DNA of 32,000 nucleotides from Coprobacillaceae bacterium. GTDB taxonomy: Bacteria > Bacillota_I > Bacilli_A > Erysipelotrichales > Coprobacillaceae. Below the pieces are notes generated by a model. That model was not told the origin of the DNA. It made no database searches and worked only from the letters and a program-made list of their open reading frames with translations. The translations under genes and the position numbers were made by a program. Numbering within the stretch: position 1 is the stretch's first letter; each line of letters begins with the position of its first letter. The stretch lies in contig OY776328.1 of assembly GCA_963675515.1 (NCBI GenBank), forward strand, positions 1,500,001 through 1,532,000, read 5' to 3'. Below, piece after piece: positions 1-32,000 of the stretch.

Positions 1-213
1 TGATAACGCAGTATCAGAATCAATGTACAAAATACTCAAAACAGAATTCGCATTCAATCGACAATTCCGCAGTATCGACGAATTGTCATTGGAACTGTAT
101 GATTATGTCAACTGGTTCAACAACAAAAGGAAGCATGGGAGCCTTAATTACAAAACACCCGTACAATACAGGTTGTCCTTATAAAAATTGTCTAAAAAAG
201 TGTTGACTTTCCA
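1..213 (+). mobile_element. 3' end of an IS3-family insertion sequence, truncated by the window edge. Covers the C-terminal 60 codons of the OrfB DDE transposase (2..184) plus ~30 nt of terminal sequence.
   Basis: Frame 2 reads DNAVSESMYKILKTEFAFNRQFRSIDELSLELYDYVNWFNNKRKHGSLNYKTPVQYRLSL*, which is a typical IS3/IS150-group transposase C-terminus. The next gene lacks its N-terminus from ~214 onward. The element end (...TGACTTTCCA at ~213) is inferred, not proven. Confidence 0.75.
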
Positions 214-774
214 ATGTTTGTATCTGCATTTCGAGATCTACATGCACTGGAAAGGATCTCAAAGAAATCGGACTTACAAAGTGCTATTAGAGGTTGTGGT
301 AGTATAACAAATATTGAAACATTTTGGGAAACGAACCTTAATAAATTTATCGCCGAATACACTGATTGTATTAAATACGTTCTTGATGCTAACACGGATG
401 AAGAACATGGGGGTACTCTCGGTGAAATCTCTTTAACCTATTATAAGTATAATCTTAGCAAAGATAATCCTGCCGAAATCATTTGCATAGATCAACCAGA
501 AGACAATATATCAAACAATCGAATAAATAATAAGTTAATGAAATATTTCAATATGTTAAGAAAAGATAAACAAATATTTATTGTTACTCATAATCCGTTG
601 TTAATTGTAAATTTGGATGTTGATAATGTTATTAGGGTCGATTTGAAAAATTCCAAATTATCATGTGTTTATGGTTGCCTAGAGGATGAGGTAAGTAAAA
701 CACTTGAATACGTTGCTGAAAAAATGGATGGTGGAAGAGAGTCAGTTGAAAGGAGATATAAACTATATGGATAA
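214..774 (+). pseudogene. 5'-truncated ABC/SMC/RecF-like ATPase. Only the C-terminal half remains: signature-like segment, Walker B, H-loop.
   Basis: Contains HGGTLGEISL (signature-like), IICIDQPEDNIS (Walker B/D-loop) and QIFIVTHNP (H-loop). There is no Walker A or N-terminal half. The frame is closed by a stop at 193-195 just inside the IS end, which fits truncation by the IS3 element. Confidence 0.6.
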
Positions 775-1078
775 AGAGATAATAATGCAATTGGATGAGA
801 CTGAGAAAATCCATATTCATTGCGAGGGGAGAAAAATAGATATCAATGATAATACTATTTCTGCACAGGAGATTTATGAGTTGTTAGATTATCAAAGTGG
901 TAATTCATATTCCATTACTACTGAAGTAATTGGGAAACGAGTTGATGTTTTCAACCCCATTAAGGTAATGTTCGATCAAATTGTTAGTGACATCAACAAG
1001 TTAAAAAATGTTTCTGATCAAGTTCAAGCCGACCTTGAAGAATTGGGTGAAGTTGATATTGAAATGCTCCAAGGGTAA
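767..1078 (+). CDS. Hypothetical small acidic protein (103 aa), translationally coupled to the upstream ATPase gene.
   Basis: ATG at 767 is preceded by AGGAG (~751-755) and overlaps the ATPase stop by 8 nt. I recognise no family. The upstream extension in the ORF track (704) lies inside the ATPase frame. Confidence 0.5.
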   Translation: MDKEIIMQLDETEKIHIHCEGRKIDINDNTISAQEIYELLDYQSGNSYSITTEVIGKRVDVFNPIKVMFDQIVSDINKLKNVSDQVQADLEELGEVDIEMLQG

Positions 1079-1272
1079 ATCGATAGTTAAGTCGCATGCT
1101 CAAGAACAAATATGCAACAAGGAAGTATATGATTTTATGACAGTTTTCTTCAAGTGATCTCAAGTTATTGATATGATATATTTTGAACCGTATTAGTTTA
1201 CATCAAACAATCATTTTCACTATCTGAGGCATCCTGTTACTAAATCTCCAGTAAAGGCTATGGTTAAAGAAA

Positions 1273-1989
1273 CTATCTCTTCTTGATGAAGTGCGCCTGG
1301 TAGCTGTTGGAGTCAAACATGACGATGGTCTTTTCCAGAGGAATCCCATCGGTTGAATAGGTGATGTGGGTCACTTCAACGATTGGGGTGTTGGCATCGA
1401 TATTGAGGTTTGCTTGGACTTTCTTGTCAGGCATAATGGCGTGGACTATCTGACGGCTATAGTCGATAACATATCCTTTTTTCTCTTCGATGTATTTGAT
1501 CTTTGAGTCCATCAGATCGACGATGGTGAAGTCAGGGAAGTATGCTATGGGCATATAGCCTTTTTCAAGGCAGTATGGGAAGTCATCACCATAAAGAACT
1601 CTTTCGTAATATAATACCATAGCATTGTCTTCAAGGGCTAATTCATCGATTAACGGTGGTTTAGCCTCTATTAGTTTGAACTCGATTATTTTGTTGCTGC
1701 TCTTCTTGTTCAACAGGCGCATTTCCTCGGAAAAGGAGATGATCTTCGATGACCGGTCGAGGATGGCATCCTTATGCGAATAGATTACGTGGGTACCACT
1801 ACCACGTATTTTTTTTACGTAATTTTTGGCAACCAGGATATCAATGGCCTGGCGGACAGTCACCCGGGATACATTGAAATATGATCCCAGTTTCGCTTCA
1901 GTTGGCAAAATGTCGCCTTTTTGATACTTTCCATTTTCGATGTCATTCATCAGTTTCTGGGCAATCGTTTTATACAAGGCTTCTTCCAT
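1273..1989 (-). CDS. GntR-family transcriptional regulator, HutC/UTRA subfamily.
   Basis: N-terminal winged HTH (LPTEAKLGSYFNVSRVTVRQAIDILVAKNYVKKIRGSGTHV) followed by a UTRA-like effector domain. It is divergent from the sulfatase/PTS operon. Confidence 0.9.
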   Translation of the reverse strand: MEEALYKTIAQKLMNDIENGKYQKGDILPTEAKLGSYFNVSRVTVRQAIDILVAKNYVKKIRGSGTHVIYSHKDAILDRSSKIISFSEEMRLLNKKSSNKIIEFKLIEAKPPLIDELALEDNAMVLYYERVLYGDDFPYCLEKGYMPIAYFPDFTIVDLMDSKIKYIEEKKGYVIDYSRQIVHAIMPDKKVQANLNIDANTPIVEVTHITYSTDGIPLEKTIVMFDSNSYQAHFIKKR

Positions 1990-2040
1990 TGTTGTTCTCC
2001 TTTGGTGTTGTTGATATCATTATACCAAATGTTTTAAAAA

Positions 2041-2074
2041 TTGACAGGTAAATTTGATATTTGTATTATTACAA
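2041..2074 (+). promoter_or_regulatory. Candidate sigma-A promoter of the sulfatase/PTS operon, with an overlapping GntR-type palindromic operator.
   Basis: TTGACA (2041-2046), a 17-nt spacer, then TATTAT (2064-2069). The near-palindrome TTGTATTATTACAA (2061-2074, 12/14 symmetric, TGT-N6-ACA core) overlaps the -10. Confidence 0.5.
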
Positions 2075-2166
2075 ATAAAGTTGTTATATCAAAAACTGCC
2101 GAGAGTATTGTTCGCGCTTACAGGTCATGCTATAGTTTTAGCGTAGTAACAAGGAGGAAATCTTTA

Positions 2167-3528
2167 ATGAACATCTTATATATCCACACCCATGACACTG
2201 GAAGGGTGATAAGCCCTTATGGCTATCAGGTGGCGACACCGAATTACCAAAGTCTTTGTGAGGATTCACTATTATTCCACAATGCCTTTTGTGCCGCTCC
2301 GACCTGTTCGCCCAGTCGAGCGGGGTTGTTAACGGGAATCTATCCCCATCAAAACGGGATGCTGGGATTGGCCCAACGCGGGTTCCATATCAAAAAAGAG
2401 TACCATCTGGCCAATTTGTTATCCAGACATAACTACCATACGGCCCTTTGCGGGGTGCAACATGAAATCGGCTATTATACCAACCATGAAATGGCGATAG
2501 GTACGTTAGGCTATGTCGAAGACCTAAGTACCGACAACAAGTCTTTCAAGGAAGAAGACCTGGTTATCTGGGATCGAAACAACGCAGCCAATCTGGCCAA
2601 ATGGTTTGGCGAGTATGATAGGAAAAAACCATTCTTTGTTTCCTATGGAATGCATGCGACCCATCGGAAATATCCGGAAACAATCCACGAAGATGAGAAT
2701 GTCGATTATTCCAAACCGCCATTGAACATCCCAAACAATGAAATCACCAGGGAAGACTACGCCAAGTATAAGACTAGCTTGCGAACGGCTGATGATAATG
2801 TCGGGACGATCATCGAAGCATTAAAGAAAAGCGGCCTCTATGAAAAGACGATCATCATCTTGACTACTGACCATGGACTGGCGCTGCCATTTGAAAAATG
2901 CACGCTTCATGACAGTGGGATCGGAGTTCTCTTTGCGATGAGGGTTCCAGGAAGCAAACAAACCCAAAACACCTTCGATGGCTTGATTTCCCATATCGAT
3001 GTCATCCCGACCTTATGTGATCTTCTGGGAATCGAAAAGCCAGATTATCTTGAAGGCCGAAGCTTCGCCCAATTATTCGATGGGGCGGAGTATCAGGGTG
3101 ACAAGGAAATCTTTGCGGAAATCAACTTCCACACATCGTACGAGCCGGTCAGGTGTGTCCGCACCGAGCGCTACAAGTACATCCGTTATTTCGATGAAAC
3201 TTATCTCAAAGTAAACCGGTCGAATGTTGACGATTCTAGCGTGAAGGAATTCTACGTGGAAAATGGTCTAAACGATGTAGCCAAGCCAAAAGAATGCCTT
3301 TACGACCTGTATTACGATGGCTATGAAACAAACAATGTCATCGCCAATCCCCAATACCATGATGTCGCAGCGAATTTGCGATTGGATTTAGAAAAATTCA
3401 TGGAAAGGACGGACGACCCGCTTCTTAACGGAGCAATTCCCGTGCAAAGCAGCTGGAAGGTCAATACCCAGGAATGTTATTCAGCCCGTTCGAAAGATCC
3501 TAAAGATTATGTAAACACAGAAAATTAA
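2167..3528 (+). CDS. Cys-type (formylglycine-dependent) sulfatase, apparently cytoplasmic.
   Basis: Has the sulfatase signature CAAPTCSPSRAGLLTG (C-x-P-x-R) and downstream TTDHG. ATG at 2167 sits behind AAGGAGGAAA. No signal peptide is present. The ORF-track start at 2041 runs through the promoter region. Confidence 0.9.
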   Translation: MNILYIHTHDTGRVISPYGYQVATPNYQSLCEDSLLFHNAFCAAPTCSPSRAGLLTGIYPHQNGMLGLAQRGFHIKKEYHLANLLSRHNYHTALCGVQHEIGYYTNHEMAIGTLGYVEDLSTDNKSFKEEDLVIWDRNNAANLAKWFGEYDRKKPFFVSYGMHATHRKYPETIHEDENVDYSKPPLNIPNNEITREDYAKYKTSLRTADDNVGTIIEALKKSGLYEKTIIILTTDHGLALPFEKCTLHDSGIGVLFAMRVPGSKQTQNTFDGLISHIDVIPTLCDLLGIEKPDYLEGRSFAQLFDGAEYQGDKEIFAEINFHTSYEPVRCVRTERYKYIRYFDETYLKVNRSNVDDSSVKEFYVENGLNDVAKPKECLYDLYYDGYETNNVIANPQYHDVAANLRLDLEKFMERTDDPLLNGAIPVQSSWKVNTQECYSARSKDPKDYVNTEN

Positions 3529-3539
3529 AGGAGAGGAAG

Positions 3540-4460
3540 ATGCAAGTAATTTTATTTGTCGGTCACGGTGATTTGCCCAAGGCGATGGTTTCGTCGGTCC
3601 AAATGATCATTGGCCCCAACCCCGATCTGTTCAACGTATGTCTATCCCCGGATGATGGCAAGGATGAATTTGCCGCCAAGCTAAAAGGGCTGGAAGACAA
3701 ACTGGAAAGCTATGAAAAGGTGATCGTGTTCTCGGATTTATTGGGCGGGTCTCCCAACAATGTAAGTTTCGAACAGTATTATCAAGATGACCGCTTCGAA
3801 ATCATTTCCGGAATGAGCCTGGCAATGGCCTTGACCGCCGCACTGTCAAGCAGCGATCCGATAACCATCATTAAAGAAGGGCGTCAGGGAATAATCAATG
3901 TCAAAGATCCCCAAGCAAATATTCAGGAGCAAAAAGACCCGTCAGCAGCCATGGCGAAAGTCAAACAGGGCCGGCCTTACAACATCAAGAATGTCCGGGT
4001 CGATTCAAGGGGCATTCACGGGCAGGTGGCGACCGCCTGGGTTCCGTATCTTGAAGTCGACAGGATTATCGTCATCGATGACAATGCCATCAAGGATGAG
4101 ACCCAAAAGATTGCCCTGAAGATGGCAAAACCCAACCACGTCAAGCTGTCAATCCTTTCGACATCTAAAGCGATTGAGCGTCTTGACAACAGCGATTCTT
4201 ACCTTGACGAGGACATCCTGGTTATCATCCAGCAGGTGAAGACCCTGCAAAGTTTGCATGACAAAGGCTATCGATTTAACGAAGTCAATCTGGGCAATAT
4301 CCCCAACCGTCCGGAAACAAAGGCTTACGGCAAGACTATCAACCTTAATGACGAAGAGGTTGCGACAATCAGAAATCTGATCCAGGCAGGGACCAGCTTC
4401 ACTGCCCAAATGGTTCCAAGCAATCAAAAAACTGATTTCAACGAAATCATCAAAGAATAG
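3540..4460 (+). CDS. PTS mannose/fructose/sorbose/GalNAc-family fused EIIA-EIIB component.
   Basis: N-terminal EIIA-Man motif (ILFVGHGDLPKAM), then a linker, then EIIB-Man/sorbose (VRVDSRGIHGQVATAWV). Confidence 0.9.
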   Translation: MQVILFVGHGDLPKAMVSSVQMIIGPNPDLFNVCLSPDDGKDEFAAKLKGLEDKLESYEKVIVFSDLLGGSPNNVSFEQYYQDDRFEIISGMSLAMALTAALSSSDPITIIKEGRQGIINVKDPQANIQEQKDPSAAMAKVKQGRPYNIKNVRVDSRGIHGQVATAWVPYLEVDRIIVIDDNAIKDETQKIALKMAKPNHVKLSILSTSKAIERLDNSDSYLDEDILVIIQQVKTLQSLHDKGYRFNEVNLGNIPNRPETKAYGKTINLNDEEVATIRNLIQAGTSFTAQMVPSNQKTDFNEIIKE

Positions 4461-4471
4461 AGGAGAGAACA

Positions 4472-5000
4472 ATGGAAATTTGGCAAGCATTATTAATCGG
4501 TTTATTTGCATACCTGGGCCGCAATCAGGTCCCATGGCTATTTGGAACAACCGGAGGCTGGTATGGCATCGGCCGTCCCTTGGTGGCCGGTCTGATCTGT
4601 GGCGTGATACTCGGTGATGTGACAACCGGGGTATTATGCGGGATTGCGGTACAGGCCATCTTTATCGGTCAGATCACTCCTGGTGGAGCGGTTCCTTCGG
4701 ACTTGAACCTGGCGGCGTATATCGGAATCCCATTGGCAATCGTAGCCGGTGGCAATCCGGAAACAGCGGTCGCTTTTGCGGTCCCATTGGGGGCATTGGG
4801 GGTGGCGTTGCATAACTTCACGATGACAACCCAGGCGACATTTGCCCACCGGGCCGATCACTGCGCTGACCGTGGTGATGCCATTGATTGTGGCACTTGG
4901 AAGTTACTTCCTGGTTGACAAGAAAAACTGGAGCACAAATAAACTGCTGCTAGGAATACTCGTATTTGCCGGGGCAATGGTTGCCTTAGGGATAATGTAA
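4472..5000 (+). pseudogene. Deletion-fusion pseudogene: PTS Man-family EIIC (first ~137 codons) joined out of frame to the last ~45 codons of EIID.
   Basis: The EIIC-like N-terminus runs up to ...TFAHRADHCADRGDA (compare ManY ...QHAADKAADNGN). The frame then ends at 4918. Frame 0 from ~4860 reads ALTVVMPLIVALGSYFLVDKKNWSTNKLLLGILVFAGAMVALGIM*, which looks like an EIID C-terminus. There is no intact EIIC C-terminal half and no EIID body. Confidence 0.7.
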
Positions 5001-5039
5001 TAGCACATATAACCAAATAACAAAGGGTGAGCCAAAATA

Positions 5040-5451
5040 GAGGTTCATCCTTTTCGCGGTGTCAAATCAACCGTGACCAGATCAAAGACATGCGGGTTAT
5101 GATGGGTATGGATTGTTATATTTTTTCCTCATACTCATGATACATTTCGGATAATCTAAATGGATGATAGATGGTATTGAAACATTTTTACGTCTATTGA
5201 CACATTCTCGCTATAATCCGCTAATAGATTTTCCAGTCTTGAGCAATTCTATGTGGATATACTCAAAATCAGGCATAACCAACAAGTAGGGATTCTTTTC
5301 AACAATTAATGGAAGGCTTTGATTTGGGTAATGTCAATGTTTTGAATATGAATCCAGGTCAACCCGGTTTTGTCAGCTGCTTTGCAAACCATGATGACGG
5401 TATTTCTTGATACATGCAGCGATGAAGCAGTGAATCGTAGACTTTTTACAT
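5040..5451 (-). pseudogene. Decayed N-terminal remnant of an IS21-family IstA transposase.
   Basis: The minus strand reads ...SLRFTASSLHVSRNTVIMVCKAADKTGLTW...ITQIKAFH*. In a shifted frame it continues (L)IVEKNPYLLVMPDFEYIHIELLKTGKSISGL*RE.., matching the IS21 IstA pattern (HTH ..SRNTV.., LFPEK.., PD.EYIH.EL.K.GVTL.LLW.EY). There are several frameshifts and stops. An SD (AAGGAGG, 5461-5467 complement) plus ATG at 5451 is followed at once by a frame break. The catalytic domain and istB are absent. Confidence 0.55.
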
Positions 5452-5621
5452 AAAAAAACACCTCCTTAGTAGTTACAATGCAGAACGACGTCTGCGCTTG
5501 AATTTTACTACCGAGGGGGTGATTCAGTGTGTGCAACTGTTGAATTATACACATGGCCCTAAGAGCTGGTCACATTGGTTCTAACCTTCAGACATAGTGG
5601 CCCCTAACTTTGGAATACTCA

Positions 5622-7091
5622 TTAGTTGCTAAGATCTTGTTGGATTACCGCAACCCTATTTTCTAAATATTGGATTATATCAATATTTCCGTCTACATAG
5701 TCGCTGTTATCCAGGCGTTCAACAAACGAAGAAATGGAAGATGCGATGCTGCTTTCATTAATTTTGAAAAATATTGCCTTTGAGTTTTCCCGGTTGTATA
5801 TTACACTGACATCGTTATCGCTAGATATGGAGATAATTAAATTCTTATTCAATTTCAGCTTTTTATCATCAATAATTTTTCCTTCGAATTTTTTATCCTG
5901 GAAATATTTGAGAAGATTTTTCAAAACCACAACCCTATCATTTTCACTGAGCGGCAAATATACGTCACTGTCAATCTCGTCAAAAGTACCTTCGTTGATG
6001 AACCTTTCAAGCCCCGATAGCGTGAATAATATCCTTGGAACATGGCCCTCGTCAATATATTTACGGTAACGCAATATCCGGTCGTTCATAATATTGATTA
6101 TCGCTTCCCGGTTTTCTATTTCCGATACCAGGTATTTCCTGATTATTGAATCAGTCAGAAACCATACCAGGCAAGGTTGGTCCATAAGATCGTAAGTGAC
6201 AAATTTGTTGTTCTTTTCCTTCTCATAATAGTATAAAATGAAGTCAAATGTATCCCGGAAACGGTTAATTAGTGGCTTAGTTGTCGCTTCCATTTTTTTG
6301 AAAAAATTATTGTGAACCTCAACTGCCTCGGGCTGGCTGTAGATCATGGCAACATCACCTTTATTAGATAATGTTATTGCATACTTTCCGACAATTATTA
6401 AATTTGGAAATTCAGTCATTTCACTGAATTTTGATGCTATGTCATCATAATATATAAGAAAGGTATAAGATTCACGATTAAGCAAAAACGGTACTATGTT
6501 ATGAATGCTATTTAGGTTATATGTGTTTGTCGAATTCGAACCAATGTTTTTTTCGAAACAAAGTATGTGATTCACTTTTACATTGGGATTGATTTTTTGG
6601 ATGTTGTAGAATAAATTCATAAATAATCTATTTTCAGTTTGCATTATCAGGTTGAGCTCGTTTACTTCGTTGCCTAATGCATCCTCGATAATTGATCGTA
6701 CTGTCCAAAAGACATTGTCTTTCCCTCTTATTGTGCAAAGCCCATCAATACCGTCGATTTCAAAGGAAGTTTTGATTTTAATTTGATTATTTGAATCTTC
6801 AATAGATTCAGTGAATCCTTCGATTAATTTTGTAACAGATTTATCGCGCAAATAAATGTTTTTGCCGTGCTTTGACATTTCATAAGACACCATTAGGTTT
6901 GACTTTTCTGACTCAGTCAGCATCATGGCATCAAGGATCCTTGTGGCTATTTTCCTATTGGCCGGTTTCCTGTCACCTTTGATTATTTTGTGCAATAAAG
7001 TACGTTCGATTCCACTGTCTCGGGACAATTTAGCGATATTAATATCGATGTCCTCGAGTTGTTCCCTTAAACTCCTCGCAAATTCATTCAT
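5622..7091 (-). CDS. XRE-type HTH protein (489 aa) with a ~420-aa C-terminal domain of unknown function. Putative transcriptional regulator.
   Basis: N-terminus is INIAKLSRDSGIERTLLHKIIKGDRKP (HTH_3-like). SD AGAGGGGA lies upstream of the ATG. The gene is very AT-rich. I do not recognise the C-terminal domain, and it is not obviously TPR. Confidence 0.8.
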   Translation of the reverse strand: MNEFARSLREQLEDIDINIAKLSRDSGIERTLLHKIIKGDRKPANRKIATRILDAMMLTESEKSNLMVSYEMSKHGKNIYLRDKSVTKLIEGFTESIEDSNNQIKIKTSFEIDGIDGLCTIRGKDNVFWTVRSIIEDALGNEVNELNLIMQTENRLFMNLFYNIQKINPNVKVNHILCFEKNIGSNSTNTYNLNSIHNIVPFLLNRESYTFLIYYDDIASKFSEMTEFPNLIIVGKYAITLSNKGDVAMIYSQPEAVEVHNNFFKKMEATTKPLINRFRDTFDFILYYYEKEKNNKFVTYDLMDQPCLVWFLTDSIIRKYLVSEIENREAIINIMNDRILRYRKYIDEGHVPRILFTLSGLERFINEGTFDEIDSDVYLPLSENDRVVVLKNLLKYFQDKKFEGKIIDDKKLKLNKNLIISISSDNDVSVIYNRENSKAIFFKINESSIASSISSFVERLDNSDYVDGNIDIIQYLENRVAVIQQDLSN

Positions 7092-7327
7092 GATAATTTC
7101 CCCTCTTTCTCATGGTAATACTCAATAATGTTGCATGCTCATAAGTGAAATCAGTAAAAATTGAATCGATCAACAATATTGGTTGAACAACTCAATATCC
7201 GGTTAAAATGATTTCCCCTCGAAATTTGATCTAAAACCGGTGGTGCTTAGTGTGATGACTTTAAAATATAATAAAATTGCCGGACATTAAGAATTTGTCA
7301 ACGGTTCGAAAATGCGCTGTTTAATTC

Positions 7328-7394
7328 TATCACTGCTGTGTCACTTTAGTAGTCACTCATGCAAGTGGATAGTAGCAACAAACAGTGATATCAT
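7328..7394 (+). promoter_or_regulatory. Three phased GTCAC-type boxes followed 27 nt later by TGATATCAT (set A). Possible third member of the box-promoter family.
   Basis: TATCACTG (7328), TGTCACTT (7339) and AGTCACTC (7351) have start-to-start spacings of 11 and 12 nt. TGATATCAT sits at 7386-7394. No convincing ORF lies downstream before 7868. Confidence 0.3.
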
Positions 7395-7789
7395 TTATCC
7401 AGGCATCATCACTAAATAAAAGATAAAAATCAATTCTACGAAAACCCTATGATAAACACTTAATGCCCGCCAGAAAGTATTACATTACAAATATCTACCA
7501 CGCATGAGTAAAGTCACAGCAAAAGCAATTAATTACACTTATTAACATAACAATATTATACTTCAGTGAGTGAATAATGGCAATTAAAGCCAGGGTACTT
7601 GCTTATTAAATTTCTCAATATTGAATTTCAGCTATCCACTACTCATTAAAAGCTTTGCATTTTATTCTAGACCTCCCTTGGGGGTTAAAACGGGAAGGAT
7701 CGTTTATTCGTATGCAATCATAATTTTTGCCTCATATTCATCATGTCGAATTTAAGAAAGCAGCCGTTCACAAAGTCACTTTCGTTTTC

Positions 7790-7841
7790 CTGTCACACAA
7801 ACAGTCACGCAGTTGACTGACAGTAAAAGCCAATGATAGAA
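7790..7841 (+). promoter_or_regulatory. Box-promoter of the amidase gene (set B): three 8-bp boxes plus an extended -10.
   Basis: TGTCACAC-aaac-AGTCACGC-agt-TGACTGAC-(12 nt)-TGATAGAAT. A -35-like TTGACT (7812-7817) overlaps box 3, with an 18-nt spacer to TAGAAT. The ATG lies 26 nt after the -10. Confidence 0.55.
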
Positions 7842-7867
7842 TGAAAAATGAGTAGGGGGAAAGACAA

Positions 7868-8911
7868 ATGGTGAGTTTAAAAAGGTGCATGGTTGTTCTG
7901 CTTATGTTTGGATTGGTTGCGGGGTTGACCGGTTGCAATATTACTGCAAATAAGGCTGAGACATCTGGTTCGCTAGTTGAAGAAAGGGACGTTTCTACAA
8001 ATGAACTTAGTGATAGTCAAAATACTGAGCAGGAAGTTGAAATATCAGATTCCAATCTGGAAACTGGCCAGTCCGACAATGAAACGGTCGTTATGTACGC
8101 CTCATGCAAAGTCAATATCAGAAATAAGCCTTCTTTCACTGGAGAAATATTGGCAGTTTTGGATAAAAGTGTTGAGGTGGAAGCTGTGATGCATGACGAT
8201 GGTTGGAGCGAAGTTGTCTATAATGGGGATATTGGCTATATCGCAAGCCGGTATCTAACCGATGATAAGGAATTGGGAAACGGATATGTGGTAGTGATTG
8301 ATGCCGGCCACCAGTTGGTTGGCAATTCTGAAAGGGAGCCGATTGGTCCTGGTGCCAGTGAAACCAAGGCTAAAGTAACTGGTGGCACAAGGGGGTGTGT
8401 AAGCGGCCTTGCGGAGTACGAACTAAACCTCCAGGTATCCTTGAAGTTACAGGCGGAATTGGATGACCGCGGATATACTGTTTCCATGATTCGAACTACC
8501 AATGATGTTAACATCAGCAACTCACAAAGGGCGATCATGGCCAATGAGGCTGGCGCTGATGCTTTTTTGAGAATCCACGCGAATGGCTCAACTGATTCTA
8601 ATGACAATGGGGCAATGACGATATGTCAGACACCATCAAACGTTTACAATGGCAATTTGTATGCACAAAGCAAGGCCCTCTCAACCGAAATCCTCGATTC
8701 GCTTGTTGGGGCGACCGGATGCAAAAAGGAATATGTCTGGGAAACAGACACGATGAGTGGAGTGAACTGGGCTCAGGTCCCGGTGTCGATTATCGAGATG
8801 GGCCACATGACAAATCCGGCTGAAGACCGGAATATGGCTAGTGAAGCATACCAATACAAAATAGTCGAGGGTATTGCCAATGGTTTGGATAATTATTTTG
8901 GACTCAACTGA
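7868..8911 (+). CDS. N-acetylmuramoyl-L-alanine amidase (Amidase_3 family) lipoprotein with an SH3b domain.
   Basis: Lipobox LVAGLTGC. SH3b-like segment (VNIRNKPSFTGEILAVLDKSVEVE...GWSEVVYNGDIGYIASRYL). Amidase_3 motifs VVIDAGHQ, LRIHANG and IIEMGHMTNPAED. Confidence 0.9.
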   Translation: MVSLKRCMVVLLMFGLVAGLTGCNITANKAETSGSLVEERDVSTNELSDSQNTEQEVEISDSNLETGQSDNETVVMYASCKVNIRNKPSFTGEILAVLDKSVEVEAVMHDDGWSEVVYNGDIGYIASRYLTDDKELGNGYVVVIDAGHQLVGNSEREPIGPGASETKAKVTGGTRGCVSGLAEYELNLQVSLKLQAELDDRGYTVSMIRTTNDVNISNSQRAIMANEAGADAFLRIHANGSTDSNDNGAMTICQTPSNVYNGNLYAQSKALSTEILDSLVGATGCKKEYVWETDTMSGVNWAQVPVSIIEMGHMTNPAEDRNMASEAYQYKIVEGIANGLDNYFGLN

Positions 8912-9149
8912 ATCGTTGATATGAACGGTTCTCTCCATTCTTTCCGTATAATTGAATGAGCTAGGAGAATATACATTTTGGCTGGATAATGGTTTGTCTA
9001 TGATGGTTTTGGGTTAAAATCCAAAATGTCTGGGGCAAACTTTTTTTGTTTTGGTGATATAAGCTTACCCTGTATGTTAGGATAGTTGTCAGTGAAGGAT
9101 AAATATATTTGTGGTAGTATATAGATACCGCAAAGAAGGAGCTGATACT

Positions 9150-9644
9150 ATGAAATATAGCAAGGAATTTAAAGACTCAATCATTCGGAGAATGCTTCCG
9201 CCTAATAATGAATCGATCAGTAAGATTTTAAAGGAAGAAGGAATCTCGGAACAAACAATTCGAAACTGGAGAAATAAGGCCAGAGCCGAGGGACTTGCTG
9301 TCCCGGGTAACGATTCCGGCTCTGAACAATGGCGTACTCAGGATAAATTCTTGATTGTTGTTGAAACTGCAAGCATGAATGAAACGGAGCTTGCTGACTA
9401 CGCGCGTAAGAAAGGCCTTTATGTTGAACAAATCTTGGCTTGGAAAGACGCCTGTATGAATGCCAATGGAGGCATCGCTCAGGAAGCGGCGCGCTTGAAT
9501 AGACAATTGAAAGATTCCGAGAAGGAAAACAAGCGTTTGGAAAAAGAATTGCCGAGAAAGGAAAAGGCACTTGCTGAAACTGCCGCTCTTCTTGTATTAA
9601 GAAAAAAGGCAGATGCGATTTGGGGGGATCCCGAGGAAGAATGA
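9150..9644 (+). CDS. IS3-family transposase OrfA (HTH / leucine-zipper part).
   Basis: MKYSKEFKDSIIRRML...ISEQTIRNWRNKA, then a coiled-coil (LKDSEKENKRLEKEL). SD AAGGAG precedes ATG 9150. The slippery heptamer A_AAA_AAG at 9602-9608 is in the orfA frame. Confidence 0.85.
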   Translation: MKYSKEFKDSIIRRMLPPNNESISKILKEEGISEQTIRNWRNKARAEGLAVPGNDSGSEQWRTQDKFLIVVETASMNETELADYARKKGLYVEQILAWKDACMNANGGIAQEAARLNRQLKDSEKENKRLEKELPRKEKALAETAALLVLRKKADAIWGDPEEE

Positions 9645-10687
9645 TTAGTTCCTCAGATCGCAGTAGAGCCATTGAACTAATCGATGCCGCAGTTAAATGT
9701 GGCGCAAAACTCTTTGAAGCATGTAAGGAAATCGGAATTACGGAGCGGACTTATTATCGTTGGATTAAGCAATTAAGCACCATGGGCACGATCGAAGATT
9801 TAAGGCCAATTGTCAAACGCCCTGAACCTGCAAATAAACTCACAAAACAGGAACGGGAGAAGATTATTGAAACGGTAAATCAGCCCGAGTATGCCAGTAT
9901 GCCTTTGTGTGAAATAGTTCCTGCCCTTGCAGACAATGGGGAGTATATCGCCTCAGAATCAACGTTTTATAGGCTTCTAAGAGAAATGAAAATGCAGAAC
10001 CATAGAGGAAGATCAGCAGAGCCCAAAAAGCGCCAAATGTCCACGCATGTCGCAAGTGCTCCCAATCAAATTTGGATGTGGGATATTACTTATTTGAACG
10101 GCCCCATTAAGGGAACTTTCTACTATCTATACATGATATCAGACTTATATAGCCGGGACATTGTGGGTTGGGAAGTATGGGAAGAGGAATCCGCTGAACA
10201 TGCCAGTGAACTAATAAATCGAACCGCTTTGGCTCAGCGCGTACTATCAACTGACCCTCTTGTCTTGCATTCTGATAACGGCAGCCCCATGAAAGGCGCA
10301 ACAATGCTTGCGACACTATATCAGCTTGGGATTACACCATCAAACAGCCGTCCAAGAGTAAGCAATGACAATCCATTTGCGGAGAGTCTTTTCAAGACGC
10401 TCAAATACAGGCCAAATTACCAGCCTAAGGGATTTGGCAGTCTCTCTGAGGCTCGCTCATGGTGCGCTGATTTTGTCAGTTGGTATCGTCATGAACATCA
10501 TCATAGCGGCATCAAATTTCTTACACCCGCACAACGTCATAGTGGTGAAGGTGATAAGATTATGGAGAAACGTCGCGAGGTTTATGAAGTTGCAAGAGCA
10601 GCTCACCCGGAAAGATGGAATGGCCGAAATACAAGAGATTGGTCCTTACCGACTGAAGTATTCTTAAATCCCGAGCGGAAGCTATAG
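9620..10687 (+). CDS. IS3-family transposase OrfB (DDE/rve integrase core), expressed as an OrfAB fusion by -1 frameshifting.
   Basis: Lies in the -1 frame relative to orfA. Has the rve motifs WMWDITYL, HSDNGSPMKG and NDNPFAESLFKTLKY. Confidence 0.85.
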   Translation: MGGSRGRMISSSDRSRAIELIDAAVKCGAKLFEACKEIGITERTYYRWIKQLSTMGTIEDLRPIVKRPEPANKLTKQEREKIIETVNQPEYASMPLCEIVPALADNGEYIASESTFYRLLREMKMQNHRGRSAEPKKRQMSTHVASAPNQIWMWDITYLNGPIKGTFYYLYMISDLYSRDIVGWEVWEEESAEHASELINRTALAQRVLSTDPLVLHSDNGSPMKGATMLATLYQLGITPSNSRPRVSNDNPFAESLFKTLKYRPNYQPKGFGSLSEARSWCADFVSWYRHEHHHSGIKFLTPAQRHSGEGDKIMEKRREVYEVARAAHPERWNGRNTRDWSLPTEVFLNPERKL

Positions 10688-10885
10688 AATGCGTTATTGA
10701 CAGCAAGTAAATCATGTTGTACTAAATAGAAAAAATAGAAAAATTACTGACAACATACTTGACAATTACCGCTTATAAGGGATATCTTGTTTGATCATTT
10801 TGGCATAAATTCAAGTTCGGTTCTCTATTATTCGGCGAATTCCTGATAATTATGGTCCATGGCCGCCTAGGGGGCAACAATAATG

Positions 10886-10937
10886 TGTCACACATATTGT
10901 CACACGGTTGTCACATTATCAACAATAATGATACAAT
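10886..10937 (+). promoter_or_regulatory. Box-promoter of the zinc-ribbon cluster (set C): three 8-bp boxes plus an extended -10.
   Basis: TGTCACAC-atat-TGTCACAC-ggt-TGTCACAT-(12 nt)-TGATACAAT. The spacing is identical to set B. A -35-like TTGTCA (10908-10913) overlaps box 3. The module is bracketed by a perfect 11-nt direct repeat CAACAATAATG (10875-10885 and 10920-10930). Confidence 0.55.
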
Positions 10938-11009
10938 ATTATCAACTTGCAAGTATCAGGTTATTCAAAAACAGTTAATTAAGAAATGTAATGAGGGGAG
11001 GCACGTCGT

Positions 11010-11534
11010 ATGTATTGTGCAAATTGCGGTAGTAAATTGGTAGAAGGTGCAAATTTTTGTACCACGTGTGGGACAAAAACAAATAGTGATTCGATCGGGA
11101 GTGCGAGAGAAACAAACAGGACTACAAATAGTCAAAATGGGGGCAAATCCATCTCGAACAATTATTATCCGAAAGCTGCATCACAAGTGGGAGATCAAAT
11201 TTATGATGAATTTGACGGAGCAAATGTTCTTCTGGATACGCCCAAAGAAAAAACAAATATATCGAGTAATAGTCCATCCGCTTCTTCTGGTTTAATGGCA
11301 TTCTCCGGCTTTGTTATCGCGTTATTGATTATTGGTGGTGGTGCATCGATAGCATATGGTTATTATTTGAATTCGACGGTGGATGTTGATAAAGCATATG
11401 ATGATTTTTGGTACAATGGTTCATTGAATTTGCATCCGGGAAATGAATATCTGTCAAATGGTGAAATTGCACTGATCATTGCTGTGGTAATAGCAATCAT
11501 ATTTTATCTAAGTGGAAAGACTCAACGAAAATAA
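11010..11534 (+). CDS. Zinc-ribbon membrane protein (174 aa): N-terminal CxxC-x10-CxxC knuckle, linker, two C-terminal TM helices.
   Basis: MYCANCGSKLVEGANFCTTCGTK. TM helices FSGFVIALLIIGGGASIAYGYY and IALIIAVVIAIIFYL. SD GGGGAGG lies upstream. Confidence 0.8.
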   Translation: MYCANCGSKLVEGANFCTTCGTKTNSDSIGSARETNRTTNSQNGGKSISNNYYPKAASQVGDQIYDEFDGANVLLDTPKEKTNISSNSPSASSGLMAFSGFVIALLIIGGGASIAYGYYLNSTVDVDKAYDDFWYNGSLNLHPGNEYLSNGEIALIIAVVIAIIFYLSGKTQRK

Positions 11535-11586
11535 GAAGTTATATGACTATCTAAAGATCAAACATGAAGGGATGTGAAAATTAGAT

Positions 11587-12117
11587 ATGAGAGAAAAGTT
11601 ATTGAAGTTTGCCAGCTATCTGCTTCCAGCAGTGATAGTGGTCTTGTTGATCATGACATTGAGCATGGTGATTGGTGACAAGATTTTAGGTGTTCAAGCT
11701 ACCAAGGTCGACTCCACTCAGGTTGTAAGCGAGACGGAAACAGGAGATGTATACTTTGAAATTGACGCGATCGGTCTAGAAGTGTCTGGTGCCACTTTTT
11801 TGCAAGCTCAAGATTACACTAATTCAACAAATGGCAGCGACGAATACATTCTTCCCGGCAGTGCAACTAGTCTTTTGGATGAAAATGACCTGACCGGAAT
11901 GACGGCAAAAGAGTTATGTTATGCTCGAAATGAACTGTTTGCTAGACATGGGTATATATTCAAGTCCCAAGAGCTTAACGATTATTTCAACAGCAAAAGT
12001 TGGTATGCACCTGATTTAAATTATTCCTTTGATTCATTGAGTGATATCGAAAAGAATAATGTAGATCTTATCGTCAATTATCAAAACAACAACAATCTCA
12101 ATTATACTGTAAGCTGA
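11587..12117 (+). CDS. Membrane-anchored YARHG-domain protein (176 aa).
   Basis: N-terminal TM (YLLPAVIVVLLIMTLSMVIG). C-terminal ELCYARNELFARHGYIFKSQELNDYFNSKSWY is the YARHG motif. Confidence 0.85.
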   Translation: MREKLLKFASYLLPAVIVVLLIMTLSMVIGDKILGVQATKVDSTQVVSETETGDVYFEIDAIGLEVSGATFLQAQDYTNSTNGSDEYILPGSATSLLDENDLTGMTAKELCYARNELFARHGYIFKSQELNDYFNSKSWYAPDLNYSFDSLSDIEKNNVDLIVNYQNNNNLNYTVS

Positions 12118-12141
12118 TTTTGAGCTAAGGAGGAAGTTATT

Positions 12142-13647
12142 ATGTATTGTCATAATTGTGGCGAAGAAATCGGTGATAACGATATATTCTGCGGCAGTTG
12201 CGGAACAAAAACGCAACGACCTGAAGGTGGTTCATCTATAGCCCGTAGACCTGATAACCAAGGCAAACCCGAAGTTGAACGTTGTGATTCCATTAAAAAC
12301 GTGACCGGTGAAAAGGTTTCCGATGTTGAAGGAGTGATGAAAAATGATTTTAAGGGCAAGGTCGATACTCCAACGCAAGGGGATCGAATACAAGAAACTG
12401 CTGTATGTGAGGAGGGGGATTCTTATAAAGACAAACCGCACATTGCAGGGAATGCGAATATTGATATTATTGAAAGCAATCCAAACGGGATTGCAGAAGA
12501 TGTTAGAATAGGTAAGGCGAAATCCAGGGGAGTCGACAAAGTCAATGCTCCAACGTGGAAAAACAGCAAAACCTACAGGCTTGTGGTTATAGAATCAATT
12601 GTATTGACCGTGGCAATCTTTGTATTCATGTATGTAGGAAAAAACGCGTACAATTATGCTAACGTAGGGAAGGAATATGTCGATGCCATAAATACTGGTA
12701 ATTATGGTAGAGCATATGACCTGATGGATTTGAATGGTGTTTCAGAATCTGATTTTATCAACAAGGAGGCTTATATTCTTGTTAATCAACAAAAAGAAGT
12801 CCTTGATAATTACCAATCTGAGGTTGTGTCTAGTTCTAAAGACTCAGATAGTGCCTTGGTTACAGTAATTGTCAACAATCAGGATAACTATACCGTCAGC
12901 CTGGTAAAAGGAGCGGGAAAGGAATTTTTGGTATTCGATTCTTGGAAAGTTCCTTACAGCAGTATTTGTTCAAATTATGAAATTAATGTTTGTGAAGGAT
13001 CAGTCGTAGAATTGGACGGTGTTAAATTAGACGAAAGTTATCTGGTTCATTCGGGCAATAGCGATGGGGAATGGGATAGCTACAATATTCCTTATCTGTT
13101 TATAGGCAATCACAATGTTAAAGTTTCATTTGGAGATTTTGAGGGTGATAATGAAGCGTTATTCGTTTCAGGGGATAATCAAACATATTATCATGACGTT
13201 CTGGAATTGAGTGAAGAGAGTCAAGGTGAACTTGTGATTAGATGTGCGGATGACTTCAAGATTTTGATGGAAGCCCTGGTCACCGGAAAACCTTTTACTG
13301 AAATCGCAGAAAAATTGACATCGTCCCAATACAATGAAAAAAATGTGTATGATTCGCTGCAGTACAAATATCTCTCAGATGGGGCGTCCAATGGTGTGAT
13401 AAGTGTCGACTACTCCGATATTAAAGGTACATTATATGATTCCTGGATCCAAGAAAGTGGACCAATTGTGGAAGTAAAATTGCAGATGCAATATAAATAC
13501 AATTATATTAATAACAGTGTTGAAAAAACAAGTTCAGGCGGGGATTCGGTTTTCTTTACATATTGCTATGATGAGGATGCAAAAAATTGGAATATCTGTG
13601 ACTTTGATTGGCCGGAACCGTTTGATACAAGCGGATATTACTATTGA
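12142..13647 (+). CDS. Zinc-ribbon / single-pass TM protein with a ~335-aa extracytoplasmic domain of unknown function (501 aa).
   Basis: MYCHNCGEEIGDNDIFCGSCGTK has the same Cys spacing as the 11010 gene. Charged linker, TM (LVVIESIVLTVAIFVFMYV), then a large C-terminal domain. SD AAGGAGGAA lies upstream. Confidence 0.8.
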   Translation: MYCHNCGEEIGDNDIFCGSCGTKTQRPEGGSSIARRPDNQGKPEVERCDSIKNVTGEKVSDVEGVMKNDFKGKVDTPTQGDRIQETAVCEEGDSYKDKPHIAGNANIDIIESNPNGIAEDVRIGKAKSRGVDKVNAPTWKNSKTYRLVVIESIVLTVAIFVFMYVGKNAYNYANVGKEYVDAINTGNYGRAYDLMDLNGVSESDFINKEAYILVNQQKEVLDNYQSEVVSSSKDSDSALVTVIVNNQDNYTVSLVKGAGKEFLVFDSWKVPYSSICSNYEINVCEGSVVELDGVKLDESYLVHSGNSDGEWDSYNIPYLFIGNHNVKVSFGDFEGDNEALFVSGDNQTYYHDVLELSEESQGELVIRCADDFKILMEALVTGKPFTEIAEKLTSSQYNEKNVYDSLQYKYLSDGASNGVISVDYSDIKGTLYDSWIQESGPIVEVKLQMQYKYNYINNSVEKTSSGGDSVFFTYCYDEDAKNWNICDFDWPEPFDTSGYYY

Positions 13648-13663
13648 AAGAGAGGGAAAATAA

Positions 13664-14473
13664 ATGGCAAATTTTTGTACAAGATGCGGGCGACCACTAA
13701 GTCCCGGAGAAGAATGCGGCTGCCAAGCTAAAAATGAAGAGAAAATTGTTACTGAACAAAGCGGATCTGGATTTACACGAGGAATAGCGGCACAAGCTAA
13801 TGTTGACGCAAACGATTTTCAGCAGGCTGAATGGATGAGGCTTTTGGGTGATGCTGTCAATAGGTTGAAAATTCTGGCGAAAAAGCCGGTATCGGAAGGT
13901 AAAATCTTTGTTTCCGAGAATAATTTCCAAATGGCTTTTGCATTTGTGATATTTCAAGCGTTGTCGGTGGCCTTGTTCGTTGTTGTTCTCGAATCGAAAG
14001 TCTCGCAATTGGCATCCAATCTGATGAATGGATTTGGTGATTTGGGGGTACTGTTGGGTTATGCAATACCATCAATGAGTTTTTCGTATGTATCTAACTT
14101 TTTTATGGCAATCCTGTTGTCAACTCTACTTAGTGGAGCACTTGCAGGACTCCTCTATTTGGTGAGTGGCTTTTTCAAAAATGCCATAAGTTTCAAGCAG
14201 GCATTTTGTATCACATCAATGCGGAGCGTGGTTACTGTTCCTGTGGCCATTATTGCTACAGTTGTGAATTTTGTCAGTCCACTCATGGGAATTGTGGCAT
14301 TGTTGATGGCAAATATCTGGGCTTATTGTGTTCTTGTCCAGTTGATTCCTTCGAAAAGAGTGGGATTTGACGATCTAAAACCACTAATGGTATTTCTGGT
14401 TGCCCTAGGCTTTTTGATTGTAAGTGTATTTGCGATTTATCAATCGTACGAAATGTTCGTGCCGAGTTTTTAA
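13664..14473 (+). CDS. Zinc-ribbon protein fused to a polytopic (about 5 TM, Yip1-like topology) membrane domain (269 aa).
   Basis: MANFCTRCGRPLSPGEECGC, followed by multiple hydrophobic helices. It starts 16 nt after the previous gene. Confidence 0.75.
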   Translation: MANFCTRCGRPLSPGEECGCQAKNEEKIVTEQSGSGFTRGIAAQANVDANDFQQAEWMRLLGDAVNRLKILAKKPVSEGKIFVSENNFQMAFAFVIFQALSVALFVVVLESKVSQLASNLMNGFGDLGVLLGYAIPSMSFSYVSNFFMAILLSTLLSGALAGLLYLVSGFFKNAISFKQAFCITSMRSVVTVPVAIIATVVNFVSPLMGIVALLMANIWAYCVLVQLIPSKRVGFDDLKPLMVFLVALGFLIVSVFAIYQSYEMFVPSF

Positions 14474-14537
14474 CACCGAATTTTTGGCGGATATTGAAAA
14501 TATATTGATCATTTTGTAGTTGCCTGGGGGGATATCA

Positions 14538-16061
14538 ATGTCAAAGGGATTGAAATTGTCACATGTATTAGTAGGTTTACTGGCGGTGATAGCATGGTAT
14601 TTTGTGATATCGCCGTTTATTGATGATATGTCAAATGGTGACTCTGCGAGTCAATCAGTTTCCAAAGGGGAGAATGATGAAGTAAGTGAAGAGATTAAAG
14701 CGAAAATCGAAAGCATTGAATATTCATTTGTATTGTCCAGTCTCAGGAGTCAGGGAGCAGAAGATATAGGCTATAAGGTCACCGATGGTGACGGTGATTG
14801 TTACGACGAACTTTTTTTGGAAGCAATCACTGATGGCGACTATCCGATGCATACTCAGTTTATCGCCGATGCTGACGGCTCAAATTCGCAATTTTGGGGA
14901 TACGCTCCAACCGGCGCCGCTGAGAGTTCGAATTTTTGTACTATGGATGGATATGACACAGTTCTATGGAATGACGATTTTTCAACTATCGGATATTCGG
15001 AATCTCACTACAAATGTTGGATTGGCACCGGATGGGAAGAAATCACAGAACTCGATGGTGTTGCCTTCGATTATGATAATAAGGTTGATTTCGACAATCC
15101 GGATTTGTTGAATATCGAAATCCAAGGGGAGCCAATGAGTATCTTTGCCGCCACAAAATCTTACTTTAAGGGAAGAGAAGGGGCAATTGATGTTGGTTCA
15201 GCCGATCTGGATAATGATGGAATGATTGAATGTGTCTACTGTGTCAAAGGCGCGGGAAACAGATGGTTTGACAAATTGGAGATGGAAAACACAACCGAAA
15301 ATCAGTGCACTGATGGATATCATGATGACAATCTCACTGTTGTAATTGTTGATGAAACAATTGATGGTGTCGTGCTCAGACCGGTTTTGATCTCTTATTC
15401 AGGTTTGAACATAAAAATAATTGAAAATACATTATCCATAAATGATGTTTGTTTCAATTATTTTGACACTGATAATACAAACGATAGGCCAAGTCTTACA
15501 TCTACATCGTCAATTTTCGGTTCAAATAGCAAGTTTAACAGTCTTGGTGAAAGAACAATCCTGGGCATGATCGGGGCGTCTTATTCCGATGTTCGCAATT
15601 TGTGTACGAATATCAATTTTTCCTATTCGGATCCTGAATCTGCCACCGCTGAAATTAATGGATCTCAATGCCGGTTTTACTTCAATAACTATTCAAATCG
15701 AAATGCGATAACCTCAGATTCGATAGTGCGCGATATTGAGGTAAACAGTTGGGGGTTTGTAAATGGAGAAATGGCGATAGATCCCACTCCGGTAATTGGA
15801 GATTTTTCTATGGGTGATGCCATTAGTGAATTGAGAAAGCTCATGGTATCATCCGGTGAATGGAGTCCGTTATTATATGGGCAAGACATTATAGCTAGCA
15901 CTAGTTTCTATTATCGACCATCGGATGAAAATGGCCACGTATACCAAGTGATTGTGATGGCCGATGGAGAAACTTTGGATTCCAGGGTATGCGGAATCCG
16001 GCTCGAGCAAATGGATGTTGCAGATCTTGAAGCTAAATCTAAAAAAGCGCTAGGATATTAG
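14538..16061 (+). CDS. Membrane-anchored extracytoplasmic protein of unknown function (507 aa), D/N/Y/S-rich.
   Basis: ATG 14538 sits behind GGGGGG. N-terminal TM (LSHVLVGLLAVIAWYFVISPF). Contains a DLDNDG calcium-binding-like/FG-GAP-like motif. I recognise no family. Confidence 0.7.
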   Translation: MSKGLKLSHVLVGLLAVIAWYFVISPFIDDMSNGDSASQSVSKGENDEVSEEIKAKIESIEYSFVLSSLRSQGAEDIGYKVTDGDGDCYDELFLEAITDGDYPMHTQFIADADGSNSQFWGYAPTGAAESSNFCTMDGYDTVLWNDDFSTIGYSESHYKCWIGTGWEEITELDGVAFDYDNKVDFDNPDLLNIEIQGEPMSIFAATKSYFKGREGAIDVGSADLDNDGMIECVYCVKGAGNRWFDKLEMENTTENQCTDGYHDDNLTVVIVDETIDGVVLRPVLISYSGLNIKIIENTLSINDVCFNYFDTDNTNDRPSLTSTSSIFGSNSKFNSLGERTILGMIGASYSDVRNLCTNINFSYSDPESATAEINGSQCRFYFNNYSNRNAITSDSIVRDIEVNSWGFVNGEMAIDPTPVIGDFSMGDAISELRKLMVSSGEWSPLLYGQDIIASTSFYYRPSDENGHVYQVIVMADGETLDSRVCGIRLEQMDVADLEAKSKKALGY

Positions 16062-16233
16062 CTAATCATCTATAACGCTAATTAGGTGATTGCCGCAAGT
16101 CGTCTAGAGATGGATATTTTTCCATAAAACAAGTAGTGTCCTGTTACGATGTGGTCCATTGGCAGCTATCGAGATGTATATTAGGTTATATAATTAACTG
16201 AAAAATAAATAAATGGCGATTGGAGGTGTAACT

Positions 16234-18855
16234 GTGAAGAAAATCAAAAGAATAGTTAAGTTTTTATTTGTCTTATCGTTGCTTTCTGCATTGTTTGTTG
16301 GTGTGAATGCATTACACAACCAAGACGATTATGACTATAACGCCGAGTATTTGTCTGTGTTAGAAGAAAACTCGGATTGCTACTACCTTCAAAGAACCTC
16401 GCGTAATATAAAATTCAGCGTTGCTGTGTCGGATTCTTTGACAGTTCCAGATTATTCCGTGGTTGATTCAAATGGTGATATGGTTTCGACGGGTTTGGAT
16501 AAGGTGACTGACAGTAATTATGATATATGTTCTCCTACAGGAGGGTATATCGTAGGTGAACAATATACTTTGACACTTAGTGAAGGATTATCCCTCACTG
16601 ATGAAAATCTACAAAGAGCCCGAACTCTAATATTCTCTATAGAACGTAGTGCTGTTGCAAAATATGATTTTACTGACAGAGTTATAGAAACTACCGAACC
16701 TATTAAAGAATTTACAGACGATATTATTTCATTTAATGGAGCTACTGCAAAACCTGGAGAAATTGTTTTTGGTGCTAATGATAACGGTGAGTATGTAGCC
16801 TACAAGATATCGGAAATAAGGGATGATGGAACGGCATCAGTAACTGTGCCGGCAATTGACGAAATATATTCAGAACTTGATGTTTATGGTGATTATGACT
16901 TTGATGTCGATGACTTAATTGCCAATGAAAATCTTGAAATCGAAATAGCTGAAAATACAAAAAATAGCAATTTCTATTCTGCATTGATAATGGAAGCTTA
17001 TGCTCTTGGGAAAACAGACAAAGGGGCGGTTGATGTATCTATTACGCGAGATTCAAATACCAATTCACTTGATACTAAAATAAAAATAACATTGAAACCT
17101 GGTCAAGATGGTTTGTTTGGTATGTGCGAGCTTAAGGATCATGAGGTATCAATTACGTATAATAGCTCCCTCAATTTAAAGGTCCAATCAGATATACGAG
17201 GGGTAAGCAAATGGGATGTCGCAGCATCTGTTAAATCTGGATCATCTTTGAATGTAAAGATAACTCGTATTTTGAGAGAAGCTAAAACCGAAGCGGAAAT
17301 TGATGATTTGTTTTCTCCATCTGGTGAGATTCCAAATGTAACTGATTATCAACAGTATGTCAAAAATATTACAAATAAACTTAATAAAATTGCTGAAGAT
17401 GCCAGTGGGGGGGAGTTAAAAATATTTGACTGGAAAATGCCAATTCCTTCTGTTCCTGGTCTATATTATTCAGCTGAAGTAAAATTGTTCATTGATTTAG
17501 AGATGACTGCAAGTATCGACGTTGGAGCAGATTGTATGACATTTTACCGGGTTGGAGTATGTTTTGCAAATAATGAATTCAATACTTATTCAAATTTATA
17601 TAGTGATGGTGTAAAGCTTTCTCTATCTGTACGTGGTGAAGCGGAGAGCAAGACTGGTATTAAGCTCGAAGTTGGAGCAACCCTTATAAATGATAAAGTG
17701 GCTAACATTAGAATTGATCCAGAAGCTGGTGTCTATATGGATATGTATGCAACGGTTCCCATCTATGGAGAACTTGACAATATTTCAAAAAGATGTTTAT
17801 ATGGGTATTTTGAGCCAGGTATCTATTTAGGGGCAGATTTAAATGCTCGATTGAACATTGTCCTTAAAACGGTTAATTATAGTTATGGATTAGCCGAAAA
17901 GAAACTTCCATTTGATAATTGTATCATTGGAGAGAATGAAATTGCTTTGGATATAGAATCAACTGAAGGAAGTATTGCAGCGGTAAATAACGTTGCCAAA
18001 TTGCCAAATATTCTATTTGAATATTATGACGTTAAAGATAACTGCATAAATAATACAAATCTTTCTAATGATGATTTGGAATATACATTGAATGATGGAA
18101 CGGCTCTTGAAGTGTATGATGGGAACGTTGTATTGCCTTCAGGTACTCCATCCGGAAGCAATTATGTTACTGCGAAATATCATCATAGTAATGGAGGCGA
18201 ATATGATACAACTTTTGAGGTTGTTGTTTACGACGGTATAGTGATAAATGATGAGTTAAACAGATTCTTTAGTAATTTTTGTGACCCGTGGCCTACAATA
18301 GATGAATTTAGCGCTGCGAATATTGATATGGACCAATTAATTGAATTTTCTATATTTTACAATTTATTTAACAACAGTGATCAATGTGAGGAGATACAAA
18401 ATTACTATGGTGGCTATTATAGTATTTCAGAAGAATATGTTGAGCAATCCATCAGACGCTTCTTTGATTTAAACAGTGAAGAACATATCAAATTTGTGGA
18501 TTCAATATACGCGTATTCTACAGTAGATAGTGGCATTGGATATGAAAACGGGTATTTTAATTTCCTATGGCCAGATAATGAGATCTTTAATTTTGCGCAT
18601 GTAACTAAACTTTATGATAACGGTGATGGCACTTACACCGTGCTATTTGATGTTTATGGTGCGTATGGATATGACCTTGCAACGGGTAAGACAATTGATT
18701 ACTCAAAAATCAATGTGTACGCTAATAAAAGCGAATGGGATTATAAAATCGGTGATTCAAACTATTTTTGCGATTGTCATTATGAGGCGGATGTAAAACC
18801 TTACTATTATAATGGAATAGAAACATATCAGGTTATAAGCATGAAAAAAAAGTAA
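16234..18855 (+). CDS. Large secreted or anchored protein of unknown function (~873 aa).
   Basis: The likely start is GTG 16234, 7 nt after GGAGG (the ORF-track ATG 16213 has no SD). Signal-peptide-like N-terminus (KKIKRIVKFLFVLSLLSALFVGVNA). The remainder is beta-rich and D/N/Y-rich. Confidence 0.75.
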   Translation: MKKIKRIVKFLFVLSLLSALFVGVNALHNQDDYDYNAEYLSVLEENSDCYYLQRTSRNIKFSVAVSDSLTVPDYSVVDSNGDMVSTGLDKVTDSNYDICSPTGGYIVGEQYTLTLSEGLSLTDENLQRARTLIFSIERSAVAKYDFTDRVIETTEPIKEFTDDIISFNGATAKPGEIVFGANDNGEYVAYKISEIRDDGTASVTVPAIDEIYSELDVYGDYDFDVDDLIANENLEIEIAENTKNSNFYSALIMEAYALGKTDKGAVDVSITRDSNTNSLDTKIKITLKPGQDGLFGMCELKDHEVSITYNSSLNLKVQSDIRGVSKWDVAASVKSGSSLNVKITRILREAKTEAEIDDLFSPSGEIPNVTDYQQYVKNITNKLNKIAEDASGGELKIFDWKMPIPSVPGLYYSAEVKLFIDLEMTASIDVGADCMTFYRVGVCFANNEFNTYSNLYSDGVKLSLSVRGEAESKTGIKLEVGATLINDKVANIRIDPEAGVYMDMYATVPIYGELDNISKRCLYGYFEPGIYLGADLNARLNIVLKTVNYSYGLAEKKLPFDNCIIGENEIALDIESTEGSIAAVNNVAKLPNILFEYYDVKDNCINNTNLSNDDLEYTLNDGTALEVYDGNVVLPSGTPSGSNYVTAKYHHSNGGEYDTTFEVVVYDGIVINDELNRFFSNFCDPWPTIDEFSAANIDMDQLIEFSIFYNLFNNSDQCEEIQNYYGGYYSISEEYVEQSIRRFFDLNSEEHIKFVDSIYAYSTVDSGIGYENGYFNFLWPDNEIFNFAHVTKLYDNGDGTYTVLFDVYGAYGYDLATGKTIDYSKINVYANKSEWDYKIGDSNYFCDCHYEADVKPYYYNGIETYQVISMKKK

Positions 18856-19022
18856 TACAGTGAAGCTCACAGGTATAAATTATTGGTCAAAGTGACAATA
18901 TATATTATTTCCATAATACCATTAACCTTATGCTAAGGGGGCTATTCTAGCATGGTCATCAAAGCAATGGTAACTTAAGGAAAAATGTAACAGTACTAAT
19001 ACCGATCAATAAATGGTGAGAC

Positions 19023-19063
19023 AAAAACAACCCGTCCGGGAATTCCCGGGCGGGTTGTTTTTG
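19023..19063. terminator. Strong bidirectional rho-independent terminator.
   Basis: AAAAACAACCCGTCCGGG-AATT-CCCGGGCGGGTTGTTTTT forms an ~18-bp stem with one G-U pair. It has an A-run on the 5' side and a T-run on the 3' side. Confidence 0.85.
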
Positions 19064-19574
19064 TCGCTAATGTAGTTTAGATGCTACCTGACATCCCTGG
19101 AAAGTTTTTATGTCGAAGTATTTGAATGGCGACTAGACTGTTTATTTGGTTTGGGAATCCTGACATGGGCAGACCATGGGGAGGATTAGACAAATAATTA
19201 ACATCTAACACGTGATGGACAATCATATAGTTAAACTGGCGCAAATATTGGTGATGTTGTTTACCAAGACAAAGAAAAAATGCCGCAAGGTTTTATTTTC
19301 CTGGTGGATAAGCGGAAGCCCCGAGTAAACATATTTATCTAAATGGCAATGTCACGTAAGTTATTTCCGATCCATTTGGATTTGCAGTATTATGCAAAAC
19401 AATTCATGAGACTATTTCATAAAGTAAAAACAAAATTTCATAAATTAAAAATATTCGCTTTTAAGATTTGATTTTGTGGTAGGGTAATTAAGAGCCATTT
19501 CCTAATAGTTAGGAAAAACTGTTAGCGGCCTGTTTTATTATTTTGATGTTATATTGTAATAGGAGTTGATGAAT

Positions 19575-21482
19575 ATGTTAAATGAACGACAGCAACAAAT
19601 AATTGATATTCTTAATAGCGGCAATGACTGGATCAACGGTAGCGATATTGCCAGGCTTCTTAGTGTCTCGAGCCGGACCATCAGGCTAGACATCAATGCG
19701 ATTAATGAATTTTACAATCAGGCTTTGATCAGGTCCGATCGGCGCAAAGGTTATAGTATCGATTTGGAATTGACAAATCTGGTTGCCCCCTGCAGTGACA
19801 ATTGCTTGCCCCAGACTGCCCAACAAAGATGTGTCTATATTATCAAGGAACTCCTTTTTGAAAATGAAGAGTTGAGTCTGATTGCCCTGGAACAGGAGCT
19901 TTTTGTAAGTGAATTTACTTTGAATAACGACCTGAAGCGAATTCGCAAAATTATTGCCTGCTATCCCGAACTCAAACTGGTCCGACATCAAAACAGGATC
20001 AAGCTCCAAGGTGACGAGGGGGTCAAACGCTCCTTATACAAGATGCTTTTGACTCAAGAAACGAACGGTGATTTTATCAATCTCAACTCCATCGCCAGAC
20101 TTTGGAACAATTTCGATCTGATGGAAATAAAAGAGGAACTTGAGAAGGTGCTTGTCCGTAATGACTACCAAATCCCCGACCTCAACTTTCCGATGATCAT
20201 GATTCACGCCGGCATAGCGATTGAACGGATCTACAACCGCAACTATGTAAACGGACATGCTGATTCCAATTTCTTGCGGGATAGCCCGGAGTATCTTGTT
20301 TCCAGTGAATTTTTCCAAAGTGTCGGCGATATTGTAAACATCGAGGTTGTCGAAGATGAAGTGATTTTGTTTGCGATGTTGCTGCTAGGTAAGAAACGGA
20401 GCAATTATCGCGATGATATCGTTGCTTTGCGACTGGATATTTCCTCTCAAGAGTTGGTCGACCGGCTCCTGGATGTCATTGATGAAAAGTTCGGAGTCGA
20501 CTTCAAGTCCGATGAAAACCTGAAGATTGGCTTGGCGATGCATTTGCAATCAATGCTTGAAAGGCAGGAAAAAAATATTCCTGTCACTAATGTCTATCTG
20601 CAGGAAATAAAAAGAAAATATCCCCTGATATTCGAAATGGCGATCAAGACCGGCGAGGTGCTCAACTCATTTTGCCATCAAGAAATAAGCGAGAATGAAT
20701 TCGCTTTTCTGGCATTGCATCTTGGAACGGCATATGATCGGACAAACTCGACAATGAAACACCGGGCTGTGATGATTATCCCCCACAACCAGACCTTGGC
20801 AAAGATGGCAATCGATAAGATCAGGGTCCATTTTGGTGAAAGGCTCCAACTCGTCAATATCTTTGGCTATTTCGAGGAATCGATGGTATGTAAGGAAAAC
20901 CCGGATTTGATCATCACAACAACATCGTTGCAACATAATCTGGCCACTGCGACAATCAAAGTGTCAATGTTCATAAACCATGAAGATGAAAGCCGGATCT
21001 TCCAGGAATTGAACATATTGGACCGCAAGCGATATCATCAGGAGTTTGTCACCTTGATCAAGGAACTGGTCCGGCCGGAACTGTTTTACGTAGTAGACCA
21101 AATCGAAGATGCAAGTACCGTTATCGAGTATCTTTGCGACGGCCTTATCGCAAGCAACCTGGCCGACAGTGCCTACAAGGAAGATGTATTCAAGCGGGAA
21201 GCGATTTCCGCGACATCATTTGTTCATGGCTTTGCGGTGCCCCATGCGATTGAAATCCCGGCAATTCATTCATCGATATCCATCATGTTTATAAAAAATC
21301 CCATCAAGTGGGGCGAATTCGAAGTTCGCCTGGTCATTCTTCTGGCCATCAATGATTCGGACAACCATCTGCTCAAGATATTTTTCGAATGGCTTGGAAG
21401 CATTGTCTCGAACCCGGTCATGATGGCAAAGCTGCTGGATTGTGCCGATTATCAGGAGTTTATCGATTTAGTTACCAACTAG
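19575..21482 (+). CDS. PRD-domain transcriptional activator of the LicR/MtlR type (HTH-PRD-PRD-EIIB-like-EIIA-like).
   Basis: N-terminal HTH (NERQQQIIDILNSGNDWINGSDIARLLSVSSRTIRLDI). PRD histidines (LAMHLQSMLER, LALHLGTAY). C-terminal EIIA(Mtl/Ntr)-like region (GFAVPHAIE). The start is ambiguous among 19566, 19569 and 19575. I chose 19575 because it is 9 nt from AGGAG. Confidence 0.85.
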   Translation: MLNERQQQIIDILNSGNDWINGSDIARLLSVSSRTIRLDINAINEFYNQALIRSDRRKGYSIDLELTNLVAPCSDNCLPQTAQQRCVYIIKELLFENEELSLIALEQELFVSEFTLNNDLKRIRKIIACYPELKLVRHQNRIKLQGDEGVKRSLYKMLLTQETNGDFINLNSIARLWNNFDLMEIKEELEKVLVRNDYQIPDLNFPMIMIHAGIAIERIYNRNYVNGHADSNFLRDSPEYLVSSEFFQSVGDIVNIEVVEDEVILFAMLLLGKKRSNYRDDIVALRLDISSQELVDRLLDVIDEKFGVDFKSDENLKIGLAMHLQSMLERQEKNIPVTNVYLQEIKRKYPLIFEMAIKTGEVLNSFCHQEISENEFAFLALHLGTAYDRTNSTMKHRAVMIIPHNQTLAKMAIDKIRVHFGERLQLVNIFGYFEESMVCKENPDLIITTTSLQHNLATATIKVSMFINHEDESRIFQELNILDRKRYHQEFVTLIKELVRPELFYVVDQIEDASTVIEYLCDGLIASNLADSAYKEDVFKREAISATSFVHGFAVPHAIEIPAIHSSISIMFIKNPIKWGEFEVRLVILLAINDSDNHLLKIFFEWLGSIVSNPVMMAKLLDCADYQEFIDLVTN

Positions 21483-21490
21483 GAGAATAT

Positions 21491-22057
21491 ATGGAAAATA
21501 AAATAAATAAAGCAACATACAAAAATGATCTGGGTGTCATATCGAAACGCTTTGTCGGTTATCTGATTGACTGGTATGTGGGAGCACTGGTTACCGCCTT
21601 GCCACTGGCGGTATTCTCTCAGAAATATTATGGAAACATGTCAAACCAGAACATCCTGCACTTCGACCAGTCGCTTGGAGTCGTTTTGGGAGTTGTCACC
21701 ATTCTGTTTGCCATATTCTATTACATCCTGGTGCCGCTGTTCATATATCCGGGTCAGACTCCGGGTAAAAGAATATGCAAATTGAAAATTGTTTCTAAAA
21801 ACGGTAAGGCGGTTAAACCGATCAACCTGGTAAGCCGCCAGCTGCTGGGGATATTCATTATCGAGGGCTCTTTGTACAGTGTCTCCACCATTTTCCATCA
21901 GTTGCTTTCGATTGTTTTTTCAATGAATTTCGTCACCCCGTTGATGTATGCGGGCATTATCGTATCGCTGGCAAGCGCATTGTTCTTGCTGTTTGGCAAG
22001 AACCAAAGAGCCTTGCACGACCTTGTCGGTCAAACAAGAGTAATATCAAGCAAGTAG
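21491..22057 (+). CDS. RDD-family integral membrane protein.
   Basis: SD AGGAG plus ATG 21491. Motifs KRFVGYLIDWYVG ... GKRICKLKIV ... RALHDLVGQTRV, with 3-4 TM helices. The ORF-track start 21389 overlaps the regulator. Confidence 0.8.
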   Translation: MENKINKATYKNDLGVISKRFVGYLIDWYVGALVTALPLAVFSQKYYGNMSNQNILHFDQSLGVVLGVVTILFAIFYYILVPLFIYPGQTPGKRICKLKIVSKNGKAVKPINLVSRQLLGIFIIEGSLYSVSTIFHQLLSIVFSMNFVTPLMYAGIIVSLASALFLLFGKNQRALHDLVGQTRVISSK

Positions 22058-22071
22058 AAAAGGGAATAACT

Positions 22072-22398
22072 ATGAAATCATTAGAACTAATCAGTTTCAC
22101 AATCATCTCGAAAGTCGGGATGGCCAAATCGAATTACATCGAGGCGATGAAGTACGCCAATCTATGTCAGTTCGATTTAGCCACCCAGAAGATCCAAGAG
22201 GGGGACGAGGAATTCAATGAGGGCCATCTTGCCCATGGAGAATTGATCCAACAGGAAGCATCGGGCGACAATGTCTCGCCGACAATATTGTTGATGCATG
22301 CCGAGGACCAGCTTATGGCTGCCGAAACGATCAAGATCATGGCTTTAGAGATAATCACCATGGCCAAAAAGATCGAGGCCCTTGAAAAAGGTAATTAG
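22072..22398 (+). CDS. PTS lactose/cellobiose-family EIIA component.
   Basis: ~108-aa helical protein with EIIA-Lac/Cel hallmarks (AKSNYIEAMKYA..., LLMHAEDQLMAAE). Confidence 0.9.
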   Translation: MKSLELISFTIISKVGMAKSNYIEAMKYANLCQFDLATQKIQEGDEEFNEGHLAHGELIQQEASGDNVSPTILLMHAEDQLMAAETIKIMALEIITMAKKIEALEKGN

Positions 22399-22436
22399 TG
22401 CCGCAGGTACTTGTTATAGATAATAAGGAGGAAAAG

Positions 22437-22760
22437 ATGAAGAAAGTGTATTTATTTTGCAGCGCCGGGATGTCGACGAGCATGCTTGCAAGCAACATGC
22501 AAGAAATCGCCAACAACCACAAGCTGCCCATTGAAGTCAAGGCATTTTCGCACAACAAGCTTGAACAGATCATCAAGGAGAAACAGCCGGATTGCATTTT
22601 GCTAGGGCCCCAGGTCAAGTACATGTACGATGAGACAATCGAACAATTCGGGTCATACAACATCCCTATTGCGGTGATCGACCAGGCTGCTTATGGCATG
22701 ATGGATGGCGAAAAAGTGTTGAAGCAAGCAATCAAATTAATCAAAGCGAATAAACAGTGA
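22437..22760 (+). CDS. PTS lactose/cellobiose-family EIIB component.
   Basis: MKKVYLFCSAGMSTSMLA carries the active-site Cys motif. SD AAGGAGGAAAAG precedes ATG 22437. Confidence 0.9.
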   Translation: MKKVYLFCSAGMSTSMLASNMQEIANNHKLPIEVKAFSHNKLEQIIKEKQPDCILLGPQVKYMYDETIEQFGSYNIPIAVIDQAAYGMMDGEKVLKQAIKLIKANKQ

Positions 22761-22770
22761 GGGAGAGAAT

Positions 22771-24138
22771 ATGTTTAAAAAACTTGAGAGTGTTTTGATG
22801 CCTTTAGCCGAGGCTATTGGCCGCAATAAGTATTTGGTTTCCATCCGGGACGGGTTTCTGGTTTCAACCCCGTTGCTGATCGCCGGATCGATATTCCTGT
22901 TGATCGGCAACTTCCCGATTCCGGCCTGGACCAACTGGCTGGATTCCGTAATTGTCAACAGCTCCACCGGTGAAACTTTAAGCGCCTTTATTGGCAAGCC
23001 GGCCGATGCTACTTTTAGCATCATGGCAGTATTCGCGGTTGTGGGAATAGCCTATTCCTTTGCCCGGCAAATGAAGACCGACAAGATCTTCGGGGCTGCC
23101 GTGGCGGTCATGTCATGGTTTTTACTGATGCCTTATGTCGTTGAAAAAACGATCAGTGTCAGCAATCAGGATGTGCCGGTAAGTATAAGCGGGATCCCTC
23201 TGGGCTGGGTTGGAGCCAAGGGAATCTTCGTGGGAATCATCGTTTCTTTCATTTCGGTTCACATCTATTCATGGGTCGAGAAAAAAGGATGGACCATCAA
23301 GATGCCTGCCGGAGTGCCACCTACAGTAGTCCAATCATTCGCGGCTTTGATTCCAGTAACGATCGTCATGTCCATTTTCTTTGGAATCAACTTGCTGTTC
23401 GGTTTTTTGGGAACAAATGTTTTCCATATCATTTTTGAATTCCTGCAAACGCCATTGCTTAATTTGGGGGATACCTTGGGAGCTATGGTCACTGCCTATA
23501 TTTTCCTGCATCTGTTCTGGTTTTTCGGGATCAACGGCGGATCGGTGGTCGGTGCGGTATTCAATCCGATCCTGCAGACTCTTTCGATTGAGAATCTTGA
23601 ATTTTTCAAAACCGGTATCGGTGAAGGGCATATAATCTGCCAACAATTCCAGGATCTGTTCGCCACATTCGGTGGTGCCGGGTCGACGTTGTCTTTGATT
23701 GTCGCCATGCTTTTTTTCTGCAAATCCAAACGGATCACCGAACTTGGCAAGCTTGCTTTGATTCCGGGAATCTTCGGGATCAATGAGCCTATCGTCTTCG
23801 GTCTGCCGATTGTTTTGAATCCGACAATGCTTATCCCGTTCATGCTGGTTCCCACAATGAACATCGTGATTTCCTATCTGGCCATGGCGGCCAAACTGGT
23901 GCCGATCTGCAATGGAATCCAGATTCCTTGGACTACTCCGATAATCATTTCGGGATTCCTGGCGACAAACTGGGTCGGTTCGCTGCTTCAGGCTGCGCTT
24001 CTGGTTCTGGGGGTATTCGTCTACATGCCTTTTATCAAGATCATGGACAAACAATATCTCAACGATGAAGAAAATGCCAAAGATAAAGGCGATGATGATG
24101 ACTTCTCGCTTGATGACCTGTCATTCGATGATTTATAG
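22771..24138 (+). CDS. PTS lactose/cellobiose/chitobiose-family EIIC permease.
   Basis: 455-aa polytopic protein with EIIC-Cel-like features (...AIGRNKYLVSIRDGF..., GINEPIVFGLPIVLNP) and an acidic C-terminal tail. Confidence 0.9.
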   Translation: MFKKLESVLMPLAEAIGRNKYLVSIRDGFLVSTPLLIAGSIFLLIGNFPIPAWTNWLDSVIVNSSTGETLSAFIGKPADATFSIMAVFAVVGIAYSFARQMKTDKIFGAAVAVMSWFLLMPYVVEKTISVSNQDVPVSISGIPLGWVGAKGIFVGIIVSFISVHIYSWVEKKGWTIKMPAGVPPTVVQSFAALIPVTIVMSIFFGINLLFGFLGTNVFHIIFEFLQTPLLNLGDTLGAMVTAYIFLHLFWFFGINGGSVVGAVFNPILQTLSIENLEFFKTGIGEGHIICQQFQDLFATFGGAGSTLSLIVAMLFFCKSKRITELGKLALIPGIFGINEPIVFGLPIVLNPTMLIPFMLVPTMNIVISYLAMAAKLVPICNGIQIPWTTPIIISGFLATNWVGSLLQAALLVLGVFVYMPFIKIMDKQYLNDEENAKDKGDDDDFSLDDLSFDDL

Positions 24139-24167
24139 GATTGTTTTGTAAAGTAAGGAGCTAACTC

Positions 24168-24692
24168 ATGAAAATTGTAATGATATATGACCAGATTCAA
24201 GCCGGAGCCGGCACCAAAGATGACAAGATGGTAGGCCTGAAGGCAACCAGGGATGTGATCGGACCGGCGGTGATGATGGAACCTTATTTAAAGCAGATAG
24301 ACGGCCAGGTAATTGCCTGCCTTTACTGCGGCGATGGGTACTTTCGGGCAAATGAGGCTCTGGTCGTTTCCAAATTCACTGCCATGATTGCCAAATTGCA
24401 GCCCGACCTGGTTATCTGTGGCCCCTCTTATAACTATTCAGGCTACAGCGAAATGGCGGTGAAAACGGCCGCTGCGATAAAAAGAGATCTCGATGTCCCG
24501 GTAATCTGTGCCATGGCAAAGGACAACAGCGAATTGATCGGTGTCTACAAGAGCAAGGTTCCAATTGTCAAAACCCCTAAAAAAGGCGGGGTTGGATTGA
24601 TGGAATCATTGCAAGGGATATCGCTTGTGGCAGATGCGCTGGTCAATCATCAGGATTCAAATGAGGTCTGCTCAAAATATTGTTTCAACTAA
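24168..24692 (+). CDS. Stand-alone protein resembling the N-terminal domain of GrdB/PrdB (glycine/sarcosine/betaine/D-proline reductase B family). It has no selenocysteine region.
   Basis: The pattern MKIVMIYDQIQAGAGTKDD...VIGPAVMM...CGDGYF..N...PDLVICGPSYNYSGYSEMAVKTAAAI...VPVI parallels my recollection of the GrdB N-terminus (VHYINQFF..IGGE...VGPGMAL...CGD.FF.EN...PDL..AGPAFNAGRYG.ACG.VA). Confidence 0.7.
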   Translation: MKIVMIYDQIQAGAGTKDDKMVGLKATRDVIGPAVMMEPYLKQIDGQVIACLYCGDGYFRANEALVVSKFTAMIAKLQPDLVICGPSYNYSGYSEMAVKTAAAIKRDLDVPVICAMAKDNSELIGVYKSKVPIVKTPKKGGVGLMESLQGISLVADALVNHQDSNEVCSKYCFN

Positions 24693-24694
24693 AA

Positions 24695-24720
24695 AAGGGG
24701 ATGCCAAAAGCATCCCTTTA
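24695..24720 (+). terminator. Candidate rho-independent terminator/attenuator between the transporter and hydrolase halves of the locus.
   Basis: AAGGGGATGC-CAAAA-GCATCCCTTT gives 7 G/C-rich bp, extended by A-T and G-U pairs, followed by a short TTTAT. A 156-nt gap to the next gene contains a possible promoter: TTGATA (24801), 18 nt, CATATT (24825). Confidence 0.5.
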
Positions 24721-24848
24721 TCTCGGGGAGGCAAGAGTAAACCTTCATTCAAACAAGTCCATTATCATAAAAAAGGGTACTGATGCAATTCTTCATCGAA
24801 TTGATATTCGACAAGGATCACAAACATATTATACGAGGAGGTAAATTT

Positions 24849-25805
24849 ATGTGGGCAATAATTGCAACATGGCGGATGGCCGCCGAAGGAATCAATGAAG
24901 CAAAAAAGATATTGGAAAACGGCGGAAATGCCGGAGATGCCATCGAGACGGCGATAAAGGACGTCGAGAATTTTGAATATTACAAGTCGGTCGGCTATGG
25001 CGGACTGCCAAACGAGGAAATGGAAGTCGAGCTTGACGCGGCCTATATGGATGGCGACACTTTGGATATCGGTGCAGTAGGAGCGATAAAAGACTTTGCG
25101 AATCCGATTTCCATCGCCCGAAAACTTTCAAAAGAGACCGTGAATAATTTCCTGGTCGGAGCCGGGGCGGAAAAATATGCCCATAAAGAAGGGTTCGAGC
25201 GCAAAAACATGCTGACTGAACGCGCCAAGATCCATTATCACAACCGGCTGATAAAAATAAAAGAGGAACAGATCCGCCCGTATGACGGTCACGATACGGT
25301 CGGCATGGTCTGTCTTGATGAAAGCGGCAAAATGACCGCGGCGACATCTACAAGCGGTCTTTTCATGAAAAAACCCGGTCGGGTAGGCGATTCCCCTGTT
25401 TCGGGATCGGGCTTTTATGTCATCAGCGAGTTTGGCGGGGCCAGTGCCACCGGTCTGGGTGAGGATATGATGAAAGGCTGTGTCTCCTATGAAGTTGTCC
25501 GGCTGCTAAAGGATGGAATCCATCCCCAGGAAGCTGTTGAAAAGGTGGTCGGTGAACTTGACCGGGAGCTCAAAAAACGCCGCGGCTATGCCGGTGACAT
25601 CTCTCTGGTGGCCCTGAACAACAAGGGCGAGTGGGGCGTTGCCACGAATATCGAGGGATTCTCCTTTGTTGTGGCGACTGCAAACAGCGATCCTCAAGTT
25701 TATCTGACCAAAAATATCAATGGCCGCACCCATCATGAATTAGCCAGCCAGGAGTGGCTTGACAATTATATGGAGACCCGGATGGCTCCGCTGAAAAGAA
25801 ATTAG
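24849..25805 (+). CDS. Ntn-hydrolase of the asparaginase_2 family, glycosylasparaginase-like (N4-(beta-N-acetylglucosaminyl)-L-asparaginase / isoaspartyl peptidase).
   Basis: SD AGGAGG plus ATG 24849. Autoprocessing-site motif YDGHDTVGMVCLD, and downstream GRVGDSPVSGSG. No signal peptide is present. Confidence 0.85.
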   Translation: MWAIIATWRMAAEGINEAKKILENGGNAGDAIETAIKDVENFEYYKSVGYGGLPNEEMEVELDAAYMDGDTLDIGAVGAIKDFANPISIARKLSKETVNNFLVGAGAEKYAHKEGFERKNMLTERAKIHYHNRLIKIKEEQIRPYDGHDTVGMVCLDESGKMTAATSTSGLFMKKPGRVGDSPVSGSGFYVISEFGGASATGLGEDMMKGCVSYEVVRLLKDGIHPQEAVEKVVGELDRELKKRRGYAGDISLVALNNKGEWGVATNIEGFSFVVATANSDPQVYLTKNINGRTHHELASQEWLDNYMETRMAPLKRN

Positions 25806-25807
25806 CC

Positions 25808-26926
25808 ATGGATGAAAAGATAATCGATCAGGTTCTTGATAATAAAGAGGAAATGCTTTCAAGTATCATCGATCTTGTCAACATGCCCAGCGTCAAAAAG
25901 GACATGGAGCCGGGATGTCCTTATGGCCGGGATCTCGCGGAGATCTTGAATAAGACATTAAAGATCGCAGAAAACATGGGATTTGATACCGTCAATCTCG
26001 ACAACTATCTGGGTTACGCGCAATTTGGCCAAGGTGATGACTATATCTGCATCATCGGCCATCTCGATGTGGTCGAACCCGCCGGTCAATGGACCAGCCC
26101 GCCATTTCAAGCCACATTGCGACAGGGCCGGATATATGGACGGGGCGTTCTCGACAATAAAGGACCGCTGATAAGCTGTCTTTACGGTCTTTATGCCATC
26201 AAGCAGCTGGGGATCGAATTGAAAAGACCGGTAAGGATCATATTCGGATGCGACGAGGAAAGCGGATTTGGCGATCTGGAGCACTATCTCAAGAAGGAAA
26301 AACCGCCCGTGATGGGTTGGACGCCCGATTGCAAGTATCCCGTTGTCTATGGCGAGCGGGGCCGCATGAGTGTAAGGTTTATAGCGTCAGATGGAAACCA
26401 TCAAGCTCTTGTTGATTTTGTCAACAACTACATCTTCAATCAAAATCCCGATGGGACCGCTTTGGGGATAAGACATCTAGACCAGGAATTTGGAACTACC
26501 CTGATGCGCAATTTCAAGCTTGGTTTAAATAATCAGGATCTGACATTCGCCATGGACATAAGCTATCCTGCGGGTATCACCTGGACAAAGATAATGGCCA
26601 TCATCAGGGAAAAAGCCGATTCACTTGAAGTGGAAATGGTTAAAAATTACGATCCGGTCAAATTCGACAAGGATGCGCCAATGGTCAAAATGATGCAACG
26701 GGCATATGAAAAAATCACCGGCTGCGATGGGACCCCGGTAACGACAACTGGTGGTACCTATGCCAAGCTGATGCCCAATATAGTTCCATTTGGACCCAGT
26801 TTCCCAGGACAAAAAGGGATTGCCCATCTTCCCGATGAATGGATGGATATCGATGATATTGTGGAAAATGCCAAAATATACGCCTTGGCAATATATTACT
26901 TAGGAGGTTTGGAAAATGGATTATGA
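25808..26926 (+). CDS. M20-family metallopeptidase (PepV/Sapep-like dipeptidase), short form (372 aa).
   Basis: IGHLDVVEPAGQWTSPPFQATLRQGRIYGRGVLDNKGP and FGCDEESGF are metal-binding motifs. Confidence 0.85.
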   Translation: MDEKIIDQVLDNKEEMLSSIIDLVNMPSVKKDMEPGCPYGRDLAEILNKTLKIAENMGFDTVNLDNYLGYAQFGQGDDYICIIGHLDVVEPAGQWTSPPFQATLRQGRIYGRGVLDNKGPLISCLYGLYAIKQLGIELKRPVRIIFGCDEESGFGDLEHYLKKEKPPVMGWTPDCKYPVVYGERGRMSVRFIASDGNHQALVDFVNNYIFNQNPDGTALGIRHLDQEFGTTLMRNFKLGLNNQDLTFAMDISYPAGITWTKIMAIIREKADSLEVEMVKNYDPVKFDKDAPMVKMMQRAYEKITGCDGTPVTTTGGTYAKLMPNIVPFGPSFPGQKGIAHLPDEWMDIDDIVENAKIYALAIYYLGGLENGL

Positions 26927-27659
26927 GATTGAGATTTGTTGCGGCAGTTATGAAGACGCGTTAAACGCGGCCAAAGGAAAAGCCAGAAGGATCGAACTCA
27001 ACAGCGCTTTGCATCTAGGCGGGCTGACCCCGTCATTGGCGACCTTGATTCTGGCCCGGAAGAATACGGATCTGAAAATTATCGCCATGGTTCGCCCTCG
27101 GGGTGCCGGATTCAATTATGATGAATCGGAGTTTCAGGTGATGCTCGAAGATGCCAGGTTGCTGCTAAAAAACGGGGCTGATGGCATCGCCTTTGGCTTT
27201 TTGGACGGATCTCGAAATATAGATTTACAAAAGACCGCTCAGATGGCTGATTTGATCCATCTGTATTCAAAAGAAGCGGTGTTCCACCGGGCGTTCGATT
27301 GCGTCATCGACCCATATGTGGCAATTGAACAGCTTATCGATCTGGGCATCGACCGGATCCTTACCAGCGGCCAGCAGGACACCGCAATCAAGGGCGCTTC
27401 ACTGATCCGGGACCTGCAGGAAAAATACGGCGACCAGATAGAAATCCTTGCAGGAAGCGGCGTCAATGATTCGAACGCCTTGGATCTGATCAGTCAAACC
27501 AAAATAAACCAGATCCACAGTTCCTGCAAGGGTTGGAAAGAAGATAAGACGACAACCACTGACAATATCAGTTTTGCCTATAATGGTGAAAAAGGGGATA
27601 ATTATGAAGTGGTCCTGGCTGATAAGGTAGCAAGGCTGATTGCCAGTGTATGTCAATAA
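26916..27659 (+). CDS. cutC: CutC-family protein (TIM-barrel, annotated 'copper homeostasis').
   Basis: MDYEIEICCGSYEDALNAAKGKARRIELNSALHLGGLTPS has a CutC-like N-terminus. The gene overlaps the M20 gene by 11 nt. Confidence 0.85.
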   Translation: MDYEIEICCGSYEDALNAAKGKARRIELNSALHLGGLTPSLATLILARKNTDLKIIAMVRPRGAGFNYDESEFQVMLEDARLLLKNGADGIAFGFLDGSRNIDLQKTAQMADLIHLYSKEAVFHRAFDCVIDPYVAIEQLIDLGIDRILTSGQQDTAIKGASLIRDLQEKYGDQIEILAGSGVNDSNALDLISQTKINQIHSSCKGWKEDKTTTTDNISFAYNGEKGDNYEVVLADKVARLIASVCQ

Positions 27660-28522
27660 CATGGAAGAACAATCGCCGCTTCAAATTTGGATATACCCTC
27701 TTTAGTGTGGTTGTGGCCGCCTATCTGCAGGCTTTTGTCATCAAGTCATTCATCACTCCGGCCGACCTGCTTTCCAGCGGATTTACCGGATTGGCGATAT
27801 TGATCAATAGGATTGCAGGTCTTTTTGGATTGGGTTTTCCAGTATCGATAGGAATGATTGTGCTAAACGCCCCGGTAGCTTTTTTATGTTACAAAAACAT
27901 ATCAAAAAAATTCACCATCTTCTCATTGGTCCAGGTATTTTTAGCCAGCCTATTTTTGCAGTTTTTGGATTTTCCGGTTGTTTTCGATGACGTGATGCTC
28001 AACATCACTTTTGGGGGATTCATATATGGGATTTTGACGGTGATTGCCCTTAAGGGCAACGCATCGACCGGCGGTACCGACTTTATCGCGTTGTATATCT
28101 CAAACAAATGCAACAAGTCAATATGGGGTTACGTTTTTGTTTTCAATTCGATAATCCTGATCGTATTTGGGTACATGTTCGGGTGGCTTAATGCCGGCTA
28201 TTCGATCTTGTTCCAGTTTATCTCGACCAAAACCATCGATTCATTCTATCACCGGTACAAGCGGGTCACTTTGCAGATAACCACAACCAGACCTGAACGA
28301 ATCATCGATGCTTATACAGGAAGTTACCGTCATGGGGTTTCCTGGGTCAAGGGGGTGGGGGGCTACAGCAAAAAAGAGATGAGCCTGCTCCATACTGTTG
28401 TTTCGAGCTATGAGGTATCCGACATTGTCGAATTGATGAGGACAGTTGACCCGAAGGTCATAATCAATGTGTTGAAGACCGAAAATTTTTATGGCGGTTT
28501 TTACCAGGCCCCTATCGAATGA
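27650..28522 (+). CDS. YitT-family membrane protein with a C-terminal DUF2179 domain.
   Basis: Multiple TM helices plus GGTDFIALYIS, and a C-terminal soluble domain (RVTLQITTTRPERIIDAY...VIINVLKTENFYGGFY). It overlaps cutC by 10 nt. Confidence 0.85.
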   Translation: MSITWKNNRRFKFGYTLFSVVVAAYLQAFVIKSFITPADLLSSGFTGLAILINRIAGLFGLGFPVSIGMIVLNAPVAFLCYKNISKKFTIFSLVQVFLASLFLQFLDFPVVFDDVMLNITFGGFIYGILTVIALKGNASTGGTDFIALYISNKCNKSIWGYVFVFNSIILIVFGYMFGWLNAGYSILFQFISTKTIDSFYHRYKRVTLQITTTRPERIIDAYTGSYRHGVSWVKGVGGYSKKEMSLLHTVVSSYEVSDIVELMRTVDPKVIINVLKTENFYGGFYQAPIE

Positions 28523-28734
28523 GATCGAAAGGAAATGCTTTTCCCTTTTCGCTGTCATTGAAAATGGAATCATGAATCAAGCGTGATCTGTCTGATCCGG
28601 CACAATAAACAAGATTGCCCCTGCAAATACTAAGTAGATGATGGCAAATACTGCCTGCGATCCACCAGGCAAGGATAAAGAAAACGGATGGTGATGCCTT
28701 GCTATCAGGACCTGCAAAGATGATTTAAGCCATC

Positions 28735-29398
28735 TTAGCCAAAGCGATAAGACATCTTGACATAGGATCCAAAGACAATGACAGGCTGTTTGCTGATTCC
28801 TTTTCGTTTTAGACCGACAATCAGCCGCATCCAAGCGGTTATTGCTTTTGCTAAAACAACAGTGCGGGTTCGGTTTTGGAGAAACATTTGGTTTCAATCT
28901 ATCCTTATCTTCAAACACGGGATTGATTGTCCCCAGGGACCGGTGCTAAATGAGCAGCCATCCGCCATTTTTGCCAAGTTCATCCATTCTCTTTGATCTG
29001 CAAGGTCCTTTCAGGTGTTGAAATATAGGGTCGGTTTGACATCAAATATAGGGCTGGAAACATGAGATGATCTTTAACAATGCTTATGCTGGGAGCAATT
29101 TGGCGATCCATGCCAGTGGTTCCATCAACCCGGTGGCAACGTGATGCAAGAAGCAATATGTTTGCAAAGGCGATACGATTATCGGGTGACCCGGGCCCGG
29201 TGCCGGTTTCGATCATCGAGACGGGCTTCGTGGCAACTGCGCCCGAAGACAAGAAGGTGGCACAGGCAATTGCCGATCCAAGATTGACCAGGCGATTGTT
29301 GCAAGTCGCGACATATATTTCAAAATCAGCTGACGATTACCGGCTGCATGAATTCGGGACTGTATGGCGTTTTTTGGTTTGATAAGATGAAAAAACAA
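28735..29398 (-). pseudogene. Probable heavily decayed nagB/pgl-family gene (glucosamine-6-phosphate deaminase / 6-phosphogluconolactonase fold). Tentative.
   Basis: Minus-strand fragments in three frames: IKPKNAI...HAAGNRQLILKY (cf. KP.AVLGLATG.TP...Y), ILD (cf. NLDEY), IETGTGPGSPDNRIAFAN...ASRCHRV (cf. LLGIG.DGHIAFNEP....SRTH.V), GGWLLIS (cf. ILLL.SG), and LQNRTRTVVLAKAITAWMRL (cf. LQ.H...TVVLD..AA..L). Several stops and frameshifts occur, and there appears to be an internal deletion. These are motif-level matches only. Confidence 0.35.
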
Positions 29399-29498
29399 AG
29401 AAGTCATTGCAAGGATTGATTTTCATCCGAAACTTGCTTTACCAGCTTGGGGAGTGATTTGATATTACGGGAGGAATCAATTAAATATCGAAAAGTTA

Positions 29499-29527
29499 TT
29501 GAAATGTCATTTGGAAAGTGCTATCAT
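29499..29527 (+). promoter_or_regulatory. Candidate sigma-A promoter of the licT-bgl operon.
   Basis: TTGAAA (29499-29504), a 17-nt spacer, then TATCAT (29522-29527), ~50 nt upstream of the RAT element. Confidence 0.45.
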
Positions 29528-29578
29528 GTATTCAACTGGTTAATACATGTTCGGTGTGCACAATCGGATATGGTTATT

Positions 29579-29612
29579 AGGGTTGTTACTGGTAATGCAG
29601 GCAAAGCCTAAA
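29579..29612 (+). promoter_or_regulatory. RAT (ribonucleic antiterminator) element, the binding site for the BglG/LicT-family antiterminator.
   Basis: AGGGTTGTTACTGGTAATGCAGGCAAAGCCTAAATG closely matches the RAT consensus GGATTGTTACTG....GCAGGCAAAACCTAAA and overlaps the 5' arm of the terminator. Confidence 0.85.
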
Positions 29613-29652
29613 TGAATGTATGCTTTTTGCATATGTTTGTTTGGGCTTTTTT
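29603..29652 (+). terminator. Conditional rho-independent terminator controlled by RAT/LicT.
   Basis: AAAGCCTAAATGAATGTATGC-TTTTT-GCATATGTTTGTTTGGGCTTT forms a 21-bp stem in which all 5 non-Watson-Crick positions are G-U pairs, followed by TTTTTT. Confidence 0.8.
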
Positions 29653-29684
29653 ATATTGAAAAAGTCCGCGGGAGGGAAGATTTA

Positions 29685-30548
29685 ATGAAGGTTAAAAGAG
29701 TGTTTAACAACAATGTAGTGCTGGCCTACAACAATGATTCGGAGATTGTCCTATTTGGCAAGGGAATTGGTTTTCAAAAGCAGCATGGAGATCCAATTGA
29801 CAAGATAAAGATTGAAAAAATGTTCACCCTTGATGAAAAGGAAAGATCCAATATCGAAGAATTGTTCACCACTATTTCCAAAGAATATTCGGATCTAACT
29901 TTCAAGCTTGTCAAACAGGCTGAATCGGACCTCAACATCGAATTCAACACGAACATCTATATCGCAATCATGGATCATATCAATTACGCTTTGGAAAGAG
30001 CCAAACAGGGTTTGTTCATCACCAATCCGCTAAGATGGGAGATAAAAAGAACGTATCCCAGTGAATATCGCGCGGCTGTCAAAACGATTGAGATAATCAA
30101 TGAAGTCACCGGTATTGAACTGCCCGAAGACGAGGCTGGGACAATCGCCATCCATTTCTTCAATGCCCAGGATCCCAAGTCATTGGTCAATACCTCACTT
30201 AAATCAGTGACGATAATCCAGGACATTGTCAAACTGATTCAAAATCAATTTGGGATAGAGTTTGATGAAAATGAAATGAACTACAATCGGATGATGACGC
30301 ATCTTCGCTATTTTGTGAATAATATATTGAACGGCAGCAACCGCAATAAGACGATGCGGGATGACTTCCTGTACCAGTCCATCAGGCAGCAATATCCCGA
30401 TATTTACAAGTGTGTGGAGCTGATTGAACGGTATATCGATCTAAAGGCCAAAAAACCCGTTCTCGATGAGGAAAAGATGTATTTGATGATCCATATTCAG
30501 CGAGTAGTTGAAAAAGAGAAAATCAAAGGAGAAAGAAATGAGTTATAA
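29685..30548 (+). CDS. licT: BglG/LicT/SacY-family PRD transcriptional antiterminator.
   Basis: CAT RNA-binding domain MKVKRVFNNNVVLAYNNDSEIVLFGKGIGFQK, followed by two PRDs (AIMDHINYALER, MMTHLRYFV). SD GGGAGGGAAG precedes ATG 29685. The ORF-track start 29616 lies inside the terminator. Confidence 0.9.
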   Translation: MKVKRVFNNNVVLAYNNDSEIVLFGKGIGFQKQHGDPIDKIKIEKMFTLDEKERSNIEELFTTISKEYSDLTFKLVKQAESDLNIEFNTNIYIAIMDHINYALERAKQGLFITNPLRWEIKRTYPSEYRAAVKTIEIINEVTGIELPEDEAGTIAIHFFNAQDPKSLVNTSLKSVTIIQDIVKLIQNQFGIEFDENEMNYNRMMTHLRYFVNNILNGSNRNKTMRDDFLYQSIRQQYPDIYKCVELIERYIDLKAKKPVLDEEKMYLMIHIQRVVEKEKIKGERNEL

Positions 30549-31896
30549 AGAATACTGCAGTGAACTGGTTGAACATGTTGGCGGCGTTGCCAATATTGCC
30601 AGTGTCACTCATTGCGCAACCAGATTGCGTTTCATGCTTGTTGATAGAAGCAAAGTTGACAAAGCTAAAGTTGAGGCTTTGCCAAATACAATTGGAACGG
30701 TGTCGGCTCAAGGTACCTTTCAGGTTGTAATCGGACCGAACGTAGCCGATGTTTATGATGAATTAAGCAAGATAGAAGGTATCACCACTGATGGAACGGT
30801 ATCTGACGATGAAGGGGATGCAAAATCCGGAATCGATCGCTTTTTGGGGACGATTTCAGCTATCTTTACCCCTTATATTCCGGTTCTGGCATCGGCTGGA
30901 ATAATCAAAGGGTTGCTGGCTCTTTGCATCAATTTGGGATGGCTGAGCGTCACGTCAAACACATATGCGATCCTCTTTGCTGCCGGCAACGCCCTTATAT
31001 ATTTCTTCCCGATCCTTCTGGCATTTACCGCGGCTAAAAAGTTTGGAGCTAATCCTTACATCGGGGCAGTCATCGGGGCAGCATTGATGGAACCGAACTT
31101 GACCGCCATAAATGTCACAGGTCAAAACATTGATTTTCTAGGTATCCCTTTTGTCGCCCAATCATTCCAGAATACAGTCATTCCGATCATCCTGGGAATG
31201 TTTGCCTACTCATATCTGGAAAAGGGATTGAAAAAGTATCTGCCTAAATCGACGCAACTGATGCTTGTTCCTTTCATTTCACTGGTGGTTATGGTTCCTG
31301 GTATTTTATTGATCTTAGGGCCGATTGGGGCACTGTTGGCCAATGGAATCGCCAGTCTGTATTCTTGGCTGCTTTCTTTTGGAACAATCCCGATCAGCCT
31401 GATTTTCGGAGGCTTTTTCATCTATGTGATCATGCTGGGGATGCACTGGGTGGTATTGCCGATTCAGCTTTCCATCCTGGCGACCCAAGGGATGGAATAT
31501 TCATTGTGCGCCGGGGGAATGGGAAACTATTCGCTGCTGGGGGTCACCTTGGCTGTGCTGCTTATAAGCAAAAACCAAGAGACTAAAACTATGGCTGGTT
31601 CCGCTTCATTTGTAAACTTCCTGTCTGGGATCACCGAACCGGGACTTTATGGAATCATTTTCAAGAACAAGAAATACTTTATCGCCCTTACTTTAGGCGG
31701 TCTGGCTGGAGGACTGACTTGCGGAATTTTTGGATGTTACATCACCGCTTTTGCCTTCACCGGCCTATTCGGTCTGCCGGCATTTGCATCTTCGCCTACA
31801 GCTACTTACTACTTTATTGCAGTGGCAGTCACAATCGCAGTATCGTTTTGTACAACGTTTGTTCTTGAAAAAGGATTCAAGCCAAAAAAAGCTTAG
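30538..31896 (+). CDS. PTS beta-glucoside-family EIIB-EIIC (EIIBC). Its stop falls at the junction where an EIIA domain normally follows.
   Basis: EIIB motif ASVTHCATRLRF followed by a polytopic EIIC(Glc/Bgl). SD AAAGGAG precedes ATG 30538. It overlaps the licT stop by 11 nt. Confidence 0.9.
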   Translation: MSYKEYCSELVEHVGGVANIASVTHCATRLRFMLVDRSKVDKAKVEALPNTIGTVSAQGTFQVVIGPNVADVYDELSKIEGITTDGTVSDDEGDAKSGIDRFLGTISAIFTPYIPVLASAGIIKGLLALCINLGWLSVTSNTYAILFAAGNALIYFFPILLAFTAAKKFGANPYIGAVIGAALMEPNLTAINVTGQNIDFLGIPFVAQSFQNTVIPIILGMFAYSYLEKGLKKYLPKSTQLMLVPFISLVVMVPGILLILGPIGALLANGIASLYSWLLSFGTIPISLIFGGFFIYVIMLGMHWVVLPIQLSILATQGMEYSLCAGGMGNYSLLGVTLAVLLISKNQETKTMAGSASFVNFLSGITEPGLYGIIFKNKKYFIALTLGGLAGGLTCGIFGCYITAFAFTGLFGLPAFASSPTATYYFIAVAVTIAVSFCTTFVLEKGFKPKKA

Positions 31897-32000
31897 GTCC
31901 AAACGTCTTGAAATCCAAAGGTATTGGCTCGCCGGTGTCAGGCGCTGTTGTGGATATCGTTGAAATCAACGATCCGGTCTTTTCAATGAAGCTGGTTGGA
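31890..32000 (+). CDS. PTS EIIA(Glc)-type domain, N-terminal part (window-truncated), in the -1 frame relative to EIIBC.
   Basis: Frame 0 reads (K)SLGPNVLKSKGIGSPVSGAVVDIVEINDPVFSMKLVG, which is the canonical start of an EIIA-Glc domain (..P..G.V..L..V.DPVFS...MG). This frame has no ATG or SD of its own. Confidence 0.7.

Follow-up and report, generated by a model that had tools for sequence, protein, structure and literature searches.

Described systems closest to the locus

The WalR consensus reads TGTWAH-N5-TGTWAH, and the Pho box of PhoB reads CTGTCAT-N4-CTGTCAT with an 11-bp period. The 32-kb stretch of DNA analysed here (the window) holds arrangements of a similar kind, designated sets A, B and C. 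As in the Pho and WalR boxes, tandem direct repeats of 6-7 bp lie about one helical turn apart against or in place of the -35 element, and their TGTCAC is near CTGTCAT. Unlike those boxes, they have a period of 12 instead of 11, do not conform to TGTWAH, and lie near a gene for an XRE-type protein instead of a response regulator.

RRNPP regulators (Rgg, ComR, PlcR) join an XRE-type HTH to a sensor of TPR repeats and act on adjacent targets through a palindromic operator by the -35 element. The 489-aa protein encoded beside the boxes resembles them in its N-terminal XRE-type HTH followed by a large, probably sensory C-terminal region, in the often divergent placement of its gene, and in an operator directly upstream of the target -35. 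However, its C-terminus is alpha/beta and PLD-like, with no TPR matches in Foldseek, and the boxes of the window operator repeat directly instead of forming a palindrome. A peptide gene of the RRNPP style was looked for next to the regulator gene and not found.

TrmB and TrmBL2, sugar-sensing regulators of archaea, are likewise one-component proteins in which a DNA-binding domain precedes an effector domain of PLD-like fold, and Foldseek matched the TrmB/TrmBL2-type structures 5bpd, 5bpi and 2f5t at E values of 1e-5 to 1e-4. The present protein differs in beginning with an XRE/Cro HTH in place of a winged helix and in having a bacterial host (Clostridia). Neither the Pfam TrmB winged helix (PF01978) nor Regulator_TrmB (PF11495) matched the regulator; the likeness is at the level of fold only. 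SinR of Bacillus subtilis, which controls matrix and polysaccharide operons such as eps and can use its 7-bp site in direct-repeat arrangements, is comparable in its XRE-type HTH, its targets and these arrangements. Unlike the 489-aa protein, SinR is a repressor of 111 aa controlled by antagonist proteins, recognises GTTCTYT and has no PLD-like domain.

Tandem boxes and promoters in the window

Set B (7791-7842) reads TGTCACAC-aaac-AGTCACGC-agt-TGACTGAC-12 nt-TGATAGAAT, and set C (10886-10937) reads TGTCACAC-atat-TGTCACAC-ggt-TGTCACAT-12 nt-TGATACAAT. Direct reading of both sequences bears out the identical layout described in the initial annotation, in which set B had been placed one base too early, at 7790. 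On the plus strand, set B comprises the operator TGTCACA-N5-AGTCACG (7791-7809) and the core promoter TTGACT-18 nt-TAGAAT (7813-7842). Set C comprises TGTCACA-N5-TGTCACA (10886-10904), the closest to the family consensus, and the core promoter TTGTCA-18 nt-TACAAT (10908-10937), also on the plus strand. Both core promoters emerged from promoter scoring and carry the TG extension of the extended -10 that had been assigned to them. The third box, noted earlier as overlapping a -35-like hexamer, occupies the -35 position in both sets and essentially is that hexamer (in set B, the hexamer plus 3 nt).

The two third boxes are not alike in detail. In set B, only 5 of the 8 positions of box 3 agree with box 1, and box 2 forms with the -35 an inverted repeat, CAGTCA-N6-TGACTG; in set C, a third TGTCACAT (10909-10916) overlaps the -35 hexamer. 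The boxes of set C are flanked on the plus strand by a perfect 11-nt direct repeat, CAACAATAATG, with copies at 10875-10885 and 10920-10930 (10875-10930 overall). The repeat is exact, as first reported, yet a 32-kb window should by chance contain about 0.8 such repeats. Third box and flanking repeat are probably incidental.

The GTCAC-N7-GTCAC core was found three times in the window (A at 7340, B at 7792, C at 10887) against 0.02 expected, each time intergenic, on one strand and inside a low-GC island. The strict pattern TGTCAC-N7-GTCAC-N4-TTG-N18-TGNTANNNT is matched by both B and C, giving 2 matches in the window and 0 in shuffles. It had 0 matches in a 596 Gb genome collection and 20 single matches in metagenomes, most of them likely chance resemblances. 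Sets B and C are identical at 35 of 52 positions, 19 of these imposed by the pattern itself, and one unrelated metagenome match resembles set C as closely as set B does. The tandem boxes, their adjacency to the -35 and the extended -10 support the earlier proposal that the amidase gene and the six-gene cluster are co-regulated, since a non-random cis-module is common to both promoters. Two other readings of the boxes were considered and rejected: a sigma-54 -24/-12 promoter, since there is no GG/GC dinucleotide pair and ordinary -35/-10 hexamers lie downstream, and a transposon end or iteron, since the copies are all in direct orientation and at promoters.

Set A, TGTCACT-N5-AGTCACT (7339-7357, plus strand; core 7340-7356), is a third box pair, absent from the earlier entry, on the plus strand of the intergenic region that holds set B. 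The pair is oriented away from the regulator gene and lies 248 nt upstream, a placement and orientation that recur in homologue loci. Its boxes coincide with the -35 and spacer region of an extended -10-like element on the minus strand, TGATAGAAT (7324-7332; inverted repeat I3). Because this element faces the regulator gene, autoregulation is suggested, and the element is a possible autoregulated promoter. From the second box of set A to the nearest plus-strand -10 the distance is 32 nt, so set A is not a promoter of the family type.

The adjacent one-component regulator

The gene at 5622-7091 (minus strand) encodes a 489-aa one-component regulator, the candidate binder of the boxes. Residues ~3-62 form an XRE/Cro-C1 HTH, which is followed by a tandem PLD-like region at the C-terminus. 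Searched alone against Pfam and NCBIfam, the protein gave no match, staying below the Pfam thresholds, and in a word-indexed homology search both it and the 501-aa protein of the downstream cluster looked orphan. Only an exhaustive HMMER search exposed the regulator family, large, Clostridial and so far unannotated, which comprises 1026 clusters at E<=1e-3, mostly of ~480 aa. The family profile matches the HTH regions of C.BclI, C.AhdI, Stl and, weakly, SinR over residues 3-62, and 24-29 of 56 family members match Pfam HTH_31, HTH_3 or HTH_26. A recognition helix (D/E)RT(L/F)(L/I)(H/Q)K is conserved in the family, and the HTH region is nearly identical among members that have identical operators.

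The AF2 model of the regulator (pLDDT 93.6) shows five N-terminal helices and a C-terminal part in which beta-strands and helices alternate. For the C-terminal region, Foldseek returned PLD, PssA, PPK and the TrmB/TrmBL2 effector domain, all pointing to a PLD-like fold. Two PLD-like repeats were recognised, with a degenerate HKD motif of which only H175 and N192 are left. Judging from the modelled fold, this region, akin to the TrmB effector domain, probably acts as a sensor. A literature search for the TGTCACA motif or the XRE HTH plus PLD-fold architecture found nothing relevant, and Pfam and NCBIfam hold no model for this architecture.

Boxes beside regulator relatives in other Clostridia

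A profile from a 4-sequence alignment was employed to collect an initial sample of 21 homologue loci (199 kb). The relatives sampled are 22-32% identical to the 489-aa protein, and their GC contents range from 35 to 60%. The 21 loci hold 16 perfect GTCAC-N6/7-GTCAC pairs, compared with 0.21 in shuffles, and 15 of them are found no farther than 400 nt from the family gene, though the neighbouring genes vary widely. Of 18 non-redundant loci, drawn from several Clostridial genera, 15 have a tandem TGTCACA-N5-TGTCACA no more than 400 nt from the regulator gene. Two additional homologue loci have a box pair with one mismatch, and a locus fetched later as a prospective test (P0135, L045) carries a perfect pair 71 nt upstream of its divergent regulator gene. 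No boxes were found within 8-10 kb in three family loci, including that of the closest relative, P0127 (36% identical); in the P0127 contig they had been predicted upstream of cpsB, where a search showed them to be absent.

The consensus site has the geometry tGTCACA-N5-tGTCACA-(N3)-[-35]-N17-[-10] and is always oriented away from the regulator gene, with 3-4 nt between the end of the second box and the -35 hexamer. Several of the promoters next to the boxes are near consensus, for example TTTACA-17-TAAAAT/TATAAT. Measured from start to start, the boxes repeat every 12 nt in sets A, B and C and at nearly all homologue sites; a single locus has 11 nt. The second box and the -10 are separated by 26 nt in L040 and at 13 of the 14 sites that entered a weight matrix, and by 27 nt in L045; the remaining one of the 14, L025, has no recognisable -10 hexamer. 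In sets B and C the gap is 28 nt, compared with the 26-27 nt of the homologue loci. The weight matrix was built from the 14 homologue sites only, with the window sites left out. In a scan of the window it placed C (21.6), B (19.3) and A (16.0) on top, set A being the fourth-ranked match and third distinct site, and the next score was 11.3. Random 32-kb sequence yields 0.047 matches at 16 or above.

In the other genomes, the genes downstream of the boxes encode secreted surface proteins, a zinc-ribbon multi-TM protein and CpaE/ParA-like ATPase operons, as well as cpsB-wzz and Bac_transf-MurJ-Wzz polysaccharide operons. This is a set of envelope and surface targets, into which the amidase and the zinc-ribbon cluster fit. 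At the loci of homologues of the amidase (66-70% identical), which were examined for conservation of the amidase promoter, boxes are absent, and this speaks for the specificity of the link between boxes and regulator.

Proposed circuit and alternative explanations

Sets A, B and C are probably operators of the 489-aa regulator. It is the most likely binder because identical boxes stand beside its distant relatives in many other Clostridia, and the adjacent HTH protein, one of the EMSA candidates of the initial annotation, has become the best lead. Counting against it as binder, XRE-type HTH dimers usually recognise inverted and not direct repeats. The operator would consist of two TGTCACA boxes upstream of the -35 of a sigma-A-type promoter, spanning roughly -58 to -38. 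Set B would drive the lipoprotein peptidoglycan amidase and set C the six-gene zinc-ribbon/YARHG envelope cluster, while the regulator would control its own promoter through set A. Activation, by contact with RNA polymerase in a class-II-like arrangement, is favoured over repression on the promoter geometry, because the box-to-promoter distance is nearly fixed across very divergent genomes. What was observed is the motif with its enrichment, its conservation beside family members, the geometry of the promoters and the domain architecture; that the regulator binds the boxes, in which direction it acts, where transcription starts and what the ligand is are inferred from sequence.

It is possible, if less likely, that the same protein acts on the same boxes as a repressor, which would occlude the -35 or block sigma region 4 or the alpha subunit at ~-58 to -38 until a ligand at the PLD-like domain releases it. 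Near-consensus target promoters such as TTTACA-17-TAAAAT would suit a repressor better than an activator: many targets are strong already, and B and C have an extended -10. The third box of set C lies on the -35 hexamer and set A on the -35/spacer of the element facing the regulator gene, and XRE-family proteins are often repressors. Yet the homologue sites consist of two boxes only and leave the -35 hexamer uncovered, and a near-fixed 26-28 nt to the -10, kept in many genera at GC contents of 35-60%, is more typical of activators that touch RNA polymerase.

The initial annotation had assigned the boxes to an OmpR/PhoB/WalR-type regulator. A WalR-, PhoP- or PhoB-like response regulator, with its gene at another place in the genome, would bind head to tail and replace or abut the -35, and direct repeats at 11-12 nt phasing beside that hexamer agree with this. 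TGTCAC is one base off the E. coli Pho-box core CTGTCAT, and genes for peptidoglycan hydrolases are among the classic targets of WalR. The tandem geometry about one turn apart by the -35 holds, but not its value as an OmpR-type marker, because tandem direct repeats abutting the -35 are common to many activator classes and do not discriminate. The C at position 4 violates TGTWAH and the period is 12, not 11. As stated earlier, the window encodes no response regulator (no protein with Response_reg or Trans_reg_C), and none that binds DNA was seen among the box-adjacent genes examined in homologue loci. Given that the boxes accompany the XRE-type gene at 15 of the 18 loci, regardless of target gene, and are missing from the amidase homologue loci, this assignment is improbable and not supported.

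Since the link from protein to DNA is one of association, and three family loci lack boxes, the XRE-type gene might be only a frequent neighbour of sites for another conserved factor, or of a special promoter class with a UP-like element or an alternative sigma. This is very doubtful: ordinary sigma-A -35/-10 hexamers with 17-18 nt spacing follow the boxes, 15 of 16 perfect pairs in 199 kb keep within 400 nt of a family gene despite differing neighbours, and an identical operator accompanies a near-identical recognition helix. Chance resemblance, or plain duplication of one promoter segment without regulatory meaning, is effectively refuted by the three pairs against 0.02 expected and by an independent matrix from other genomes that selects exactly sites A, B and C, even though B and C are only modestly alike outside motif positions, an unrelated metagenome match equals B in likeness to C, and the flanking repeat is at chance level.

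To our knowledge, almost nothing is known of how capsule, surface proteins and cell-wall remodelling are regulated in gut Clostridia (Lachnospiraceae, Oscillospiraceae, Ruminococcaceae), where one cis-motif and one protein family appear to connect many such loci. With the 489-aa regulator as binder, we lean slightly towards a broader proposal, namely that an undescribed Clostridial family of at least 1000 clusters (50% identity) combines an XRE HTH with a non-catalytic, TrmB-effector-like PLD-fold sensor. Its members would use a near-invariant TGTCACA-N5-TGTCACA placed 3-4 nt upstream of the -35 and, on a small-molecule signal, would switch cell-surface loci (exopolysaccharide, secreted surface proteins, CpaE-like ATPase and, in this window, amidase plus zinc-ribbon/YARHG). 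A short operator that hardly varies and keeps a rigid position should make regulons predictable from sequence and the protein-DNA pair directly testable. If the proposal is true, the XRE HTH plus PLD-fold sensor would be a new sensor class among bacterial one-component systems, and could supply anaerobes that are hard to manipulate genetically with a portable promoter, possibly controlled by a ligand.

Downstream genes and other features of the window

The gene downstream of set B (7868-8911, plus strand) encodes a lipoprotein N-acetylmuramoyl-L-alanine amidase with SH3_3 and Amidase_3 domains, the lipobox LTGC being read from its translation. Downstream of set C lie six tightly spaced genes (11010-18855, plus strand; intergenic gaps 16-151 nt), presumed to form a single operon driven from set C. 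The first four encode a zinc-ribbon membrane protein, a YARHG protein, the 501-aa zinc-ribbon protein and a zinc-ribbon/Yip1-like multi-TM protein, and the last two encode 513-aa and 880-aa proteins of unknown function. In PHROGs the amidase had generic endolysin/amidase-domain matches and two zinc-ribbon proteins matched one family of unknown function, and PADLOC found no match in the window; the island thus bears no phage or defence mark. An Rfam search of the window likewise gave no match.

An IS3-family insertion sequence (9085-10754, plus strand) lies between the two units, with overlapping orfA (9111-9644, HTH_Tnp_1) and orfB (9620-10687, rve; NCBIfam transpos_IS3 at 196 bits, cut-off 160). 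Its ends carry a 9-nt terminal inverted repeat, GTTGTCAGT, and 3-bp ATA/ATA flanks as target duplication; because this repeat is short, the ends are placed only tentatively. Plasmid sequences searched for the element gave no match. The insertion itself is confirmed, and it separates units formerly ~300 nt apart, which supports the earlier view that the element splits units that were once adjacent. Further along the window, a GRDB-like ORF (24168-24692) ends in TAA, not in an in-frame TGA.

Tandem box sets and their promoters

The window contains three copies of the motif GTCAC-N7-GTCAC, where 0.02 would be expected. Besides the copies in sets B and C, the tandem boxes upstream of the amidase gene and of the six-gene zinc-ribbon cluster, a third copy (set A, 7340-7356) was found on the same strand within the 777-nt intergenic region between the gene of a 489-aa HTH protein and the amidase gene. 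GTCAC is present in this intergenic region six times on the plus strand and never on the minus strand. Single plus-strand boxes are also seen there at 7513 (aaaGTCACag) and 7775 (aaaGTCACtt), the latter 17 nt upstream of box 1 of set B. The ~400 nt from set A to set B (7395-7790) gave no convincing ORF and no Rfam match. They may derive from the divergent gene that the regulator originally controlled, now decayed, or give rise to a transcript that is not annotated. Another spaced repeat, TGATG-N7-TGATG (complement included), has four copies in the window, a number equal to that of poly-A and probably due to the codon periodicity of coding sequence.

Set B (7791-7842) reads TGTCACAC-aaac-AGTCACGC-agt-TGACTGAC-12 nt-TGATAGAAT, and set C (10886-10937) reads TGTCACAC-atat-TGTCACAC-ggt-TGTCACAT-12 nt-TGATACAAT. 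The common layout described in the initial annotation was thus confirmed, with the start of set B moved one base to the right, and a consensus scan recovered the -35-like hexamer and extended -10 in both sets (TTGACT/TTGTCA-18-TAGAAT/TACAAT with a TG extension). Box 3 does coincide with the -35 hexamer in B and C, as had been proposed, but in B it agrees with box 1 at only 5/8 positions. The 11-nt direct repeat said to bracket set C is perfect, but such repeats are at chance level, with ~0.8 expected per window. Away from the motif positions, the likeness of B to C does not exceed that of one unrelated metagenome match to C.

A strict layout pattern, TGTCAC-N7-GTCAC-N4-TTG-N18-TGNTANNNT, has two matches in the window, none in shuffles and none in 596 Gb of species-representative genomes. 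The metagenome collection yielded 20 single matches, most of which look like chance. In two related low-GC metagenome contigs (L009, L020), TTG-N18-TGATATTAT is preceded by a TGTCAC run with a period of 6 nt (TGTCACTGTCACTGTCAC), an arrangement unlike the 12-nt boxes of the window. Within set B, box 2 pairs with the -35 hexamer as an inverted repeat (CAGTCA-N6-TGACTG, 7802-7819) whose minus strand was flagged as terminator-like in the scan, probably a by-product of the likeness between box and -35.

Boxes beside family members in other genomes

The boxes recur beside relatives of the 489-aa protein. The sample comprised 17 genome loci from Anaerocolumna, Caproicibacter, Caproiciproducens, Ruminococcus and Oscillospiraceae, whose relatives of the protein show 22-29% identity, together with contigs of closer members. 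In 199 kb of family loci, 16 perfect GTCAC-N6/7-GTCAC pairs were counted against 0.21 in shuffles; 15 of the 16 lie no more than 400 nt from the regulator gene, and one-mismatch pairs occur at two more loci. The locus of one family protein, P0135, was fetched later as a prospective test and carries a perfect pair 71 nt upstream. With near-duplicates collapsed, boxes are found at 15 of 18 family loci. At the other three, including that of the closest relative (36% identical), no boxes were found within 8-10 kb, and those predicted upstream of the closest relative's cpsB gene are absent.

Read as GTCAC, the boxes point away from the regulator gene at every site, and tGTCACA-N5-tGTCACA is followed after 3 nt by a -35 hexamer (TTGCnn or TTTACA) and, 17 nt further on, by a -10 hexamer. 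The gap from the second GTCAC to the -10 hexamer is 26 nt at 13 of the 14 sites in the weight matrix built from family loci outside the window (the exception, L025, is without a recognisable -10), 26 nt at locus L040 and 27 nt at locus L045. It is 28 nt for B and C and 32 nt for A, measured to the nearest plus-strand -10. The +2 offset common to B and C relative to the family norm could mean that one promoter was copied from the other, or that the geometry is specific to this regulator. The top scores of this foreign-site matrix in the window are set C (21.6), set B (19.3) and set A (16.0), the next being 11.3; random 32-kb sequences give 0.047 matches scoring at least 16.

The 489-aa regulator and its family

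The regulator gene (5622-7091, minus strand) encodes a protein that itself has no Pfam or NCBIfam match. A word-indexed search had left it an orphan, a view overturned by an exhaustive HMMER search, which gave 1026 family clusters, mostly of ~480 aa, with alignments that span the full length. A 56-member profile matches the HTH regions of C.BclI, C.AhdI, Stl and SinR across residues 3-62, and about half of the family members match Pfam HTH_31, HTH_3 or HTH_26. In a confident AlphaFold model (pLDDT 93.6, pTM 0.92), the C-terminal ~400 residues are assigned by Foldseek to the phospholipase-D fold, through matches to PLD, to phosphatidylserine synthase, to polyphosphate kinase and to the effector domain of TrmB and TrmBL2, which are archaeal regulators. 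H175 and N192 are nearly invariant and have the 17-residue spacing of an HKD motif, but its catalytic K and D are absent, and the domain is accordingly taken to be a sensor, not an enzyme. The recognition helix, (D/E)RT(L/F)(L/I)(H/Q)K, is nearly identical across proteins at box-bearing loci, in agreement with the near-invariant operator. A sub-family of 323-337 aa (L031-L037), probably with one PLD-like repeat, has the same helix and the same boxes.

The C-terminal region has no model in Pfam (2025) or NCBIfam (2026), one family member is named "hypothetical protein" at NCBI, and full-text literature searches returned nothing on the box motif or the domain architecture. The finding extends beyond the window, to an uncharacterised regulator family that is large and has a conserved operator; it is directly testable and of moderate interest.

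Proposed mechanism of regulation

These data suggest that the regulator and the boxes are a one-component regulator with its operator, a kind of system already known. The adjacent HTH protein, a side suggestion of the initial annotation, is probably the binder, as the boxes travel with its family. The annotation's main assignment, to OmpR/PhoB-type regulators, is probably wrong. Tandem repeats at the -35 do resemble WalR and Pho boxes, but the boxes fit neither consensus and no response regulator is encoded in the whole window, so that filing under Pho/WalR is unwarranted. RRNPP regulators are similar in gene layout and operator position but differ in their TPR domain, which is lacking in this family. 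TrmB shares the logic of a DNA-binding domain joined to a PLD-fold effector domain, but its DNA-binding domain is another one and there is no sequence relationship.

The 489-aa protein most likely binds the tandem boxes with a pair of HTH domains placed on the same face of the DNA and centred at about -47 to -49, and would in this way regulate the sigma-A promoters of the amidase gene (B) and the cluster (C). Co-regulation of these two units by a common module, as originally proposed, is well supported. XRE-type dimers do not usually recognise direct repeats; each box is near-palindromic (TGTnACA), with the central C conserved in one orientation. Set A sits at the ancestral divergent position. 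Its plus-strand promoter looks decayed, with TGCAAG as -35 and no -10 at 17 nt. A TGATAGAAT element directed at the regulator gene has its -35 and spacer region overlapped by set A, which makes autoregulation plausible.

Binding of the same protein at the same boxes could instead repress, and several strong target promoters and the position of the third box of set C over the -35 speak for this. Against it, the distance from boxes to core promoter is nearly fixed in genomes that span 35-60% GC, which favours a regulator in contact with RNA polymerase; given binding, activation of the target promoters is judged slightly better than an even bet. The ligand of the PLD-like domain is presumably a small molecule; that it is sugar-related, by analogy with TrmB, would be only a guess.

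Gene context and putative targets of the boxes

To the right of the regulator gene, and on the plus strand, lie the gene of a lipoprotein with SH3 and Amidase_3 domains (7868-8911), an IS3-family element (9085-10754) with a 9-nt inverted repeat and ATA duplication, and six tightly packed genes (11010-18855) for three zinc-ribbon proteins, a YARHG protein and two large unknowns. This ~14.5-kb stretch (~5-19.5 kb), regulator included, has 33-45% GC vs 43-50% in the flanks, and adjoins a PTS sorbose-type EIIC gene (4472-5000) that ends at 148 aa, corresponding to 135/233 profile positions. The lower GC and the truncated neighbour make it look like an acquired island, inserted into or beside a PTS operon. 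All of its proteins are singletons at 90% identity. In the flanks, several PTS operons are accompanied by genes for a Mga/PRD/EIIA-type regulator (19566-21482) and a BglG-type CAT-PRD antiterminator (29616-30548), which are unrelated to the boxes.

In other genomes, the boxes lie upstream of large secreted or surface proteins (L024, L026 twice, L027, L028 and L029), a zinc-ribbon multi-TM protein (L025), a cpsB-wzz operon (L039), a Bac_transf-MurJ-Wzz operon (L040), a TPR/DUF87 operon (L045) and CpaE/ParA-like ATPase operons (L031-L037). In the last group, the gene following the boxes is always a divergent ATPase gene with a receiver-like N-terminus. The cell envelope is the common theme, which the amidase and the zinc-ribbon/YARHG cluster fit.

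The loci of the closest amidase homologues, by contrast, are without boxes. As the boxes travel with the regulator family, their distribution indicates that the module belongs to the regulator and not to the amidase. The 2.88-Mb contig of the window also encodes a paralogue of the amidase (P0008, 432 aa, 70% identity). On a metagenome contig (L044, 3586-7050), genes for a zinc-ribbon protein, a GH3 glycosidase and a homologue of the window's amidase (66% identity) are adjacent and co-directional, with gaps of 25 and 38 nt and without TGTCACA boxes. This three-gene run suggests that zinc-ribbon membrane proteins and amidases of this type are repeatedly linked in function.

Follow-up and report, generated by a model that had tools for sequence, protein, structure and literature searches.

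The analyzed window, a 32,000-nucleotide stretch from a Coprobacillaceae bacterium, harbors six co-directional plus-strand genes, g1 to g6, which span positions 11010–18855 and are separated by gaps of 52, 24, 16, 64, and 172 nt in that order, in agreement with the open reading frames of a preliminary description of this DNA. That description held every product to be membrane-anchored or secreted, and hydropathy analysis predicts TM segments in all six. Upstream of g1, three TGTCACA boxes (10886, 10898, and 10909, plus strand) recur with an 11–12 nt period and overlap the −35 element of a promoter region (10886–10937) of the form TTGTCA(10908)-18-TG-TACAAT(10937), with an extended −10. Downstream lies an intrinsic terminator (19020–19066) with a 21-bp perfect stem (ΔG −40.4 kcal/mol, z −8.9), which, given its flanking A-run and T-run, could be bidirectional. 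One box-promoter and one strong terminator are thus present as proposed, and we infer that the six genes are co-transcribed. Operon-like in layout, the region forms a low-GC accessory island (GC 0.33–0.41 vs. 0.44–0.50 in the downstream flank), with a broken PTS operon nearby. All six proteins are singletons in clustering at 90% identity; since housekeeping PTS genes of the same genome are likewise singletons, this reflects a rarely sampled lineage and not novelty of the island.

The protein encoded by g1 (174 aa, 11010–11534) consists of an N-terminal CX2CX10CX2C zinc ribbon (Zn_Ribbon_1, 29.1 bits; Pfam cut-off, 25 bits) and a 2-TM hairpin (~90, ~146), and that encoded by g3 (501 aa, 12142–13647) has the same motif (29.7 bits), a ~120-aa low-complexity linker, one TM segment (~144), and a ~335-aa ectodomain; the two resemble each other in ribbon and linker. 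In g4 (269 aa, 13664–14473), a degenerate N-terminal CX2C-X9-CXC knuckle with no Pfam match precedes a 5-TM Yip1-like domain, whose Yip1 match is below threshold (22.8 bits vs. 28.6, 9e-5) yet extends over profile positions 23–171 of 173. Of three zinc ribbons originally proposed, those of g1 and g3 are therefore certain, but that of g4 is only probable; the membrane parts assigned to each (a hairpin, a single TM plus ectodomain, and ~5 TM segments) are as described. The TM-anchored YARHG protein is confirmed in g2 (176 aa, 11587–12117), with one N-terminal TM segment (at 4) and a C-terminal YARHG domain (80.3 bits, 1e-22). Relatives of g3 number 562 representatives at E ≤ 1e-3 and 231 at E ≤ 1e-10, and together they make up a large ZnR-TM-ectodomain family of TcaA-like architecture. 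Matches of these relatives to TcaA_2nd, MecA_N, and PEGA are weak; the TcaA-like signal stays below Pfam thresholds, with TcaA_2nd found in only 2 of 36 (at 8.5e-4), and g3 itself has no TcaA-domain match in Pfam at E ≤ 0.1. A PDB search with the family gives a weak match to the NTF2-like transpeptidase 3k7c (E 0.003).

The two remaining genes encode the large D/N/Y-rich ectoproteins to which no family had been assigned, and we find that D+N+Y content is indeed 21–24% and that neither has a credible match in Pfam, NCBIfam, PADLOC, or PHROGs. The product of g5 (507 aa, 14538–16061, or 513 aa from a TTG at 14520) is N-terminally anchored, contains DGDGD and DLDNDG Ca-binding-like loops, the latter being the motif noticed earlier in one of the pair, and has no PDB match; its sole PADLOC entry is at E 0.029 and 11.7 bits. 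Its homologues make up a rare family of 8 clusters, which alignment identifies as lipoproteins with a GCSKK lipobox, and its AF2 model (pLDDT 50.8) is too poor to be usable, with no structural match that assigns function. The product of g6 (873 aa, 16234–18855, from a GTG behind GGAGG, or 880 aa from an ATG at 16213) has an N-terminal anchor by hydropathy and can be aligned with homologues in 57 clusters over its N-terminal ~668 aa only (g6N, 16234–18237). This region is modeled by AF2 as the TM anchor, Ig-like sandwiches, a central beta domain whose ~12 long strands form one hairpin after another, and more Ig-like sandwiches (pLDDT 80–90 for residues 1–345 and 60–85 for residues 390–668). The C-terminal ~205 aa (18238–18855; pLDDT below 40) are lineage-specific with no detectable relatives, and stand in place of the CarboxypepD_reg repeats of the homologues. 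We find no Pfam or PDB match for g6N, and the structural check suggested in the preliminary description leaves it unassigned, with Foldseek returning generic tandem-Ig matches (TM below 0.1), weak ones to phage Ig-like tail proteins among them, and none that assigns function. As judged from its homologues, g6N is an undescribed conserved family.

A lipoprotein-type N-acetylmuramoyl-L-alanine amidase with an SH3 domain (7868–8911, plus strand; Amidase_3, 2.2e-36; SH3_3, 2.8e-9) starts with a hydrophobic segment followed by LTGC, and its upstream element (7774–7842, plus strand) consists of AGTCAC (7774), TGTCACA (7791), and AGTCAC (7803), then TTGACT(7813)-18-TAGAAT(7842). WGTCAC-N5–7-WGTCAC direct repeats are confined to two upstream regions, that of the amidase and that of g1 (4 observed vs. 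0.03 expected), with an additional WGTCAC pair at 7339/7351. This distribution supports the earlier suggestion that amidase and cluster are co-regulated, through WGTCAC boxes, despite insertion between them of an IS3-family transposase, orfA/orfB (9111–10687, plus strand; HTH_Tnp_1, 1.2e-14; rve, 2e-19; overlap 9620–9644), which that suggestion did not consider. The only candidate for the ends of this element is a 9-nt inverted repeat (9085–9093/10746–10754). Divergent from the amidase is a gene for a 489-aa protein (5622–7091, minus strand), a singleton cluster with a weak N-terminal XRE/Cro-type HTH (Pfam HTH_26, only E 0.019), which is a candidate regulator of the island.

Recurrence of the gene set was examined in 34 loci (370 kb), each chosen for a homologue of g5 or g6 rather than of g1, g2, or g4. 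The six-gene set recurs in none of them, and near these homologues we find neither the amidase nor any orthologue of g1–g4, the similarity to g1, g3, and g4 being limited to the 20–28 aa ribbon; the exact composition seems unique to the present genome. What does recur is the pairing of a ribbon with a large ectoprotein: of the 100 ORFs no more than three genes away from a g6N homologue, 36 start with CxxC…CxxC vs. 0 of 101 further out (25 loci, Fisher p 2.5e-13, a value that overstates the number of independent events, as these loci include near-duplicates and are not phylogenetically independent). The earlier interpretation is partly supported: the products are envelope proteins, and a cytoplasmic zinc knuckle joined via TM to a varied ectodomain and set beside a large ectoprotein is a non-random theme, but the gene list does not recur. 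Where the available sequence is long enough, N-terminal ribbon TM proteins flank the g6N homologue almost without exception, and the next downstream plus-strand ORF is a ribbon gene in 17 of the 19 loci that have one. In the canonical module, DUF3592 and the g6N protein are followed in order by a ZnR-TM protein with a variable ectodomain, a ~700-aa DZR protein (DZR706), and a ~144-aa ZnR protein (ZnR144), soluble and coiled-coil with a C-terminal ribbon; a second arrangement (L020/L021) has a fused ZnR-TM-YARHG gene directly upstream of g6N, and the window is a third. The variable ectodomains are SBP_bac_3 in L014 and L026, TPM in L001 and L012, and YARHG in L020, and the partner proteins are homologous in the ribbon only (hhalign probability 94–99% over 25–28 columns), as would be expected if a common docking module had been combined with exchanged ectodomains. 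The adjacency persists in g6N homologues down to 34% identity, in hosts labeled as several Clostridia/Bacillota lineages, with conserved order and 10–30 nt gaps, and would be difficult to account for if linkage were not under selection; it points to a putative shared role in the cell envelope. The g5 homologues occur in varied contexts and adjoin ribbon genes in only three of six distinct ones, among them L006, where a ZnR plus weak-Yip1 gene analogous to g4 lies directly upstream. Other neighbors include an ECF sigma/zf-HC2 anti-sigma pair convergent to the L020 variant, an AAA+ ATPase/DUF4280 (PAAR-like) gene set just upstream of the canonical module in L001–L003 and L022, and a resolvase at L019.

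The canonical module, from MAGs of Oscillospiraceae and other Clostridia, shares g6N with the window at 34–55% identity over ~665 aa, immediately beside co-directional, ribbon-anchored TM proteins with short gaps. It differs in having DUF3592, DZR706, ZnR144, and the CarboxypepD_reg C-terminus, and in placing its ribbon genes downstream of g6N and not upstream; the window adds YARHG, the Yip1-like protein, and g5. PMC3355149, PMC4628341, and PMC10328498 describe precedents that make the statement that no characterized system has this composition too strong. The Lactococcus lactis llmg_0524-0525-0526 operon, with a phenotype in cell-wall integrity and lysozyme resistance and no further recognizable motifs (Roussel et al. 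2015, PMC4628341), likewise pairs a ribbon + 2-TM protein (Llmg_0524, similar to g1) with a ribbon + 1-TM + long ectodomain protein (Llmg_0526, similar to g3), as compared by motif and architecture, but has three genes and no YARHG, Yip1-like, g5, or g6N partner. Both proteins bind zinc via CX2CX10CX2C, and deletion of the motif in Llmg_0524 alters lysozyme resistance; the site is stable to oxidants and was judged structural, not sensory (PMC4628341). TcaA and Bacillus YvbJ-type proteins resemble g3 in their N-terminal zinc ribbon, one TM, and ~300-aa extracellular part. In Staphylococcus aureus, TcaA has effects on the retention of wall teichoic acid, on autolysis and crosslinking, and on glycopeptide sensitivity (PMC10328498), but tcaA is found in the tcaRAB locus and not beside a g6N protein. 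Coggill & Bateman reported the ZnR-TM-YARHG fusion in 2012 (PMC3355149): among 290 proteins, 73 combine YARHG with a ribbon, and a Gram-positive, extracellular, peptidoglycan-binding role was put forward as a hypothesis; no partner corresponding to g6N was found in the passages of that paper searched. g2 shares its bona fide YARHG domain with these proteins, and the L020/L021 fusion adjoins a g6N homologue, but the window splits ribbon (g1) and YARHG (g2) onto adjacent proteins.

These features can be accounted for in several ways. The island might be a fast-evolving collection of independent surface proteins (adhesins, shields, or phage-receptor decoys) that are merely co-transcribed, with ribbon-TM genes clustered by local duplication and shuffling. 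The non-recurrent gene set, singleton proteins, low GC, adjacent IS3, broken PTS operon, and swapping of ectodomains and g6 C-termini among lineages speak for this, and the g1/g3 resemblance is consistent with local duplication; we nevertheless consider it rather unlikely, as the singleton status extends to housekeeping genes and the conserved g6N-ribbon linkage runs counter to it. Cargo of a mobile element, a phage-defense system, or a toxin system (as a prophage remnant, defense island, or contractile-injection/polymorphic-toxin locus) is suggested by IS3, the AAA+/DUF4280 sets, the L019 resolvase, and the phage tail proteins among the Foldseek matches. This explanation is largely refuted and very improbable: PADLOC gives no credible match, PHROG matches of the cluster are confined to the ribbon, tblastn with g6 finds nothing in 50,697 phage and 72,556 plasmid records, the AAA/DUF4280 genes are missing at most g6N loci, with L010, L014, L017, and the window among those that lack them, and the fold matches are generic.

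Transmembrane sensing, with ribbon-TM proteins as one-component-like sensors or membrane-tethered transcription factors, was already proposed in PMC3355149 by Coggill and Bateman. Variable ectodomains would respond to wall fragments or solutes and relay this via the ribbon to a cytoplasmic partner, with g6N as co-receptor or regulated output. The sensor-type ectodomains beside g6N homologues, the soluble ZnR144, and the ECF sigma/anti-sigma pair at L020 all favor such a scheme, but the cytoplasmic part is a ~22-aa ribbon plus low-complexity linker with no recognized DNA-binding or enzymatic output domain, the L. lactis zinc site appears structural, the window has no ZnR144-like partner, and g1 is nearly devoid of an ectodomain. 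We regard sensing as improbable.

Our tentative preference, with a probability of roughly 0.4, is that the products of the cluster form a membrane assembly that faces the wall and that cytoplasmic zinc ribbons hold together. Counting against it are the missing DUF3592, DZR706, and ZnR144, the IS3 between amidase and cluster, the lack of g1/g3/g4 orthologues (beyond the ribbon) and amidase near g5/g6 homologues, the limited association of g5 with ribbons, the absence of a structural match that assigns function to g6N or g5, the hypothetical nature of peptidoglycan binding by YARHG, and the sub-threshold TcaA-like signal; the L. lactis motif phenotype, TcaA wall effects, and YARHG proposal serve as precedent. 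The core would be a partnership, recurrent in Clostridia, of the large anchored g6N ectoprotein with small ribbon membrane proteins that have no cytoplasmic feature apart from the ~22-aa CX2CX10CX2C ribbon and whose ectodomains would be interchangeable, here the TcaA-like ectodomain of g3, the bare hairpin of g1, and the Yip1-like polytopic domain of g4, with g2 and g5 rounding off the set. Ribbons would act as zinc-stabilized docking or stability knuckles that co-localize partners in the membrane, while the YARHG and NTF2/MecA_N-like ectodomains may contact peptidoglycan or wall polymers and the g6 stalk may project its variable tip through the wall. The physical complex, its binding to the wall, and its function are each putative. 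Expressed together with the Amidase_3 lipoprotein via shared WGTCAC activator boxes, such an assembly would therefore be expected to help maintain or turn over the wall or to serve in surface presentation.

Six co-directional ORFs, g1–g6, occupy window positions 11010–18855 on the + strand with gaps of 52, 24, 16, 64 and 172 nt, and Kyte-Doolittle hydropathy predicts at least one transmembrane (TM) segment in each product, in agreement with the preliminary description of all six as membrane-anchored or secreted; g5 (507 aa) and g6 (873 aa) are forms present in public data (P0058 and P0001). The box-promoter claimed upstream is found as three TGTCACA repeats (10886, 10898 and 10909; 11–12-nt spacing) that overlap a promoter-like TTGTCA-18-TG-TACAAT site, and the claimed strong terminator as a 21-bp perfect hairpin (19020–19066; −40.4 kcal/mol, z = −8.9). 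The gaps, promoter-like site and terminator are consistent with one transcript running from a single promoter to a single terminator, and an internal promoter may be present in the 172-nt g5–g6 spacer, in which no structure is significant (z = 0.01). The terminator stem carries an A-run on its upstream side and a T-run on its downstream side and could act bidirectionally; ~500 nt of non-coding DNA separate it from a PRD/Mga-EIIA regulator gene (19566).

Three zinc ribbons had been proposed here; those of g1 and g3 are certain, that of g4 only probable. Both g1 (MYCANCG...FCTTCG) and g3 (MYCHNCG...FCGSCG) have exactly the motif CX2CX10CX2C and match Zn_Ribbon_1 (Pfam PF13240) at 29.1 and 29.7 bits, respectively (cut-off 25), with predicted TM segments downstream at ~90 and ~146 in g1 and at ~144 in g3. 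The degenerate N-terminus of g4, CX2C-X9-CXC, is recognised by no ribbon model and has no Pfam ribbon match; the protein has five predicted TM helices and aligns to positions 23–171 of the 173-position Yip1 profile (PF04893) at 22.8 bits (E = 9e-5; cut-off 28.6). For the six products, NCBIfam, PADLOC and PHROGs have nothing to add except ribbon matches, and a ribbon-DUF3592 fusion for g1 is ruled out by an hhalign probability of 0.4%.

Gram-positive genomes commonly encode membrane proteins with an N-terminal zinc ribbon, and the abundance of this type is plain from g3 alone, an apparent orphan by word-index search for which an exhaustive HMMER search finds 562 representative relatives (231 at E ≤ 1e-10), all of them ribbon-TM-ectodomain proteins of 400–500 aa. 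Pfam detects no TcaA domain (TcaA_2nd, 3rd or 4th) in g3 at E ≤ 0.1, and scans of 36 relatives give only weak matches to TcaA_2nd (two proteins, best 8.5e-4), MecA_N (three) and PEGA (five). The g3 family profile aligns in the PDB to an NTF2-like transpeptidase (3k7c, E = 0.003) and to the PBP5 N-terminus (E = 0.015). On these sequence comparisons we treat g3 as an architectural analogue of TcaA, and at most a distant relative.

The YARHG assignment of g2 is secure, with residues 86–166 at its C-terminus matching PF13308 at 80.3 bits (gathering threshold 27; 1e-22) and a TM segment at residue 4, and the two large ectoproteins, g5 and g6, described as lacking a family, indeed match nothing in Pfam. 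Homologues of g6 fall into 57 clusters that share only its N-terminal ~668 aa, hereafter g6N (34–55% identity over ~665 aa, E down to 1e-228), and end in CarboxypepD_reg or prealbumin-like repeats; the last ~205 aa of g6 itself match nothing, Pfam and a PDB sequence search included. PDB sequence searches with the g6 family, the g5 family and the g6 C-terminus return no meaningful match. An AlphaFold2 model of g6N (pLDDT 80–90 for residues 1–345, 60–85 for residues 390–668) predicts a TM helix, short-strand Ig-like sandwiches and a helical insert, followed by about twelve strands of 14–20 residues in consecutive hairpins and then two further sandwiches. The g5 family is small (8 clusters), and its members outside the window are lipoproteins in varied contexts. 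In the g6N homologues of the canonical module described below, a conserved C-terminal domain of ~170 aa follows the CarboxypepD_reg repeats (alignment A1, columns ~1020–1190), with consensus DEIRIVLTWG..PSDLDSHL...DVDDTSSYGPETITI; it has no apparent counterpart among the 25 commonest families in a Pfam scan of alignment members, and it may resemble DUF2135/YfaP-type domains.

The six-gene set does not recur as a unit: 34 loci (370 kb), for all of which a g5 or g6 homologue was the seed, contain no orthologue of the amidase or of g1, g3 or g4, and alignment of these loci to g1, g3 and g4 is limited to the ribbon. What does recur is an association of zinc-ribbon proteins with a large ectoprotein. 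We mapped genes in 25 loci with a g6N homologue, near-identical copies among them, from genome and metagenome scans and homologue look-up, and find a canonical module in the order DUF3592 protein (2-TM, ~120 aa), g6N protein (~1000 aa), either one or two TM proteins that begin with a ribbon and differ in length, DZR706 (a double-ribbon TM protein, ~700 aa) and ZnR144 (soluble, ~144 aa, C-terminal ribbon). Nineteen loci have a + strand ORF downstream of the homologue, and in 17 of them the first such ORF encodes a ribbon protein, the exceptions being a 61-aa ORF followed by ribbon genes and a 3-kb contig that ends there. A CxxC...CxxC pattern stands at the start of 36/100 ORFs within three genes of a g6N homologue and of 0/101 ORFs farther away (Fisher p = 2.5e-13), although the loci are partly orthologous and these are not 36 independent events. 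The variable ribbon partner has a TPM or an SBP_bac_3 ectodomain, or none that can be recognised.

A second arrangement (L020 and L021) places a ribbon-TM-YARHG protein directly 5' of a g6N protein with a further, different C-terminus; an ECF sigma/zf-HC2 anti-sigma pair is convergent to these two genes (L020, 13053–14441; L021, 4469–5857) and may connect them to the regulation of envelope stress. The window has a third layout, with ribbon genes and a separate YARHG gene upstream of g6: g1, g3 and probably g4 lie 1.7–5.2 kb 5' of g6 on the same strand, whereas other loci have ribbon genes downstream. Window and canonical module thus share a g6N domain and adjacent co-directional ribbon TM proteins, but the DUF3592, DZR706, ZnR144 and CarboxypepD_reg C-terminus of the latter are not in the window, where tblastn and hhalign with the first three match only ribbons and the g6 C-terminus has no Pfam match. 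Orthology of g1, g3 and g4 to the canonical partners is ruled out, alignment being confined to the ribbon.

At one locus (L006) a ribbon protein with a weak Yip1 match (E = 0.023) is encoded directly 5' of a g5 homologue, as g4 is of g5; ribbon genes are also near the g5 homologue in L007 and absent from three other contexts. We rejected a conserved g4–g5 pair, as L006 is the only additional locus and in L031 the neighbouring protein, of 301 aa, is a lipoprotein and unrelated. A co-directional set lies directly 5' of the canonical module in L001 (2501–9199; also in L002, L003 and L022), encoding a 710-aa AAA+ ATPase, a DUF4280 (PAAR-like) protein and four Pfam-negative proteins of 196, 523, 187 and 445 aa; as most other g6N loci lack it, we excluded it from the module, and it is probably a separate uncharacterised system. 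In Lachnoclostridium edouardi (GCA_900240245; L019, 9261–14387) the g6N gene is in three ORFs and DZR706 in two, with a resolvase gene adjoining, either a decaying module copy or assembly errors. In L015 (4252–8586) a dockerin-bearing subtilase (Peptidase_S8, Big_2, Dockerin_1) and an MscS-like channel whose N-terminus is greatly extended precede the g6N homologue, with no DUF3592 there.

The cluster lies within a low-GC stretch at ~5–19.5 kb (GC 0.33–0.45, vs 0.44–0.50 in the downstream flank) that is flanked on either side by PTS sugar operons and holds, in order, a minus-strand gene whose 489-aa product has a weak HTH at its N-terminus, the Amidase_3 + SH3 lipoprotein gene (7868–8911, + strand), IS3-type orfA/orfB and the six genes. 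Window 5000–19500 is a probable accessory island by these features; a search of it found no integrase or att sites. Attempts to place the IS3 ends gave no definable boundaries, and the element matches no plasmid record. Just outside, a mannose/sorbose-type PTS IIC gene is broken (4472–5000), a 148-aa ORF covering EII-Sor profile positions 1–135 of 233 being followed by an overlapping 52-aa ORF in a different frame; no IID gene follows IIAB-IIC, and that the island begins directly beyond suggests that it, or its acquisition, disrupted the operon. The window proteins looked up are singletons or near-singletons at 90% identity among ~15 billion proteins, a housekeeping PTS EIIC included, which reflects a rarely sampled source lineage.

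The IS3 genes separate the amidase from the cluster, yet the suggested co-regulation of the two survives, because WGTCAC-N5-7-WGTCAC pairs are direct evidence, at the level of sequence, that a cis element is shared: four occur in the 32-kb window vs 0.03 expected, all in the two intergenic regions 5' of g1 and the amidase, and a sigma-70-like promoter follows in each region. The HTH gene and the amidase are divergent, and the 780-nt spacer between them holds further WGTCAC boxes (7339, 7351 and 7512) that could be autoregulation operators.

The components are of kinds already known but obscure in function (ribbon membrane, TcaA-like and YARHG proteins), and the statement that no characterised system has this composition needs correcting to that extent. 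[quoted passage not shown] TcaA itself affects autolysis and crosslinking as well as the retention of wall teichoic acid (PMC10328498). For YARHG, peptidoglycan binding has been proposed, and fusions to N-terminal ribbons were counted in 73/290 proteins, all Gram-positive (PMC3355149). In literature on YARHG, DUF3592 and TcaA we found no description of g6N, a family without a name to query, or of how tightly its genes are linked to those for ribbon proteins. Within the g6N-ribbon theme the window is a variant that is rearranged and specific to its lineage, neither a new category nor a conserved six-gene system.

From the linkage, domain content and shared promoter boxes observed here, we infer a complex, its ligands and its role with a probability of roughly 0.4: a wall-facing assembly in which the ribbons, as zinc-stabilised cytoplasmic knuckles common to otherwise unrelated membrane proteins, would stabilise the ribbon proteins or dock them with one another and with a g6N scaffold. 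Its ectodomains would contact peptidoglycan or wall polymers, and in the window it would be expressed together with the amidase. A more novel form of this reading is doubtful, namely that g6N and its ribbon-anchored partners are an unrecognised envelope machine of Clostridia, the ~22-aa ribbon being a cytoplasmic dock that plugs interchangeable extracellular domains for sensing or binding (SBP_bac_3, TPM, YARHG and TcaA-like) into a large surface scaffold, with the window a rearranged, amidase-linked version.

That the genes encode fast-evolving surface proteins with nothing but co-transcription in common would fit the failure of the set to recur and the island features, but sits poorly with the deeply conserved g6N-ribbon adjacency, and we regard it as unlikely. 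We give still less credence to a sensing device with the ribbon as output: SBP_bac_3 and TPM ectodomains speak for it, as does the soluble ZnR144, but there is no output domain. Mobile, defence or toxin cargo is highly improbable: PADLOC gives no credible match, its sole entry (g5, E = 0.029, 11.7 bits) being at chance level, and g6 has no phage or plasmid match by tblastn. We rejected a prophage, plasmid or defence reading on the PADLOC, PHROGs, phage and plasmid searches.

The window cluster itself is idiosyncratic; the g6N-ribbon linkage is a testable lead. To our knowledge, a phenotype exists among N-terminal-ribbon membrane proteins for TcaA and Llmg_0524 only, and a mechanism for none, and the g6N family provides a conserved genomic partner and so a concrete handle on this orphan architecture. 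The swapped-in ectodomains of known ligand-binding types and the promoter element shared with a peptidoglycan amidase suggest which proteins, ectodomains and regulator site to probe. Record titles trace many g6N homologues to faecal, rumen, chicken and rabbit-gut samples. If the ribbons are docking modules, a very common orphan architecture would be explained, with a bearing on glycopeptide sensitivity through TcaA and on the surface biology of Clostridia.
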